Assembly (NCBI GenBank): GCA_964645585.1
Contig: CAZYAN010000007.1
Location: 6,297-70,296, forward strand
Length of the DNA: 64,000 bases
DNA from: an uncultured Opitutales bacterium
Lineage (GTDB): Bacteria > Verrucomicrobiota > Verrucomicrobiia > Opitutales > T3Sed10-336
Direction of reading: 5' to 3'
The notes under the pieces were generated by a model. It saw only the letters and a list, made by a program, of their open reading frames with translations, did no database searches and had not been told where the DNA came from. The number at the start of each line of letters is the position of its first letter. The stretch's first letter is position 1. A program made the position numbers and the translations under genes. Of this stretch, positions 1-64,000 are shown one piece after another.

Positions 1-1
1 C

Positions 2-415
2 GTGCCGATCCAAATCATTCCCGGCGCCGGTTTTACCGCGTGGGCTGAAGCGCTTCCGGAGGGCGAGCGGGGCGAACTCGACGATCCCGGCGGATTCGGG
101 ATCCCGAATATCCTTCGCTACGCCTTCGGCATGAATCCGCTTCAACCCGACCGAGGCGCCTTGCCTCGCCTCAAATGGACCGAAGACGGCTCCGAATCCC
201 GCCTTCAGATAACCTTCATTCGGCGCGTCGATGATCCGGAATTGATTTACACGGTCGAAGGCTCCGTCGACCTCGTAGTCTGGTCGGCCTTAGTGGATCC
301 CGTTCTCACGAGCGCGCCGATGGACATTGCCACGGAAACCGTCACGGTCACCGACACAGTTGCCCCCAGCACCATGGCTCGGCGCTTCCTGCGAATCAGC
401 GTTTCGCGGCCGTGA
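2..415 (+). CDS. 3' end of a large secreted protein, truncated at the 5' end by the window edge. It carries the conserved C-terminal domain (CTD) shared with three proteins at 32.7-46.8 kb.
   Basis: The frame is open from the window edge to the stop at 413-415. Motifs IPNILRYAFGMNP, YTVEGSVDLVVW and RRFLRISV align with the C-termini of the ORFs ending at 32754, 36559 and 42315. Confidence 0.7.
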   Translation: MPIQIIPGAGFTAWAEALPEGERGELDDPGGFGIPNILRYAFGMNPLQPDRGALPRLKWTEDGSESRLQITFIRRVDDPELIYTVEGSVDLVVWSALVDPVLTSAPMDIATETVTVTDTVAPSTMARRFLRISVSRP

Positions 416-431
416 TGCGGCGGCGCCGGCA

Positions 432-1445
432 TCAGAACAGCTTTCGATAGCCGTGACAGTACGGGACGCCCCCGGTTCTTGTGTAATAATCCTGGTGGTA
501 ATTTTCCGCCTTCCAAAAGGTTCCGGCTGGAGTAATCTCCGTCGCGACATCATAGCCCTTCTCCCTCAGGAGTGCGACGAGCTTCTCCGCGACTTCCTTC
601 TGCTCGTCGTTGAGGTAAAAGATCGCCGAGCGGTATTGCGTGCCGATGTCCGGTCCCTGCCGGTTGACTTGCGTCGGATCGTGCGTTTCAAAAAATACCC
701 GGGCGAGCTCCTCGTAGGAGACTTTTTCTGGATCGAAAACAACCTGCACGGCTTCCGCGTGACCGGTTTTCCCGGTGCAGACTTCTTCGTAGGTCGGATT
801 CTCCTTGGTGCCTCCCGTGTAGCCGGATTCGGCCGAAATCACACCATCCAGCTTTTGCAAAAAGTATTCGGTGCCCCAAAAGCAGCCCGAAGCAAAAATC
901 GCTGTTTGCGTCTCCGTGCCGGCCGCCTTCGCGCCGGACGCGGCCGGAATGAACTTCATGGAAATCGAGTTCACGCAATGCCGCGTGTCTTTCGGCGTGA
1001 ATCCTTCCCCGAGAAAAACGTGTCCGAGGTGGCCGCCGCAATTGGCGCAAATGATCTCGGTTCGCATGCCGTCAGGATCCGGCACACGCTTCACCGCCCC
1101 TTCAATCTCGTCGTCAAAGCTCGGCCAGCCGCAGTGCGACTCGAACTTGTCCTCCGAGCGGTAAAGCGGCGCGTCGCAGCGCCGGCAGACGTAGGTCCCC
1201 GGTTCTTTGTTGTTGAGATACTCGCCGGTAAACGGGCGCTCGGTTCCTTTGTGGAGAATGACGCGCTCTTCTTCAGACGTCAGTTCATTGTACTGCCGGT
1301 CATTTTTGGGTTCGCTCATAGCCTCAGGAAAACATGCCGCGAAAAGCGGGAGAAGGAATACCGCGACCCAAGCCACCCTCGCCCGCCTCCAGCCTGGCGA
1401 TCGGCCGCAGGGATAATCGGTGCTGGTGACAGAGGCGCGATTCAT
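432..1445 (-). CDS. msrAB: Bifunctional methionine sulfoxide reductase, MsrB domain followed by MsrA domain, with an N-terminal signal or lipoprotein-like peptide.
   Basis: MsrB motifs CRRCDAPLY, GWPSF and CANCGGHLGHVF. MsrA motif GCFWG plus GHAEAVQVVFDP. The start is trimmed to MNRASV (Met87 of the track ORF) so that it does not run into panD. The hydrophobic stretch VAVFLLPLFAAC looks like a lipobox. Confidence 0.9.
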   Translation of the reverse strand: MNRASVTSTDYPCGRSPGWRRARVAWVAVFLLPLFAACFPEAMSEPKNDRQYNELTSEEERVILHKGTERPFTGEYLNNKEPGTYVCRRCDAPLYRSEDKFESHCGWPSFDDEIEGAVKRVPDPDGMRTEIICANCGGHLGHVFLGEGFTPKDTRHCVNSISMKFIPAASGAKAAGTETQTAIFASGCFWGTEYFLQKLDGVISAESGYTGGTKENPTYEEVCTGKTGHAEAVQVVFDPEKVSYEELARVFFETHDPTQVNRQGPDIGTQYRSAIFYLNDEQKEVAEKLVALLREKGYDVATEITPAGTFWKAENYHQDYYTRTGGVPYCHGYRKLF

Positions 1446-1678
1446 CGGTTTTTGTTTTCCGCAACCTACCATGATTCTTTGCAAAACGCACGACGCGATT
1501 GGCAATTGGCCGATCGTTTGCCAGTTTTTCCAGGCGCGCGGCCGTCCGGACGATCGGCTGGCCCGGCACCGAGAGATTTTGCACGATCCGCCGGTCTGTG
1601 CCAGTCTTCTTCGCGGATTGCTTGTTGACGATAGAAAGCTTTCCCGCTTGTTAAGTTTGTTTACGCCGGACCGATCCC

Positions 1679-2044
1679 ATGCAGGTACAACTTGTAAAAT
1701 CAAAGATTCACCGGGCCGAAGTCACCGACTCCAGCCTGAACTACACGGGCAGCCTCGCCATTGATCGCGAATGGATGGATTTGACGGGTTTGCGGCCTTA
1801 CGAAAAGATCCTCGTGGGGAACATCGCCAACGGGGAGCGGTTCGAAACGTACGCGATTCCCGCGCCGGCCGGCTCAAAGAAAATCAGTCTGAACGGCGGC
1901 ACGGCGCACCTGGGCAAAATCGGTGATTTGATCACGATCATGGCATTCGCCTGGGTCGACGAGGCGGAGGCCGAAAACTGGAAACCGCGGGTCATCGTAC
2001 TTGGCGACCAGAACCGCAAGATCATCCGACAGAGCAATAAATAA
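1679..2044 (+). CDS. panD: Aspartate 1-decarboxylase
   Basis: [28 protein letters not shown] includes the Gly-Ser self-processing site. The length of 121 aa is typical of PanD. Confidence 0.93.
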
Positions 2045-2063
2045 AAGACAGTCAAATTCTTCC

Positions 2064-3149
2064 GTGAGCTACAAACTCTTCATACCCGGGCCGGTCGAAG
2101 TCTCCGCGAAAACCTACCAAGCCATGACCACTCCGGTCTTTGGCCATCGCAGCAGTAACTTCGTCGAACTTTACCAGTCGATTCAGCCGGACCTGCAAAA
2201 GCTTTTTTACACCGCTGATCCCGTCTTCCTGAGCACCAGCAGCGCTTGGGGCGTCATGGAAGGCGCCGTGCGCAACGTGAGCACGAAGCGCGTCCTCAAT
2301 TGCATGAGCGGCGCGTTTTCCGACAAATGGCACGACGTTTGTCAGCGCTGCGGAAAAGAGGCAACGGCCCTCCAATTCGAGTGGGGCCAGCCGGTTGACC
2401 CCGACGCTATCCGCCGCGAACTCGCGACCGGAAAATTTGACGCCATTACCCTCGTCCATAACGAGACGTCGACCGGCACGATGAACCCGCTTCCGGAAAT
2501 TATGGCGGTCATTCGCGAGTTCCCGGAAGTGATGTCGATTGTCGACACAGTCAGCTCCTTCTCGGCCTTGCCGATCCCGAAAGACGAACTCGGCATCGAT
2601 GTTCTTTTGACCGGCTCCCAGAAAGCCCTCGCGCTGCCGCCCGGGCTCGCGCTCTTCTCCGTGTCCCAGCGAGCGCTCGATCGCGCGAAGAATGTGCCGG
2701 GGCGCGGGTACTACTTCGACTTCATCGAGTTCCTGAAAAACCATGAAAAGGGGATGACGCCGAGCACGCCGACGATTCCGCATATCTTCGCGCTTCGCTC
2801 AAAGCTCGCGGACATCTTCACCGAAGGTCTCGCCAACCGCTATGCGCGTCACAAGCGTTTAAACCAGCGGGTCCATGACTGGGCGGCCGGACACGGTTTT
2901 GAACTTTTTCCCGCCAAGGGTTTTGCATCCGTCACGCTGACCTGCGTCCGCAACAACCTCGAAATCGACGTTGCGGGCCTCAACAAGATTTTAAAGGAGG
3001 AGTTCCATTGCGTCATCGATGGCGGCTACGGGAAAATCAAGGGGAAGACGTTCCGCATTTCCAACATGGGCGATGAAACCGATGAAACAATGCAGGAACT
3101 GCTCGGACACCTCGATGCCGCACTGGAAAAGCTGAAAGAACGAGCCTAG
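2064..3149 (+). CDS. Class V (PLP-dependent) aminotransferase of the serine-pyruvate/alanine-glyoxylate type.
   Basis: N-terminal LFIPGPVEV and the PLP-lysine motif LLTGSQKALALPPGL. The start is set at in-frame GTG 2064, because the ATG at 2001 would overlap panD by 44 nt. The start remains uncertain. Confidence 0.85.
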   Translation: MSYKLFIPGPVEVSAKTYQAMTTPVFGHRSSNFVELYQSIQPDLQKLFYTADPVFLSTSSAWGVMEGAVRNVSTKRVLNCMSGAFSDKWHDVCQRCGKEATALQFEWGQPVDPDAIRRELATGKFDAITLVHNETSTGTMNPLPEIMAVIREFPEVMSIVDTVSSFSALPIPKDELGIDVLLTGSQKALALPPGLALFSVSQRALDRAKNVPGRGYYFDFIEFLKNHEKGMTPSTPTIPHIFALRSKLADIFTEGLANRYARHKRLNQRVHDWAAGHGFELFPAKGFASVTLTCVRNNLEIDVAGLNKILKEEFHCVIDGGYGKIKGKTFRISNMGDETDETMQELLGHLDAALEKLKERA

Positions 3150-3184
3150 GCGCGACCCGGGCGCACCGTTGCCCCTCAATTATC

Positions 3185-5656
3185 ATGAAGAAATTGATCA
3201 TAGCCGAGAAACCCAGCGTCGCCCGCGACCTCGCCTCCGCGCTGGGTCGCGTGCCGAAGAAGGGCGACGTGTACGAAAACGACGAATACGTCATCTCTTC
3301 GGCCGTCGGCCATCTGGTCGAACTTTTCATGCCGGACGATATCGACAAGAAGTTCAAGGCATGGAGCCTGAAGACCTTGCCGATCATCCCGGAAAAATTT
3401 CAGCTCAAGCCGATCGAGAAAACAAAACCGAAGTTTAACGAGCTCAAGAAGCTCCTCCGGCGCAAAGACATCGAATACGTCATCAACGCCTGTGACGCCG
3501 GGCGAGAAGGCGAGCTGATCTTCAGCTACATCTACGAACTTTCGAACTCGAAACTTCCCGTCAAGCGCCTCTGGATGGTGTCGATGACGCCATCCGGCAT
3601 TCGCGAAGCGTTTGCCAATATCCGCGACGCCGAGGAAATGCGGCCGCTTCAAAACGCGGCCCGCTGTCGAAGCGAGTCCGACTGGCTGATCGGGATCAAC
3701 GGCACCCGCGCGCTGACAAAACGGATGTTCGGCATCCAGAATGTCGCCACCGTCGGCCGCGTGCAAACCCCCACCCTGGCCTTGGTTGTCGACCGCGAGC
3801 ACGCGATCCGCGCGTTTGAACCGCGGACATTCTGGCAGGTCAAAGCCACCTTCAAGATCGCCGAAGGCGAATACATCGGAATTTACCAGCGGCCCGATTT
3901 CAAGAAGGGCGACGATCCGCACGACCGCGCTGACCGCCTCTGGGAACGCCAGGCGGCCGAAGCGGTTCGCGAAGCTTCCTCGGGCAAACGCGCGGTCGTC
4001 ACCGAGGAGAAAAAGCGCACCCGCCAAGCGTGCGGCCGCCTCTACGATCTCACCAGTCTCCAGCGCGAAGCGAACGGCCGCTTCGGCTTTCCCGCCGGCA
4101 AAACCCTTCGCGTCGCGCAGGCTCTTTACGAACGTCACAAGGTTCTGACCTATCCGCGAACCGATTCGCGGGCGCTGCCTGAGGACTACGGGCCCACCGT
4201 TCGCAACGCCCTCGCGGCCTTCGAAGGAGAATTGGCGCCCTTTGCCCGCCGCATCCTCGAGAACGACTGGGTGAAGCCGGGCAACAAGCGCATTTTCAAC
4301 AACGCCCAGGTCAGCGACCACTTTGCGATCATTCCAACCGGCGTCTTTCGCTCGTCGCTCAACGACGACGAACGGAAGATCTTCGACATGGTCTGCCGGC
4401 GTTTCATCGGCATTTTCTTTCCGCCTGCCGAGTTCGATGTGACGACTCGGATGTCGACGGTCGGAGAGCACGGTTTCAAAACCGAAGGCAAAGTCCTCGT
4501 CGTGCCGGGCTGGCTCGAGGTTCAGGGAAAGTCGACGACCGACGCCACCCTTCCCCCGCTCACAGCCGCCGACGGCCAGCCGCCTGAAGCCGATGTCCTT
4601 TCCGTCGAGTGCGAAGAAGACACAACCCGGCCGCCTCCGCGCTACAACGAGGCGACCCTCCTGGCCGCCATGGAAACGGCCGGCAAGCTGGTTGAGGACG
4701 AAGAACTTGCCGAGGCGATGAAGGACTCGGGACTCGGCACCCCGGCGACGCGCGCGGCAACAATCGACCACCTGATCAACGAAAAATATCTCCTCCGCGA
4801 AGGACGCGAACTCGCACCGACACCGAAGGCCGAAGAGCTGATCGAGTTTCTGCGGACCGTCGGAGCAAACACGCTCACCAGTCCGACGATGACCGGTGAA
4901 TGGGAGCATCGCCTCCGCCAGATGGAGCAAGGCAAGCTTTCGCGATCAGAGTTCATGGAGGGGATCAAAAAGCTGACGAGTGAACTCGTTGATCGCACCC
5001 GCGGCTTTGAGGAACGGGATGAGGATCTTCCGGAAACGAAGTTCATTTCCCCAACCGATTCGAAACCGATGCGTGAAGCGATGCGCTTCTATCGCTCCCA
5101 GGACGGCCAGTTGACCATCTACAAAAACATGGGCAACCGGAAACTCCAGGACGAGGAAATCGAAACGCTCTTGCGCGACGGCCGGGTCGGGCCGCTCGAC
5201 GGTTTCCGCTCCAAGCGCGGCAAACCGTTTTCCGCTATGCTCGTCCTCGAGAACAACAAGGTGAAGTTCGATTTCGGCCAGAATGGCGAAAACGGCGAAG
5301 ACGGAACGGCCAACATCGCCGATTACCCGGTGATCGCCACCTGTCCGCTCGATGGGGCGCCGGTCCATGAAACGCCGACCGGGTATGTTTGTGCCAATTA
5401 CAAAAACGGCGAAAACGGGTGTTCGTTCCGCATCGGCCGGACGATTCTCGGCCGGCCAATCGCACCGGCGGAATTCAAGCAGCTGGTTGAAAACCGGAAG
5501 ACGGAGTTGCTCAAAGGCTTCCGCTCCAATCGGACCAAACGGCTTTTCGACGCGTTCCTGGTTTTGAAAGACAACGGAAACATCGGGTTCGAGTTTCCGC
5601 CCCGGCCGCCCAAGAAGGAACGCAAAGCACCCGCCGCCAAAAGCAACCCGAGCTAG
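3185..5656 (+). CDS. topB: Type IA DNA topoisomerase, topoisomerase III-like, with C-terminal repeats.
   Basis: Toprim N-terminus MKKLIIAEKPSVARDLA. TYPRTDSR contains the catalytic Tyr context. The C-terminal repeats are FRSKRGKPFSAMLVLENNKVKFDF and FRSNRTKRLFDAFLVLKDNGNIGFEF. Confidence 0.9.
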   Translation: MKKLIIAEKPSVARDLASALGRVPKKGDVYENDEYVISSAVGHLVELFMPDDIDKKFKAWSLKTLPIIPEKFQLKPIEKTKPKFNELKKLLRRKDIEYVINACDAGREGELIFSYIYELSNSKLPVKRLWMVSMTPSGIREAFANIRDAEEMRPLQNAARCRSESDWLIGINGTRALTKRMFGIQNVATVGRVQTPTLALVVDREHAIRAFEPRTFWQVKATFKIAEGEYIGIYQRPDFKKGDDPHDRADRLWERQAAEAVREASSGKRAVVTEEKKRTRQACGRLYDLTSLQREANGRFGFPAGKTLRVAQALYERHKVLTYPRTDSRALPEDYGPTVRNALAAFEGELAPFARRILENDWVKPGNKRIFNNAQVSDHFAIIPTGVFRSSLNDDERKIFDMVCRRFIGIFFPPAEFDVTTRMSTVGEHGFKTEGKVLVVPGWLEVQGKSTTDATLPPLTAADGQPPEADVLSVECEEDTTRPPPRYNEATLLAAMETAGKLVEDEELAEAMKDSGLGTPATRAATIDHLINEKYLLREGRELAPTPKAEELIEFLRTVGANTLTSPTMTGEWEHRLRQMEQGKLSRSEFMEGIKKLTSELVDRTRGFEERDEDLPETKFISPTDSKPMREAMRFYRSQDGQLTIYKNMGNRKLQDEEIETLLRDGRVGPLDGFRSKRGKPFSAMLVLENNKVKFDFGQNGENGEDGTANIADYPVIATCPLDGAPVHETPTGYVCANYKNGENGCSFRIGRTILGRPIAPAEFKQLVENRKTELLKGFRSNRTKRLFDAFLVLKDNGNIGFEFPPRPPKKERKAPAAKSNPS

Positions 5657-5803
5657 AACCGAAACGAATCGCCAGACTTGTGATTCAATTCGAGTTCTTC
5701 TCCTTTGTCTCCTTCCTTCCCTTCTGTTCTCCTGTATCCGCTTTTCCGTGAGTTTTTTGATATTTCCTGAGGATTCGATCTTACAATCACAAATTCCTGA
5801 ATT

Positions 5804-6622
5804 TTGAGCACGGAAGATTCACAGCAGGCCAAACCGTTTTCCCGTCCCGATAACCGCCGGGAGAACGAGCTTCGGCCGATTCATTTTCAACCGGATATCG
5901 CTCCGCATGCGCCGGGCTCTGTACTGGTGAGCTTCGGGATGACGCGAGTCATCTGCGCCGCCAGTCTCGAAAAGCGCGTCCCATCCTGGATGCGCCAGCA
6001 GAATGTTCCTGGCGGGTGGCTGAGCGCCGAGTATTCGATGCTCCCGTACAGCACGCTCGACAGGAAACAGCGCGACATCAACCGCGGCAGACTCGATGGC
6101 CGCACCGTCGAGATCCAGCGCTTGATCGGACGCTCGCTCCGGGCCTGCGTTGATTTGCAAAAGCTCCCCGGGCAGACCCTCTGGCTCGACTGCGACGTTC
6201 TCCAGGCCGATGGCGGGACGCGCACCGCCGCCATTACCGGCGCCTACGTCGCCGCTCGAATTGCTGTCGAAAAAGCAATCATCCATGGCGAGATTCCCGA
6301 AAATCCTTTCGTCGATTCCATCGCCGCCGTCAGCGTCGGAATCTATGAGGATCAAGCGGTTCTCGACCTTAATTACATCGAAGACAAAGACGCGAGCGTC
6401 GACTTCAATGTCGTCATGACTGGACAAGGCCGCTACGTCGAAGTGCAGGGTTCGGGCGAAGAAGCGACGTTTTCGGAGGAGCAGCTCGCTCAGCTTCTCG
6501 CACTCGCCCGCGGCGGCATCAAGGGAATCACGCGTAAGCAAAGCGAATTCCTCGAAGCCAATCTTCCGAAAAAACCGCCGCCCCCGGCTTCAGATTCCAA
6601 TTTCAATACGCTTCCGCTGTAA
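5804..6622 (+). CDS. rph: Ribonuclease PH
   Basis: ELRPI...APGSVLVSFGMTRVICAAS, DGRTVEIQRLIGRSLR and LQADGGTRTAAITGAYVA. The TTG start from the ORF track is uncertain. Confidence 0.9.
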   Translation: MSTEDSQQAKPFSRPDNRRENELRPIHFQPDIAPHAPGSVLVSFGMTRVICAASLEKRVPSWMRQQNVPGGWLSAEYSMLPYSTLDRKQRDINRGRLDGRTVEIQRLIGRSLRACVDLQKLPGQTLWLDCDVLQADGGTRTAAITGAYVAARIAVEKAIIHGEIPENPFVDSIAAVSVGIYEDQAVLDLNYIEDKDASVDFNVVMTGQGRYVEVQGSGEEATFSEEQLAQLLALARGGIKGITRKQSEFLEANLPKKPPPPASDSNFNTLPL

Positions 6623-6661
6623 CAGGCCTGCAAACACCGGGCGGCACAGTGACACTGGCAG

Positions 6662-8464
6662 TTACGACCAGCGCAAACGGCGCCAGGCGCGATTGAGTAG
6701 ATAGGTTGAGACCACGGCGACGATGGTAAACACGATTGCCCGCGCGGTGTACCCGTAAATCCAATACCCAGTGCCAAACATCGCGCTGTAGACCGCGACG
6801 CAGCCGAGCACCATGCAGAGGATGCCGGCGGGAACGTTCCAGTCATTCTGGACACCCTCCGCATCCAGCTCGTTTTCTTTCCCTTGCGCGCGCGCCTCCT
6901 CAATCACCTTTTGCCAGCCGGGGCCGCCGGGACGAATCCGGCGGTAAAAGGAAAGGAGCTTTTCCTGATCAGTCGGTCGCGTCAGATACATCGCCGCGAA
7001 CCATCCGGTCGTCGTGATCGCGACACCGAGCACCAGCTTCTGCCAACCATCGATAGCCGGCAGTGGAAGAAGCGGATGCACGTATTGAAAATAGACAGCA
7101 ACACCAAACGAAACCGCCATTGCGGCGATCTCGGCGATGGCGTTGATGCGCCACCAAAACCAGCGAAGAATGAAGATCAACCCGGTTCCAGCACCAACCT
7201 GCAGAATGATCTCAAACGCGTTCACCGCGTCCTGCAGCGACAGCGCAAGAAGGATCGCCAGCACCATCAGCAAAACCGTGCTCACCCGGCCCGCGAAGAC
7301 CAGCTCGCGTTCGGTCGCCTTCGGATTCCAGAAACGGCGATAAAAGTCATGTACAAGGTAAGAGGCGCCGAAGTTGAGGTGCGTGGAGGCCGTGGACATG
7401 TACGCCGCGATCAGAGACGCCATGACTAATCCGAGGAGACCGGGCGGAAGAAATGTCAGCATTGCCGGATAGCCCAGATCATGACCGATCAACGCGTCTG
7501 GCAATTGCGGAAACCGCTGCCGAATCGATTCGATGTCGGGAAAAACCACCAGCGAACAGAGCGCCACGATAATCCACGGCCACGGTCGCAGCGCGTAGTG
7601 TGCCACATTGAAGAACAGGCTCGCCTTCGCCGCGCCTTGCTCGTCGCGCGCGGCGAGCATTCGTTGCGCCTGGTAGCTGCCGCCGCCCGGCTCGGCACCT
7701 GGATACCAGACGCTCCACCATTGCACCGCGAGCGGGATAATGAAAATCGTCAGCGCGAGTTCCCAATCCCCGAAATCGGGAAAAATCGAGAGTTTCCCCT
7801 GGACGTTTTCGTGTGCCAGCAGACTTCCGAGACCACCCACCTCCGGAAGTCCCACGACCCACCACGCCGCGCCGACCGCTCCGGTCATGGCCACGATAAA
7901 GAGCAGAAAGTCGGTCAGCAGCACACCGCGCAATCCGCCGGCCGCCGAGTAAATAACCGTCACCGTTCCCGCCAGCAAACCGGTCTGCCATGGACTCCAG
8001 CCCAGGAGGATGTTGGCAATTTTCATCGCCGCGAGCGTCACGGACGCCATCACAAGCGTATTGAAGAAGAGCCCGAGATAAACAGCTCGGAAACCTCGCA
8101 AGAACGCGGCGGACTTCCCGCTGTATCGCAGCTCATAAAACTCAAGGTCGGTCAGCGCCTCGGACTTCCGCCAAAGCTTGGCATAGACAAACGCGGTCAG
8201 CATGCCGGTGAGCAGAAATGCCCACCACATCCAGTTTCCCGCCACACCGCGCTCCCGAACAAGCCCCGTCACCAGATTCGGCGTATCCGACGAAAACGTC
8301 GTCGCCACCATCGAAACACCGAGGAGCCACCAAGGCATGCTTCGTCCCGAAAGAAAAAACTCTTCCGCGCTCTCGCTCGCCTTTCGCGTCACCGCCAAAC
8401 CGACGACAAGCGAAATAACGAAAAACCCAACGATGAAAACCCAGTCGATAACGTGCAGCTCCAC
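6662..8464 (-). CDS. Sodium:solute symporter (SSS) family transporter
   Basis: 600 aa and multi-spanning. The N-terminus FFLSGRSMPWWLLGVSMVATTFSSDTP is typical of the SSS family. Confidence 0.88.
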   Translation of the reverse strand: MELHVIDWVFIVGFFVISLVVGLAVTRKASESAEEFFLSGRSMPWWLLGVSMVATTFSSDTPNLVTGLVRERGVAGNWMWWAFLLTGMLTAFVYAKLWRKSEALTDLEFYELRYSGKSAAFLRGFRAVYLGLFFNTLVMASVTLAAMKIANILLGWSPWQTGLLAGTVTVIYSAAGGLRGVLLTDFLLFIVAMTGAVGAAWWVVGLPEVGGLGSLLAHENVQGKLSIFPDFGDWELALTIFIIPLAVQWWSVWYPGAEPGGGSYQAQRMLAARDEQGAAKASLFFNVAHYALRPWPWIIVALCSLVVFPDIESIRQRFPQLPDALIGHDLGYPAMLTFLPPGLLGLVMASLIAAYMSTASTHLNFGASYLVHDFYRRFWNPKATERELVFAGRVSTVLLMVLAILLALSLQDAVNAFEIILQVGAGTGLIFILRWFWWRINAIAEIAAMAVSFGVAVYFQYVHPLLPLPAIDGWQKLVLGVAITTTGWFAAMYLTRPTDQEKLLSFYRRIRPGGPGWQKVIEEARAQGKENELDAEGVQNDWNVPAGILCMVLGCVAVYSAMFGTGYWIYGYTARAIVFTIVAVVSTYLLNRAWRRLRWS

Positions 8465-8619
8465 AAGCCGAAGTCAGCCAACCAATTCCCTTCGTGGCAA
8501 GAATGGATTCCGCACTCCGCCCGGCGCACGACCGCCGTTTCTCCGGTTCGCCCCGCCGCCGGGAACGGGCTCAGCCTCATTGGCCGAATCGCGGCGCCCG
8601 TGATATTGTCACCGGTAAA

Positions 8620-9417
8620 GTGAATTTTCCCGCAGATACCCTCAAAGGTAAAACCGCGTTCATCACCGGCGGCAGCTCGGGCATCGGGCGGGCAACGGCC
8701 GTGACTTTCGCCAAGGCGGGGGCGCGGGTGGCGATTCTCAGCCGGACGCAGGACGAGCTTCGCGATGCCGCCGATGAGATTGAAAAGGCCGGAGGGGAAG
8801 CGCTGGTCGTTGCCGGTGATGTTTCCGACGCTTCCTCAATCGAAGCAGCCGTCGATCAAATCGCGAGTCGCTGGGGCCGGCTGGACATCGCTTTCGCCAA
8901 CGCGGGAATCAACGGCGTCTGGGCACCGCTCGATGAACTTTCCTGCGCCGACTGGACGACCACGATCGCGATCAACCTCACCGGCACATTCATCACGATC
9001 AAGGCGAGCCTCCCGCTGCTGAAAAAGCAGGGAGGCGCCGTGATCATCACATCGTCGGTCAACGGAACGCGGATGTTCAGCAATACCGGCGCGTCCGCCT
9101 ATGCGACTTCCAAGGCAGGACAGGTCGCGCTGGGTCGGATGCTTGCGCTTGAGCTGGCCGCGTTCCGCATACGCGTCAACACCATCTGTCCCGGTGCCAT
9201 CGCCACCTCGATCGACGAAAGCACCGACGCGCGCGATCTCGAACACATCCGGCTGCCGATCAAATTCCCGGAGGGAAAAATTCCGTTAACCCATGGCGAA
9301 CCGGGCACCGCCGAACAAGTCGCGGAAACTGTCTTGTTCCTCGCCTCGGACGCCGCGAGCCACATCACCGGCACCGAAATCTTCATCGACGGCGCGCAAT
9401 CCCTTTTTCAAGGCTGA
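8620..9417 (+). CDS. Short-chain dehydrogenase/reductase (SDR)
   Basis: TGGSSGIGRA Rossmann motif, NAGI, and the YATSKAG catalytic Tyr-x3-Lys. The start is trimmed to GTG 8620, because the upstream 42 codons are Arg/Pro-rich and unlikely to be coding. Confidence 0.88.
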   Translation: MNFPADTLKGKTAFITGGSSGIGRATAVTFAKAGARVAILSRTQDELRDAADEIEKAGGEALVVAGDVSDASSIEAAVDQIASRWGRLDIAFANAGINGVWAPLDELSCADWTTTIAINLTGTFITIKASLPLLKKQGGAVIITSSVNGTRMFSNTGASAYATSKAGQVALGRMLALELAAFRIRVNTICPGAIATSIDESTDARDLEHIRLPIKFPEGKIPLTHGEPGTAEQVAETVLFLASDAASHITGTEIFIDGAQSLFQG

Positions 9418-9459
9418 GTTGCCAGCCAGTCCCGATTCGTTTCCTGGAGCCTTGGGTTC

Positions 9460-10362
9460 TCAGCGGAGAAGATCGTCAACCGCGACGGCCAGGTCAACCA
9501 AGTATTCGTCGCCTTTCGGATGCTCGGTGAGCGCGACGAGAATGTAATGGCGGTTCGGGCCGGTGATGATCGCGGTGTCGTGCAGCCAGTTTTTCCAAGA
9601 ACCCCATTTGCGCAAAAGTTCGACATCGCGATCCGCAAGCGCTTTCACGAATTTGATCTTGTCGTGCGGCAGGTCGGGAGATCGGAGGAGATCTTTCATC
9701 AGCGCCGAAGCCTCAGGGGAAATCAACTTTCCCTGCTCGAGCAACAGGTAGAAGCGCAGGAGCTGGCGGACTGTGGCGCCATGAGAATTGTCACCAACGG
9801 GATCACCGTAGCGCGGTTCAGCCAATCCGTAATGCTTGCCGACCCACAGACCGCCCCCGCGCTCCGCGTTGTAGAATTGATACGAGTCCAGAACCTTCTG
9901 GATCTTTTTCAAGCCGAGCTCCTGTGAAAACCGTGCCGCCATTTCGTTGCTCGACTGCTTGACCATCTGGCCGAGCGCGAGCCGCGTTTCCGGCTCCAAG
10001 GCGGTGATCGCTTCCGGCTTGAGCTGAAAGTACGCAAGCATAATCCCGATCTTCGGCACGCTTGCCGCGTACTCGATTCGATCCGGGTTGATCATGGCCA
10101 GGCGCAGCGTTTTCAGATCAAGGACGCCTGCCGCGGTATCCTCGGGCGACATGCCGTGGCGCTCGCGCAAATTGCGGTCAATCTCTACAAGACGCGCCTG
10201 CAAGGCTTCATCAACGGGGGTGGTATAATCGATCGTATACTCCTTCATCGCATCAGGGGCGGCGGCCAGTTTGAAACTTGTAAACAACATCGCCGCGGAA
10301 CAAAGGAAAGCGGTCGCGCTTTGCCGTGCGCGGGTAAGCGGGGCTTTTTTTGCGAGCAACAT
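9460..10362 (-). CDS. Secreted class A beta-lactamase-like serine hydrolase
   Basis: Signal peptide, an SxxK motif (ASVPKI) and an SxN motif (SSNEMA). Confidence 0.72.
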   Translation of the reverse strand: MLLAKKAPLTRARQSATAFLCSAAMLFTSFKLAAAPDAMKEYTIDYTTPVDEALQARLVEIDRNLRERHGMSPEDTAAGVLDLKTLRLAMINPDRIEYAASVPKIGIMLAYFQLKPEAITALEPETRLALGQMVKQSSNEMAARFSQELGLKKIQKVLDSYQFYNAERGGGLWVGKHYGLAEPRYGDPVGDNSHGATVRQLLRFYLLLEQGKLISPEASALMKDLLRSPDLPHDKIKFVKALADRDVELLRKWGSWKNWLHDTAIITGPNRHYILVALTEHPKGDEYLVDLAVAVDDLLR

Positions 10363-10466
10363 GCGTATTCAACAGAGAATTACTGCGGAAAAATATGAGC
10401 GAGCCCTTCCCTGACAGCCCCGGCGCCCGGAGTTGCGGGCGCCGAGGCCGTCACGAAGGAGCCTTA

Positions 10467-11849
10467 TCAGGAAATCGGAAGCGTGCCGTAGCTGATCGGC
10501 TCAATTTCGCGACCGTCGCCGGTCGTAATTTTCCGTGTCTTCGCGTCGAAGAGGCACATCACGTTCAGACGCTCCGACATTTCCGCCAGCGCCAGGATGA
10601 CCTGCTGGCGGATGGCCAGTTCCGGCCCCGCGATCGGGTCTTTGTTGGAGCGGATGCTGTCGTACCAGTTCTGCAGGTGGGCATTCATATCGTTGCCCGG
10701 CGAAAGCTCGAACACTTCAGGGTCGATCTCGTCGGCAAACGGACGTTCCGGGTTCAGTGTCACCCGGTTTCCGCCGATCGTAATCGTCGCATGGTGTCCG
10801 CGAATCATATCTTGGAGGCCCTGCTCATTGACGGTGCTGCCGATGATTTGGAAGGCAAAGCCCGACGGAAACTCCGCGACGATCTGAATGTTGTCGCAGA
10901 CATCGCGATCGGTCTGGATCGCGCGGGTACCGAGCGAAACGACGCGGCTCGGGAATTCGCTCGTCGCCGTAGCCAAAAGCATCGGACTAAGCCGGTGCGG
11001 AATCAGGTCGCCAGTGATGCCGGCGCAGTAAGGGAAGTATTTCCGCCACCGGAAATAGTGGTCCGCGCTGAAGGCGCGATTGGGCACCGGTCCCAGCCAG
11101 TCGTTCCAGTTCAGAGAATCTTTGTTGAAGTCGGGATCGATGGTGTAGTTCCACTCCCCCTTCGATCCGGAATTCCGCATGTAGGAGGCTTGCGCGAGAA
11201 CCAGCGGGCCGACACTGCCGGATTTCACCAATTCCGCGCACTGCGTCCAAGCGGGATTCGACGCGCCCTGTGTCCCCAGTTGCAAAACCTTTCCCGTGCG
11301 CCGGGCGGTGTCATAAACGTCAAATGCCTCACCGAGGTAGCGGGTAAACGGCTTTTCCAGGTAAACATGCTTGCCCGCTTCCATCGCGTCGATGGCAATC
11401 CGTGCGTGCCATTGATCGACGGTGGAAATCAGAACCGCGTCAATGTCCGGCAGTTCCAGCACTTTACGGTAATCGGTAAAGCAGCGGTCGGCGGGAAGAT
11501 TCGCCCTCTCCCGCGCCGCCTCCGCCCGCTTGGACCACAAATCACAGACGGCAGCAACTTCGACGTTGGCTTTCTCGGCAAACCCGAGGATCGAACGCAT
11601 GTTCGACGCGCCGCGGCCCCCGAGACCGATCATCCCGATTCGGATGCGTTCTCCGGAGCCGATCGCGGATCCCGGGGCCGGCGCGGCAATCGGCCGCGGT
11701 GTTCCCGCCTGCGCGGAGGCGGAATGGCGGAAAAGCGATCCGCCGATCAGAGCGCCGGCAGCCGCCGCGGCACCCTTTTTAATAAACGAACGGCGCGTTT
11801 CAGCCGCGCCGACAGAAGGTATGGAGCGTTTTTGGTTCATAAAGTTCAT
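10467..11849 (-). CDS. Gfo/Idh/MocA family oxidoreductase with a twin-arginine signal
   Basis: TAT motif TRRSFIKKGAAAAAGA. Rossmann motif IGMIGLGGRG and the EKP motif (YLEKPF). Confidence 0.85.
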   Translation of the reverse strand: MNFMNQKRSIPSVGAAETRRSFIKKGAAAAAGALIGGSLFRHSASAQAGTPRPIAAPAPGSAIGSGERIRIGMIGLGGRGASNMRSILGFAEKANVEVAAVCDLWSKRAEAARERANLPADRCFTDYRKVLELPDIDAVLISTVDQWHARIAIDAMEAGKHVYLEKPFTRYLGEAFDVYDTARRTGKVLQLGTQGASNPAWTQCAELVKSGSVGPLVLAQASYMRNSGSKGEWNYTIDPDFNKDSLNWNDWLGPVPNRAFSADHYFRWRKYFPYCAGITGDLIPHRLSPMLLATATSEFPSRVVSLGTRAIQTDRDVCDNIQIVAEFPSGFAFQIIGSTVNEQGLQDMIRGHHATITIGGNRVTLNPERPFADEIDPEVFELSPGNDMNAHLQNWYDSIRSNKDPIAGPELAIRQQVILALAEMSERLNVMCLFDAKTRKITTGDGREIEPISYGTLPIS

Positions 11850-11995
11850 TCATCGGAAAGTTCGCGCTGGTGGAATCGTCAAACCGCAGCCTACCGCTCC
11901 TTTTGGCCTCGCGGCAAGGGTTATCCGCTCCGCGGATGTGCATGGTGCCTGGTGCTTCGTGTTTTGGCTGCCTGTGCCGCGCATCCGGATGATTC

Positions 11996-13438
11996 TCATT
12001 CCTTCGGGCCTTCCTTCACCCGGATTTTGACCTCCCGGCGACCGCTGCCTTCGAGCGAGATGAAGGCTGGAAGCGGCGCCAGCCGGACGCGCAGTTCCTG
12101 TTCGCCTCCGGCGTTGCCGCTGCCGGAAACCGGCCAGGAGACGGGAACCGTCGGAAGGTGGGTCAATTTCGTCACCCGCGACCGCGGCCCGGTAACGCGA
12201 ACGGTCAGCGGTTCCACCGAGAAAGCCAAGACATTCGCATCCGGGAGATTTTGCTCTGACCAAACGACCTCAACCGGCACATCCCGGCTGATCTGCGGTT
12301 CGAGGTGCATCTCGACATTTCCCGGCAAGACTTGCTCGATTTCCAAACCCGGCGGCAGCCGAATATTCTCTTCACTGATCGGGATTGCATGACTCCCGTG
12401 CGGCAGCCCCGCTAAATCAATAAACGCCGACACCTGGGCCGGGCGAAGGGCCTCTACCAGCGGATTTTTCCCGGAGATCCTCACCACAAATACCTCGTCG
12501 AAATCGTGCGTGACCACCGTGTTTTCCGGAACATTTCGAAACTCCACCGGCACGCGGAAACTGACCAGCGAATGGCCGGCGCCCAGGTAGAGATTCCAGA
12601 GCACGCAAACCATCAGAAACGTGAGCGCAAGACCGCCCGCCTGCCGCAAGCCCTCGACCGGCAGCGTCTTCCGGTTCGATTTGACGTCCTGCTTTCCCAG
12701 CAGCTCGCTCAGCCGCATACGCAATCCCGCCCGATCCTCGAAGGTCTCGATTTTTCCCCGCTCAACCAGCGAAACCTCCCGACGCTCCTCTGAGACGGCC
12801 ACAACGACGGCATCACACCGTTCGGTCAATCCGAGGGCGGCCCGATGACGCGTGCCGAATTTCTTCGGAAGGTTTCTCTGGTTGGTCAACGGAAGAAACC
12901 CGCCAATCCGCGTGATCCGACCGGCTCGGACAACGATGGCTCCGTCATGCACCGGACTGCCTTTGGAAAAGATACTTTGGACAATCGCCGGACTGAATTG
13001 GCCGTCGAGATCCGCTCCTTCCTGCAGGAATTCAGCTACATTGTCGCGCCGCTGGAGGCAAATCAGCCCGCCCACCCCCTCAGCCGCGAGCCGAAAGGCC
13101 ACCGATGCAACCTGCTCGGGATCGATTTGCGCCGGCGAAATCGGCTGACCGAGGAAGAAGCGCATCGGGTTGGTATGAAGGAGGACCGACCGGATCTCCC
13201 GCCGGAAAACGATGATCAGCGCGATCGCCGCCACAGCCGCCATCGCTTGAAAAAAACGGGTTGTGAGAACAAGACCCGCACTCTCCGCCGCAAAGTAAAG
13301 CAGCCAAAGAAAAAAGAAACCCACGGCGACTTGGAGCGCAGTCGTCCCCCGAAAAAGCAAATACAGCCGATGCAGCAGGAAACTGATCAGCAGAAGATCT
13401 AAGAGTTCTTTCCAGGAAAAGGGAACGAAGGGCGTCAT
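11996..13438 (-). CDS. cdaA: Diadenylate cyclase CdaA fused to C-terminal YbbR/CdaR-like repeats
   Basis: Three N-terminal TM helices. DAC-domain motifs VHDGAIVV and GTRHRAALG. The C-terminal ~210 aa show the YbbR-like pattern (PVEFRNVP...VRISG..., VPVEVVW...VRVTGPRSRV). Confidence 0.85.
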   Translation of the reverse strand: MTPFVPFSWKELLDLLLISFLLHRLYLLFRGTTALQVAVGFFFLWLLYFAAESAGLVLTTRFFQAMAAVAAIALIIVFRREIRSVLLHTNPMRFFLGQPISPAQIDPEQVASVAFRLAAEGVGGLICLQRRDNVAEFLQEGADLDGQFSPAIVQSIFSKGSPVHDGAIVVRAGRITRIGGFLPLTNQRNLPKKFGTRHRAALGLTERCDAVVVAVSEERREVSLVERGKIETFEDRAGLRMRLSELLGKQDVKSNRKTLPVEGLRQAGGLALTFLMVCVLWNLYLGAGHSLVSFRVPVEFRNVPENTVVTHDFDEVFVVRISGKNPLVEALRPAQVSAFIDLAGLPHGSHAIPISEENIRLPPGLEIEQVLPGNVEMHLEPQISRDVPVEVVWSEQNLPDANVLAFSVEPLTVRVTGPRSRVTKLTHLPTVPVSWPVSGSGNAGGEQELRVRLAPLPAFISLEGSGRREVKIRVKEGPKE

Positions 13439-13602
13439 CTCGGGATCGCGGGTTGCGGCTTTATCTTCCGCCTCCCGTTATGGGAACCCTTAACTGCCCC
13501 GACAGTTCCTTTCAATTTAGAAGTTTTCCGGCCTCAGGTGCAGCGCGATTCCATCTTCCCCTTCCTGTTTCCGATTTCCAATTTCCTCTTTCTCTTCCCT
13601 TT

Positions 13603-14046
13603 TTACCCGTTCGCGGCGCGCCCGGCCGGTTCCGAGACAAAGCGGAGAACTTCAGCCGCTTTGTGTTCAGACGTGTGCCTCGCGATGTCGGCCTGGGCGA
13701 CCATTCCGCAAATCTCGCCGTTTTGGTCGACCACCGGCACGCGCCGGATCTGGTTTTCCTCCATGATGTCGCAGATCTCGTCGACAGTTGTGTCAGGCGT
13801 AGCCGTGATTACGGTTTTGGTCATCACATCTTCCGCCCGCAGTTCCAGGGGATTTTTCCCTGCCGCTACCGCCCGGCAGACAATATCGCGATCCGTCACG
13901 ACCCCCACCGGCCGCAACCGGTCGCGGCTCTGGACAATCGGCACTTCCCCGCAATCGTTCTCAAGCATGATCCGCGCTATCTCTCGAAGCTGCGTCTCAG
14001 GCGTGGAACAAACCGGACGGCTCGTCATAATCTCGCTCACCTTCAT
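13603..14046 (-). CDS. Stand-alone CBS-pair domain protein
   Basis: Two CBS repeats (MKVSEIMTSRPV...PVGVVTDRDI and AEDVMTKTVITA...ICGMVAQADI). The ATG at 14046 is preceded by GGAGAGGAG. An alternative ATG lies at 14067. Confidence 0.85.
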   Translation of the reverse strand: MKVSEIMTSRPVCSTPETQLREIARIMLENDCGEVPIVQSRDRLRPVGVVTDRDIVCRAVAAGKNPLELRAEDVMTKTVITATPDTTVDEICDIMEENQIRRVPVVDQNGEICGMVAQADIARHTSEHKAAEVLRFVSEPAGRAANG

Positions 14047-14286
14047 TGGGTTCTCCTCTCCTTCCATGATTCTCAGTTCTCGTTTCTGTCTCTTCGCTGC
14101 TTTTCTATTACGGTAGAGCCGGCGCCCTGCTTTCGCGAAAACTCCCGCCCTGAACCGGAGCTCGGGTTATTCCTTATTTGATCGGGCGACGGAGGATTTT
14201 CAGGAGCGGCGCCCGTTGCAAGGCTCCCGGGTGCGTATTACGTTTGGAAGAACAACAAGAAACTTTTGCGGAAGGAAAAAACGATC

Positions 14287-14721
14287 ATGAGCGAGAAGAA
14301 ACTGGATGTAATCGATACGACGGTTCAAAAGACATACGAGTGGCTGGGCGATATCCGGGAGGAACTTCACATCCCTGATTCCCAGACCGCTTACCACGCT
14401 CTTTCGTCCGTGCTCCACACCCTTCGGGACCGCCTGCCAGCTGAAGACGTGGCCGGGTTTGGCGCTCAGTTGCCAATTCTGATCCGGGGCATTTTTTATG
14501 ACGCGTGGCGCCCGGCGGGCAAGCCGCTCAAAATACGGAGCCGCGAGCAGTTTCTCGACTTGGTGGCCGAGCGGTTCGGCGGCATCGCGGTCGTCCAGCC
14601 GGAACGCCTTGTTCATGCGGTGCTGACGGTCGTGGAGAAACATGTCTCGCCCGGCGAGGTTGAGAAGCTCCAATCGACGCTGCCGCGCGACATTCGAGAA
14701 CTATGGACCCAAGCGGCCTGA
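14287..14721 (+). CDS. DUF2267 family protein
   Basis: YEWLGDIREEL...AYHALSSVLHTLRDRLP..EDVAGFGAQLP.LIRGIFYDAW matches the DUF2267 pattern as I recall it. It is transcribed divergently from the CBS gene. Confidence 0.78.
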   Translation: MSEKKLDVIDTTVQKTYEWLGDIREELHIPDSQTAYHALSSVLHTLRDRLPAEDVAGFGAQLPILIRGIFYDAWRPAGKPLKIRSREQFLDLVAERFGGIAVVQPERLVHAVLTVVEKHVSPGEVEKLQSTLPRDIRELWTQAA

Positions 14722-14782
14722 CCCGGCGTATCCAACAACCGAACACAAAAGACAAGCGGACCGGAGACTTCTCATCCGCGAC

Positions 14783-15478
14783 CTATTCCGGCGCCCCGAG
14801 GATCGCGAACAGCCGCTGAAAGAGCGTGTCGACCGTGCGCCGATTTTCGGCAACCTGTTTGTGAAACCGCTCTCCCGTGACAGCCTCGTCGCGGATCCCG
14901 TTTGCATAGTTGTCGACAACGCAAAGCGAATTATACCGCAATCCAGCTTCGCGGGCGAGGTCAGCCTCGCTCGCCAGCGTCATTCCAACCACGTCTCCCC
15001 AGTGACGGATGATACGGACTTCCGCGCGTGTCTCAAACCTGGGCCCGCGCGTCTGAACGTAAACCGCTCCTGTCTCGATCGGCACACCAGCCGATTCCCG
15101 AATGCCAGGTATCAGATTGTTCGATACAAAAGGGGCTTCGTAATTCCCGGTTTCATCATCGAAGGTTGCCGGATGGAAACTGACGTAATCGCTGCAGGAA
15201 ACGACCGTGCCGGGCGGGAGATCTTCGCGCAGGGATCCGACCGAACTCACCGCGACGATATCCTCGAATCCAAGATCGGCAAACGCCTGAATGTTCGCGC
15301 GGTGATTGATCGCGTGGGGAGGCGTCAGCCCGCGGCATCCATGCCGATTGATGATGGCAAAAGACTCCCGTCGCCGCACCGTAACGCGGCCGTACTTGGT
15401 TTCGATTAGAGTGGACTCCCAGTGATCGAATAAACGGGAGTGGAGAATACTCGTCCCGCTGATAAATCCCACCTTCAT
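14783..15478 (-). CDS. MTAP-family purine nucleoside / methylthioadenosine phosphorylase
   Basis: IINRHG....PPHAINHRANI, VQTRGPRFETRAE and GMTLASEADLAREAG. Confidence 0.85.
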   Translation of the reverse strand: MKVGFISGTSILHSRLFDHWESTLIETKYGRVTVRRRESFAIINRHGCRGLTPPHAINHRANIQAFADLGFEDIVAVSSVGSLREDLPPGTVVSCSDYVSFHPATFDDETGNYEAPFVSNNLIPGIRESAGVPIETGAVYVQTRGPRFETRAEVRIIRHWGDVVGMTLASEADLAREAGLRYNSLCVVDNYANGIRDEAVTGERFHKQVAENRRTVDTLFQRLFAILGAPE

Positions 15479-15484
15479 AACGGA

Positions 15485-15561
15485 TGGTGGTCGCTACAGA
15501 ACTCGAATCTGTGACCTCCTGCGTGTGAAGCAGGCGCTCTAACCAACTGAGCTAAGCGACC
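15485..15561 (-). tRNA. tRNA-Val (anticodon CAC), with CCA encoded
   Basis: The reverse complement reads GGTCGCTTAGCTCAGTTGGTTAGAGCGCCTGCTTCACACGCAGGAGGTCACAGATTCGAGTTCTGTAGCGACCACCA. The acceptor stem GGTCGCT/AGCGACC and anticodon stem CCTGC/GCAGG with loop TTCACAC are present, along with a GTTCGAGT-type T-loop (AGATTCGAGTTCT). Confidence 0.9.
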
Positions 15562-15712
15562 TTGATAAGGCACCCGGAAAGCAGGCCGCCGCAAGGCGCA
15601 CTGCCCGGTCATCCCTTCCTAAAAGATCGCTCCGTTCGATTGTGTCAAGAATTCTGCTCGGTCAAGTTTCGCCGTCGCGAGCAATCCGTGACCGCCAAAA
15701 CTCCTTCTTGCG

Positions 15713-17461
15713 CTACAACGAAGACGGCAGTTCGTCCGCCGCGGGGCCCGCGGCTTTTCCGGACGTCCGTGGATCGTGCGCACCGATAAAGGACTCCTCC
15801 AAGCGGCCGACAGCCTGCGAAAGGCCGATCCCTTGGACCCGCCTGATCTTGTGCCCCCGCTCCTCGAGTTTCTCGATCAGTTCATTCGAAAAGCTTTCCT
15901 CGATCCGGAGCGTGTTGGGAATCCATTGATGATGGAACCGCGGCTGCGCCAGCGCTTCGCCCGCGTCCATGCCGAGGTCAATCGTGCCGACAATCGCCAG
16001 GACGGTTTGCGTGATAATCGTCGGACCGCCGGCGGCGCCGACGGACAGCACCGGCTTCCCGGCAGGATTCAGCACAATCGTTGGACTCATCGCCGAGAGA
16101 GGCCGCTTGCCTCCTTCGACTTTGTTGGCCTCGCCTCCGATCAAGCCGAACGCGTTCGGCACGCCGGGCTGTATGGAAAAATCGTCCATCTCGTTGTTCA
16201 AGATCACCCCCGTTCCCGGAACGACGACTTTTGACCCGAAAGCGGTGTTAATCGTCGCGGTGATCGCGACCCAGTTTCCTTCGGCATCCGCCGTGGAGAG
16301 ATGCGTCGTGTGACGGTTGAAAATGTTCTCCTCCCAGCCTGGCGGAACGCTGTGCGACGGCACTTCGATGGCGCGATCCATCTGGATTCGCTTCGCAAGC
16401 GCGGCACCGTAACCGGGATCGGCCAACCCTTTCGGCACATTGACGAAATCGGCATCGCCCAGCCAATAGGCACGGTCGGCAAACGCGAGCTTCATCGCTT
16501 CAGCCATCACATGGACCCGGTCGACCGGGTCCATCGCGGCGATGTCGAATTCTTCAAGAATGTTCAGGATTTGCGCGACATGCACACCACCGGAACTCGC
16601 CGGAGGAAATCCGAAAATCGTGTGGCCGCGATAGGTGGACTGGATCGGTTCGCGCATGATTGCCCGGTAGCTCGCGAAATCCTCCTCGGTCATCATTCCG
16701 CCATTCGCCTTCATCCACGCCGCTGTTCGCTTGGCGACCGGCCCGCGATAAAAATAATCCGGACCGTCCGCCGCGATTCCGCGATACGTTTCCGCGAGAT
16801 CAACCTGACGGAAAATATGACCTTCCGCCCACGGCTTTCCTTCTCCATCGAGAAACAAAGCACGCGATCCCTCAAAGCGACGGAAAACATCCGTGAACCG
16901 CTCGATTCGGCGGGCATACGAAGCGGTCAGCGGATAGCCCTCCTCCGCCAGGCGCGCCCCCGGCTCCAGCAGATCCGCCAGCGGCTTGCGTCCGAATTTC
17001 TCAACAGCGAGCGCGTACGCCGCGACCGCGCCCGGCACACCCGCCGCCAGCGCTCCCGTCTGACTCAGGGAGGTGTCGCCTTTCCCGTCGACAAGATACA
17101 TTTCGGGATGCGCCGCGGCCGGCGCTTTTTCGCGTCCGTCGATCGCAAAGATTTTCCCGTCAGCGCGGTGGATCAGAATGAAACATCCGCCGCCAATCCC
17201 GGCCGCCGCCGGGTCGACCACACCGAGCGTCAGCCCGGCCGCTGCCGCGGCGTCGATCGCGTTGCCGCCGTTTCTTAACACCTCGACCGCGGCATCGGTC
17301 GCCGCCGGATGAACGGTCGCCACCATCCCGCCGTCCGCCCGGCCGATAGGTGCGGCGCCGGGTGCGGCGACCGGCGCAAAAAAGAAAGCGGCCGCGAGCG
17401 AACCGACAGTTGCTAAGACGCGGGCAGATGAGAACGGGGTCAGGCGGCGCAATGTCTCCAT
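15713..17461 (-). CDS. ggt: Gamma-glutamyltransferase
   Basis: Signal peptide. The autoprocessing Thr context is TTHLSTADAEGNWVAITATIN. GSKVVVPGTGVILNNEMDDF is also present. Confidence 0.92.
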   Translation of the reverse strand: METLRRLTPFSSARVLATVGSLAAAFFFAPVAAPGAAPIGRADGGMVATVHPAATDAAVEVLRNGGNAIDAAAAAGLTLGVVDPAAAGIGGGCFILIHRADGKIFAIDGREKAPAAAHPEMYLVDGKGDTSLSQTGALAAGVPGAVAAYALAVEKFGRKPLADLLEPGARLAEEGYPLTASYARRIERFTDVFRRFEGSRALFLDGEGKPWAEGHIFRQVDLAETYRGIAADGPDYFYRGPVAKRTAAWMKANGGMMTEEDFASYRAIMREPIQSTYRGHTIFGFPPASSGGVHVAQILNILEEFDIAAMDPVDRVHVMAEAMKLAFADRAYWLGDADFVNVPKGLADPGYGAALAKRIQMDRAIEVPSHSVPPGWEENIFNRHTTHLSTADAEGNWVAITATINTAFGSKVVVPGTGVILNNEMDDFSIQPGVPNAFGLIGGEANKVEGGKRPLSAMSPTIVLNPAGKPVLSVGAAGGPTIITQTVLAIVGTIDLGMDAGEALAQPRFHHQWIPNTLRIEESFSNELIEKLEERGHKIRRVQGIGLSQAVGRLEESFIGAHDPRTSGKAAGPAADELPSSL

Positions 17462-17588
17462 GGCCCGCCGATCGTACCGGCCGTCGGCGAAGGATCAATT
17501 TCGATTTTCCTCCTTCCGCCGCAAAAGACCCTCCGCAACAAAACGAAAGATCGAACAAAAATAAAAAATGAAAAAGGATAGATAAAAA

Positions 17589-18239
17589 ATGAGAAATGAA
17601 CCTGAAACTCTCGACTGGGGCGTTCTCCCGTACCGCGAGGCATGGGAGCGGCAAAACGAGCGGCTGCGCCTGCGCCACGCGGGCCATGCGCCCGACGCGC
17701 TGATCTTCGTCGAGCATCCGCCGGTCTTCACCATTGGCGTTCGCCGTGGCGCTTCCCAGCACCTGCTTTGGGACGGCGAACGGTTGCGCCAGCAGGGAAT
17801 CGAAGTCGTCGAGACGAACCGCGGCGGCGACATCACTTACCACGGTCCCGGCCAAGTTGTTGGCTACCCGATAGTCAGCTTGGACCATTGGCGCGACCTT
17901 CACGGATATCTGCGTCTCCTCGAACAGGTTTTGATCAACACCGTCGGCTGCCTTGGGCTGGCGGCATCGCGCCGGCCCGGTAAAACCGGTATCTGGCTCA
18001 GCAACCGGAAAATCGCCGCGATCGGCGTCGGTGTAAAACGCTGGATCACCTTCCACGGTTTTGCCCTCAATGTCACAAATGACCTCGAACCGTTCAACGG
18101 TATCGTTCCGTGCGGGATCACCGACGGTTCCGTGACGTCGATAAGCCGCGAATTGGGGATTACCGTTGATCCCGCGGAAGTGAAGTCCATACTCGCGATT
18201 GAATTCTGGAAACTCTTTGCCGAAACTAAACGAGGATGA
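17589..18239 (+). CDS. lipB: Octanoyltransferase LipB
   Basis: VEHPPVFTIG, RGGDITYHGPGQ and KIAAIGVGVKRWITFHGFALNV. Its stop overlaps the lipA start by 4 nt. Confidence 0.92.
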   Translation: MRNEPETLDWGVLPYREAWERQNERLRLRHAGHAPDALIFVEHPPVFTIGVRRGASQHLLWDGERLRQQGIEVVETNRGGDITYHGPGQVVGYPIVSLDHWRDLHGYLRLLEQVLINTVGCLGLAASRRPGKTGIWLSNRKIAAIGVGVKRWITFHGFALNVTNDLEPFNGIVPCGITDGSVTSISRELGITVDPAEVKSILAIEFWKLFAETKRG

Positions 18240-19114
18240 CTGATCGCAAACCGAACTGGCTGCGGGCCAAACTTCCGAACAGCCCCGCTTACAAGCAGGT
18301 CCGCAATATCGTCGACACCAATTCGCTTCACACCGTCTGCCAAAGCGCCCAATGCCCCAACTTGGGCGAATGCTGGTCGCGCGGAACAGCGACCCTGATG
18401 ATCCTCGGCAACATCTGCACGCGCTCATGCACTTTCTGCGCGATTCAAACGGGGAAACCGACCGAACTCGATCTCGGTGAACCGGCCCGCGTCGCCGAAG
18501 CGGTCCGCAAGATGAACCTCAAACACTGCGTGATCACATCGGTCACCCGCGACGAACTCGCGGATGGCGGCGCATCCGTCTGGGCAGCAACCATTCGAGC
18601 GATTCGCCACCGCAATCCCTACACTGCCATCGAAGTCCTGGTTCCCGATTTTCAAGGAAAACTCGATCTCCTCGACACGGTTCTGGACGCCGAGCCGGAT
18701 ATTCTCAACCACAACGTCGAAACGGTCCGCCGCCTCCAAAAGAAGGTCCGCGTTCAGGCGCGCTGGGATCGGTCCGTCTCCATCCTTCGCCACGCGAAAA
18801 AGCGCAACTTCGTCACCAAAACGAGCCTGATGCTCGGAGTCGGCGAGACAAAAGACGAAATCCGCGAAAGTCTCGAAGAACTCCGCGAAGATGACGTCAA
18901 CATCCTGACGCTCGGCCAATACTTGCAACCGACTCCGATGCACTTGCCGGTCGACCGGTGGGTGACGCCGGAAGAGTTTGCCGAGTGGAAGGAGTTCGGC
19001 CTCTCGATCGGATTTGGGGTCGTCGAATCGGGCCCCCTTGTCCGCTCCTCCTACCGTGCGGATATCCAGTCGGAAAAATACGGCATCCGCGCCCGTCCCG
19101 TCGCCAGCGCTTGA
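18236..19114 (+). CDS. lipA: Lipoyl synthase LipA
   Basis: Two Cys clusters, CQSAQCPNLGEC and CTRSCTFC (radical SAM CxxxCxxC). Confidence 0.95.
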   Translation: MTDRKPNWLRAKLPNSPAYKQVRNIVDTNSLHTVCQSAQCPNLGECWSRGTATLMILGNICTRSCTFCAIQTGKPTELDLGEPARVAEAVRKMNLKHCVITSVTRDELADGGASVWAATIRAIRHRNPYTAIEVLVPDFQGKLDLLDTVLDAEPDILNHNVETVRRLQKKVRVQARWDRSVSILRHAKKRNFVTKTSLMLGVGETKDEIRESLEELREDDVNILTLGQYLQPTPMHLPVDRWVTPEEFAEWKEFGLSIGFGVVESGPLVRSSYRADIQSEKYGIRARPVASA

Positions 19115-19212
19115 TTCGCGAGCCTGCGGGAAGAAACGAAGGCTTGAACCCGCGCGGTCCGCAGCCGCAGAATGGCAAAATCAAAATTGGCCCAGCCTCC
19201 ATCTTTCCTGCC

Positions 19213-19926
19213 ATGCCGCGACTCACCAGAATCAAATTCTTCCCGCGTCTCCTTGGCGCTTTGCTCGTCTTTTCAATCGGCTTTTTCAGCTTCATCGCTT
19301 CCGCTGCAGACCGGGAAGAGAAAATGAGCGACATCCTCGAACTCCGCGGCTACACGCGGATCGGCGGGGTTCTTGAGTTCAGCGTCTACAACAAATCGGA
19401 AAAGAGGAGCCGCTGGCTAAAAGTGAACGAGGAGTACGAGGGGTATAAAATTGAGAAATACGACGGCAAACGAAACGAGATCGTCATCCAGTTCGATGGC
19501 CGTAAAGGCCGCCTCCCTCTCCAAGCGTCCCAACTTGCTGAATACAAACCACAGCCGCCCGCGCCGGCACCCGCGCCAGCGGCAGCGGCGACTGACCAGG
19601 CCGGCTCAAACAACACCGCCCGTCCCGCTTCCCGCGGCAACGGCCGGCGAGGCCGAAATCAGACTCCTGGGTCAACCGGCGAAAGCGACTCCACTCTAGG
19701 ACGCGGTGGAGACGGCACAACCGGGGGATGGGTCGGAAGCGGACGAAACCGCGGCGGTCCTCCGACGCCCCCGGATCCCGGAAATGACGGAAATGACGGC
19801 GACTCGGGCGGCAACAACGATGACAGCGATTCTGAACCACCGCCGTCTTGGGACTCCGTCGGCGACCCACCGCCCGTCCCCGTCCTTCCTCCGCCGAGCT
19901 ACACGCCGCGGGACAACACGGACTGA
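19213..19926 (+). CDS. Hypothetical secreted protein: a small N-terminal beta-rich domain followed by a long Pro/Gly/Asp/Asn-rich disordered tail.
   Basis: Signal or TM segment FFPRLLGALLVFSIGFFSFIASA. The tail includes PQPPAPAPAPAAAA and GNDGNDGDSGGNNDDSDSEPPP. The start is trimmed to ATG 19213 so that it does not overlap lipA. Confidence 0.55.
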   Translation: MPRLTRIKFFPRLLGALLVFSIGFFSFIASAADREEKMSDILELRGYTRIGGVLEFSVYNKSEKRSRWLKVNEEYEGYKIEKYDGKRNEIVIQFDGRKGRLPLQASQLAEYKPQPPAPAPAPAAAATDQAGSNNTARPASRGNGRRGRNQTPGSTGESDSTLGRGGDGTTGGWVGSGRNRGGPPTPPDPGNDGNDGDSGGNNDDSDSEPPPSWDSVGDPPPVPVLPPPSYTPRDNTD

Positions 19927-19954
19927 GGAATTTTTATTTTTTATTTCTCAGCTT

Positions 19955-20488
19955 TCATCTTTCCGTTCCCTTTGCCGAGGCGGTGGAATGGGATATTTTC
20001 CAGTTCTCACGGTTTCGCAAACGTGCCAAGGGGATCTTCACCGCCAGGTAGGTCCCGACGATGGTGACCCTCACGAACCAGGAATCGGTAACAAAGAGCA
20101 TCAGGGAAGCGGCTACAAGGAGGACGCCGAGGAGAAATCGGGCCGCGTGTCTAGCCCAGCGGGGCCACCGAAATCCATGCGCGAGCAGGGTTGGCAAAAG
20201 CAGCCCGGCAAAGATGACGGCGGTTTGGGCCGTGCTGACATGGTGCAGCCATCCTGTGAGAACAAAAAGCACGATCCCCGCAACCGCACCGCAGAACGTC
20301 ATCACGCATCCCTTGCAAAAATACAACCCGCCGATCTTCCAGACATGGTCCCGAAAAGAGGGATCGGCCGGATGGTGTGAAAACAGGTGAGGATCTTTCT
20401 CCGCGACAAATTGCCAGAGACTCTGATCGCCCTTCTCCCGCGGCCGCGATGCGTAAGCACGCAGGAGTGACTGCAAACGGTCTTTCAT
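19955..20488 (-). CDS. Hypothetical integral membrane protein with a CxxC motif ahead of the first of ~4 TM helices.
   Basis: YFCKGCVMTFCGAVAGIVLFVL is followed by three further hydrophobic segments. No family was recognised. Confidence 0.5.
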   Translation of the reverse strand: MKDRLQSLLRAYASRPREKGDQSLWQFVAEKDPHLFSHHPADPSFRDHVWKIGGLYFCKGCVMTFCGAVAGIVLFVLTGWLHHVSTAQTAVIFAGLLLPTLLAHGFRWPRWARHAARFLLGVLLVAASLMLFVTDSWFVRVTIVGTYLAVKIPLARLRNRENWKISHSTASAKGTER

Positions 20489-20667
20489 CTAGGCGCCTTG
20501 GCGGACGGTAAGAATGGCGGCTTTACCCCGTTCGCTGGAGACGCTAAAGCGCTCGACGTAAATTCGGCGGTTATCATGGTTTGATGATGCACCTCCCTCA
20601 ACGGGTGAACAACGACACCGGGGCATTGTTTTTGAAACTCCTTGAATTCGTGTTTATCCGTGACCAT
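20485..20667 (-). CDS. Possible 60-aa ORF translationally coupled (ATGA) to the downstream membrane protein gene.
   Basis: Its TGA stop (20485-20487) overlaps the ATG (20486-20488) of the next gene. No motif was recognised and the codon bias is only moderate. Confidence 0.22.
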   Translation of the reverse strand: MVTDKHEFKEFQKQCPGVVVHPLREVHHQTMITAEFTSSALASPANGVKPPFLPSAKAPR

Positions 20668-20741
20668 TCGTGGTTTCTCAACCGCGGTGTTTAGGTTCAA
20701 CTTTTTACCCTGGTACCCCTGCGGAACTTCATTCGCGCACC

Positions 20742-21467
20742 TTAGACAAATTTCCCGTCGCGCATCGTCAGCCGCAAATCGCACCGTTTTGCAAGATCGT
20801 CATTGTGGGTAACAATCACGACTGCGCGACCCGGCTCACGCGCCAGCTCAATCAAAAGAGCCCCTACCGCCTCCGCGTTCACCAAATCGAGGTTCCCAGT
20901 CGGCTCGTCCGCGAGCACGACTGCCGGCTCATTTGCCAAGGCGCGCGCGATGGCGACCCGTTGCTGCTCGCCGCCCGACAGACGATGCGCCCGCCGCTCA
21001 AGTTTTTCACCGAGCCCAACCCGTTCGAGGAGGAAAGCCGCCCGATCGGTCATCTTTCCGCGAGAAAGTTTTCCGAGCCGCAGCATCGGCAACATCACGT
21101 TTTCCAACGCGGAAAACTCCGCGAGCAGAAAATGGAATTGAAACACGAAACCGATTCGTTCGAGGCGGATCCGTGCGCGCTTCCTCTCGTCTCGGACCGG
21201 CACTTCAACACCATCCACTCGAACGACACCGCCGTCCGGATGGTCGAGCAGCCCGAGCGCGGAAAGCAAGGTGCTCTTCCCGCAACCCGAGGGACCGAGA
21301 ATCGCGTATGATGTTTTCGGATACACATCCATCGAAACGCCGCGGACCGCATGGACGGCAGCCGCACCGGTGCCGAGCCGGCGCTCGAGATTTTCACAGG
21401 CGAGAACCGGCGCCCTTTTCGGAGTCGCTCGCGGATCGCTGCTCACCTGATCGGGTCCGGGATTCAT
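20742..21467 (-). CDS. ABC transporter ATP-binding protein, MacB/LolD type
   Basis: Walker A GPSGCGKST, signature LSGGEQQRVAIARAL and Walker B VVLADEPTGNLD. The start overlaps the permease stop by 4 nt. Confidence 0.92.
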   Translation of the reverse strand: MNPGPDQVSSDPRATPKRAPVLACENLERRLGTGAAAVHAVRGVSMDVYPKTSYAILGPSGCGKSTLLSALGLLDHPDGGVVRVDGVEVPVRDERKRARIRLERIGFVFQFHFLLAEFSALENVMLPMLRLGKLSRGKMTDRAAFLLERVGLGEKLERRAHRLSGGEQQRVAIARALANEPAVVLADEPTGNLDLVNAEAVGALLIELAREPGRAVVIVTHNDDLAKRCDLRLTMRDGKFV

Positions 21468-22744
21468 AAAGCAGCGTTTCGAATGATATCACCCGGCTCC
21501 ATGCGCGACGCGCGGCGGGCCGGCAGCCAAGTTGCCAGTAACACGACGACAGCGGCGATAAGCGCGGCAGTGATGTAATGAGCCAGCGACCAGTGAACAA
21601 CAAACATATCGGTTGAAAAAATCCCGCGAATTCGAATCGGTATGCGTGAGACCCCCCAGGTTAACGCTGCGCCTAGCGCCCAGCCGATAAGCACCCCTGC
21701 CGCAAGAACGAGGACTCCTTGCCAGAAAAAGACGCGCATCAAATCGCCCCGCTCGAAGCCGACCGACCGCAGGATCGCGATCTCCCGCGTTTTCTCCATC
21801 ACAACCATCGCCAATGTGTTAAACATCGCGAGGCCGGCGATGACGATGATTGCCGCGACGGTCAAACCGGAGGAAATCCGCAAGGCCCGAAAAACTTCAA
21901 GCCAGGCGCGCTCCCGTTCCTGCCAGCTGAATACCGCATGACCGAGCACCTCTTCCATTCGCTCGGCATCCGCGTCGGCCCGCGAGGGATCGCGCAAGCT
22001 GACTTGCAAAAAAGAGGCGCCGTAGGGGCGCTTTAGAAGAGAACGGGCCTCGCCAGCGTGCAGATAGATTCGCGCCTCATCTATCTCGCGCACTCCCGTC
22101 TCATAGATCGCCGAAACACGGTAGCGCCGACTCTGGTCCGGCGTATCGAGCAACACCGAATCACCAACGCGAATCTGAAGGCGATTCGCAAGCGGCATGC
22201 CGATGAGGATTCCTTGCGGCGAATCCCGAAAATCACTCAGCTCGCCCAAAGCGGTTTGATCCGCGAGGGCGCTGACCCGAAGATGATCCTCCAGCCGCAC
22301 TCCGTACGCATAAATCGATGCTTCGTTTGTCGATGTGCGGATACGAGCCGGGCCTCCTACAATCGCGGAAACTCCAGAAACATTGGAAAACTCGAGCAAA
22401 GCGCCGCGAAGCGCTTCCGGCTCCGACACGCCCGGCAAATACTGTCGCGCTTCCCGGTGCGCCACTTGGAAAAACGCATTATCCCCTTCAGCAGCTTCCA
22501 TCCCTCGCAAGGTCCGCTGAAAGCGATCTCCGACTTGGATCGCTCCGCTCGTGCCGAGCACCGTCCGAACATAAAAACGCTCAAAGCCGCTGGTCTGCGC
22601 CTGGGTCAAGATAAAGAACGCGACCCCGAGCGCGATCCCCGTCACGCACATCAGCATTGCCCGCTTCTTCGCGAGGAGGAAGCGAATCGCAATTTGAAGT
22701 TCCGTTCCTGGCATGGTTCTGAGCCCGTCAAACAAGCGGCGCAC
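21464..22744 (-). CDS. ABC transporter permease of the FtsX/MacB/LolCE type, with a large periplasmic domain between TM1 and TM2.
   Basis: 426 aa. TM1 is LMCVTGIALGVAFFIL, followed by a ~230-aa soluble loop and then three C-terminal TMs carrying the REIAILRSVGF motif typical of FtsX-family permeases. Confidence 0.88.
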   Translation of the reverse strand: MRRLFDGLRTMPGTELQIAIRFLLAKKRAMLMCVTGIALGVAFFILTQAQTSGFERFYVRTVLGTSGAIQVGDRFQRTLRGMEAAEGDNAFFQVAHREARQYLPGVSEPEALRGALLEFSNVSGVSAIVGGPARIRTSTNEASIYAYGVRLEDHLRVSALADQTALGELSDFRDSPQGILIGMPLANRLQIRVGDSVLLDTPDQSRRYRVSAIYETGVREIDEARIYLHAGEARSLLKRPYGASFLQVSLRDPSRADADAERMEEVLGHAVFSWQERERAWLEVFRALRISSGLTVAAIIVIAGLAMFNTLAMVVMEKTREIAILRSVGFERGDLMRVFFWQGVLVLAAGVLIGWALGAALTWGVSRIPIRIRGIFSTDMFVVHWSLAHYITAALIAAVVVLLATWLPARRASRMEPGDIIRNAAL

Positions 22745-22749
22745 CCTCC

Positions 22750-23847
22750 TCAGAAGCTGACGCGGTCTCCCTCCTGAATGCGATCCAGGTTCTCGACGGC
22801 GACGGTGTCGCCTTCACGCAAACCGTCCAGGATCTCCACCGTATTCAACCCGATGAAGCCGATCGCGACAGGCTGCCGTTTTGCCATCCCCTCCTTGATC
22901 AAAAATACCTCACGACCGATAAGCGCGCGGCGGGGAATCAGAAGGGTGTCTTCCCGTTCCGCTAGCAAAATGCTCACCTCTCCCGTAATGCCCGGGACCT
23001 TCATCTCGTCAGGCATATCGACTGCCAGGTGGATCGTGTAACGTTGAGTCTCCGGATTCGCGGCGGGCAAAACCTGCGCAACCCGACCGGTGAACCGCTG
23101 GGACCCGTAGCTGAGAAAGCGCACCGTCGCGGGCTGCCCCGGCGCCACGCCGGCAAAGTTTTCCTCACTCAAAGTCGCCTCAATGATCCGGTCATGCGAC
23201 AGCAGTCGCGCCACCGGACTCCGCACACCCAGAACCTCTCCGGGATGAGCGAATATTTCGACAATCGTTCCACTTTCCGGTGCGCTCACTACTGTCTTTT
23301 GCAGCTCTTCCTCAAGATGCGCGAGCTCGTTCCGCAGCGAATCGAGCCGATAGTCATCGCGAATTTGCTGAAGCGCCAGCTCGTCCTCCAAACGGGCGAT
23401 CTTGCGTGCGTGCCGATCAAGTTCCCGGCGCGGCAAGCGACCGTCCGCATAAAGTTCTTCCTTCCTCGCCTGTTCCTCGCGCAACTCCTCAAGCTCAAAA
23501 CGGAGCGGCGAACCGACCTTTTTCAAGGCTTCTTCCGTCTGAATTTCCAGTTGAACCCGATTAATCTCGTGCCGCAGTGTCGCGTCATCGAGCCGGACAA
23601 GCAGATCGCCTTCTTCCACCTCCACGCCGAGCTCAAGACGACTCTCGACAAGCCGACCCTGAATTTCCGACCGCAAATCAATGGACCGGCCTTCCCGGAC
23701 ACGCACGACTCCCGGCACGGCCTTCACCGCGGTCCCTCGCTTCGCCTCAGCCACCTCGACCTCTGTACGAAGCAGCCGGTCAGCGGAGAGATACAGTCCG
23801 CCGCCAGCCAACAGGCAGATCAGGATAATCGCGGAGAGGATTTTCAT
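22750..23847 (-). CDS. Periplasmic adaptor (membrane fusion protein, HlyD/MacA type)
   Basis: N-terminal TM anchor, a long coiled-coil (RHEINRVQLEIQTEEALKK...LEEELQKT) and a beta-barrel/lipoyl-like tail (VSAPESGTIVEI). It ends 5 nt upstream of the permease start. Confidence 0.88.
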   Translation of the reverse strand: MKILSAIILICLLAGGGLYLSADRLLRTEVEVAEAKRGTAVKAVPGVVRVREGRSIDLRSEIQGRLVESRLELGVEVEEGDLLVRLDDATLRHEINRVQLEIQTEEALKKVGSPLRFELEELREEQARKEELYADGRLPRRELDRHARKIARLEDELALQQIRDDYRLDSLRNELAHLEEELQKTVVSAPESGTIVEIFAHPGEVLGVRSPVARLLSHDRIIEATLSEENFAGVAPGQPATVRFLSYGSQRFTGRVAQVLPAANPETQRYTIHLAVDMPDEMKVPGITGEVSILLAEREDTLLIPRRALIGREVFLIKEGMAKRQPVAIGFIGLNTVEILDGLREGDTVAVENLDRIQEGDRVSF

Positions 23848-23960
23848 TGGTCATCTACCATTTCTTATTTGTCAGTTTTACTGGGATCCGGGGGCAATGA
23901 ACAGAGTGGACCAACGGGGAAATGAAAGATGAGAGATAAAACTTTACACTGAAAATTTTC

Positions 23961-25361
23961 TTAGTCCCGCCCGACAAAATCCGCGAATTTACCAACGACC
24001 GGATCCGTTCCTCGCGCCGAGGCGAGTTCCGCCGCGGCAAGCAGATACTCACCCCTTGCCTCCGCGGCTGCAAGATCCCGTTCGCTCAGCTCCAGTCGAG
24101 CTGCAGCCAGAGCTGTCGCAGAAATATCTCCTTCGGCAAGGTCCGCTTCCCTCTGAGACAATTCCCGCCGCGCAAGTTCCCAACGCTGCTCGGCAATCTC
24201 CACTTTCCGGGCAACCCATCCCACGGCTTCTTCCAGCCGTGCCACCTCCTCCGCCGCTTCCCGTTCCAGACGGCGATACGTTGCGCGCTCAAGACGCATC
24301 CGCGTTCGTGCTGCATCTTGCCGGGCACGTGACTCATGGCCGTCAAACAGCGTCCACGTCAGTTCTACGCCGCCGAAATAAATGGTGCGGTCAATATCGG
24401 ACCGATTTGAAAGAGCGATCTGATCCTGAGCGATGCCGGCAATTAGGTCGATCCGCGGCCGGTTGCGTGCGCGCTCAACAACCAGTTGCTGTTCCGCCTC
24501 CTCGATCCGAAGCTGGGCCATCTCCAACCATGGCTGGAACGGGCCATCCGCCGGACCGTTCGAGGGCTCCGCCCGACCCGCGAACGACGGGATCTCCTCC
24601 GGGATCCATGCCTCTCCGGACGGTTTAAATCCAGTAATACGCAAGAAGCGCTCCATTGCATGTTCCCTTTGGCCGCGCATTCGTTCCAAGTTCAGCTCCG
24701 TTTCCTCCCAGGCCAGCTTCAAGCGCATCACCTCCTCGTCCGTCGCTTCGCCCTGAGCCAGCCGATCCCGTCCGGCCACAAGCTCTTCCCGTGCGAATGC
24801 CTCGCGCCGCTCGGCGACCTCGATCGCCTTTCCCTGAACGATTAGGTCGAGGAAAAGCGCCCGAATCGTGAGAGCGAGTTCCCGGTACGCTTCTGTTCGA
24901 TTTTTCGCGGCCAGTGCGGCACCCAAGCGCCCAATCCGCTGAGTTGCGCGCAGGGCTCCCCATTGATAAACCGGTTGACGGGCGATCAGGCTCCCCTGGG
25001 GATGATAGTAGCTGTTCGTTCCCGCAAGATCCTCCCGATCTTCGATCCGCCCGAGATAGCGCAGCGATCCCGTCAAGAATGGTCGCAACGCTGCTGCGGC
25101 GGCGTCCGCTTCGGCGCGCGCCTGTACCACTCGAAACTCCTCCTCAAGCATCTGGGGAGAGCGTATGCCGGCAGCCAGCAGAACCTGCTCCAAAACCGGA
25201 AAAACATCTTCGGGAAGCGGCGGTTCAGCTACCGGAATCCCGTTCCCCGACACCAAACTTCCAGCGAACAAAAATCCTGCCAAAGAAGCCAAAAACGAAT
25301 GACGGCCGCATCGTGTGATGCCGCCAACACCAAAAACCCTCTTTCCTATTCTTCTGAACAT
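23961..25361 (-). CDS. TolC-family outer membrane efflux protein
   Basis: 466 aa. It has the duplicated helical-repeat pattern rich in Ala/Arg/Glu/Leu typical of TolC/OprM outer membrane factors, and a signal peptide. Confidence 0.82.
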   Translation of the reverse strand: MFRRIGKRVFGVGGITRCGRHSFLASLAGFLFAGSLVSGNGIPVAEPPLPEDVFPVLEQVLLAAGIRSPQMLEEEFRVVQARAEADAAAAALRPFLTGSLRYLGRIEDREDLAGTNSYYHPQGSLIARQPVYQWGALRATQRIGRLGAALAAKNRTEAYRELALTIRALFLDLIVQGKAIEVAERREAFAREELVAGRDRLAQGEATDEEVMRLKLAWEETELNLERMRGQREHAMERFLRITGFKPSGEAWIPEEIPSFAGRAEPSNGPADGPFQPWLEMAQLRIEEAEQQLVVERARNRPRIDLIAGIAQDQIALSNRSDIDRTIYFGGVELTWTLFDGHESRARQDAARTRMRLERATYRRLEREAAEEVARLEEAVGWVARKVEIAEQRWELARRELSQREADLAEGDISATALAAARLELSERDLAAAEARGEYLLAAAELASARGTDPVVGKFADFVGRD

Positions 25362-25436
25362 CCGCTATCGGGAAGACCAACCTCACCGTCGGACGCCCGC
25401 CGTGGCAATACAAATGCCTGGCTTCCCTCCGTCCGG

Positions 25437-25473
25437 ACAAAAGGAGCCGGTCACCACGAAAGATGACCGGCTC
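25437..25473 (-). terminator. Candidate intrinsic terminator after the small lipoprotein gene
   Basis: Perfect 10-bp stem GAGCCGGTCA / TGACCGGCTC (25444-25453 / 25464-25473) with a 10-nt loop. On the minus strand it is followed by CTTTTGT, a weak U-tract. Confidence 0.45.
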
Positions 25474-25534
25474 GTCTCGTGCGGAGTTTTCAATATTCAA
25501 GCGCTGCTATATCAGCTCAGCGCCGCCTGTTTTT

Positions 25535-25723
25535 TCAGGTGCCTGGCGGAGGGGGAATCTCCTCGCCGGGCGGCTCCTCCGGAGACTCACCTGGATCCTT
25601 CGGTGTGCCGCCGCCTCCGCCGCCGCCGCCTCCGCCGCCGCCGCAACCGGTGCCGAGCGAAAGAACCAGACTGAACAGGCCCAACATCAAAAAGAACGTA
25701 TTCGAAAGTCTTTTGCGTTTCAT
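25535..25723 (-). CDS. 62-aa putative lipoprotein with a Gly12 tract and an acidic/proline-rich tail
   Basis: MKRKRLSNTFFLMLGLFSLVLSLGTGC has a basic n-region, a hydrophobic core and a Cys after LGTG. It is followed by G12 and TPKDPGESPEEPPGEEIPPPPGT. The start lies 28 nt after the stop of the 2261-aa gene and has an A/T-rich upstream region like other starts in this window. Confidence 0.5.
   Translation of the reverse strand: MKRKRLSNTFFLMLGLFSLVLSLGTGCGGGGGGGGGGGGTPKDPGESPEEPPGEEIPPPPGT
25607..25642 (-). repeat. (GGC/GGA)12 trinucleotide tract encoding Gly12
   Basis: The minus strand reads GGC GGC GGC GGA GGC GGC GGC GGC GGA GGC GGC GGC, immediately after the Cys codon at 25643-25645. Confidence 0.95.
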
Positions 25724-25751
25724 AAGATTTATTTCGAAAGATAACCTTCCA

Positions 25752-28700
25752 TTATCGAGCGACATCGTAGATCGGGCTCCAAGTGCCAGCGGCCGAATTG
25801 AACCACTGGAACTGGCGCTTTGCCGGCGTTCCGCCATGGCGGTAGAAGATCCATCTTTGGTCGTTGTGACTGTAGAGAAGCGCTCCAGCGGGCGAGTAGT
25901 TCGAATAATTCTGCGGTGTTGTCCACAGCCAATCCCGCTGAATATTATCCCAAACCCACGCCCCGATGACCGCGCCATTCTCGTCAGTCACCACTGACGT
26001 CGGCCCAAAATAGAGCCAATCGTGTTCCTTGTGAACGATCCATCCGGAATCACCGGCATAATTGAAATGGCGATCATAGTAATCCCCAAGCCACAGGGAG
26101 CGCTGGGAATACATTGTACTGACGCTGCTGGGCGGCACGAACATCGGTTTCAGGTAGGAATCGCTGTACTGTTCCGTGAAATCCGGCCGTCCAAACAGAA
26201 TATTCGACGCCGCAATGATGCTGTCGGGCAGTTGATTGACCTCTCCCGGGATGACTTCCCGGTTCAACATCAGGAGGATAACCGCAGCCCGGCGCGCCAA
26301 TCCCAGGTATCCGTCGAACTTCTCGGCGGTAATTCTCGCAAAATAACCGGAGCGGCCCTCATTGCGAAGCTCGGTAAGACGCCTCTGGGTCTCTGGATGC
26401 GTTTTTCCTTCGTACACCGCCTTCAGCAACTCCTCGTCTGTCATCACGTCGGCTCGCCTGCGGTGTTTGATCAGGAAGGTATCCGACTGAAGAACTTCGC
26501 TGACAAGCGCCGGCAGGAACAAGGGAACACTGGGTCCCAAGTCCGGTTCATCCTCCGGATCTTGGCCTCCTTCGTCGCCTTCGTCCAAGGTGAAGAGCCC
26601 GTCGCGCAACTCGTCGCGAGTCGGATACGAGTCCGTCAACGTCAGATAGGTCGCGATCACCCACGGCACATTCTGGAATTCCGGATACCCAGTCATCAGT
26701 TCTCGTATGAGATGTCCTCGGGTCCATTGTCCGCTTTCGAGCAAGCGGAGGTAATGCCGGCGCAATTGCGTACTGGGCATTACATCGTCACCGAGCAGGG
26801 CATCGAACGCGAGTGAAATGAACGCCTCGTGTTCATTCGGATCAGCGGGATTCCGCACCACGTGACCCGATGGGTGAATGACGATCTGGATGACATTCGA
26901 CATCGACGTATTACCCGTCGAATCGCGCGCCACCGCATAGAAGTTCCAAACGCCGGTGAAGAGCGCGAGGCCTTCCCACTCGTATGGCCGTTCGGTATCA
27001 GGATTATTAAAATCCGGATAATCGACAAAAGAACCGCTCGCGAACAGCCAAACCTCGCCGTTCACGTCAATCTGGCCCTGCGCGCTGTCAACCTGAGCCC
27101 GGAAACGCGTGAACTCCTCGCGGTTAAACTCCCGACGGTTCGACGTCAGGCGAACCGTCGGCCGGTCAAAAACTCCGGCCATAACCAGGATCGGCAAGGC
27201 TTGCGACGAGAAGTGATTGCCTTGCGTATCGCGTGAAACCGCGCGAACCGCGTAATATCCCGGGGGCAGCCCGCTCGGCGCGAGAGGCGAGTTTGCGAAG
27301 TCGAAGTTCAGACGCCACGTGGATGCAGGCACGTTATCCGCAGTCGGTTCGGCAACCGCCTTGCCCATCGACACACCGCCGAGATTGCCCGTAATGGTGT
27401 TTTCCTCAACTTCGACAGGTGTAAGCTCGCGGATAAAGAACTCGACTTCCGCAACGGTGTGATTCCCCGACGCCACTCCCGCCACAAATGGCCACAACGA
27501 GCGATTTGTGAGGACAAAGGCATTGTCCGGAACAAGTTCATCTTCAATCGGCGGATTGATGACATCAATGACCGGAGAAATTCCTTGGGTTCTCGTCGCC
27601 GAGATTTCCAAAACATCCGACATGGGCAGCTCACGTCCGCGAGTGTCAATCGCAACCGCCGTGATGTGATAGGTCGTCGGAAGCGGCGGCGCCCAGCGTG
27701 CGACAAACCGGTTCGTATGCCGAATGGCCGGCTGAGTCGCCACATCAATCAGTGAGCCGTTGGCAAAAAACGCGACCAAACTCACTTCCCGCCCTGGTTC
27801 CAAACCGCTGACGTCCGCAATGATGTCGACCGGAACGCCGGTGGTCAGCGTGTCCACAGTCAGTGGATCGTCGTCGTAAACCACGTCTGGCAGGCTCACC
27901 TCAACGAGGCCCGGCAGCGGCTCCAGAATAGTGTCAAAACGCCGGTCGTGCAGGAACACGTCACGCCGATGGTTATCGTCGATCGGATTTCGATTGGTAA
28001 ATGTATGGGCGAGGCCGCCGAGAATAATCTGGGCGTCACCTTTTCCACCGCGGTGAGTGGTAATCACCGGTTCCTCGTCCGATTCGAACGCGATGTAACG
28101 GCCGTCGAAGTTAATCGCGGCACCGCGGCTCGAGCGAGGGGCGCCTTGGACAATCCATACTCGGCCTCCGACGCCGTTCTCACCAAACCGGTTCACGCTG
28201 ACCCGCGTGTTGACGCCGGTTTCACGATCGCGAACGTAGACGTCCGAGAACGAGTCGACGTCGGTGAAATTAACGATCTCGTCGGACTCAAGCGCCAAAG
28301 GATCGTTCCGGTTCGGGAAGACCTGACCATCCGAACGAACAATGGTGCGCGGTTGCAGATCGTTCGCCATCGTCCGGAAGGCTACGAACTTCCCGTCGCC
28401 GCTGATCGCCGGCTCCATGCTGGATTCGTTCCCGGGCAGACCGCCCTCGGTGATACTGATCAATTCAAGGCGCAGTTCACCCGGCTCGTCAAAGACGCCG
28501 TTGCCGTTCGAATCCCGGTCCACGAGGTACACCTGGCTGAAGCCGTTGCCAAGAAATGCGCCGCCGCTCATGCCGCGAACTGTAAAGGACGGATTCTCCG
28601 AAAGGACAACGATCGGCACGTTGCCCGCCGGACCCGGAATCTCCTGCACAAGGAAGACCGCTGGCGCGCCGTTCTCAACTCCTTCCGTGACCCGGATCTT

Positions 28701-31700
28701 GAGTCCGGAATCTTTGATCGCCGCGACAATGGCGTTACGAACTGCGATCCGGTCGTCACCCGACGCTCCAGGCGTTGGAATGGCGATGTTGCCCGGATCG
28801 GCGTCTGGATACCCCGGGCCTACGAACTGGAAGATCTTCGAATTCCCGGTGGCGTCACCGAGGCGGAAAGCATCGCCGGGAACCGGATTCCATCCGCCGA
28901 GATCAATCGTCTGAATGACAAGCGGACCCAGGCCCGTGCCGCTGGCAATCTCACCGACCACGCCGCGGTTAGTGTTAATCAGACGTACGACAAGGAGGTC
29001 GTCGCCGAAGACGTCCTCCAAAGGTTCGCTCGCATCCTCGGCGCGAATCGCAAGGTGGTCTGTCTGGTTAATGGCGTTGATGAGATTATCCCGCGTGAGA
29101 GCCCCGACAGGTGCCAGATCAACCGGAATAAAATCTTCATTCGAAACCGATCCGTCGAAGGTGAATTCGTAGGTGACCGGAGGATTCAAACCGTCGTCCA
29201 GCGTGAGGCGGCCGCGGTGGAAGGGATTGCGGACCTGACCCGGGACGGATGCAAGAGCGACAAAGGAATCCGGATTAGTTGCGTGGAAGTTGAAGCTGAC
29301 CGTTCCGTCGGCGGCGCCGATGATGCTCCGAAGGCGCACGGTTGGATCTTCAACGTCATCCGTCCCTTCCGCGACGAGCCACGGAATGCCGCTCCGATGA
29401 ATAGCCGCGAGCAAGTTCCCCTCGGTCGTCGCACCAGTAAATCCAAGAGGCACCGCGAAGTCGGCATCCGGACTCACATCGGCGATATCGAAGACGAACT
29501 CAAAAACCACCGCCGGATGCAGAAGATTCTCTGGATAGAAGACGAGCCGATCGCCAAAAGCCGGATTCCCGTCGTCGCCCCCGGTCATGCCGTACGCGTC
29601 AGCCCACTCCGTCAGAACGGTATTTGGCGGAGGTGGCTCTTCATCTTCCTCCTCTTCATCGAGCGGATTGATTGTGATTGGAACATTGCCAAACGCCCCA
29701 ACCCGGTTGTTCAAAAGGATAATCGCATCCCGGTCCAGCTCGGCACTGAAACCAACGCTGACGGCGAGGTCGAGATAGGAAGCTTGAATTGCCCCAATGA
29801 ACCGGTTGGTGATCTCGGCCAAGGTGATATCGTTGATCAAGTATACCCGTGCGAGACCCGGGCCGATAATTTCAAAGGGCGGGACCTGTGTAATTCCTTG
29901 ATCTTCCTCCTCGTCGGTAAGATCGCGTTCATTATCGAAGCGGAACGTCGTCGTGGTGATGCCGTCACTAATCGTAATCGAGCTGCCGTCTTCCGGAACT
30001 TCCTTCAGGGCAACGGCGCCTCGAGCCGGCGCGTCCGAATAAGTCAGGCCAAAGGTGTAATCGGTGCCGTCCGCGAGAATAGTCGCCGGAAGGGGGGCAA
30101 AAGGAATGCCAAGGGCGTTAATGGCCCGAATCAAGTTGCCTCGCGTTTCCTCAGGAGTCAGCCCGATCCGAACAAACTGCGGATTTAACGGATTGAACTG
30201 AGGTCCTTCATCGACAAAGACAAAAGTAGCTTCAACGTAGTCCGGATCGTCCTCATCTTCGCCACGGACAAACGTATACGAGGTTCCGTGTACTGGATTC
30301 ACCATCAAGGGAGGCAAGAGATAATCCGGGAGTGCCGGCATATAATCGGCGTCGAATTCATGATAGCCTAAGCCTTCGAACACCTCTAAAAGATTTTTGC
30401 TGGTGCCCTTCGGGGTGTTGCCGATCTGAACCCCAATGATCCGTGAATCGACATCGGTCGGATCAGAGTCACCGGATGCAAAGAACTCAATCGTGACAGG
30501 CGCCGTCCGCCCATGATCGATCTCGAGCTGGTCACCCGATTCCACTCGCGCGACAGGTTCACCCGCGCCGTCCATGCCTTCAGCCACCAAATTCGGCGCG
30601 TCAACCACGTTGATCGGCTGATTCGCGGCCGGCGGACCGAATTCCAGGTTGGTCAGGACGATCGCGTAACCGACAGCCTGGCCGTCGACACCGATATTAT
30701 CCGCGGGGGTGGCAAGGATCGTTCCCGGGTCCTCGCCGACCATCCCGAACGCCTTGTTGACAGCAGCCAGGAGTTCGTCGCGGGTTGTGCCCGCATCGCC
30801 CGTGATGATCACCTGAATGTTGCCGGCGCCAACACCGTCCGGGTTCGGCCCGTCGAACTCAAAGCGGGCTGAGTTAACACCGTCTCGGATCTCGACGATT
30901 TCCCCATCGACGGGATTATTGAGAAATCCAATCGCTCCTGTGGCCAAATCGTTCGATGCAAAGGTAATTGTTCCAAAGCCGGGCGTATTTTCGTTCCAGC
31001 TTACCGTGGCTTCCGCAGCGCGGCCCGGGAGAAGAATCGCCCCCTCGGCCGCCTTTGACGACAGCTGCGTCGCCTCGGAATGAAAGACGACGTAACGGCC
31101 GTCGTGACTCAGGTCGGAAGCATGGCTGTCACCGTCCGCAAAGAGAACATTTCCATTGGCGTCGTACGAGACACTCAGGCGCCGGGTCGCGATTCCGCCC
31201 GGCTCGTCAAAGACAGGTACCAAAACTTCCTCCTGGTTCTCATTGAGAACGGTCTGATAAGTCTCGTTGGCGTTGCGGTCGTGAACATAGATCTCCCACA
31301 AACCAGTCGGACTGTCGGAGGTCAGGTTTGTCGCGCGCGATTCAAAGGTGATATGGCGTCCATTCGCGCTAATCCGCGGAAATCGACTATGACCGCCGCG
31401 CGCTTCCATTCCATCACTCGTAACATTGACGCGCCGCACCAGCTTCCCGGCCTGCGCGTCGTACAGAAAGATATCAGCCACTCCGTTGATATCGTCGCCG
31501 GTAAGGTTGGTTGCTTCCGACTCGAACACGATCCAGCGACCGTCAGCGCTGATCGAAGCGTTTTGACTGTTCTGATTTCCCTGAGCGCCGTTGATTCCGA
31601 CGCTGACGCGGCGGAGCGACCCAGTGTGCCGGTCTTTCAGGAAGACATCCGTGCTTCCGTTCGAATCACCGGGAACCAGATTCGTCGCATCTGAATGAAA

Positions 31701-32537
31701 AACAACCCACCGGCCATCACCGCTGATTCGAGGGCGAAAGCTCGGTCCATTCGCATCGGTGCCGCCCATCGGAACACTGATTCGCTCAATCTCGCCGGTC
31801 CAGTGGTCCTTAACAAAGATGTCGTAGAAATTGTTTCCGATCACACCGATCGGGTTGTCATCGTCGTCGGTGATCGGTTCGCCGTTCTCGTCGAACTGAA
31901 TCCCGAGCAGAGTCGTGGAATCCGAAGCGAAGGCCACAAAACGGCCATCGTCGCTGATCGAAGCCTGCTCACTGTTGCGGTTTCCCTGAACTCCAGATTC
32001 GGCGACACTGATGAGTTCGGTTTCCGGGTGCGTCGCCGGCGCCAAGGTAATTCTCGCCGTCGCAACGTCTGACTCAAATGCCAGCCGGGATGGCGGCGTA
32101 GTCATTGCGGGCGTGGAGGTCGGGTGGCAGGTGGTAACTTCGGCGTTTACGAAAAACGTGCCAGGAAGATTGCCCGGCATCATTTGCGTCCAGGTGTGAA
32201 CAACGGTTTGTCCCGGCCCGATTGAACCGACCAGATAATGCAGCAAATGGTCGTTGCTGTCCCGCCAAACGGTATCGGGGGTCAGATGAACCTGGACATC
32301 GTAGCAAGCCGGATCCGCGTCCAGATCGGCGGTCGTATTCGTCACGGCGAGCATGATTGGAACCGGATCGCCTGGATAGTAGGTCCCCTCCTCCACTTCC
32401 AAGGCGGTAATGACGAGAAAGCCGCCAAATGCTTGCGGGACCGCCGCGAAACACACCATCGCCGCGCCGAGCAGCCATCGCGCGAAGGTTTTTTCCACAA
32501 TTGTTCGCCCCAAAAAGTTTAAGTGGTTTGCCATCAT
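25752..32537 (-). CDS. 2261-aa secreted giant protein. Order: CARDB-like domain, PD40/TolB-like repeats, seven copies of an unassigned ~110-130 aa module, more PD40 repeats, three Ig-like domains, a DUF4214-like region, then Trp-rich C-terminal repeats.
   Basis: Signal peptide WLLGAAMVCFAAVPQAFG. PD40-type motifs include ISGDGRWVVFHSDATNLVPGDSNGSTDVFLKD and ISADGRWIVFESEATNL. The C-terminus has GWIVHKEHDWLYF, GAWVWDNIQRDWLWT and RWIFY. The 6.8-kb frame is uninterrupted, with G/C-biased third codon positions. Confidence 0.9.
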   Translation of the reverse strand: MMANHLNFLGRTIVEKTFARWLLGAAMVCFAAVPQAFGGFLVITALEVEEGTYYPGDPVPIMLAVTNTTADLDADPACYDVQVHLTPDTVWRDSNDHLLHYLVGSIGPGQTVVHTWTQMMPGNLPGTFFVNAEVTTCHPTSTPAMTTPPSRLAFESDVATARITLAPATHPETELISVAESGVQGNRNSEQASISDDGRFVAFASDSTTLLGIQFDENGEPITDDDDNPIGVIGNNFYDIFVKDHWTGEIERISVPMGGTDANGPSFRPRISGDGRWVVFHSDATNLVPGDSNGSTDVFLKDRHTGSLRRVSVGINGAQGNQNSQNASISADGRWIVFESEATNLTGDDINGVADIFLYDAQAGKLVRRVNVTSDGMEARGGHSRFPRISANGRHITFESRATNLTSDSPTGLWEIYVHDRNANETYQTVLNENQEEVLVPVFDEPGGIATRRLSVSYDANGNVLFADGDSHASDLSHDGRYVVFHSEATQLSSKAAEGAILLPGRAAEATVSWNENTPGFGTITFASNDLATGAIGFLNNPVDGEIVEIRDGVNSARFEFDGPNPDGVGAGNIQVIITGDAGTTRDELLAAVNKAFGMVGEDPGTILATPADNIGVDGQAVGYAIVLTNLEFGPPAANQPINVVDAPNLVAEGMDGAGEPVARVESGDQLEIDHGRTAPVTIEFFASGDSDPTDVDSRIIGVQIGNTPKGTSKNLLEVFEGLGYHEFDADYMPALPDYLLPPLMVNPVHGTSYTFVRGEDEDDPDYVEATFVFVDEGPQFNPLNPQFVRIGLTPEETRGNLIRAINALGIPFAPLPATILADGTDYTFGLTYSDAPARGAVALKEVPEDGSSITISDGITTTTFRFDNERDLTDEEEDQGITQVPPFEIIGPGLARVYLINDITLAEITNRFIGAIQASYLDLAVSVGFSAELDRDAIILLNNRVGAFGNVPITINPLDEEEEDEEPPPPNTVLTEWADAYGMTGGDDGNPAFGDRLVFYPENLLHPAVVFEFVFDIADVSPDADFAVPLGFTGATTEGNLLAAIHRSGIPWLVAEGTDDVEDPTVRLRSIIGAADGTVSFNFHATNPDSFVALASVPGQVRNPFHRGRLTLDDGLNPPVTYEFTFDGSVSNEDFIPVDLAPVGALTRDNLINAINQTDHLAIRAEDASEPLEDVFGDDLLVVRLINTNRGVVGEIASGTGLGPLVIQTIDLGGWNPVPGDAFRLGDATGNSKIFQFVGPGYPDADPGNIAIPTPGASGDDRIAVRNAIVAAIKDSGLKIRVTEGVENGAPAVFLVQEIPGPAGNVPIVVLSENPSFTVRGMSGGAFLGNGFSQVYLVDRDSNGNGVFDEPGELRLELISITEGGLPGNESSMEPAISGDGKFVAFRTMANDLQPRTIVRSDGQVFPNRNDPLALESDEIVNFTDVDSFSDVYVRDRETGVNTRVSVNRFGENGVGGRVWIVQGAPRSSRGAAINFDGRYIAFESDEEPVITTHRGGKGDAQIILGGLAHTFTNRNPIDDNHRRDVFLHDRRFDTILEPLPGLVEVSLPDVVYDDDPLTVDTLTTGVPVDIIADVSGLEPGREVSLVAFFANGSLIDVATQPAIRHTNRFVARWAPPLPTTYHITAVAIDTRGRELPMSDVLEISATRTQGISPVIDVINPPIEDELVPDNAFVLTNRSLWPFVAGVASGNHTVAEVEFFIRELTPVEVEENTITGNLGGVSMGKAVAEPTADNVPASTWRLNFDFANSPLAPSGLPPGYYAVRAVSRDTQGNHFSSQALPILVMAGVFDRPTVRLTSNRREFNREEFTRFRAQVDSAQGQIDVNGEVWLFASGSFVDYPDFNNPDTERPYEWEGLALFTGVWNFYAVARDSTGNTSMSNVIQIVIHPSGHVVRNPADPNEHEAFISLAFDALLGDDVMPSTQLRRHYLRLLESGQWTRGHLIRELMTGYPEFQNVPWVIATYLTLTDSYPTRDELRDGLFTLDEGDEGGQDPEDEPDLGPSVPLFLPALVSEVLQSDTFLIKHRRRADVMTDEELLKAVYEGKTHPETQRRLTELRNEGRSGYFARITAEKFDGYLGLARRAAVILLMLNREVIPGEVNQLPDSIIAASNILFGRPDFTEQYSDSYLKPMFVPPSSVSTMYSQRSLWLGDYYDRHFNYAGDSGWIVHKEHDWLYFGPTSVVTDENGAVIGAWVWDNIQRDWLWTTPQNYSNYSPAGALLYSHNDQRWIFYRHGGTPAKRQFQWFNSAAGTWSPIYDVAR

Positions 32538-32753
32538 GTTCTTGTGTTATAAATTCTATCTGCGCCCGCGCGCCCCTCAAAGGAGCCTCCTCCTTTTTCC
32601 CGAAAAAGAAGAGCTTGTATTCCTCGTTGAAGCTTTTCGGCTGTCAACGCCTTTTTTGGGCCTCCGCCCCAAGCGCGACGTGCTGGACTGAGAGGATTCT
32701 GAAATGAGAAAGATTGGTTGATCGGACTCTGACAGGCCATAAGACAGGGAACG

Positions 32754-35700
32754 CTATTCGACATGCTGCACGCGCAGTCGGAGGAAGTAGCGTTCACCGC
32801 TGTGAGACGCTGCATGAGCGGGACGGAGTCGGACTTTCTGCAGGGTGCCTTCCGGTTCGCCCACGGCCAGGATGTCAGACTCGACTGCCGTCCAAGTGTT
32901 CAAATCAACTGAGGATTCGAGCTGATAATCGATCGCGGCGGAATCGAGCGGAATGTAAAACTCCAGCGCCGGAATCTGACTTCCTGTGGCGCCAGCCTCA
33001 GAGCCGCCATCCATCGCGATGCGAATGCTTGTCGGGTTCTCCATCACCAATTTCGGCAAGGCCGCAGCAGGATTCTCAAACCGGTCAAGCCCAAGCGCGT
33101 AGCGCAGAAGGACATTGGCAGAGCTGTCTGCTCCGGATGACAAGACGTATTCCTCGAAGGAGACAACCGGCGGAAGCACGGCGACAATGCCCGAGTGAGA
33201 AACAGCCTCGCCAGCGGTGTTCTCTACGATGACCGTGTAATTTCCTGCATCGGCCTCCTGCACATTCGAAAGAGACAGAGTCGGCCCGGTTTTTCCGGGA
33301 AGGGGAACGCCGTCCTTGTGCCATTGAGCGGCCACCGGGTAGGTGCCGACCCATTCCGCACGCAGCGTCACACTGCCGCCTGCGCGAGTAACAGCAGATT
33401 CCGGATGCAGCACGAATTCGGGCGCAACAATTTCGCCGTCCACCTGAATCGTCACCGGCAGGGTCTCAGCTATCCCGTGGCTGTTGCGAACATAACCGAC
33501 ATACATCCCGGCGTCGCTGTCCTGGATATTGTCTAAAGTCAGGGTCGCGCCGGGGATATACTTGTTTCCCTTCCTCCAGAAGTATTCCAGGCCAGGCCCC
33601 CGGGCCTGATAGTCGAGCGTGATGCTGTCGCCGCGGACAAAGGCGAGGGTTCCCCAATGCGATTGCCCCACAATCAACGGATGGACGGATTCGAAATTAA
33701 CCGCCCGCAATCGCAGAAGATCTTCGCCGACGCTGTTGCCGCTGTCCTTCTTGTAAATCCAGGTCAACTGATGCGTGCCGGCAGGCAGCTCATATTGTCT
33801 CGGAAGCCATCCGCTGGCGCCGGAAAGGGGGTCGCCTTGCAGGACTCCGTTGATCCGAAACTCGCCGAAATCGTAGTCCTTTTCCGAAGAAGCGTTCCAC
33901 TCAAACGTCAGCCTGCCGGGGCCGGTGACCATCGCGGCGAGTTCAGAAAATTCCCCGTGGCTGACAGCCCCGCTCCTGGCCCCGTTTTCGCCATCGGGCA
34001 CCCAGCCAGCTGCACCGCCGGTTTGCCAGGCAAGATACGGAGCGCCGAGCGCGGTGCCCAATGCACCGCCAATTTCACTCGGTGATACGTGCCGCACCTC
34101 ACCCATGGAAGTGCTTGTTCCAAAGGCGCTGGTTATTTCGAAGCGGTAATTCCCCGGTTGGGCGGCCTCGAAGTCGAAGGCGAGCGGACCGGTTGGATCG
34201 GTTGCCAAGGTGCCGGAGGAAGCCTCAACTCCATTGTAGAACCAGCGATAGGCATCGCCCGCGCTCAGACCGGAGTGGCTGACCTTTACCTGCAAGTGGA
34301 CGGGGCCGCCCATTACGATTTCAAGATTCTCGTCGAGCGGCTGATAAATGAGCGGTGCCGGATCCAAGGCACGCGCCAGGTTCGCGCGGCGGCCCTTCTG
34401 ACCCAAGCCCGCCAGTTGAGGCTCGACATCCGCCCGTTGGAGCAGGCGCTGGATGAGCACAAAATAGGGCTCATCCGGATATTCAGCCTTCAAGACGGCG
34501 TACAGCCCGGCGACGTGCGGCGAAGCCATTGAGGTTCCGCTGAGAATTGCATACGTGTCGATACCGAACGCATAGGTAGAAACGATGTCGGTGCCGGGTG
34601 CGAAGATTTGCACGTTCTCGCGACCGTAATTGCTCCCGATGTCGACATCGATCACGGGATCCCATGGCAAAAAGGGAATCAGGCGGAACCTTTGCCAGAT
34701 CGAACGGTTGCCGCTGGGCTCCATGGAGCCGACATTGACAATATTGTCGGTCAGGTTCTGATAGCTGGGCGGATAATCGGGATAGATGTCGACATCCTCG
34801 CTCTCATTGCCGGCAGCAGTTACAAAGATGGCACCGGCGTTCCGCGAGCGCTGGATCGCGCTGCTCAGGGCATTTGAGGGCCCCATCCCTCCAAACCAGC
34901 GACCATAGGCGTCGAATCCCCAACTGTTGTTGAGAATGTGCGCCCCGTTCTGCCAGGCGTAATCGATACCTGGAATCGAGTCAGAGAGAACCCCGCCGCC
35001 AAAAGCATTGAGGAATTGGATCGCCATGATTTTGACATCCCAGGCGACACCGGCGACACCGACACTGTTGTTGCCGATCGCTCCGATCGTACCGGCGACG
35101 TGCGTGCCGTGGCCGTTGAGGTCCATTGGGTCGCCGTCGCGGTATTCCAGGCTGATCCCGTGGATGTCATCGACATAGCCATTGCCATCGTCATCGTGGA
35201 AGTTTCCCGAGGTCTCATTGGGATTGATCCACATGTTTTCCACGAGATCGACATGCCGGTAATTCACGCCGGAATCGAGAACTGCGACGATGACGTAGTT
35301 TTTCTTCCCGACCTTTCCCGGCTCCGCTGCACCGCGCCAGAAACCGGCGCCAGGAGTGAGCTCTAAATTCTCTTCGGAAACCCCATTCGCGAGCTGGCGC
35401 TGGCGTTGCAGCTCAATCTGTTTTGCCCAGCCATCGACGGCTTTAATATCCTTGCCGGGTACTCCGCCAGCTTGCCCGGTGTTCCGCATGCCCCACAGCA
35501 TATCAAAAAGCGGATCGTTCGGAATCGGCTCATGCGATCGGGCGGCAACGACGAAATCCGGTTCGGCGTATTCGACCCAGGCGAGGTCGCGCGAGAGGGT
35601 ATCGACAACCTCCGAAACCTGATCCGCCTGCTCCAGTTCAAAACCGAGAACATAAAGGCCGTCAGCACCCACCTCACGGCGAATGGTGAAACCGCGCTCA

Positions 35701-36239
35701 GAGAGTGCATCCTGCCAATTCGCCGGTGCGCGATCCGTATCGATCTGAGCGAGAACATGGTCCGCAACCATCGACCGGTACCCGATCACTTCTTCCTCGC
35801 CGGATTTTGGATTCGGGTGGAGAAGTTCAACTGTTTGCAGCAGCGGGTAATGAAAGTCGGTTTTCAGAACGCGCGCCCTGCGGATCCCGTCCGGTCCCGG
35901 TGTCTCCCGCTCAAACAAAACCTGATCAACTTGTGAAATGCCCGCTGGCAGCCTCGCCAACTCCACACCCGAAAAATTCTTGGGAATGACCCTCCGCGGA
36001 CGGACAATATTTTCCGGCTGATCAACCTGCTCGGCGAGATCCGGCACGTCTGCCTCGACATACTCGGCATCAGCCAAAGCCCGCATCCGATCTTCACGCG
36101 TCGGCTTCCGCACGTCGCTTGCGGCACCCGGAACTTCCGCGACCGGCTCCTCGCGCGCCCGGTCTTTTTCGCCCCAATTCAGCAGGAAGGCAAGAGAGAG
36201 GATCAGGGGAACCGTGAGGAGGAATATCCGTTTCTTCAT
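32754..36239 (-). CDS. 1161-aa secreted subtilisin-like (S8) serine protease with C-terminal Ig-like (I-set type) domains and the shared CTD.
   Basis: Catalytic Asp in VAVLDSGV (35274-35276), His in HGTHVAGTIG (35109-35111) and Ser in SGTSMASPHVAG (34530-34532). Ig motifs LTLDNIQDSDAGMYVGYV and LSLSNVQEADAGNYTVIV. The CTD reads NVLLRYALG...SSVDLNTW...RYFLRLRV. The start is trimmed to MKKRIFLL (36239). Confidence 0.92.
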   Translation of the reverse strand: MKKRIFLLTVPLILSLAFLLNWGEKDRAREEPVAEVPGAASDVRKPTREDRMRALADAEYVEADVPDLAEQVDQPENIVRPRRVIPKNFSGVELARLPAGISQVDQVLFERETPGPDGIRRARVLKTDFHYPLLQTVELLHPNPKSGEEEVIGYRSMVADHVLAQIDTDRAPANWQDALSERGFTIRREVGADGLYVLGFELEQADQVSEVVDTLSRDLAWVEYAEPDFVVAARSHEPIPNDPLFDMLWGMRNTGQAGGVPGKDIKAVDGWAKQIELQRQRQLANGVSEENLELTPGAGFWRGAAEPGKVGKKNYVIVAVLDSGVNYRHVDLVENMWINPNETSGNFHDDDGNGYVDDIHGISLEYRDGDPMDLNGHGTHVAGTIGAIGNNSVGVAGVAWDVKIMAIQFLNAFGGGVLSDSIPGIDYAWQNGAHILNNSWGFDAYGRWFGGMGPSNALSSAIQRSRNAGAIFVTAAGNESEDVDIYPDYPPSYQNLTDNIVNVGSMEPSGNRSIWQRFRLIPFLPWDPVIDVDIGSNYGRENVQIFAPGTDIVSTYAFGIDTYAILSGTSMASPHVAGLYAVLKAEYPDEPYFVLIQRLLQRADVEPQLAGLGQKGRRANLARALDPAPLIYQPLDENLEIVMGGPVHLQVKVSHSGLSAGDAYRWFYNGVEASSGTLATDPTGPLAFDFEAAQPGNYRFEITSAFGTSTSMGEVRHVSPSEIGGALGTALGAPYLAWQTGGAAGWVPDGENGARSGAVSHGEFSELAAMVTGPGRLTFEWNASSEKDYDFGEFRINGVLQGDPLSGASGWLPRQYELPAGTHQLTWIYKKDSGNSVGEDLLRLRAVNFESVHPLIVGQSHWGTLAFVRGDSITLDYQARGPGLEYFWRKGNKYIPGATLTLDNIQDSDAGMYVGYVRNSHGIAETLPVTIQVDGEIVAPEFVLHPESAVTRAGGSVTLRAEWVGTYPVAAQWHKDGVPLPGKTGPTLSLSNVQEADAGNYTVIVENTAGEAVSHSGIVAVLPPVVSFEEYVLSSGADSSANVLLRYALGLDRFENPAAALPKLVMENPTSIRIAMDGGSEAGATGSQIPALEFYIPLDSAAIDYQLESSVDLNTWTAVESDILAVGEPEGTLQKVRLRPAHAASHSGERYFLRLRVQHVE

Positions 36240-36497
36240 ACGACAGGACAACGTTCCGGAACGGCTGGCCGACACCACGCCGACTCGACCGCACACGGGC
36301 CATTGATGTTGGTTAAGAAAAACTGCAAATGGTTAGTATAAAATGTGTTACAGGACAGCAAATGGCGGCTGCCAACAGGGCCCTGCGAATTGCTGCCCAT
36401 AACGCCCAAGAAAAACTCGGGTGTCAAGAGTTTGCTCGGAAAATTTCCCGCCTCGATCGCCTCTCATTGGCTTATGTATGCGGAAAGAAAACGGGTT

Positions 36498-36538
36498 AAA
36501 GCAAAAAGCTCCGGCGGATTTTTCTCCTCCGCCGGAGC
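36498..36538 (-). terminator. Rho-independent terminator after the 1893-aa gene
   Basis: Perfect 11-bp stem GCTCCGGCGGA / TCCGCCGGAGC (36508-36518 / 36528-36538) with a 9-nt loop. On the minus strand it is followed by TTTTTGCTTT. It begins 20 nt after the stop codon. Confidence 0.72.
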
Positions 36539-36558
36539 CCTTGTCTACAGCAAAACGA

Positions 36559-39500
36559 TCACTCGACCACCTCGACTCGCAGTCGCAGGAAACGCTGGCC
36601 GCCGCCCTCGTCGAGCGTCACTCCGTCCCGCGCGACGACCGTCTCCAAATTGCCATTTGCCGTTACGTCAATGCTTCCGCCGCCCGATTCGATCGGTTTC
36701 CAGTCAATCAAGTTTGATGAAGCCTCGACGATATAGAAAACGTCTTGCCTGCTCGTTGGCCGAATGTATTCCAACGCCAAGAAGGGCTGAGGTTCCCACA
36801 GCACCTCCATACGCGGTGTATGACCAATCGAGTCAGGACCGTCGATCCCGAGGGCGTAGCGCAGAAGATTCGGCAATCCCGTTCCATCCGGATCGGCATC
36901 GGGGCCGCTTACGTCAGGATCGACGGTTTGTTCAGGCGAATACCGCTGAGCCACCCACGTTGCATAGTTTGCCGGATCCGACACAGTCACGGTGCCGTTC
37001 TCCCCGACAGCCGCAAAACGGGTTCCATCAAATACGACATCCAGCAAGGCAGGCGGGACGGGCGAACCCGTGCCGAGGTCAACCCGGGATGAAGTCCAGT
37101 CCACTCCATTCGCGGAGACCGCGACTTCTCCCCAGGTTCCGACGGCGACCCATGATCCGCCCCCAAAGGCAACGCCGTGCAGAATGCTCGGAATATTTGT
37201 TCCGCTAAGAGTCCAATTAATGCCGTCCGTCGAGGTCAGGATGCGCGCGCTGTCGCTTCCCTCGGCCCAGCGGCCGCCTGCCGCTACGAACCGCCCGTTC
37301 GCATAGGTGACGTCGTATAGCGGCGCGGAGGTTCCCGCTGCTTGAGGGGTCCAATGCTCGCCGTCGATCGAAGTCAAAATGGTGCCGTTGTCACCGACGG
37401 CAACAAATTGAACTCCGCCTCCCCCGCCCGGGCGATGGGCGACAGCGTTCAGGTTCTCCGCCGTGCCGGACGCGCGATTCTCCCAGACGATTCCTAGAGC
37501 GTCCGGATTCGAACTGTCGCGGGAAATGCGGATGACTCCCGCCCGTCCCACGGCAACAAAGAGTTTTCGTCCGGAAGCTTCACCATACGTGACCCCGAGG
37601 AGCCGGCGAGGTGTTCCCGATGGCACAGCTTGCCAGCTCAGGCCATCGTCATCGCTATAGACGATCCTCGCGTGATTATCGTCACCCGTCGCGATATCCC
37701 CGACCGCGATGGTGATGCCATCGCCATACGCCACGGAGCGCAAGGACTCCTCCGAAGCGGAACCGCCGCCGGACCAGTCAAAGCCGTCGCTCGAGCGTCG
37801 GACAGCCCCGGCGTCACCGACCGCAACGAGGCGGGACCCGGCCTTGGTGACCCCGTTCAAATCAAATGCTCCCGCTGCTTGCGGTTGCCAGATAAACTCC
37901 TGCGGGATTGGCGCCGGAACGACGAGAACGGCAACGGCGGGCACCGGCAGATATTCCAGAACTTCCGCGTCCCACACCCGAGCCGTGATCGTATGGAGAC
38001 CGAGTGTTGAAGGCGTCCATTGCACCGCATAAGGCGCGTTCAGATCGGTCGCAAGGAAGGTTCCATCGACGGCAAATTCCACCCAGCCGATCGATACCGC
38101 CCCCGCGACAACTTCCAGCTCTATCGAGGTGGGCTGGTCGAGATCGACGCTTTCCGATACATCGAGCCGGAAAACCGCTCGCCCAACGTCCACGCGCCGC
38201 GAATCGGAAACATCGAAGTTCCCCGCCGCGTCAGTACCAACCGCGTACAAGGTCCAGATGCCCGGTGACGGCAGCTGGCCTTCCCACATCCAGCGTTTCC
38301 CTGGCTGGAAATCGCCCACGAGCATGGTCATCGGTCCGATCGGTTCTCCATTCCCGAACAAGACAACACCCTGCATCGGAGGAATCGGATCCAGGATTTC
38401 CACCTCCACCCGAACCGTCTCCGTGAGAGACATCGCGGATTTGCTCGCGGAAAAATTCACCAGTTGCGGACGGTCGGAGGCGGCGGGCGCGACGCTGATC
38501 ACCACTGGATCGGACCGCCCGATGTTGCCATTTTCGTCGCGCGCGACCGCTGTGACCGAATAGGCACCCGGCGGAACACGAGGAACAAAAGGCGCCGCCG
38601 CGCCGAGTGCCGCAAGGTCGTTCAGGTCGAACTCGATCTGAAAGAACTCTTGCCCTGACACCCCTCGCACCGCTCCCATAGAGAGACCTAATCCGGTCCC
38701 CCCTGCTGGGTCCATGAAGAACTCGACGGTATGAATCTCGCTTTCAAGCGAGGTCGCGTGTGCGACGAAGGGCCATTCAGACCGGTTCGTTAGCTGGAAA
38801 CCAGACGCGGGATCAATGATCCTGACAACTGGATTCACTCCCGCACTTGTTGCCGCGGCGGTAACGCGCGTCACATTCGACAGCCGTGACCGAAGATCGT
38901 TTGAATCGACCGCGATCGCCGCGATTGTGTACGTCTTGGGGTTCGGATTCCCCGGAAGGACGGGTATAGTCCAATTCAGGATATACTGGCCCCAGAAGTC
39001 CACCTGCCCCGCGGGAACGACCCCCGCAAGCTCGTTGTTTACGTAAAACTCAACCCTCTGGATGCTTCCGACAGTGGTGCTTGCCCGGGCGGCCAGCTGC
39101 ATCCGCTGGCCCGCAACAGCCTTCAGGGTGTCAGGCATGAGCAGCGAAACTATTGGCAGATCTTCCGGGAAAGTGAGGCCCCTCTTTAGATCGAACAGGT
39201 AAATATCAGTATTCGTGCCGTTCGTCGCCGAGTATATATAATTGGTCGCCCCGAAAATCAGGCCATGGTGTCCTTTTCCGTCACTGCTGAACGCGATAAA
39301 GCGGCCGTCCGGACTGATGGCCGGGCGCCGGCTCACGGTCGGATAGCTGCTCACCGTGCCAGCCTGATAAGTGAACGGATTGGTTCCGAAACCAAAACTG
39401 CTCACGGAGGCTCGATGAATCACAGGCGCCTGGAGGTCGTCGGTAAACTCATAAAGGTAAACATCGGCGGCGCCATTGTGGTCCTCGTAATTGTATACCT

Positions 39501-42240
39501 CGGCCGACAAGGATACGGTGAGGTCCAAGTTGTGAACCGGAATCGGCGGCAGAAGATTGCTTGCTTCGCTGGTATACGCGATCAGCTGTCCGTCATCCGA
39601 GATGCTTGGCTCATAAGAACCGAGATCGAGTGCAAACTCGGATAACTCGGGGAACATCGGGCCCGGCTCTGTGCCCAGCGCCGTGTTTAAACGCGCGATC
39701 TGCGTAACTTCGCCACCCGCGATGCGGGCACGAAACACGTGCGGAATCGGTATTTCATATGTGTCCATCTCCGGATCCGTCATATTTTGCGCCCGCGAGG
39801 CGAAGGCGATATAGGATCCGTCTCCGCTGATCGCCGGGTACCCGCTATGGTTGTCACCGAAAATCGACGGGGCGCCAAAGGCGATAGAAACCACGACAAA
39901 CTCTTCTTTGCCGCGCTCCCAGCGAACGATCTGGTCAAACGGAGAGGAACCCCCGAGAATAGCAGGGTCGCGGGTAACAAAGGTCACGAAGTTTCCGTCA
40001 CTGGAAATCCGGGGCGTCGACGACGGCCAGATCGAGGGTTCGCCCCCGGCCTTGCTCACAAGAGTGATGGCCGTATTTCCCGGCAGATCGAATATTTTCG
40101 TATCCGCGACATCGCGATCGATCAGAAAAACCCGCCGAACCCCTGGAGACAGCGGTTCTCCCTCCATGAGGTTTGTCGCGGTCGATTCAAACACGACGAA
40201 CCGGCCGTCCGCGCTGATGCGAGGCAGCTGACTCCCGTGGTTGGGCTCCGCGCCGGTGCGAGGGTTCAGAGAGAGCCGGGTCGTTGTTCCCTCCTGCCGG
40301 TCGCGGACAAAGATATCTGAGTAGCCGTTGCTGTCGTTAGCCACCAGGTTGCTCGCGTTTGACTGGAAGACAATATAGCGTCCATCCGCCGAAATCGCGG
40401 GATTCGCACTGTGACCATTTGCCGGACCGGCCAGGCCTACAGAAACCAGACTTGTAGCCTCGCCGACCACGTTTCGGAGGAAGATATTGCGGACATTGGA
40501 ATCAACTCCGTTCGCAAGCTCGCCAAAACTGTCGAATGCCACGTACCGGCCGTCCGCCGAAACAACGGCGTTATCGCTCGGCCCGTCCGATTCGTCTCCG
40601 TCGCTGGAGAGACTTGCACGAACGGTTTCGGTTCCCTGATGAGGCAGAATCGTCAAGCGCTGGCCAACCGTGGCGACCGTCGTATTGTTGCCCCAAACCG
40701 ATTCGTCGCGGCCTTCAGGCTCGAAACCCGTGCCATCGGGCCCGCCCGCGGAATTGATCCGGGCGAGAAGGTAATAGGTGCCTTCAAAATTCTGCGGGAG
40801 CATCATCGCGCCTTCCACATCGATCTGCTGACCGGGAAGGAGCCGGTTGCTCAAACCGTTTCCGGAATACGACTGTTCCCAGACCAGAAAGTCGTCTTCG
40901 TTTCCATATTCAGGATCGGCGGAAAGGTGAATTTGCAGTTTGTATCGCTGATTATGCGCGACGGACGATGCTGGATTCTCCGTGTTTATATGCACCGTGT
41001 TATTCGCGAACGCCGCACGAAATTGAATCGCGTCTCCGCCGCGGTACGTTCCGTTCGGATAAATAATTCCGCGTATGGCAAGATCGGGAGTTGTATCGAT
41101 AGTGAAATCAAGATCCTCCTGTTCCTCCGTGCTGTAGCCAGGAAGGATCTCGAGCCTGTAGGCGGCGCCATTCCCCATTAAATTTTGGGGGAACTGAAAG
41201 CTGGTGAACAAGTCACCGGAGTCCTCATCTCCAGCCAAGCCCGGATGCTGCTCGATCCACTCGAGAATGATCCTGTCATTGTTGCCTCGATCCACCAGTC
41301 GAAAGAGCGTGTCAATCGGAGCCGGCGGCGGCGCATCATCCTCATCCTCCTCGTTGTTCAAGCGATAACGCACGCGGCGGGTGGAACCAGGGAATTCCGG
41401 TGCGCTCCCGACTAACTCAACGCGATCAATGCTGATTTCCGCCGAGTTTGTCCCCGCCGGAATGATCGAAAAGGGTACGGAAGCTTCCGTAAACGTCTCT
41501 CCGTCCAGGGATGCCAAAATAATTTCATCATCCCCGATATCGATGAATGTCAGCTGAGCTGACTGTGGATTCTGGTGCATGTAGTCACTTATGCCGCCGA
41601 AGCCTATTTCAACCGCCGTCGGCTCAAGAAGACCGTTTGATGATTCCAAGAGGACGAATCCGCGAAAACCGGCAGCCACCGTCACAAGGTCGGCATTAAG
41701 AGCGCTCACGCGCGCCATGACTGGGCGGTTAACCAAGATGTCGTGTGCCGACAGCGCCTGGTCGCCACCGACATAGGTCACTCGGAAACCAGCGGGATCG
41801 ATGGAAAAATATCCAGAGGCATTGTCCGTTACGAGGTTTCCATCGGTCACGCGAAACCGCATGATCCCGGTTCCCGCGTAAAACGGAATCACCTCGACAA
41901 ACTCCGCGACGCCATCGAGGAATTGGTCGGCCGGCACGTCCACCGTCACGACCTGGCCGAACTGTCCGTGGAGTTCCAGTGTCACGTCGCGATTGAACGC
42001 CGTGTACGGCTCGTCAATTGGCGCACCTGCCTCGAAGACCGCGACCCGCACCTCGAACGGCTGCCCCGCGACGATCGGCACCGGAGACTCGCTCAACGGA
42101 TCATTGGTGCCTCCCTGGGTGACGCGAAAGTGATGCGTCTGTCCGACAGCCGTACTCGTTGTCACGAGGCCAAGTAGAGGAACAACAGCCCGGAGCAATG
42201 CTTTTCGAAAGGAAATTCGAAGTAGGTTTCGTAAAAACAT
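36559..42240 (-). CDS. 1893-aa secreted giant protein. Order: Ig-like and CARDB-like domains, an extended PD40/TolB-like repeat array, three Ig-like domains, a ~7-blade beta-propeller, then the shared CTD.
   Basis: Signal peptide LLRAVVPLLGLVTTSTAVG. PD40 motifs VSADGRYVAFDS, ISADGRYIVFQSNASNLVANDSNGYSDIFVRD and ISADGRFVVFESTATNL. Propeller blades such as FVAVGDNGTILTSIDGEHW. The CTD reads LPNLLRYALGID...ASSNLIDW...QRFLRLRVEVVE. Confidence 0.9.
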   Translation of the reverse strand: MFLRNLLRISFRKALLRAVVPLLGLVTTSTAVGQTHHFRVTQGGTNDPLSESPVPIVAGQPFEVRVAVFEAGAPIDEPYTAFNRDVTLELHGQFGQVVTVDVPADQFLDGVAEFVEVIPFYAGTGIMRFRVTDGNLVTDNASGYFSIDPAGFRVTYVGGDQALSAHDILVNRPVMARVSALNADLVTVAAGFRGFVLLESSNGLLEPTAVEIGFGGISDYMHQNPQSAQLTFIDIGDDEIILASLDGETFTEASVPFSIIPAGTNSAEISIDRVELVGSAPEFPGSTRRVRYRLNNEEDEDDAPPPAPIDTLFRLVDRGNNDRIILEWIEQHPGLAGDEDSGDLFTSFQFPQNLMGNGAAYRLEILPGYSTEEQEDLDFTIDTTPDLAIRGIIYPNGTYRGGDAIQFRAAFANNTVHINTENPASSVAHNQRYKLQIHLSADPEYGNEDDFLVWEQSYSGNGLSNRLLPGQQIDVEGAMMLPQNFEGTYYLLARINSAGGPDGTGFEPEGRDESVWGNNTTVATVGQRLTILPHQGTETVRASLSSDGDESDGPSDNAVVSADGRYVAFDSFGELANGVDSNVRNIFLRNVVGEATSLVSVGLAGPANGHSANPAISADGRYIVFQSNASNLVANDSNGYSDIFVRDRQEGTTTRLSLNPRTGAEPNHGSQLPRISADGRFVVFESTATNLMEGEPLSPGVRRVFLIDRDVADTKIFDLPGNTAITLVSKAGGEPSIWPSSTPRISSDGNFVTFVTRDPAILGGSSPFDQIVRWERGKEEFVVVSIAFGAPSIFGDNHSGYPAISGDGSYIAFASRAQNMTDPEMDTYEIPIPHVFRARIAGGEVTQIARLNTALGTEPGPMFPELSEFALDLGSYEPSISDDGQLIAYTSEASNLLPPIPVHNLDLTVSLSAEVYNYEDHNGAADVYLYEFTDDLQAPVIHRASVSSFGFGTNPFTYQAGTVSSYPTVSRRPAISPDGRFIAFSSDGKGHHGLIFGATNYIYSATNGTNTDIYLFDLKRGLTFPEDLPIVSLLMPDTLKAVAGQRMQLAARASTTVGSIQRVEFYVNNELAGVVPAGQVDFWGQYILNWTIPVLPGNPNPKTYTIAAIAVDSNDLRSRLSNVTRVTAAATSAGVNPVVRIIDPASGFQLTNRSEWPFVAHATSLESEIHTVEFFMDPAGGTGLGLSMGAVRGVSGQEFFQIEFDLNDLAALGAAAPFVPRVPPGAYSVTAVARDENGNIGRSDPVVISVAPAASDRPQLVNFSASKSAMSLTETVRVEVEILDPIPPMQGVVLFGNGEPIGPMTMLVGDFQPGKRWMWEGQLPSPGIWTLYAVGTDAAGNFDVSDSRRVDVGRAVFRLDVSESVDLDQPTSIELEVVAGAVSIGWVEFAVDGTFLATDLNAPYAVQWTPSTLGLHTITARVWDAEVLEYLPVPAVAVLVVPAPIPQEFIWQPQAAGAFDLNGVTKAGSRLVAVGDAGAVRRSSDGFDWSGGGSASEESLRSVAYGDGITIAVGDIATGDDNHARIVYSDDDGLSWQAVPSGTPRRLLGVTYGEASGRKLFVAVGRAGVIRISRDSSNPDALGIVWENRASGTAENLNAVAHRPGGGGGVQFVAVGDNGTILTSIDGEHWTPQAAGTSAPLYDVTYANGRFVAAGGRWAEGSDSARILTSTDGINWTLSGTNIPSILHGVAFGGGSWVAVGTWGEVAVSANGVDWTSSRVDLGTGSPVPPALLDVVFDGTRFAAVGENGTVTVSDPANYATWVAQRYSPEQTVDPDVSGPDADPDGTGLPNLLRYALGIDGPDSIGHTPRMEVLWEPQPFLALEYIRPTSRQDVFYIVEASSNLIDWKPIESGGGSIDVTANGNLETVVARDGVTLDEGGGQRFLRLRVEVVE

Positions 42241-42314
42241 AGATGGTTATGGTGTGAGAGACTTTTCTGTCGGTTCTTATTACTGAATTTTTAAATGGTG
42301 GGGATTGCGAGGAG

Positions 42315-45300
42315 TCACTGCGGCCCGGTCAGATCGATCTTAAGGCGGATGAAGCGACGGGCGGCGGCGGGCTCGTGCCGATCGTCGACTGTCACCTCCC
42401 GGAAGTTCTCCTCCTCGACCAGCGCGACAACCGCCTCCTCGCCGAGCGGGGTCCAATCAACCAAATCGCTCGAGACTTGGGGCTTCACCTGAATGTCGTC
42501 CGGATGAAGGGATTGCCGATAGATCAATCCAAGCCGGTTGTCCGCCGTCCGGATCATTCTCGGAAGGGCTTCGATAGAAACCGGCTCCCGCGGATCGATG
42601 CCGAAAGCATAGCGCTCGAGGTTCGTCGTAGTACCATCAACGGCCGCTTCCGGCAGCACGCGGCCTGGATCCTCGATCTCGTTCGCGTTCAGCCCTCGGC
42701 CAACCCATTCACCGTAAGAGCTGGCGATCCCGCCGGGTTGTGTCGTCCAAACCTGTCCGGATTCGCCGAACGCGGTTAGCAGGCCCTCGTGATCAACAAC
42801 TCCAAAGAAGGCGAGCAGCGTTTCCGTGATCGACGAGGTCCAGCGAACACCGTCGTAGGAGCCGAGAATTGTCCCCCGGTCGCCCGTCACGATAAATGAC
42901 TGATCGACAAAGGCGGCACCGCGCAGGATCTCGCTCCGGCTCTGGGGCTGCCAGCTTTCCCCGTCAAAGGAAAGAAGAATAATTCCTTCGGTGACGTTAT
43001 CATGCACAACGCGTCCGCCCACAGCGACAAACGTGCCCTTTCCAAATGCAATCCCCCGCAAAGCGATCGTTGTCTGAGCTGATTGCGCCGTCCAATCGGT
43101 TCCATTCTCCGAGGTGAGAATCATTCCCGCCTGGCCCACCGCGATCCACCTGCCCAGGCCATAGCTCAGATCCCACAAGGTGTTGTTGGTATCCGGGGAA
43201 TTGGCCCGGTGCCAAACGGTTCCGTCGAGCGAATACAGGATGATTCCCTGATCGCCGACAGCGTGAAAGAGACCGTTATACCAGCGGACCGACCGCAGAT
43301 GACTGTTCGTACCGCTCGGAATTTCCTGCCACAGAATCCCGTCCGCGGACCAAGCAGCCTGACCGGCGTCGCCCACGGCCACATAAACTCCATTGCCGTA
43401 GGACAGTCCGCGAACCGTGAATGGAACCGGCTGATTTGCCCAATCGCCGGTTTCCGCGTCAAAGATCCAGATTCCTTCCACGCCACCGAATACCACACCA
43501 GCTTCGCCGCCAACGCCGGCGTAGAGATTGCCGGACCCGATTACGGCAGAATCGGTCGCCTCCATCGGCGTTCTCCCGATAACCTCAGCGTAACCTCTGC
43601 CGACCGCTTCATTTCCGGCGCCATCCATTGCCCGAACCTCCACAGAATGTTTCCCTGGTATGTTCAGGAAGTGCTTGAATGCCTGACCGAAGCCGATGGC
43701 ACCATCCAAGGGGGCTCCGTTGATCCTGTATTGCACCTCAACTGCCTCCCACGAGGTCGCGTTTGTCTGAGCTTCGACCGTGATCTCACCGCTCGACAAC
43801 AGGATCCGCGGTTCAACCTGAACCAAGATCACCGGCTCTTGCACAGACACCGGGATCAGTCGCGACGCGACGGTGCCGCTTTCTCCAGTCACCGCAGCCC
43901 GAAATTCATACGTCCCCGGATGCACCGGGTTCCACGCGGCTGTGAACGGCGCTTCATCGACTCTCGAAAATACCTCGCCATTCAGCCAGTATTCGACGCC
44001 AGAAATCGTTTCATCAGACGATACCAGGAGATCCACGCTCTCCCCGAGGGTTATCGAAGGCGGTGACACAGTGAATTCAAAAAAGAATTCTTCCGCCTCC
44101 ACGACAGAGATCATCCGAGTTGTCGAAACTTCGATGCCGTCGACCATAGCCACAGCGCCGATTTCGTATTCGCCGGGCACCATTGGCCTCCACACGACTG
44201 GCTCGGCGGCATCGGCGGGCTCCTCGAGCACCTCGCCGTTGATCGAGTATTTAAGAGAAGTCACATAGTCGCCAGTGGTCGCGATCAACAGATCGGCAGC
44301 GCCGCCAAGAACAACCACTTCGGGTGTGACTTCGATATCGAATTCAGCCACTTCCCCGGAAAAGACCCGAACGTCAATCGACCGCGTTCGAATGAGGATT
44401 TCATCAGCATCAAACGCGGTCGCATAGACCTCAAACAGACCGCTCTCCTCCGGAATCCATGTCATCGCAAGGCTGGCATCCAGCATTCCAGCCGATTCCC
44501 CGCCAATAAAAATCTCGCCGGGCTCGAGCGGACCGTCGCCCTCGGCGCGCTGCACCGAAAAGTTAATCGGCTCGCCCAAAAACACCTCCGCCGGCTCTGC
44601 CGCCAATACGATCTCGGGCTCGACAAAACGAACCAGCACCGGATCGGAGTAAACGATGTTGCCCGCCTCATTTTTCACCGCGGAACGAAGCTCCATCCGG
44701 GCGTCTGGCCATCCCGTCGCCGGGATCGACAGCTCGTAGATTCCGTCGCCAACCTCTTCCGGTATTCCGACGGAGTCGCCGTCGAGCAAAAGATCGACAC
44801 TGGCAACAGGGCTCGCGGTCGCGTTCGCGCTCATCCGCACGGTCACCGTTCCTGCCGCCAGCAGCCGGACTTCGCCCTCAGGGTTCTCCGTGGAATATGG
44901 CGGTTCGGGACTGAGAACGCTGGTCGAAAGCTGACCCCGAGTGACGACCACATCAACATAAGCATTCGTTCCGGTTCCGCCCCGGCGAGCCGCTGTGAGA
45001 ATCAATTCGTTCTCCTGATCGACGTAGCTCTCACCGACACGCAGAGGAGCCTCCTCCGCCGACGACTCAGGCCACAAATCAGGGTTCAGATTGAGGAGAT
45101 GGCTTCCGCGGTCGGTTCCCGGAGCGTCGCCCCATTGAACAACCACCCCGTCCATCGCCCGCTCCGAGGATGTAAACAGCTGGCGGAAATCCACCCAATA
45201 GTCCTTTAGCGGCGGCAACATGCTGTGGTTCTCGGTCAGGATGCGCAGCGAATACACGCGGCCCGGAACCTTCGCCGCGCCGCCGTCCAGCCGGAACAGA

Positions 45301-46844
45301 CGATAGCTGCCGGGTTCGGTACCGGGGCCGATCTCGGCGATATCTTCCGTGGTCAACCACTGAATAAGATGCTTAAAATTCCCGCTGTAATGGTTGTTCG
45401 GAAAATTATCCGACACTCCCATCACATCGAAGACATTTCCATATTCGATGAAACGCGCGTTCTCGACGGGGTACGTCCCCGCGCTCTGGGGCCCAACAGG
45501 CGCCCAGTAGCCCGAATGATGCAAACCAAAGTTGTGCCCCAGTTCATGAGCGATGACGCCGGGATGGAAAATCCCCTGAATCCAGGCCTCCCCCCGTCCG
45601 AGTCCCCCCAAACCAGCCCAATCAAATCCGATATCAGGAAACGCGACGAGAACGAAGTCGTATTCCGATTCATATCCCAAACCTTGGGCCGCGGTTACCG
45701 CATCCCTCAACAGTGTGAGGTATCCAGGCTCGTCCTCTCCATCCGCCAAATAGGCCGCGGCAGTACCTGGCATCCGCAATGGCTGTCCTGCGGTAACGTG
45801 GATCTGCCGAAAGCGGAACTGTCGATACGACGCCTCTTGAAGAAACCGGCTTACCTGTTCCATGACAGTGTACGCCGCGGATTCCGAAACCGGCGGATCC
45901 GGCGGAATTGTCGGCTCCTCAGGCTCCTCAGGCTCGTCGGGGTCGTCGGGTTCTTCAGGCTCCGCAAACTCAACGCGGACCACCAAAATCGTCTTCTCGC
46001 CCAAACTGCTGTAAGTCGCGGTCTCGTGATTCAGCGGCTGACGGTTCACCGGATCGTCCGTAAACGCCAAGTAGTGGGCGGCGCAGCAGAACTCAATGAT
46101 TCCGCGGGCTGTTTCGGCAACGACAGGATTTGCATCCGCCGCCTCGTGCTCGCCCATCTCAGGAGGACAAGGGATGGATGGACCGCCAAGAGCCTCGATC
46201 TCACGCGCGCCCAGAATCCGTGCGGGACTCTCGGCAACCGCCAAATCGCGTTCGATAGCGATTCCATGCGCAAAGATATTATCACTCACCGGCACGCCCA
46301 GCCACTCTCCGGATACATAGGCGTCGTAATGTTGCCCATTGATCTTGAAATCACGCTGCACCAAACGCTCCGGCACTTCCCCGTTCAGCTTTGGCACGAC
46401 GCCGGACACGTACAAATCGCCACGGCCGCTCACCGTCTTTTCCAAATATGGATGGATCTCCGGGGGCAGCTCCTCGCGAAGATCCGCCGGCAGCGCGCGC
46501 GCGATCGCCTCTCGAGGATTTTCGCGGATCAGCATCTTCATGACAGTCTGACGCTCTTTTGCCGCCTCGATTCCTTGCTGGATCATAGCGGCATCTGCCG
46601 GGGAAGAACTCGCTGAGCGATAGCGGTCGATCCATTTATGGAAAGCGGCATGGGGATCGGGATCGTGTTGCGAAACGTCAACTCGCGCAAAATCGGCACC
46701 ATTGTTCGCGAGCTCGTGGATGACGAGTGACTCCGGTTCCGCGCGCGAATCCAGAGGCGTCAAATTTTGCGATTCCCGGGTAAGCCAGACAAAGCTGAAC
46801 AGAGCCGATAATAGGGTGACAACCAAAAGCAGTCGCTTCTTCAT
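42315..46844 (-). CDS. 1509-aa secreted zinc metalloprotease (metzincin, reprolysin-like motif) fused to tandem Ig-like domains, a ~7-blade beta-propeller and the shared CTD.
   Basis: HELGHNFGLHH (HExxHxxGxxH) at 45516-45548. N-terminal signal or anchor MKKRLLLVVTLLSALFSFVWL. About six Ig-like units, for example EYWLNGEVF...TYEFRAAV. Propeller blades such as WIAVGQAGMILTSENGTDW. The CTD reads TNLERYAFGIDP...VSSDLVDW...RRFIRLKI. The start is trimmed to ATG 46844. Confidence 0.9.
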   Translation of the reverse strand: MKKRLLLVVTLLSALFSFVWLTRESQNLTPLDSRAEPESLVIHELANNGADFARVDVSQHDPDPHAAFHKWIDRYRSASSSPADAAMIQQGIEAAKERQTVMKMLIRENPREAIARALPADLREELPPEIHPYLEKTVSGRGDLYVSGVVPKLNGEVPERLVQRDFKINGQHYDAYVSGEWLGVPVSDNIFAHGIAIERDLAVAESPARILGAREIEALGGPSIPCPPEMGEHEAADANPVVAETARGIIEFCCAAHYLAFTDDPVNRQPLNHETATYSSLGEKTILVVRVEFAEPEEPDDPDEPEEPEEPTIPPDPPVSESAAYTVMEQVSRFLQEASYRQFRFRQIHVTAGQPLRMPGTAAAYLADGEDEPGYLTLLRDAVTAAQGLGYESEYDFVLVAFPDIGFDWAGLGGLGRGEAWIQGIFHPGVIAHELGHNFGLHHSGYWAPVGPQSAGTYPVENARFIEYGNVFDVMGVSDNFPNNHYSGNFKHLIQWLTTEDIAEIGPGTEPGSYRLFRLDGGAAKVPGRVYSLRILTENHSMLPPLKDYWVDFRQLFTSSERAMDGVVVQWGDAPGTDRGSHLLNLNPDLWPESSAEEAPLRVGESYVDQENELILTAARRGGTGTNAYVDVVVTRGQLSTSVLSPEPPYSTENPEGEVRLLAAGTVTVRMSANATASPVASVDLLLDGDSVGIPEEVGDGIYELSIPATGWPDARMELRSAVKNEAGNIVYSDPVLVRFVEPEIVLAAEPAEVFLGEPINFSVQRAEGDGPLEPGEIFIGGESAGMLDASLAMTWIPEESGLFEVYATAFDADEILIRTRSIDVRVFSGEVAEFDIEVTPEVVVLGGAADLLIATTGDYVTSLKYSINGEVLEEPADAAEPVVWRPMVPGEYEIGAVAMVDGIEVSTTRMISVVEAEEFFFEFTVSPPSITLGESVDLLVSSDETISGVEYWLNGEVFSRVDEAPFTAAWNPVHPGTYEFRAAVTGESGTVASRLIPVSVQEPVILVQVEPRILLSSGEITVEAQTNATSWEAVEVQYRINGAPLDGAIGFGQAFKHFLNIPGKHSVEVRAMDGAGNEAVGRGYAEVIGRTPMEATDSAVIGSGNLYAGVGGEAGVVFGGVEGIWIFDAETGDWANQPVPFTVRGLSYGNGVYVAVGDAGQAAWSADGILWQEIPSGTNSHLRSVRWYNGLFHAVGDQGIILYSLDGTVWHRANSPDTNNTLWDLSYGLGRWIAVGQAGMILTSENGTDWTAQSAQTTIALRGIAFGKGTFVAVGGRVVHDNVTEGIILLSFDGESWQPQSRSEILRGAAFVDQSFIVTGDRGTILGSYDGVRWTSSITETLLAFFGVVDHEGLLTAFGESGQVWTTQPGGIASSYGEWVGRGLNANEIEDPGRVLPEAAVDGTTTNLERYAFGIDPREPVSIEALPRMIRTADNRLGLIYRQSLHPDDIQVKPQVSSDLVDWTPLGEEAVVALVEEENFREVTVDDRHEPAAARRFIRLKIDLTGPQ

Positions 46845-46944
46845 CGCGTGTAGTGGGTTCAACAAGTGCTGATTGAATGCCCGCCGGACAGAATGGATTC
46901 GGAACGCCGGTTTTGCCCTGAATATGGTATTTGCATGCAGGCTC

Positions 46945-47202
46945 CTAGGGCTGCGGATGCTCCTTTCCGCCGGCGGCACGTGCTTCTGTTTCGTCGCTGC
47001 CTTGGCTCGATGGATTCACAGATTCAGGCTGCGAATTCAGATCGTCGAAGATCAACTGGTTCACGTAAGCCGACAAACTCATGCGCCGGGATGCCGCTTG
47101 CTCCTTGGCGGCTTTGAGTAAGGGCAGCTCAAAGCTGATTCCTTGGGTAGCTCGGCTGGGTTCGGGCTTCATGGTTGCGCCATAGTTGCCAACTGTTGTC
47201 AT
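46945..47202 (-). CDS. Small ribbon-helix-helix (CopG/Arc-like) DNA-binding protein, first gene upstream of the giant-protein block.
   Basis: GISFELPLLKAAKEQAASRRMSLSAYVNQLIFDDL fits a beta-strand/helix/helix RHH pattern. It is paralogous to the divergent ORF 47254..47514. An alternative start is ATG 47172. Confidence 0.6.
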   Translation of the reverse strand: MTTVGNYGATMKPEPSRATQGISFELPLLKAAKEQAASRRMSLSAYVNQLIFDDLNSQPESVNPSSQGSDETEARAAGGKEHPQP

Positions 47203-47204
47203 CG

Positions 47205-47224
47205 CTTGCAAGCCCTTCTTGCAA
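47205..47224. promoter_or_regulatory. Candidate operator or -35 elements: two TTGCAA palindromic hexamers 13 bp apart in the divergent RHH intergenic region.
   Basis: CTTGCAAG at 47205-47212 and CTTGCAA at 47218-47224, lying between the two divergently transcribed RHH genes. Confidence 0.3.
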
Positions 47225-47253
47225 AAATTTAGAAAAAATACTTTCCTTTCCAC

Positions 47254-47514
47254 GTGGCGCGGAAAAAGAAGACGACACACGGGGTTTCGTTCCCCGATCC
47301 AGAACTGCTCACGGCCGCGAAAGCGAAGGCCGCCTCGATGCAGATCAGCTTTTCAACCTACATCAACCAGCTTGTCCGAAGGGATCTCGGCTGGAAAGGT
47401 GTCCATGACTGGGTGGAGCCGCAGGCACCCTTGCCGCCGTCCGAACACCGGCAGAAATCAGGACGTTTCAAGGAGCCGGCTCCGATTGTCCGTCGGAAAG
47501 CTCATCCAGAATAA
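47254..47514 (+). CDS. Small ribbon-helix-helix (CopG/Arc-like) DNA-binding protein, paralog of 46945..47202.
   Basis: GVSFPDPELLTAAKAKAASMQISFSTYINQLVRRDL aligns with the minus-strand RHH with about 19 identities over 36 positions and one gap. GTG start. Confidence 0.6.
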   Translation: MARKKKTTHGVSFPDPELLTAAKAKAASMQISFSTYINQLVRRDLGWKGVHDWVEPQAPLPPSEHRQKSGRFKEPAPIVRRKAHPE

Positions 47515-47734
47515 GGGCGCAGGTCGTCTCCGGATGGTGGCGCAGCGGCGGGGATATTCCATACTCGCGGAAGACTTTCCGGTGGTCCTCCAGTTCATCG
47601 AGCAAGGTCAATGCGATCTCTCGCAATTGTATATTCGTCGCCCGCGCAATCGCCCGGCGATAGAAAAAGGAACAATGAAAACGGGGTTCCGGGTTATCAG
47701 GTTCTCTAAGCGGCAACTTCAGGGGTTCAATCAT
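47468..47734 (-). CDS. Hypothetical 88-aa protein (weak call)
   Basis: ORF starting MIEPLKLPL. No motif was recognised. Third codon positions appear less G/C-biased by eye than in neighbouring genes. Its 3' end overlaps the plus-strand RHH gene by 47 nt. Confidence 0.28.
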   Translation of the reverse strand: MIEPLKLPLREPDNPEPRFHCSFFYRRAIARATNIQLREIALTLLDELEDHRKVFREYGISPPLRHHPETTCALILDELSDGQSEPAP

Positions 47735-47822
47735 AGAAGACGGATTACAAGGAATAGCTGGAGGTAAAACAAATATAAATTCTGCCCCTCGCAAAATTTA
47801 TTGCTTCTGGGCTTTTCCCTCG

Positions 47823-47841
47823 ATCCGCCGGGGCGGCGGAT
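47823..47841. terminator. GC-rich hairpin between gltX and the RHH region; a possible terminator.
   Basis: ATCCGCCG-GGG-CGGCGGAT, an 8-bp stem. It is followed by TTCAATT on the plus strand. There is no U-tract on the minus strand. Confidence 0.33.
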
Positions 47842-47905
47842 TTCAATTCCGCTGGACTGCTGAAGCCGCGCTTGTACCGAACCCGAATCTTCCAGGGACG
47901 ATTCG

Positions 47906-49222
47906 CTAGTTCGCCTTTTCCAAGAAACGGTCGATTCGACGTAACACGCGCTCCCGTCCAAGGACGCGCAAGAGTCCGTAAAAGCCGGGGCCGACACTTC
48001 GTCCGGAAACCGCCAGGCGACAGGCATGGATGTATTCGCCCGTTGCTACTTGGTGTTTCTCCGCCAGCGTCTGGACCAGCGCTTCCAATTCCGGCTCCGA
48101 AAATTCGCCGGCTCCGGCCAACGCCTCCTTCAGCTCGTTCACCCGCGCCACCGGATCGCCTTTGCGAAAGATTTTCTGCCAGGCTTTTTCGTCATACGCG
48201 AAATCATCGTCGAAGAAATAGTCGCAAAATTCCGGCAGATCCTCGACCGATCGCAGCTTTTCCTGGCAGATTTCCAATACGGCGTCGACGAATGCCGCAT
48301 CGGTCTCCTCCGCGATCGTCCCCGCTTCCCACAGCCGCTCGCGCCCGATTTCCCGGAATCTCTCCGCCGGCAGTTCGTGGAGATAACGGCTGTTGATAAA
48401 TGACAGCTTCTTCTCGTCGAAGCGCGCGTTATTCTGATTGATCTGCGGCAGATCGAATATCCGAATGATCTCCTCGATCGGCATCACTTCACGGTCATCC
48501 TTCGGCGACCAGCCAAGCAGACAGAGATAATTGCGGACCGCTTCAGGCAGAAACCCGCGCCGCCGGTAGTCTTCGATCAGCGCCCCTTTGTCCCGCTTGC
48601 TCATCTTGCCGGGACCGTCTTCTTTCAAAATCAGCGGGATGTGCGCAAACACCGGCAGCGGCGCCCCAAAGGCTTTGAACAGCTCCGTGTGCTTGCTGGT
48701 GTTCGAGAGGTGATCTTCTCCGCGAATCACGTGGGTGATTTTCATCGTGATGTCGTCGACGACGTTCACGAGGTGAAACACCGGCGATCCGTCCGATCGC
48801 ACCACGACGAAATCCTTCTCCTCCGTCCGCTCGACTCGGCCGCGCACAGCATCCTCGATGACCTGCGGCTCGCCGGAAATCCGGAAATACCCGGCACCGT
48901 CTTTCTCATAAAGGCGGCCCGAGTCCCGCAGCTTTTGGATGAATTGCTGATAGATGTCTCCCCGTTCGCTCTGAAAATACGGCCCATGCTCGCCGCCGAC
49001 CTCAGGTCCTTCATCCCACTGCATGCCGAGCCAGCGCAGGCCGTCGAGGATCACCTGGAGCGCTTCCGGCGTATTCCGCTGCTTGTCGGTATCCTCAATA
49101 CGCAACACAAACCGGCCGCCAGTGTGCCGGGCGTAAAGCCAATTAAACAACGCCGTCCGGGCGCTTCCGATATGGAAGAAGCCGGTCGGACTCGGAGCAA
49201 ATCGTACGCGAACCTCGGACAT
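47906..49222 (-). CDS. gltX: Glutamyl-tRNA synthetase
   Basis: [23 protein letters not shown] (HIGH-type motif), RIEDTD and KMSKR. Confidence 0.93.
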
Positions 49223-49366
49223 AAACCGTCACCTCAAAATGAATACTTCAACACCCCGCGAGATGGAAGAACCGAAACACCCCGGCCGAGAAACCACAAC
49301 GGGCCACCGCAGTAAAAATCCGCGACTATCGCACCCAGTCCCGGACCTGCCGTTGCCCACCGGACT

Positions 49367-50569
49367 CTATTCCAGCGCCGCGACACCAGGGAGCGTCTTC
49401 CCTTCCAGAAATTCGAGGCTCGCTCCGCCGCCCGTGCTGATAAAGGTCACCTTGTCGGCCTGCCCGCTCTTCCGCAGTGCCTTGACCGAATCGCCGCCGC
49501 CGATGATTGACACCGCGTCGTGGTTGGCCGCCACAGCCTCCGCAATGGCAAAGGTTCCTTTGCTGCAGGCCTCGATCTCAAAAATTCCCATCGGCCCGTT
49601 CCAGAGGATCGTCTTCGCCTTTTCAATTTCGGCCCGAAAACGCTCAACGGTCGCCGGTCCGATATCGACACCTTCCCAACCGTCCGGAATGTCTTCCCCT
49701 TCCTGGGTAAAACGGCTGTTGCCAACGGTTCCGCCGCCGAAGTCGATCTCGTCGACGATCATGTTGTCGGCCGGAAGAAGAAACTTCACCCCGCGCTCCT
49801 CCGCCTTCTTCAGCGCGTCTCTGGCCGTGTCGACCTTGTCCGGCTCCGCCAGACTCTTTCCGACCTTCCGCCCTTGGGCGAGCTGGAAGGTGTAAGCCAT
49901 TGCGCCGCCGATCAAGATCGCGTCGGCTTTCTCGAGGAGACTGTTGATCACGTTGATTTTGTCGCTGACCTTGGCCCCGCCGAGAATCACAACGAACGGC
50001 CGAGCCGGGTTCGCCGTCTGTTCCCCGAGGAACTGGAGCTCTCGCTCCATCAGCAGCCCGGCCGCCTTCGTCTGAAAATGCCGGGCAACTCCCTCCGTCG
50101 ACGCGTGCGCCCGGTGCGCCGCGCCAAACGCGTCGTTGACGTACACATCGCCCAGGCGCGCAAGCGCCGCCGCCATCTCCGGATCGTTCTTCTCCTCGCC
50201 CGGATAAAAACGCAGGTTCTCGAGCAAAGTGACCGACCCTTCCGGCATCTGCGCGATCGCCTCCTCAACTTTCTCCCCAAAAGTTTCGTCGAGAAACAGC
50301 ACCGGCTTTCCCAGCAGCTCGACGAGCGCCTGACCGACCGGCCTCAGCGAGTATTTCGGGTTTGCCTGCCCTTTCGGACGCCCGAGATGGCTCATCAGAA
50401 CGACCCGCGCATTCCGCTCGAGCAGGTACGTGATCGTCGGCAAAGCAGCCCGGATCCGGCTGTCGTCGGTAACCTCCTGCTTCTCATTGAGCGGAACGTT
50501 GAAATCGACGCGCACCAAAACCGTTTTTCCCGTGACGTCGATGTCCTTAATTGTATTAATTTTTCCCAT
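49367..50569 (-). CDS. pgk: Phosphoglycerate kinase
   Basis: VLVRVDFNVPL, SHLGRPKG and the C-terminal ISTGGGASLEFLEG. The start is trimmed to MGKINTIKD (50569). Confidence 0.93.
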   Translation of the reverse strand: MGKINTIKDIDVTGKTVLVRVDFNVPLNEKQEVTDDSRIRAALPTITYLLERNARVVLMSHLGRPKGQANPKYSLRPVGQALVELLGKPVLFLDETFGEKVEEAIAQMPEGSVTLLENLRFYPGEEKNDPEMAAALARLGDVYVNDAFGAAHRAHASTEGVARHFQTKAAGLLMERELQFLGEQTANPARPFVVILGGAKVSDKINVINSLLEKADAILIGGAMAYTFQLAQGRKVGKSLAEPDKVDTARDALKKAEERGVKFLLPADNMIVDEIDFGGGTVGNSRFTQEGEDIPDGWEGVDIGPATVERFRAEIEKAKTILWNGPMGIFEIEACSKGTFAIAEAVAANHDAVSIIGGGDSVKALRKSGQADKVTFISTGGGASLEFLEGKTLPGVAALE

Positions 50570-50730
50570 ACGTCCGAAATTCCCCTCTCCTTGACTGTGC
50601 TGCGCAAAACTCGAAAAGGACGAAACAGCAACCATGACCATATGCCGCCCTTTCGAGACGGCTTCGTCGACCCGCTCCAGACGCCCCGGCCGGGCGATTC
50701 GTAACTGGAAGACAGTTTTCGGACACGGTC

Positions 50731-50753
50731 GAAAAAGTCGGGCCCGCGCCCGA
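50731..50753 (-). terminator. Possible intrinsic terminator between gap and pgk
   Basis: The minus strand reads TCGGGC-GCGG-GCCCGA followed by CTTTTTCG. The stem is short (6 bp). Confidence 0.35.
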
Positions 50754-50779
50754 ATCGGGACACGGGCCGTAATTCTCAA

Positions 50780-51838
<1,059 letters not shown>

Positions 51839-52141
51839 TTATTTCGCTCTCCGGGTACCCCCGCGTTCAAGAGCGAGGCCCCTGAAACGGCGTCCCGCCG
51901 CGGCGAACCGCCTCGAAGAGAAATCTCCTCCCATGCCAACTCTATACGACATTCATGCAGTGACAATGAGCGGAAAGGGAAAACAGAAAACAGTCGTGCC
52001 TGTTTGGCAAGAGTTAAACTGGGGAACCTTTTTCGAAGCCGGGTTCTTCCTTTTGCAGGCCTGCCATGAACGGAACACCGGGCACTCCCCGATTTGCTGC
52101 TCCCGACCTTGCGCAATCGCGCCAAACGGGGATTTTTTTGC

Positions 52142-52729
52142 ATGGCAGACCGTCTACCAATCGCAGTGATTATCGGGAGCACCCGGCCGGGACGCCTCGG
52201 CGAAAGCGTCGGAAAATGGACATTTGAGGTCGCGAAAAGCCGGAGCGACGCGGCCGTCGAGCTGATCGATCTCAAGGAGGTGAACCTGCCGCTGCTCGAC
52301 GAGGCGGTTCCTCCTTCTATGGGGCAGTACTCGCATCAGCACACGAAAGACTGGGCGGCGACGATTGCCCGCTTCGATGGCTTTGTCTTCGTCACTCCTG
52401 AATATAACCACGGCACCTGCGGCGCATTGAAGAACGCCCTCGATTTCCTCTACGCCGAATGGAACAACAAAGCCGCCGGATTCGTCGGCTACGGAGGCGT
52501 GGGCGGCGCACGAGCCGTCGAAAGCCTCCGGCTCGTCATGGGCGAGTTGCAGATCGCCGACGTGCGCAACCAGGTCTACCTCAACCTGCGCGACGATTTC
52601 GACGACGAGACGGAGCAATTCCGCCCGCGCCCGCACCAGGAGAAAGCACTCCACGGGATGCTCGACCAGCTGGTGGCATGGGCCGGCGCGCTGAAGTCCC
52701 TCCGCCAATCCGCCCGCGCCGCCGCATAA
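52142..52729 (+). CDS. NADPH-dependent FMN reductase family protein
   Basis: IAVIIGSTRPGRLG and FVTPEYNHGTCGALKNALDFL. The start is trimmed to MADRLP. Confidence 0.85.
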   Translation: MADRLPIAVIIGSTRPGRLGESVGKWTFEVAKSRSDAAVELIDLKEVNLPLLDEAVPPSMGQYSHQHTKDWAATIARFDGFVFVTPEYNHGTCGALKNALDFLYAEWNNKAAGFVGYGGVGGARAVESLRLVMGELQIADVRNQVYLNLRDDFDDETEQFRPRPHQEKALHGMLDQLVAWAGALKSLRQSARAAA

Positions 52730-52910
52730 GCATTCAGCAGCCTTCGCCGCCGTCTCCGCAGCCGCCGGCGTGAGCCGATGGACCCGAAATCCCCCGGCAT
52801 GAACCGCTCGACCCGCGGACGTGTTTCAACCATCCCGGCAGCGTGCCGTGCAGCTCGGCTAAACGATTCAAGGGTGGACATCCCGCGACGACACCGTTTG
52901 CTTTATCGCG

Positions 52911-53264
52911 ATGGCCTACGAAATTTCCGGCAAAATCAAAGTTATCTTCGATACGCAGACATTTCCCAGCGGCTTCTCCAAACGGGAGTTCGTGATCACG
53001 ACGGAGGGTAAGTTCCCTCAGGATATTAAGTTCGATTGCCTGAAGGACAAAGCGGCGCAGCTCGATCAGTTCAAGGAAGGGCAGCCGGTTAAGGTTCACT
53101 TCGACATCGGCGGCCGCGAATACAACGGCCGCTATTTCGTCAACCTCAACGCTTGGAAGATCGAGCCCGCGGGCACAAGCGGCGGTTCCGATCTGGCGTC
53201 AGCGGGCGACGATGAACCTTTCCCGGAAGACACCACCGACTACAGCCAGGACGAGCCGTTCTGA
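52911..53264 (+). CDS. DUF3127 family protein (OB-fold-like)
   Basis: MAYEISGKIKVIFDTQTFPSGFSKREFVITT....QDIKF....DKAAQLDQFKEGQPVKVHFDIGGREYNGRYF.NLNAWKIE matches the DUF3127 pattern as I recall it. Confidence 0.72.
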   Translation: MAYEISGKIKVIFDTQTFPSGFSKREFVITTEGKFPQDIKFDCLKDKAAQLDQFKEGQPVKVHFDIGGREYNGRYFVNLNAWKIEPAGTSGGSDLASAGDDEPFPEDTTDYSQDEPF

Positions 53265-53428
53265 CATCCAATCCCCCCAGCGTCACGGGAACGGCCCCGT
53301 CTGCCGGCGGCGTCCTCAAGGTTTTTCCGCCACCCTGCAACTCCGTACTGGCAATAGCCGGAAGGATCACAATAATCGCATCCTTCACGCTACTCGACTC
53401 ACCCTGAACAGACAAATCCGAGTCCCCC

Positions 53429-54862
53429 ATGAATCGACGATCCACCTTTACCGCGAAAGCATTTCTCGCGGCCTCGCTCCTCGCCAGCTTTCTTCCCGGC
53501 CTGCACAGCCAGCCTGCGGCCGTCGAGCTGAACGGCCTGTCCGCCTTTCGCGACCCGAGCCCGAGCTGGCAGGAAACCGAAACAATCACCGGGATCGACG
53601 GAAAGAAAATCCTCGTCAGCGACGCCGCCGGCCGAATCATCGTCAATCTGCCTTCCGACACCGCGCGAGGCCGCGACCTGATCAGTGCGCTCGAGCATGG
53701 CGACGCCGATGTCAAACTGGAATATCTCCTGCCCGAAGGCTCAAATTCCGGCATCTATCTCCAAGGCCGCTACGAGCTGCAATTGCTCGACAGCTGGGGT
53801 AAACAAGCCGTCGGGTTCTCCGACAACGGCGGGATTTACCAGCGCTGGGACGATTCGAAACCGGACGGACAAAAGGGTTTTGAAGGCACTCCGCCCGCGC
53901 GGAACGTCAGTCGCGCCCCCGGCCTTTGGCAATCCCTCCACATCGCGTTTCAAGCTCCGCGATTCGACGCCAGCGGCGCAAAAACCGAAAACGCACGGAT
54001 CCTGCGGGCCGAACTCAATGGCGCCGTCATCCATGAAAACGTCGAGCTGACCGGCCCCACCCGCGGATCGATCAGCGCCGAAGAAGCCGCGACCGGCCCG
54101 CTCCGGATTCAGGGCGACCACGGACCGATCGCCCTCCGCAACATCCGCCTCGTCCTCTATGATACCGATTCCCCGCGCCCGGCGTTTCGTCCCGCCGGCA
54201 ACCGTCTCCTCGTCGACCCCCAACGCATGCCGCTCATCCGCAGTTTCATGAACCTCCCGGACGGAACGCCGCTGACCCATGCTGTTTCCGTCTGCCACCC
54301 ATCCAGCGTTCATTACACCTTTGATCTGGAAAGCGGGAACCTCGTCCAAGTCTGGCGCGGCGCCTTCCTCGACGCCACCCCGATGTGGCACTTTCGCGGA
54401 GATGGCCATTCCCGGCCCCTCGGCGCGGTCCGGCAGGTCGCTCCCGGTTACGCGCCAGCCTTGGCCCGCTTGCCGTCACCCGACGCCCCGTGGCCGGAAA
54501 ACACCGGGGAAGCGGATTTTCGCTTTCTCCAATACCAGCTCGATTCGAACAACAACCCGACTTTCAGCTACGAATCCTGGGGCACGAAGATCACAGACGA
54601 AATTCGCGCCGCCGATGACGGACGCGCACTCACGCGAACGCTGGCGGCTGACGGAAATGTATCGAATCTCATGATACGCGTCGCAAGCGGTCCATCGATT
54701 ACAGCCGTGGACGATCGCGGACTTTACATCGTCGGCGACCGCGCCTGCTACATCCGAATCGATGACGCCGGAGATGCCCGCCCGCGAATCCGCCAAATCG
54801 GCAACTCCGCCGAGCTTCTCCTGCCGGCAGGCGATTCGGTGACGTATTCGATTCTCTTTTAA
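53429..54862 (+). CDS. Secreted protein with an N-terminal DUF1080 (3-keto-disaccharide hydrolase-like) domain
   Basis: Signal peptide. NSGIYLQGRYELQLLDSWG and GGIYQRWD are typical DUF1080 motifs. Confidence 0.72.
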   Translation: MNRRSTFTAKAFLAASLLASFLPGLHSQPAAVELNGLSAFRDPSPSWQETETITGIDGKKILVSDAAGRIIVNLPSDTARGRDLISALEHGDADVKLEYLLPEGSNSGIYLQGRYELQLLDSWGKQAVGFSDNGGIYQRWDDSKPDGQKGFEGTPPARNVSRAPGLWQSLHIAFQAPRFDASGAKTENARILRAELNGAVIHENVELTGPTRGSISAEEAATGPLRIQGDHGPIALRNIRLVLYDTDSPRPAFRPAGNRLLVDPQRMPLIRSFMNLPDGTPLTHAVSVCHPSSVHYTFDLESGNLVQVWRGAFLDATPMWHFRGDGHSRPLGAVRQVAPGYAPALARLPSPDAPWPENTGEADFRFLQYQLDSNNNPTFSYESWGTKITDEIRAADDGRALTRTLAADGNVSNLMIRVASGPSITAVDDRGLYIVGDRACYIRIDDAGDARPRIRQIGNSAELLLPAGDSVTYSILF

Positions 54863-54895
54863 CCCCCTTCGTTTTCTCCTTCGCCGATCAGTCTT

Positions 54896-56809
54896 ATGAA
54901 AAAGCCCGCCTGTTTGCCCCTCGCCCAGCCGCTGTCCGCCTTCGTCGCAAGCCTGCTGATGCTGGCAGGTCCCTCCGCGCATGCACAGGAAAATGCCGCC
55001 TCATTGCACCCGGACCCGTTCCAAATCGTCGACATTACCCCTCCGGATGGCGTTCTTCTGGAAGTCGGCGGCCTTGCGCTCCTTCCCGACGGCACCCTCG
55101 GAATCGCCACCCGGCGCGGCGAAATTTTCGTCGTATCAAACCCGACATCCAATCAGCCCCAATTTCAACTTTTCGCGTTCGGACTGCACGAGATCCTGGG
55201 ACTGGCCTACAAAGACGGCGCCTTTTACGCGGCGCAGCGGGGCGAGTTGACCCGCATCACCGACACCGATGGCGACGGGCGCGGCGATCTCTTCGAAACA
55301 GTCGGTGCATGGCCGCTTTCCGGCAATTATCACGAATACAGCTACGGCCCCAAAATCGCGCCCGACGGGTCGCTCTTTGTCACCACCAACGTCGGATTCG
55401 CCAATCCCGAATGGTTTCGGGGCGTCAGCCTGGTTCCTTGGCGCGGCTGGGCTCTGCGCTTCACTCCGGATGGCCAGATGGAACCGTGGGCGACCGGCAT
55501 GCGCTCTCCGGCCGGCCTGGAGGTGATCGACGGCGAATTCTTCTACACCGACAACCAAGGCGATTGGATCGGGTCCGGCGGTCTTTGGCACCTGCCGAAG
55601 GGCACGTTCGCCGGCCACCCGGCCGGCCTCGCCTGGAGCGGCCTCGCCAATCCGCCCATCGACGTGACGCCAGAGGATGTGTACGAACAGGTCGATCCTC
55701 GCAATGCAAAGAACGCTGACGGGCACCCGATCAAACCCGAAAACATTCCGGACGAAGCCGATTTTAAAACGCTCGCGGATCTCACCGGCGTATTTCCGGA
55801 AATCCGGATGCCCGCCGTCTGGCTGCCGCACGGGATTTTAGGCGTGTCCAATGCCGACGTCATCGAAATCCCCAAAAACGCCTTCGGCCCGTTCGGGGGT
55901 CAGGTGCTCGTCGGCGACCAGGGACAAAGCAAAATCGTCCGCGTTTTCCTCGAAAAAGTCGACGGCGAGTACCAGGGCGCCGCTTTCGACTTCCTCGACG
56001 GTTTCAAGTCCGGCGTCTTCCGCCTCGCCTTCGCCAAAGACCGTTCACTCTTCGTCGGCATGACCAGCCGCGGCTGGAGCTCGGTCGGCCCTGAGATGCA
56101 AGGCCTCCAGCGCGTCGTGTACGGCGGAGACAAACCGTTCACCATGAAAGCGGTGCGCGCCATGCCTGACGGTTTCGAAATCGAATTCACGAAACCGGTC
56201 GATCGCGAGCGGGCCGAGGACCTCGCTTCCTTCGCCATCCAGAGTTTCACTTACAAATTTCATCCCGTCTACGGCAGTCCTCCGGTAAACATGAGCGAGC
56301 ACGCGATCCGCGGAGTCCGTGTATCCGAAGATGGATACAAAGCCCGCCTTCTCGTCGAAAACCTCCGGCGCCATTTCGTCCATCAAATCGTGCTGCAAAA
56401 CATTCGGTCGGCGGAAGGACAGCCCCTCCGTCACGCGGCCGCCTACTACACACTGCACAACATTCCTTCCGGCCGGCATCTCGCGATGAGTGAAGTCAGC
56501 ACGCGCAATTCCCGTCCAGCCGAGGAAGCTCCAGCAGCCGTCATCGACACGTCGAACTTCAGCCAGGTCCAACCGCTCCTTGCTAAAAACACCTGCACCG
56601 CCTGTCACGCTCCCGACCGGCGTCAAGTGGGTCCCGCATTTATGGAGATCGCCCAGCGCGAGTACAGTGTAGACAAAATTGTTCAACTGATCCGCCAGCC
56701 GGAAAACCGCAATTGGCCAGGATTCTCCACGCCGATGCCGCCCATGCCCCACGTTCCCGAACATGAGGCACGCGCCATCGCCGCATGGATTACGTCGTTG
56801 AAGAAATAA
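54896..56809 (+). CDS. PVC-type heme-binding protein: a beta-propeller dehydrogenase-like domain with a C-terminal cytochrome c domain.
   Basis: Signal peptide. The CTACH heme-binding motif lies at 56594-56608, followed by MPPMPHV (a Met ligand context). The architecture is typical of the Planctomycetes/Verrucomicrobia membrane-bound dehydrogenase plus heme-binding families. Confidence 0.78.
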   Translation: MKKPACLPLAQPLSAFVASLLMLAGPSAHAQENAASLHPDPFQIVDITPPDGVLLEVGGLALLPDGTLGIATRRGEIFVVSNPTSNQPQFQLFAFGLHEILGLAYKDGAFYAAQRGELTRITDTDGDGRGDLFETVGAWPLSGNYHEYSYGPKIAPDGSLFVTTNVGFANPEWFRGVSLVPWRGWALRFTPDGQMEPWATGMRSPAGLEVIDGEFFYTDNQGDWIGSGGLWHLPKGTFAGHPAGLAWSGLANPPIDVTPEDVYEQVDPRNAKNADGHPIKPENIPDEADFKTLADLTGVFPEIRMPAVWLPHGILGVSNADVIEIPKNAFGPFGGQVLVGDQGQSKIVRVFLEKVDGEYQGAAFDFLDGFKSGVFRLAFAKDRSLFVGMTSRGWSSVGPEMQGLQRVVYGGDKPFTMKAVRAMPDGFEIEFTKPVDRERAEDLASFAIQSFTYKFHPVYGSPPVNMSEHAIRGVRVSEDGYKARLLVENLRRHFVHQIVLQNIRSAEGQPLRHAAAYYTLHNIPSGRHLAMSEVSTRNSRPAEEAPAAVIDTSNFSQVQPLLAKNTCTACHAPDRRQVGPAFMEIAQREYSVDKIVQLIRQPENRNWPGFSTPMPPMPHVPEHEARAIAAWITSLKK

Positions 56810-56816
56810 TGGTAAG

Positions 56817-56871
56817 AGCGGGGGCTTCAGCGCCTTCATCATCTCCCCAAAATGGGGCGGAAGCCCCCGCT
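56817..56871. repeat. Long inverted repeat at a convergent gene junction
   Basis: Perfect 12-bp arms AGCGGGGGCTTC (56817-56828) and GAAGCCCCCGCT (56860-56871). A nested CCCC-AAAAT-GGGG hairpin sits in the 31-nt spacer. Neither strand has a U-tract. Confidence 0.4.
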
Positions 56872-56882
56872 CATACCGGGCG

Positions 56883-57809
56883 TCACCGCGCCATGCTGCA
56901 CAGGAGCTGATAAAGCATTTCCAGCCGCGGGGCCTCGACCTCCAACGCGTGTGCTTGACGAACCGCCTCGCCCCAAATCGCTTCAATCTCGACTTCACGC
57001 CCGAGCTCGTAGTCGATCAAACTCGACGGCTTGTATGGGCCCATTGGATACGTCACCTCAAACTGGCGATCAAGGAACGCATCCTCAATGCGATAGCCCG
57101 CGGCCGCCGCGATCGCCTGCACTTCTTGCATAAGCGCCCGCGCGAGTTTCTCCAGCTCCGGCCGCGCGAGAATCGCCTGCGTGTCGATTCCGCCCGCAAC
57201 GATCGCCAAACCGTTGAACGGCACGTTCCAAACGAGTTTGCGCCATCGAGCCTCCGCGAGCGATTCCGCAAGCTGACATCGCACACCCGCCTTCTCCCAC
57301 ATTCGCGCGATTTCACGCGTCCGCTCCCGGGGCCCGCCGACGTACTCCCCAACCGTCATATAGCCCGGGTAAAAACTCTTGATCACACCAGCCTCCAGCC
57401 GGTTTACGCAGATAAAACAAAGTCCGCCAAGGATGCGATCATCCCCGAAATGGCGCCCGAGAAAGGCCTCGTTACCCAGTCCGTTCTGCAGGGTCAAAAT
57501 CGCCGTCTCCTCATAAACCAACGGCGCAAGAAGGTCCGGAAGCGCCTCATTAGCCGTCGCCTTCAACGCAACGATCACCCAGTCGCACGGGCCGATCTCC
57601 CGCGTCGACGCATAGATTTGCGGATCGGGCAGCGTAAAACTTTCGTCGCCTTGCTCCACCCGCAGCCCGCGCGCCTTTACCGCGGCGAAATCGGAGCGCA
57701 TCAGGAAATGCACATCCTCGCCCGCTCGAGCCAGGAGAGCGCCGTAATAACTCCCAATCGCCCCTGACCCGACAATCGCGATCTTTCGCCTTTTCCCCTT
57801 TTCGCTCAT
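56883..57809 (-). CDS. panE: 2-dehydropantoate 2-reductase (ketopantoate reductase)
   Basis: KIAIVGSGAIGSYYGALLARAG Rossmann motif and an ApbA/PanE-like C-terminal domain. The start overlaps the recD stop (ATGA). Confidence 0.86.
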   Translation of the reverse strand: MSEKGKRRKIAIVGSGAIGSYYGALLARAGEDVHFLMRSDFAAVKARGLRVEQGDESFTLPDPQIYASTREIGPCDWVIVALKATANEALPDLLAPLVYEETAILTLQNGLGNEAFLGRHFGDDRILGGLCFICVNRLEAGVIKSFYPGYMTVGEYVGGPRERTREIARMWEKAGVRCQLAESLAEARWRKLVWNVPFNGLAIVAGGIDTQAILARPELEKLARALMQEVQAIAAAAGYRIEDAFLDRQFEVTYPMGPYKPSSLIDYELGREVEIEAIWGEAVRQAHALEVEAPRLEMLYQLLCSMAR

Positions 57810-59557
57810 ACACCGGTTTCCATCCTCCGTTCGTCCCGCAGCAGGTCAATGAGGCCAGAAGCCCGTTGAACGCGGCACGAAACCGCCGTGCCAATCACGT
57901 CTTCGCTCCCCCAGATCTCGACCCGCTTTCGCGCGCGGCTGATCGCCGTGTACAGCAGCTCGCGAGTCAAAATTTTCGCGTCACGCGATGGCAGGATGAT
58001 GATGACTTCCTCGAACTCGGAACCTTGCGCCTTGTGAACCGTCATCGCAAAAGCCGGTTCAACAGAAGGCAGCCGCAACGGCGATACTTTGCGAACCGAC
58101 CCATCCTCGTTACGGAAAAATGCCATCAGCTTCCCTTCCTCATCGTCATCGTCGAGCAGCACACCTATATCCCCGTTGAACAGCCGCGCCGAATAATCGT
58201 TCTCCGTCACCAAAACCGGCCGCCCCGGATAATGGTTCCGCCCAGCCGGGATCATCCCCTCTTCCCGCAAAATCTCTTCGATCCACGCGTTCAGGTTCTC
58301 CTTCCCGTAAACGCCCCGCCGCAACGCGGTCAAAATCTGAAACGCCCCGAAGCGATCGAGCGATCTCCCCGGATCCCGCTCCTTCAGAAACGCCTTCCAC
58401 CCTTCCACAATTCGGGCCCGCAAGCTTTCTTTCAACGCGCGGGGTTCAGGCAAGGCCCGCCAGCGAACGTCGTCGCCTCCCCGCTGAAGAATCTCGATCG
58501 TTTCGTCGACGGCACCCTCCCGGATCGCGTTGCAAATGCGAAAGATCCCGCTCTCATTCCCAAAGCGATAATTTCTCCGCAAGATCGTCGCCACCCCCGC
58601 GACTGGCGCCGCGGTTTCTTCCGTCGCCGCGTCAATGAGCCCGGCCAACACCCCTCCCGCTTCCACCGAAGCCAGCTGATCTTTGTCACCCAGCAGCAAA
58701 AGGCGCGCGTGCGGCGGCAGCGCATCGACCAGTTTCGCCATCAACGGCAGATCGACCATCGACGCTTCATCCACCACCACAACATCCGCCGCGAGCGGGC
58801 TTTCGGCATGGTGACGAAAATGGACCGACCCGGGGATCGCTCCGAGGAGACGGTGAACGGTCGACGCCTCAATCGCCTCCAGCCGCTCCGCCAAATGAGA
58901 CGGAACCGATATTTTCTCAAGTCCCTGCCGAAGACTTTCGCGCATCCGGGCCGCCGCCTTCCCCGTCGGCGCCGCGAGCCGGACGAGCCGCTCAGGGTTC
59001 TTCTCAAGCAAGAGTATCAAGATTTTCAATACCGTTGTCGTCTTGCCGGTGCCAGGTCCCCCCGAGATTACTGACAGTCGCCGCGCCAAAGCGTTTCTCG
59101 CCGCCGCTCTCTGCTCAACCGCGTCCCCGAACAATTCCGCGAGCCGCGCGTCCGTTTCCGCCGAAACAGCCGCGGCACCGCCCTCGGTCAGCTCCAGGAA
59201 TTTTCGCGAAAGGAGGTTTTCATAGGCCCAATAGCGCTGGAGGTAAAGTTTGCCGAGACGGGTGAGAATCAACGGACGCGTATCACCGGGCGCTCCAACG
59301 ACCGGCGAACGGCCCAAATCATTCTGCCATTCCGCAAGGCTGGGCCACGCCGGAAGCGGCTGCTCGTCCAAATCCTCCCAGTCGGGCGGCACGCTGAGAT
59401 CGAGCAAGATATGGCCGCGCCGCAATTGATAGCTGACCAAGGCGGCCGCGAGCGGAAGCAATTGGCTCGCTCCTCCGTCTATTCGTGCCAACAACGCCGC
59501 GAATCGCCGATCGAGACTGGTGAAGGCCGGGGCCGCAAGGAACGCCGGCTCCGTCAT
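57806..59557 (-). CDS. recD: Exodeoxyribonuclease V alpha subunit RecD
   Basis: Walker A ISGGPGTGKTTT, VVVDEASMVD, and the C-terminal MTVHKAQGSEF and LLYTAISRA. The start is set at MTEPAFL (59557), which overlaps the recB stop (ATGA). Confidence 0.9.
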   Translation of the reverse strand: MTEPAFLAAPAFTSLDRRFAALLARIDGGASQLLPLAAALVSYQLRRGHILLDLSVPPDWEDLDEQPLPAWPSLAEWQNDLGRSPVVGAPGDTRPLILTRLGKLYLQRYWAYENLLSRKFLELTEGGAAAVSAETDARLAELFGDAVEQRAAARNALARRLSVISGGPGTGKTTTVLKILILLLEKNPERLVRLAAPTGKAAARMRESLRQGLEKISVPSHLAERLEAIEASTVHRLLGAIPGSVHFRHHAESPLAADVVVVDEASMVDLPLMAKLVDALPPHARLLLLGDKDQLASVEAGGVLAGLIDAATEETAAPVAGVATILRRNYRFGNESGIFRICNAIREGAVDETIEILQRGGDDVRWRALPEPRALKESLRARIVEGWKAFLKERDPGRSLDRFGAFQILTALRRGVYGKENLNAWIEEILREEGMIPAGRNHYPGRPVLVTENDYSARLFNGDIGVLLDDDDEEGKLMAFFRNEDGSVRKVSPLRLPSVEPAFAMTVHKAQGSEFEEVIIILPSRDAKILTRELLYTAISRARKRVEIWGSEDVIGTAVSCRVQRASGLIDLLRDERRMETGV

Positions 59558-62500
59558 ACCTTCACACCTTCCTTTCCGGTCGAAGCGAAGCCCAAAGGAG
59601 CGGCGCCGTCTTGCCGCTGAAGCGCCGAGTGACAAGATGCCTCCCCTCGAAGAGCGGGCGCCAGCAGGGTTCGCTCCAGCTTCGCGACAAGGTCGCGCGA
59701 CGGACGATCAAAATAGATTCCCGACGATGGATCATTCCGGTCGATCCCGCGCACGAAAATGTAGAACACCCCGCCAAACCGCTCGTCAAAAGCCTTCTCC
59801 CCATACCGCGCCGCCAAATGCCGGTGGAGAGCAAGCGTGTACAGGTGGTATTGCAAAAAGTAATAACTTTCGGTGATCGATCGCCGCAGCGCGTCCCGCG
59901 AATACAGGTGAGCGCTTCCTCCCAGCCAGTTCGATTTCCAGTCGATGATGTAATATTTCCCCTGCCACCGGACAACGAGATCGATGAATCCGGTCATGTA
60001 TCCGTCGACCGGCGAAAACTCCAGCCGCCCGAGATTTGTCTTCCACTCTTCCGGAAGCTCGTTTCGGTCAAAAACCGCCGCGATCTCCCGTCTTCCCGCC
60101 GGCAGAATCGGATAGTAAAATGCTTCTTCGACAAGGCGATCGCCAGTGCCAATGTCCGCCAGCCGGCCACCCTCCGGTAACAGAGGCAACTTCAGCAGCG
60201 CATCCAATGTCGCCGCCACCGCGGGGGCGAACCTCCGATCGAACCGATAACGCGCCAGTTCCTTTTCCACGGCCTTCCGCAGCGTCTCCGGCTGACGGAA
60301 ATCGAGCTTCTCCATAATTCCGTGAAAAAAGTTCCCGGCCTTCGTCCCTTTCGGAAACGAAAAGATCGACCATTCCTCCGCCGCCGCGGGTTCATTCGCG
60401 ACCGGAGCGGCAGGCGCCGCCGGCGTCAGCGCGTCCCGATCGGGAATGGCTTCATGGGCGGCCGCCGTCATTCCGCTGAAGCTCGTAACCAGCGGTTCGG
60501 GCGAGAAGGCCGGAGCGCCGGTTTTCACCGTCAGCACCCGTTCCTCCCGGCTCTCCGCCGAGAGGGAACGCCGGCCAGCGCCCCCGGGCCGTTCGAAAAT
60601 CGCCAGACACGGATGATCGTCTTGGGCCAAGGCATTGAACGCCGCCAGCGGCGTCTCCGGACCGTCGGCGCCGCCGCACTGAAACAGGTGCGCGAGCACC
60701 GAATTCTCCGGTTTCACGGAAGCCCGCGTCTGTGCCCAAAAGAGATAGCACCGGTTGCGCGCGCGGGTCAAAGCGACGTACAGCAGGCGCATCGCCTCGG
60801 CTTGCTGCTCGCGATGATGGGCCGCCTTGCTCTCGCTCGCCGCCGGCGCCCGCAGATCCCAAGTGAGCCGATTGCCGTTCGCCGGGTCGTGAAAGACGAT
60901 TTCCGCACGGGTCGGGATAAAATTGGTCCAGTTAAACGGACAGAAAACCACCGGATACTCGAGACCCTTGCTGCGGTGGATCGTGACAATCTGGACCGCG
61001 CGTTCGTCCTTTTCGAGTCGAAGGAGATGATTCTCGGCCTCGCCGTCCGGCCGCCCTCCCTGTTCGACAAGCCAGTGGAGCAGCGGTGCCGGCGTCAGCC
61101 TCAAATCGTATTCCGCCTGATGAATACACTCGGCCGCGTGCTGGAAATTCGTCAGGATTCGCTCGCCGTCGGGAAGTCCGAGCAGTCGCGCTTTTTGCTC
61201 CAAAAGAAAAGCGCGGAACATGTGAATGAAACCCCGCCGTTTCCAAGTCTCCTGCCAGTTGTGAAACCGCTCGACGACCTCCTGCCACTCGCTTTCACCG
61301 CGAGTGCTGCGATGGATCGCCGCCGCATCCCAGCCGAAGAGGCTGCCGGCAAGAGCGCCGCGAACGAGGCTCTCGCTGTGCGGTTCGAGGACTGCCGCGA
61401 GAAAACGCCGCATGTCCGCCGCTTCGGGTGAGTGTAAAACCGATTGGTTGGTCCGCGTGACAGCCGGGATACCGGCCGCGATCAAGCGCTGCCGCACCTC
61501 GTCGGCTTCGCGATTCGTCCGGACGAGCACCGCGATATCCGCCGGCTCGAGCGGCTTGCCGTTGCGCGTGATCTCCGCTGTGAGGAGCCGGCAGATCTCA
61601 TCGCGCACGAGTTCAAGAATCATCTCTTTCGCGATACCCGTGTTCAGCGGGCCGTCACCATTCGAAACGCAAACGAGCTGGAGCGGCTTTTCGTTGATTC
61701 CGACCGCGTTTTCCCCGAAATCAAGCTCGGTTTCGCCGGCCCGACTCGCCGCCACCGGCGAAAACACGATTTCCGGAAACACGAATGGCGCGGAATGCCG
61801 CCGGAAAATCTCGTTGGCCGCTTCGACGAGTTTGCCGTCGGACCGCCAATTCGTGCCGAGTGTGCAACGGCGGGTCGCGTGCCGCCGGGCTTCAAGATAG
61901 GTAAAAATGTCCGCGCCGCGAAACGCGTAGATCGCCTGTTTGGGATCGCCGATGAGGAACAGCAGGTGCCTGCCGCCGCCAAAGACTTTTCGGAAAATTT
62001 CCCACTGGACCGGATCGGTGTCCTGGAATTCGTCGATCAAAACCGCCCGAAACTTGTGCCCCATCGCCTCCGCCAGCCGTTCGCCTCCGGGAGATTCCAG
62101 GGCGTCGCGGAGAATAGTGAGAAGGTCGTCAAAGGTCATCACATTCCGCTGGCGCTTCGCCTGGGCGAGCCTCTCTCGGGCCGATTCGATAAACGCAGCG
62201 CGCACCGATTGCTCAAACACGCGGAGCAGCGTCGAGGCTTCTTCACATTGATCAAAAAACGGATGAGACGGCGGCGTTTTGCCCTTGCGCGTGGAAACAG
62301 CCAGTTTGTCCGCGGCCAACAGATCGATCGCGGTCAACGTTTCCGGGCGCAGGCGTTTCTCCGCCTCCAGACGATCCAGTGCCGCCAACAGCGGGTCGAT
62401 CTCCTCCGGACGATACGGCTTCTTCATCCGATTCGGCTGCTTCAGCAGATCCTCGATTTCCGAACGGTCCGACCGCCAGACCTCCCGGATTTTCGCCAGC

Positions 62501-63174
62501 GTGTCGAAAAATCGAGGCGGCCATTCCGCAAGGGGCACAGGGTCAGCGTCAGCCAGAATCGCGAGATCCGGGTGCCGCGACAGTTGGGTGAGCACGCCGA
62601 GAAGACCGTCAGTCGACAGTCTCCCCCGAGTCCCGAGCCAAGCGACGACCGCTCCAGTCTCCCCGTCGGCCGGGTAAAACGTGCGGCGCCAGAAATCCTG
62701 AACCGTTTCCCTCCACAACGGTGCCGGATCGGTCACCAGTTCCACTTCGAATCTCACGCCGGTCTCAAACGCGTTCTCGCGCAGCATTCGCTGGCAAAAG
62801 CCGTGGATGGTAAAAATCGCCGCTTCGTCGAAGGAGAGGAGTGCCTGCCGCAACCGGCGAATCCCCGTCCGCGTCATGTCATCGTCGCAATCGCGAAAGG
62901 CGCGCAAGGCCTCGTCCTTTTCCGGTGTTGCGCTGGCAAGGAAACCGAGCGCGTCCCGGATCCGGCTCCGGACCCTGTCGCGCAGTTCTCGCGTAGCGGC
63001 CTCGGTATACGTTACCAAAAGAATCGCGCTGATCGGGAAGTCCTTTTCAGCGATCAGCCGGACGACCGCCCCGGCGATCGCGTACGTCTTCCCTGTTCCG
63101 GCACTCGCCTCGATCAAAGTAACGCCGGGCTCCAAGGAAGCTTCCCCGACCTGAAACAATTCATTGGTAGCCAT
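59554..63174 (-). CDS. recB: Exodeoxyribonuclease V beta subunit RecB (UvrD-like helicase plus C-terminal PD-(D/E)xK nuclease)
   Basis: Walker A EASAGTGKTY, LIDEFQDTD, YVALTRA, and the nuclease motif GFIDLVVRWQGKYYIIDWKSN. Confidence 0.9.
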   Translation of the reverse strand: MATNELFQVGEASLEPGVTLIEASAGTGKTYAIAGAVVRLIAEKDFPISAILLVTYTEAATRELRDRVRSRIRDALGFLASATPEKDEALRAFRDCDDDMTRTGIRRLRQALLSFDEAAIFTIHGFCQRMLRENAFETGVRFEVELVTDPAPLWRETVQDFWRRTFYPADGETGAVVAWLGTRGRLSTDGLLGVLTQLSRHPDLAILADADPVPLAEWPPRFFDTLAKIREVWRSDRSEIEDLLKQPNRMKKPYRPEEIDPLLAALDRLEAEKRLRPETLTAIDLLAADKLAVSTRKGKTPPSHPFFDQCEEASTLLRVFEQSVRAAFIESARERLAQAKRQRNVMTFDDLLTILRDALESPGGERLAEAMGHKFRAVLIDEFQDTDPVQWEIFRKVFGGGRHLLFLIGDPKQAIYAFRGADIFTYLEARRHATRRCTLGTNWRSDGKLVEAANEIFRRHSAPFVFPEIVFSPVAASRAGETELDFGENAVGINEKPLQLVCVSNGDGPLNTGIAKEMILELVRDEICRLLTAEITRNGKPLEPADIAVLVRTNREADEVRQRLIAAGIPAVTRTNQSVLHSPEAADMRRFLAAVLEPHSESLVRGALAGSLFGWDAAAIHRSTRGESEWQEVVERFHNWQETWKRRGFIHMFRAFLLEQKARLLGLPDGERILTNFQHAAECIHQAEYDLRLTPAPLLHWLVEQGGRPDGEAENHLLRLEKDERAVQIVTIHRSKGLEYPVVFCPFNWTNFIPTRAEIVFHDPANGNRLTWDLRAPAASESKAAHHREQQAEAMRLLYVALTRARNRCYLFWAQTRASVKPENSVLAHLFQCGGADGPETPLAAFNALAQDDHPCLAIFERPGGAGRRSLSAESREERVLTVKTGAPAFSPEPLVTSFSGMTAAAHEAIPDRDALTPAAPAAPVANEPAAAEEWSIFSFPKGTKAGNFFHGIMEKLDFRQPETLRKAVEKELARYRFDRRFAPAVAATLDALLKLPLLPEGGRLADIGTGDRLVEEAFYYPILPAGRREIAAVFDRNELPEEWKTNLGRLEFSPVDGYMTGFIDLVVRWQGKYYIIDWKSNWLGGSAHLYSRDALRRSITESYYFLQYHLYTLALHRHLAARYGEKAFDERFGGVFYIFVRGIDRNDPSSGIYFDRPSRDLVAKLERTLLAPALRGEASCHSALQRQDGAAPLGFASTGKEGVKV

Positions 63175-63500
63175 CTTGCACCGCGATCAATATCTTTCGT
63201 TCTCCCGCATCAGCCGCGCTTTTGCAATCGCCCAATTCTGAAGCTTTACAACGGGTCATGTCGCCGCGGGTCTTTTTACAAATTCTTTGGTTTGATTAAC
63301 TAGCGGCCATCCCCATGCTGTGTCTCCGTAACTTACTGAACGTCAGGCGAGGAAATAATTGATTTCGTCTCGCACGATGTCCCGTCTCCGTCTCCCACCT
63401 CCCTTCCGAGCCCAACGCAACCGCTCCAGGACGCTCGGCGCGACGCTGTTTTTCGGCTCCGGCATTCGTCCCGGCAACCCTTTCGGAGCGTCACAGTGAA

Positions 63501-64000
63501 ATGAAGCGGACGTTGTTTCATTCGTTTCTCAGCCTTCTTCTGTTCACAGCCTCTCTGCTCTTCCTCTGGCTCGCCGACCTCGTGATGCTGGATGACAGGC
63601 TGGTTCCAGTGCTCGGGATCAAGCTGGCGGCGGAGGCCGGTGTCCTCACCGTCTTTCTCCTCGGATACGTGATGACACCGCGGCGCAAGGCGGCCCGCAA
63701 AACGGTTCCCTCAGGCGAGCTGAGAACGCCGCCGACTCGCCGGAAGCAAAAGAGGCCTTTGTCCCTCCACCGAGTCCTCTCTCCCACCGCGCGCATCGCC
63801 GCCGAACGCCCCGCGCACGGACGCCTCGCCGATCATCCCGACCGCTTGGCATTGACCGCTCCCGAATTCTTTCGGAAGCGCGCCCGACTGGAGAATCGCC
63901 CCTCGGAGCGCGATCGGTGGCTCGAGTCCATTGCCGACAAAAATCTCACGTGGCACGGGACCATCATTGAGATCGGCAAGCGCAAATCCGAATTGTGGCT
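63501..64000 (+). CDS. 5' part of a hypothetical membrane protein (open to the window end; not in the supplied ORF track).
   Basis: My own translation from ATG 63501 reads MKRTLFHSFLSLLLFTASLLFLWLADLVMLDDRLVPVLGIKLAAEAGVLTVFLLGYVM... with no stop up to position 64000. It has two hydrophobic helices and G/C-biased third codon positions. Confidence 0.4.
   Translation, partial: MKRTLFHSFLSLLLFTASLLFLWLADLVMLDDRLVPVLGIKLAAEAGVLTVFLLGYVMTPRRKAARKTVPSGELRTPPTRRKQKRPLSLHRVLSPTARIAAERPAHGRLADHPDRLALTAPEFFRKRARLENRPSERDRWLESIADKNLTWHGTIIEIGKRKSELW

Follow-up and report, generated by a model that had tools for sequence, protein, structure and literature searches.

In the immI region of Salmonella phage P22, where mnt is divergent from arc-ant, Mnt acts as the repressor of arc and ant, and mnt is in turn inhibited by Arc (PMC11016777). 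The gene pair described here (A and B; Table 1) is like immI in that two putative, paralogous ribbon-helix-helix (RHH) repressors share a short control region and an Arc-like gene heads the operon; in one related locus only (L015) this operon runs straight into a Rha/Ant-like antirepressor gene. P22 Arc was the best sequence match (family profile, E 0.0024) and also the best structural match in the PDB. The differences are the following: neither A nor B matches Pfam Arc (PF03869); the operators are unrelated in sequence; B is devoid of a Mnt-like C-terminal helical tetramerisation domain, its tail being predicted as disordered; and the window (the whole stretch of DNA analysed, 64,000 nt, from an uncultured Opitutales bacterium) contains no antirepressor, the putative cargo being ca. 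21 kb of chromosomal genes for giant secreted proteins.

Divergent promoters for a maintenance repressor and an early operon, with operators lying over the promoters, are the layout of the CI/Cro switch, and the same is predicted for A/B; location at a prophage border or in an early region (L018, L025) and a leaderless repressor mRNA (predicted here; the lambda cI mRNA from P_RM is leaderless) are further points of likeness. However, both A and B are predicted RHH and not helix-turn-helix proteins, and nothing in them points to a RecA-cleavable or peptidase domain. The families DUF6364, RHH_5, FitA-like_RHH, NikA-like and RHH_1 have the same size and topology as A and B; no mention of DUF6364 was found in the literature searched, so no function could be transferred from it. 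Type II RHH antitoxins (VapB, ParD, FitA, MazE-mt10) agree with A and B in fold, size and disordered C-terminal tail, but the A/B loci carry no cognate toxin gene.

Taken as a whole, the locus is most likely a phage-type two-repressor switch of the Mnt/Arc kind that gates A and the island of giant-protein genes, a reading to which we give somewhat better than even confidence; its phage-type character is suggested by the occurrence of the same two-gene module at prophage edges in related bacteria. The coordinates of the features are collected in Table 1.

Table 1: Coordinates of observed, predicted and candidate features of the A/B locus in the window.
Feature	Position	Strand	Description	Basis
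Gene A	46945–47172	−	75 aa, predicted RHH protein, A subtype	ORF list and homologues
Gene B	47254–47514	+	86 aa, predicted RHH protein, B subtype, GTG start	ORF list and homologues
Gene C	47468–47737	−	89-aa orphan, convergent with B, 47-nt overlap with the 3' end of B	
Giant secreted-protein genes	25752–46844	−	co-directional, downstream of A	Pfam and synteny
Giant 1	42315–46844	−	1509 aa, HExxH motif, Big_7	
Giant 2	36559–42240	−	1893 aa, PD40, Big_7	
Giant 3	32754–36296	−	1180 aa, S8 peptidase with Ig domains	
Giant 4	25752–32537	−	2261 aa, PD40	
Divergent control region	47173–47253	.	81 bp between start codons	comparison
P_A −35 (predicted)	47206–47211	−	TTGCAA; first hexamer	comparison
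P_A −10 (predicted)	47182–47187	−	AACTAT, 18-nt spacer, 9 nt before ATG	comparison
P_B −35 (predicted)	47219–47224	+	TTGCAA; second hexamer	TTCTTG invariant in 7/7 relatives, positions 4–6 vary
P_B −10 (predicted)	47239–47244	+	TACTTT, pattern TAnnnT, 9 nt before GTG	comparison
Candidate operator O1	47184–47194	.	11-bp palindrome AGTTGCCAACT (AGTT-N3-AACT)	comparison
Weaker candidate operator O2	47173–47183	.	GGTTGCGCCAT; abuts ATG of A	comparison
A-tract AAAAAA	47233–47238	.	within the P_B spacer	invariant in 7/7 relatives

Both ORFs and the peptides quoted for them in the original prediction are present in the sequence and are conserved at the protein level in relatives. Codon differences within the cores were 14–21 synonymous vs 5–13 non-synonymous for A and 13–21 vs 12–14 for B, and the family comprises 249 representatives at E ≤ 1e-3; A and B are real, conserved protein-coding genes. 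Gene A, the first of a minus-strand string that continues with the giant secreted-protein genes, has the subtype motif RATQGISFELP...RRMSLSAYVNQLIFDDL; gene B has a basic N-terminal arm ARKKKTTHGVSFPD, followed by ...ISFSTYINQLVRRDLG-GV-DW and a tail HRxKxGRFKEP (homologues P0001–P0004), its GTG start being kept in all seven close relatives. Gene callers differ on the start of A (75, 85 and 107 aa versions). The start was assigned to MKPEP (ATG at 47172), common to the homologues P0005–P0011, which sets the start codons of A and B 81 bp apart. The longer GTG or MTTVGN starts (85 and 111 aa) were rejected: the homologues begin at the ATG equivalent to that of MKPEP, and a 1-nt indel between relatives falls in the upstream stretch.

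A and B are paralogues: BLASTP aligned them with 21 identities over 40 positions and one gap (E 6e-8) across the strand-helix-helix core, and hhalign of the A-type against the B-type profile gave a probability of 99% (E 4e-18); the tails are unrelated, as had been described from the window. A strand motif G-[IV]-S-F, with a threonine two residues earlier, is common to both subtypes across the family, and A and B are identical in the strand residues that should point towards the DNA (T, G, S). For this reason they may not tell sites apart, and a simple Mnt/Arc-like division of labour between them may be wrong. On the other hand, the residue preceding the glycine is Q in A and H or F in B, the N-terminal arm is acidic/proline in A and KKK in B, and a one-residue insertion ahead of helix 1 also sets the subtypes apart; these differences could confer different affinities or sites.

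An RHH fold, claimed earlier from the letters of the window, is now also predicted for both proteins by structure modelling and structural superposition. The AF2 monomer model of A consists of an extended segment (residues 1–15) and helices 16–28 and 33–47 (core pLDDT 84–95), that of B of an extended N-terminus, helices 16–28 and 33–45 (core pLDDT 71–86) and the disordered tail; DSSP assigned no strand in the monomer models, as is to be expected of a ribbon that needs the dimer to form. Foldseek of A against the PDB returned RHH proteins at ranks 1–40 (Arc, StnY, MatP, CopG, VapB12, CdbA, AmrZ, NikA, PutA); the best superpositions had rmsd 0.9–1.4 Å over 35–38 residues, and that on Arc covered 36 residues at rmsd 1.0 Å (TM-score 0.80, normalised to the target). 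Nearly all of the 15 highest-ranking matches of B were RHH proteins, led by RHH antitoxins, CdbA, Arc, AvtR and CopG. All Foldseek E-values for A and B were above 0.1, owing to the shortness of the domain.

At the sequence level, the profile of 87 family members matched Arc (E 0.0024) and VapB12 (E 0.028); 26 of the 87 gave sub-threshold or weak DUF6364 matches, and 15 matches to named RHH families (RHH_5, FitA-like_RHH, NikA-like, Arc, RHH_1) were obtained among them at E ≤ 0.01, PF03869 being matched by two members only (E about 1e-3). Taken singly, A and B had no match above cut-off in Pfam or NCBIfam; the best Pfam match of A was DUF6364 (PF19891; 13.3 bits, E 0.12, gathering cut-off 27.3), the Pfam scan of B gave no DUF6364 match, and neither protein matched PF03869. 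PHROGs and PADLOC returned nothing significant for A, B or C. By topology and superposition, A and B are predicted members of the RHH superfamily (Pfam clan Met_repress; Arc/MetJ/CopG fold).

The control region is 78–82 bp long in the seven close relatives, with 76–80% column identity. Its two TTGCAA copies, CTTGCAAG at 47205–47212 and CTTGCAA at 47218–47224, lie where they were first reported, 13 bp apart start to start, and together make up an inverted repeat of 7 nt. Over the whole window CTTGCAA shows no enrichment (8 strand-hits vs 6.5 expected), three of the eight hits falling inside this 20-bp stretch. All seven close relatives keep GCAAG in the first copy and TTCTTG in the second; the first hexamer is TTGCAA in four of these, CTGCAA in two and CCGCAA in one, and the second is TTGCAA in three, the remaining four having TTGCAT, TTGAAA or TTGATA. 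In distant loci the hexamers give way to TTGACA, TTGACG, TTGCAT, TTGAAA or TTGCGG. Since TTG is invariant on each strand and the variation is −35-like, unlike that of a palindromic operator, a pair of −35 boxes set back to back, one per strand, is the better reading of the hexamers. Of the two roles originally offered for them, operator half-sites and/or shared −35 boxes, the latter was thus retained and the former abandoned: the second copy is not kept as TTGCAA, and both drift towards TTGACA in distant loci.

The first hexamer is the centre of a 10-bp palindrome GCTTGCAAGC (47204–47213), and CTTGC, read on the minus strand at the predicted P_A −35, is invariant in 7/7 relatives. In distant loci the place of this −35 is taken by TTGACA, TTGACG, TTGCAT or TTGCAA, located 17–18 nt upstream of a hexamer of the AAC(T/A)(T/A)T type; the layout TTGnnn-N17/18-AACWWT-N5-9-ATG was found in the window, L001, L002, L014, L015, L018, L021 and L025. 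With its −10 so close to the ATG, P_A would give a leaderless or near-leaderless A mRNA. The spacer of the predicted P_B is 14 nt in the window vs 16 nt in five relatives, and its −10 position is occupied by TACTGT, TAGCGT, TATTGT, TACGGT, TACGGT and TAGGCT in relatives. The predicted −10 hexamers are weak, and a strict generic sigma-70 scan of the spacer found no promoter.

The best operator candidate in the spacer is AGTTGCCAACT (O1), which overlaps the predicted −10 of P_A; its core GTTGNCAA is invariant in 7/7 relatives, and among the loci fetched AGTTGSSAACT is confined to A–B spacers. The 64-kb window has two copies of AGTTNNNAACT (0.27 expected), the other one (10268) having a different centre. 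The left half of O2, GTTGCG, matches O1, the centres of the two being 11 bp apart; it is present in 5/7 close relatives, and the distant locus L015 shows an O2/O1-like arrangement (GTTGCG, N4–6, GTTGSCAAC), which is consistent with O2 as a second, putative binding site. Over 901 bp of A–B spacers GTTGC/GCAAC was counted 25 times vs about 3 expected (ca. 8-fold enrichment). No operator copy was found on the B side of the spacer in the clade of the window; the phage-type loci L014 and L025 have the same 13-bp operator ahead of both genes.

The divergent arrangement, as predicted from the window, was found in every related locus fetched, with 72–95 bp between the start codons: on the close side in the window, L001, L002, L003–8, L009–11, L017, L022 and L023, and among distant loci in L014, L015, L018 (two pairs), L021 and L025. 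Degenerate-pattern scans yielded one locus from GTDB genomes and two from JGI metagenomes, and a scan of viral contigs with the subtype alignments recovered one prophage contig. The latter (Opitutaceae TAV1, IMG/VR) has ParB-like and exonuclease genes behind A; in L015 an antirepressor-like Rha/P63C gene (Phage_pRha and P63C) overlaps the stop codon of A, and L018 contains an integrase. Outside the close clade the genes downstream of the module are quite different. The supposition that the switch is dedicated to the island had to be given up: elsewhere the same module heads genes of prophages or integrative elements.

Gene A is co-directional with the adjacent giant gene and 100 nt upstream of it, in agreement with the first description (stop codon of A, 46945–46947; giant ATG at 46844, MKKRLLL...). 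The search of relatives proposed at that stage located the divergent pair ahead of syntenic giant genes in L001, L002, L003–8 and L009–11, and in every close relative A immediately precedes the island genes in the same orientation, the giant next to A having diverged to 36–48% identity. The spacer from A to the next gene is unconserved and 5–170 nt long across loci (5 nt in L017); in the window the terminator scan of this spacer found none, and its folding was no more stable than that of shuffled sequence (z = +1.2). Constant co-direction and an unconserved spacer without a terminator suggest that A and the giant genes probably form one operon, with the giant genes as the probable cargo of P_A; the first giant gene could also be served by a promoter of its own within the 100 nt.

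In the proposed mechanism A and B would be DNA-binding RHH proteins expressed from back-to-back promoters in the 81-bp region, both mRNAs being essentially leaderless, with transcription predicted to begin at about 47174–47176 (minus strand) for P_A and 47250–47252 (plus strand) for P_B. The operator would consist of AGTTGCCAACT and the weaker GTTGCG site 11 bp off, covering the −10 and the start of P_A; an RHH dimer bound there, or two such dimers together, would block P_A and thereby turn off A and the giant secreted-protein genes behind it. The candidate for the maintenance repressor, corresponding to Mnt or CI, is B, which would be made from the opposite promoter; A comes first among the products of the regulated operon and is the candidate for a feedback or counter-repressor, corresponding to Arc or Cro. 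By origin the pair would be a chromosomal copy of a two-gene switch found at the borders of prophages and integrative elements of other Verrucomicrobia, where the order is B, spacer, A, then early genes. The promoter assignments, the pairing of proteins with sites, the co-transcription with the giants and the switch behaviour are inferences, as are autoregulation and control of the island by A/B, proposed at the outset.

Several other explanations were weighed against the two-repressor switch. A and B might only auto- and cross-regulate, the giants being read from a separate promoter within the 100-nt gap and the adjacency being historical, with the module as the remnant of an integrated element. 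This is unlikely: the varied downstream genes elsewhere and spacers of 100–170 nt between A and the giant in several relatives, with room for a promoter, speak for it, but A keeps its upstream, co-directional place in all close relatives despite the divergence of the giant, a mere 5 nt separates A from the next gene in L017, and the gap holds neither a conserved element nor a terminator. A and B could also act as one unit, forming heterodimers or competing for one operator, so that the A:B ratio sets the output (titration or an anti-repressor-like effect). The shared strand motif with its preceding threonine and the identical 13-bp operators ahead of both genes in L014 and L025 are in favour, the consistent subtype differences (pre-glycine residue, N-terminal arm, insertion before helix 1) against, and we regard such a unit as quite unlikely.

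That A and B are orphan antitoxins or what is left of type II toxin-antitoxin systems is very improbable, although VapB12, MazE-mt10, Rv0298 and CopA_SO are among the nearest structures: in about 12 independent loci no toxin-like gene stands behind A or B, PADLOC and Pfam gave no toxin match, and the conserved partner is the other RHH gene and not a toxin. The statement that neither gene has a toxin-like partner downstream holds for the window too, where B is followed by the convergent orphan and A by the giants. In L003 and L017 the gene that follows A is small and was considered as a toxin; this was discarded, since the gene copies the giant's N-terminal domain (E 4e-8). It is hardly conceivable that the ORFs arose by chance or belong to a 5' UTR and yield no protein; both ORFs are short and the callers disagree on the start of A, but the synonymous excess, the number of family representatives and the confident core prediction stand against this.

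An extension of the two-repressor switch is possible but doubtful: a prophage-derived pair of RHH genes would have been domesticated by an Opitutales lineage for the bistable (ON/OFF, phase-variable-like) drive of the ca. 21-kb giant-protein operon, the A and B subtypes constituting an undescribed, widespread family of paired repressors (249 cluster representatives). If so, only part of the population would pay for the exoproteins (proteases, adhesin-like). Should the two-repressor model hold, an otherwise opaque, large giant-protein island of an uncultured Opitutales bacterium would receive a compact control region of 81 bp with an 11-bp palindrome; the rare Mnt/Arc design would gain a second, independent case, common to prophages and a chromosomal operon; and relatives of the uncharacterised Pfam family DUF6364 would be given a functional context. 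The regulator would be of an ordinary kind, RHH repressors and switches built from two repressors both being familiar, and current understanding is not overturned.

A terminator-like minus-strand hairpin around the start of B (47267–47245) was rejected, as it is not conserved in the seven relatives (RNAalifold consensus energy −0.34 kcal/mol, no supporting covariation); the Rfam search of 46500–48000 gave no match. A copy of GTTGSCAAC at 49718 in the window was treated as chance, the stretch being covered by long ORFs on both strands. Gene C had no match in Pfam, NCBIfam, PHROG or PADLOC; it accompanies the A/B pair in the close clade, with 74–79% identity (tblastn) in L001, L002, L009–11 and L022, and has only five homologues, all named ones belonging to Opitutales.

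Genes A (75 aa, minus strand) and B (86 aa, plus strand): both open reading frames of the original prediction were present and contained the peptides quoted there. The start of A was placed at the ATG at 47172 (MKPEPSR...), which is common to six homologues; the stretch upstream of it carried a 1-nt indel among relatives. Because A starts at this codon, the start codons of A and B are 81 bp apart; the original prediction had given ca. 50–80 bp. The GTG start of B was found in 7/7 lineages. Close-relative homologues were few in a search of 5.8 billion proteins (A, n = 7; B, n = 4). Codon differences in the cores of six relatives (ca. 25–38% nucleotide divergence): A – 14–21 synonymous vs 5–13 non-synonymous; B – 13–21 vs 12–14. 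Both genes are clearly constrained at the protein level, and the excess of synonymous changes contradicts the view that the frames are not conserved as proteins in relatives.

Features of the A/B region and the adjoining island (window coordinates)
Feature	Position	Strand	Remarks
Four consecutive giant genes	25752–46844	minus	HExxH/Big_7; PD40/Big_7; S8 peptidase with Ig domains; PD40
A, longest ORF form	46945–47280	minus	
Second, imperfect palindrome copy	47174–47179		GTTGCG; one helical turn away from the candidate operator, touching the ATG of A
Candidate operator palindrome	47184–47194		pattern AT[AT]GTTG[CG]CAA[CT]; window form AGTTGCCAACT; conserved in seven close relatives
First TTGCAA-type site	47205–47212		CTTGCAAG
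Second TTGCAA-type site	47218–47224		CTTGCAA
B, ORF	47254–47514	plus	
C, 89-aa orphan	47468–47737	minus	convergent with B; 47-nt overlap with the 3' end of B

A and B were aligned by BLASTP with 21/40 identities and one gap (E 6e-8; ca. 19 identities over 36 positions in the original prediction); the alignment coincided with the predicted strand-helix-helix segment, and outside it the tails were unrelated, as the original prediction had noted. Comparison of the A-type and B-type subtype profiles (hhalign) gave 99% probability, E 4e-18. Among 1.84 billion cluster representatives, 249 relatives were recovered by profile at E ≤ 1e-3; family pattern: x-T-x-G-[IV]-S-F-(P)-x3-L-x2-A-K-x-R-A-x5-S-[LF]-S-x-Y-[VI]-x2-L-I-x2-D-L. 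Two subtypes recurred: A type, marked by QGISFE and RR[QM]S[LF]SAY; B type, marked by a KKK-T-[FH]-G-[IV]-S-[FW]-P-[DN] arm and an [RK]DLG..GVF segment behind helix 2.

Ribbon-helix-helix (RHH) fold, AF2 models: A – extended N-terminus, helices 16–28 and 33–47, core pLDDT 84–95, tail disordered; B – helices 16–28 and 33–45, confidence lower than for A. Foldseek ranks 1–40 of A in the PDB were RHH proteins (Arc, StnY, MatP, CopG, VapB12, CdbA, AmrZ, NikA, PutA), the best alignments having an rmsd of ca. 1 Å across 36 residues, and the top PDB matches of B were mostly RHH. The E-values all exceeded 0.1 for both proteins because the domain is very short; no single match was significant, and the weight of this evidence lies in the agreement among the matches, not in any one of them. 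The profile built from 87 members of the A/B family matched Arc with E 0.0024 over the whole core; weak DUF6364 matches were obtained for 26 of the 87 members (no paper on DUF6364 was found in the literature searched), and a few members matched RHH_5, FitA-like_RHH, NikA-like, Arc or RHH_1. Taken individually, A and B rose above no curated family cut-off. The predicted RHH fold of A and B is taken as well supported, without placement in any named RHH family.

Control region (A–B spacer, 47173–47253): in seven close relatives the spacer was as conserved as coding DNA (76–80% column identity) and its length was held at 78–82 bp. The TTGCAA hexamers predicted between the genes were found with their starts separated by 13 bp, and together they make up a 7-nt inverted repeat; the blocks GCAAG (47208–47212) and TTCTTG (47216–47221), invariant in these relatives, are their inner parts. 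Read outward, the minus-strand site is TTGCAA and the plus-strand site TTG(C/A)(A/T)(A/T); equivalent positions in distant loci hold TTGACA, TTGACG, TTGCAT, TTGAAA and TTGCGG. They had been taken for operator half-sites and/or shared −35 boxes. Because TTG is constant and positions 4–6 drift around TTGACA, they were read as −35 boxes, and a palindromic protein-binding site at these hexamers was rejected. Leftward, AAC(T/A)(T/A)T or a near variant followed the −35 after 17–18 nt in every locus, with the ATG of A 5–9 nt further on; rightward, TAnnnT followed in the close clade after 16 nt (five relatives), 15 nt (L003) or 14 nt (window), with the GTG of B 6–9 nt beyond. A strict sigma-70 scan of the control region gave no site. 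From the sequence we infer two back-to-back promoters, P_A and P_B, which would yield leaderless or near-leaderless mRNAs, the palindrome lying over the −10 and start of P_A.

The palindrome pattern AGTTGSSAACT was confined to A–B spacers among all loci fetched, including the distant L014, L015 and L025; L014 and L025 held two copies, one before each gene. In the window AGTTNNNAACT was observed twice (0.27 expected), the other match having a different centre; 901 bp of spacers contained 25 occurrences of GTTGC/GCAAC (ca. 3 expected). The window carried a 2-bp deletion in the predicted −35/−10 spacer of P_B (47225–47238) relative to five relatives, adjoining an invariant A6 tract; this might weaken B expression and bias the region towards island expression. 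An imperfect palindrome around the GTG of B (47242–47265), flagged as a minus-strand terminator-like hairpin, was not conserved in seven relatives and is probably fortuitous.

Genes for giant secreted proteins: the predicted 100 nt between the stop codon of A and the co-directional metzincin giant was reproduced (ATG at 46844, MKKRLLL...). In the close clade giant genes were always found behind A on the same strand; a metzincin-like giant followed in L002, L003–8 and L009–11 (36–48% identity), and in L001 a PD40 giant, then an S8 peptidase. The gap separating A from the gene behind it showed 31% column identity and ranged from 5 nt (L017) to ca. 170 nt (L016); no terminator-like site, Rfam match or unusual structure was found between A and the giant. 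The contrast between this gap and the conserved A–B spacer argues for P_A being the conserved promoter of A and the giants behind it, whose co-transcription we infer. L001 lacks the metzincin-like gene, A abutting the PD40 giant, and the order of giant genes is partly shuffled among relatives. In some relatives a free-standing 154–182-aa gene stands between A and the giant (L003, 1529–1993; L017, 534–1076); its product is a homologue of the N-terminal part of the window's metzincin-like giant (E 4e-8) and in L017 begins with a signal-peptide-like stretch.

Distribution (tblastn): both subtypes, divergent and with 72–95 bp between start codons, were found in every fetched locus, the pair of L020 being split; the predicted arrangement therefore recurs in relatives. 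Close clade (Opitutales MAGs): window, L001, L002, L003–8, L009–11, L017, L022, L023; distant loci: L014, L015, L018 (two pairs), L021, L025. In L015 the gene behind A, whose start A overlaps, encodes a Phage_pRha + P63C protein matching PHROG families of Rha-like regulators and anti-repressor Ant; L018 carries a phage-type integrase; on an IMG/VR viral contig the pair lies at the extreme edge, with a ParB-like gene and then an exonuclease gene behind A, and its B protein is also recorded in RefSeq for Opitutaceae bacterium TAV1. The context of the distant loci is mobile, and a switch dedicated to the island is not upheld, since the same module accompanies phage-type genes in L015, L018 and the viral contig. 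The novelty is modest and lies in an RHH family, so far uncharacterised, in which the two subtypes occur together as a divergent pair, and in a module common to prophage borders and the head of a chromosomal giant-exoprotein island. The second pair of L018 (6510–6797, minus; 6865–7101, plus) is of the same family, more divergent and ca. 1 kb from the first; one integrase-bearing element can thus carry two modules. In L020 a B-type gene (26–268, minus) and an A-type gene (2415–2630, plus), ca. 2.1 kb apart, are separated by an IS110-family transposase and a ParB-like gene; insertion may have split the module.

A/B is an RHH regulator pair and not a toxin-antitoxin pair: no toxin was found at any of the loci, which extends the original prediction for the window, and what stands behind A in L003 and L017, a small gene considered as a toxin, duplicates the giant's N-terminal domain. 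In the proposed mechanism P_B would drive B, and P_A would drive A and the downstream genes; 47173–47194 would be occupied by a single RHH dimer or, in the manner of Arc, by a pair of dimers at neighbouring sites, and P_A would thereby be occluded. Either A or B may be the protein that binds, and the switching may be bistable. A live alternative to two separate specificities is that A and B compete for one operator or form heterodimers, because the predicted DNA-facing strand residues T, G and S (aligned by profile to Arc Q9, N11 and R13) are identical in both proteins. In the immI region of phage P22, Mnt keeps arc-ant repressed; Arc acts likewise on mnt and on the operon that encodes it (PMC11016777). 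The architecture is shared with the A/B region, and Mnt/Arc is the closest functional analogue of the pair; however, A and B do not qualify by sequence as members of the Arc family, and the window locus has no antirepressor. CI/Cro switches are alike in outline.

Within the close clade, gene C accompanies A/B in L001, L002, L009–11 and L022; it had only 5 homologues in 5.8 billion proteins, the named ones all from Opitutales, and no family or defence-system match. Its transcript would converge on and overlap that of B and could exert antisense effects on B.
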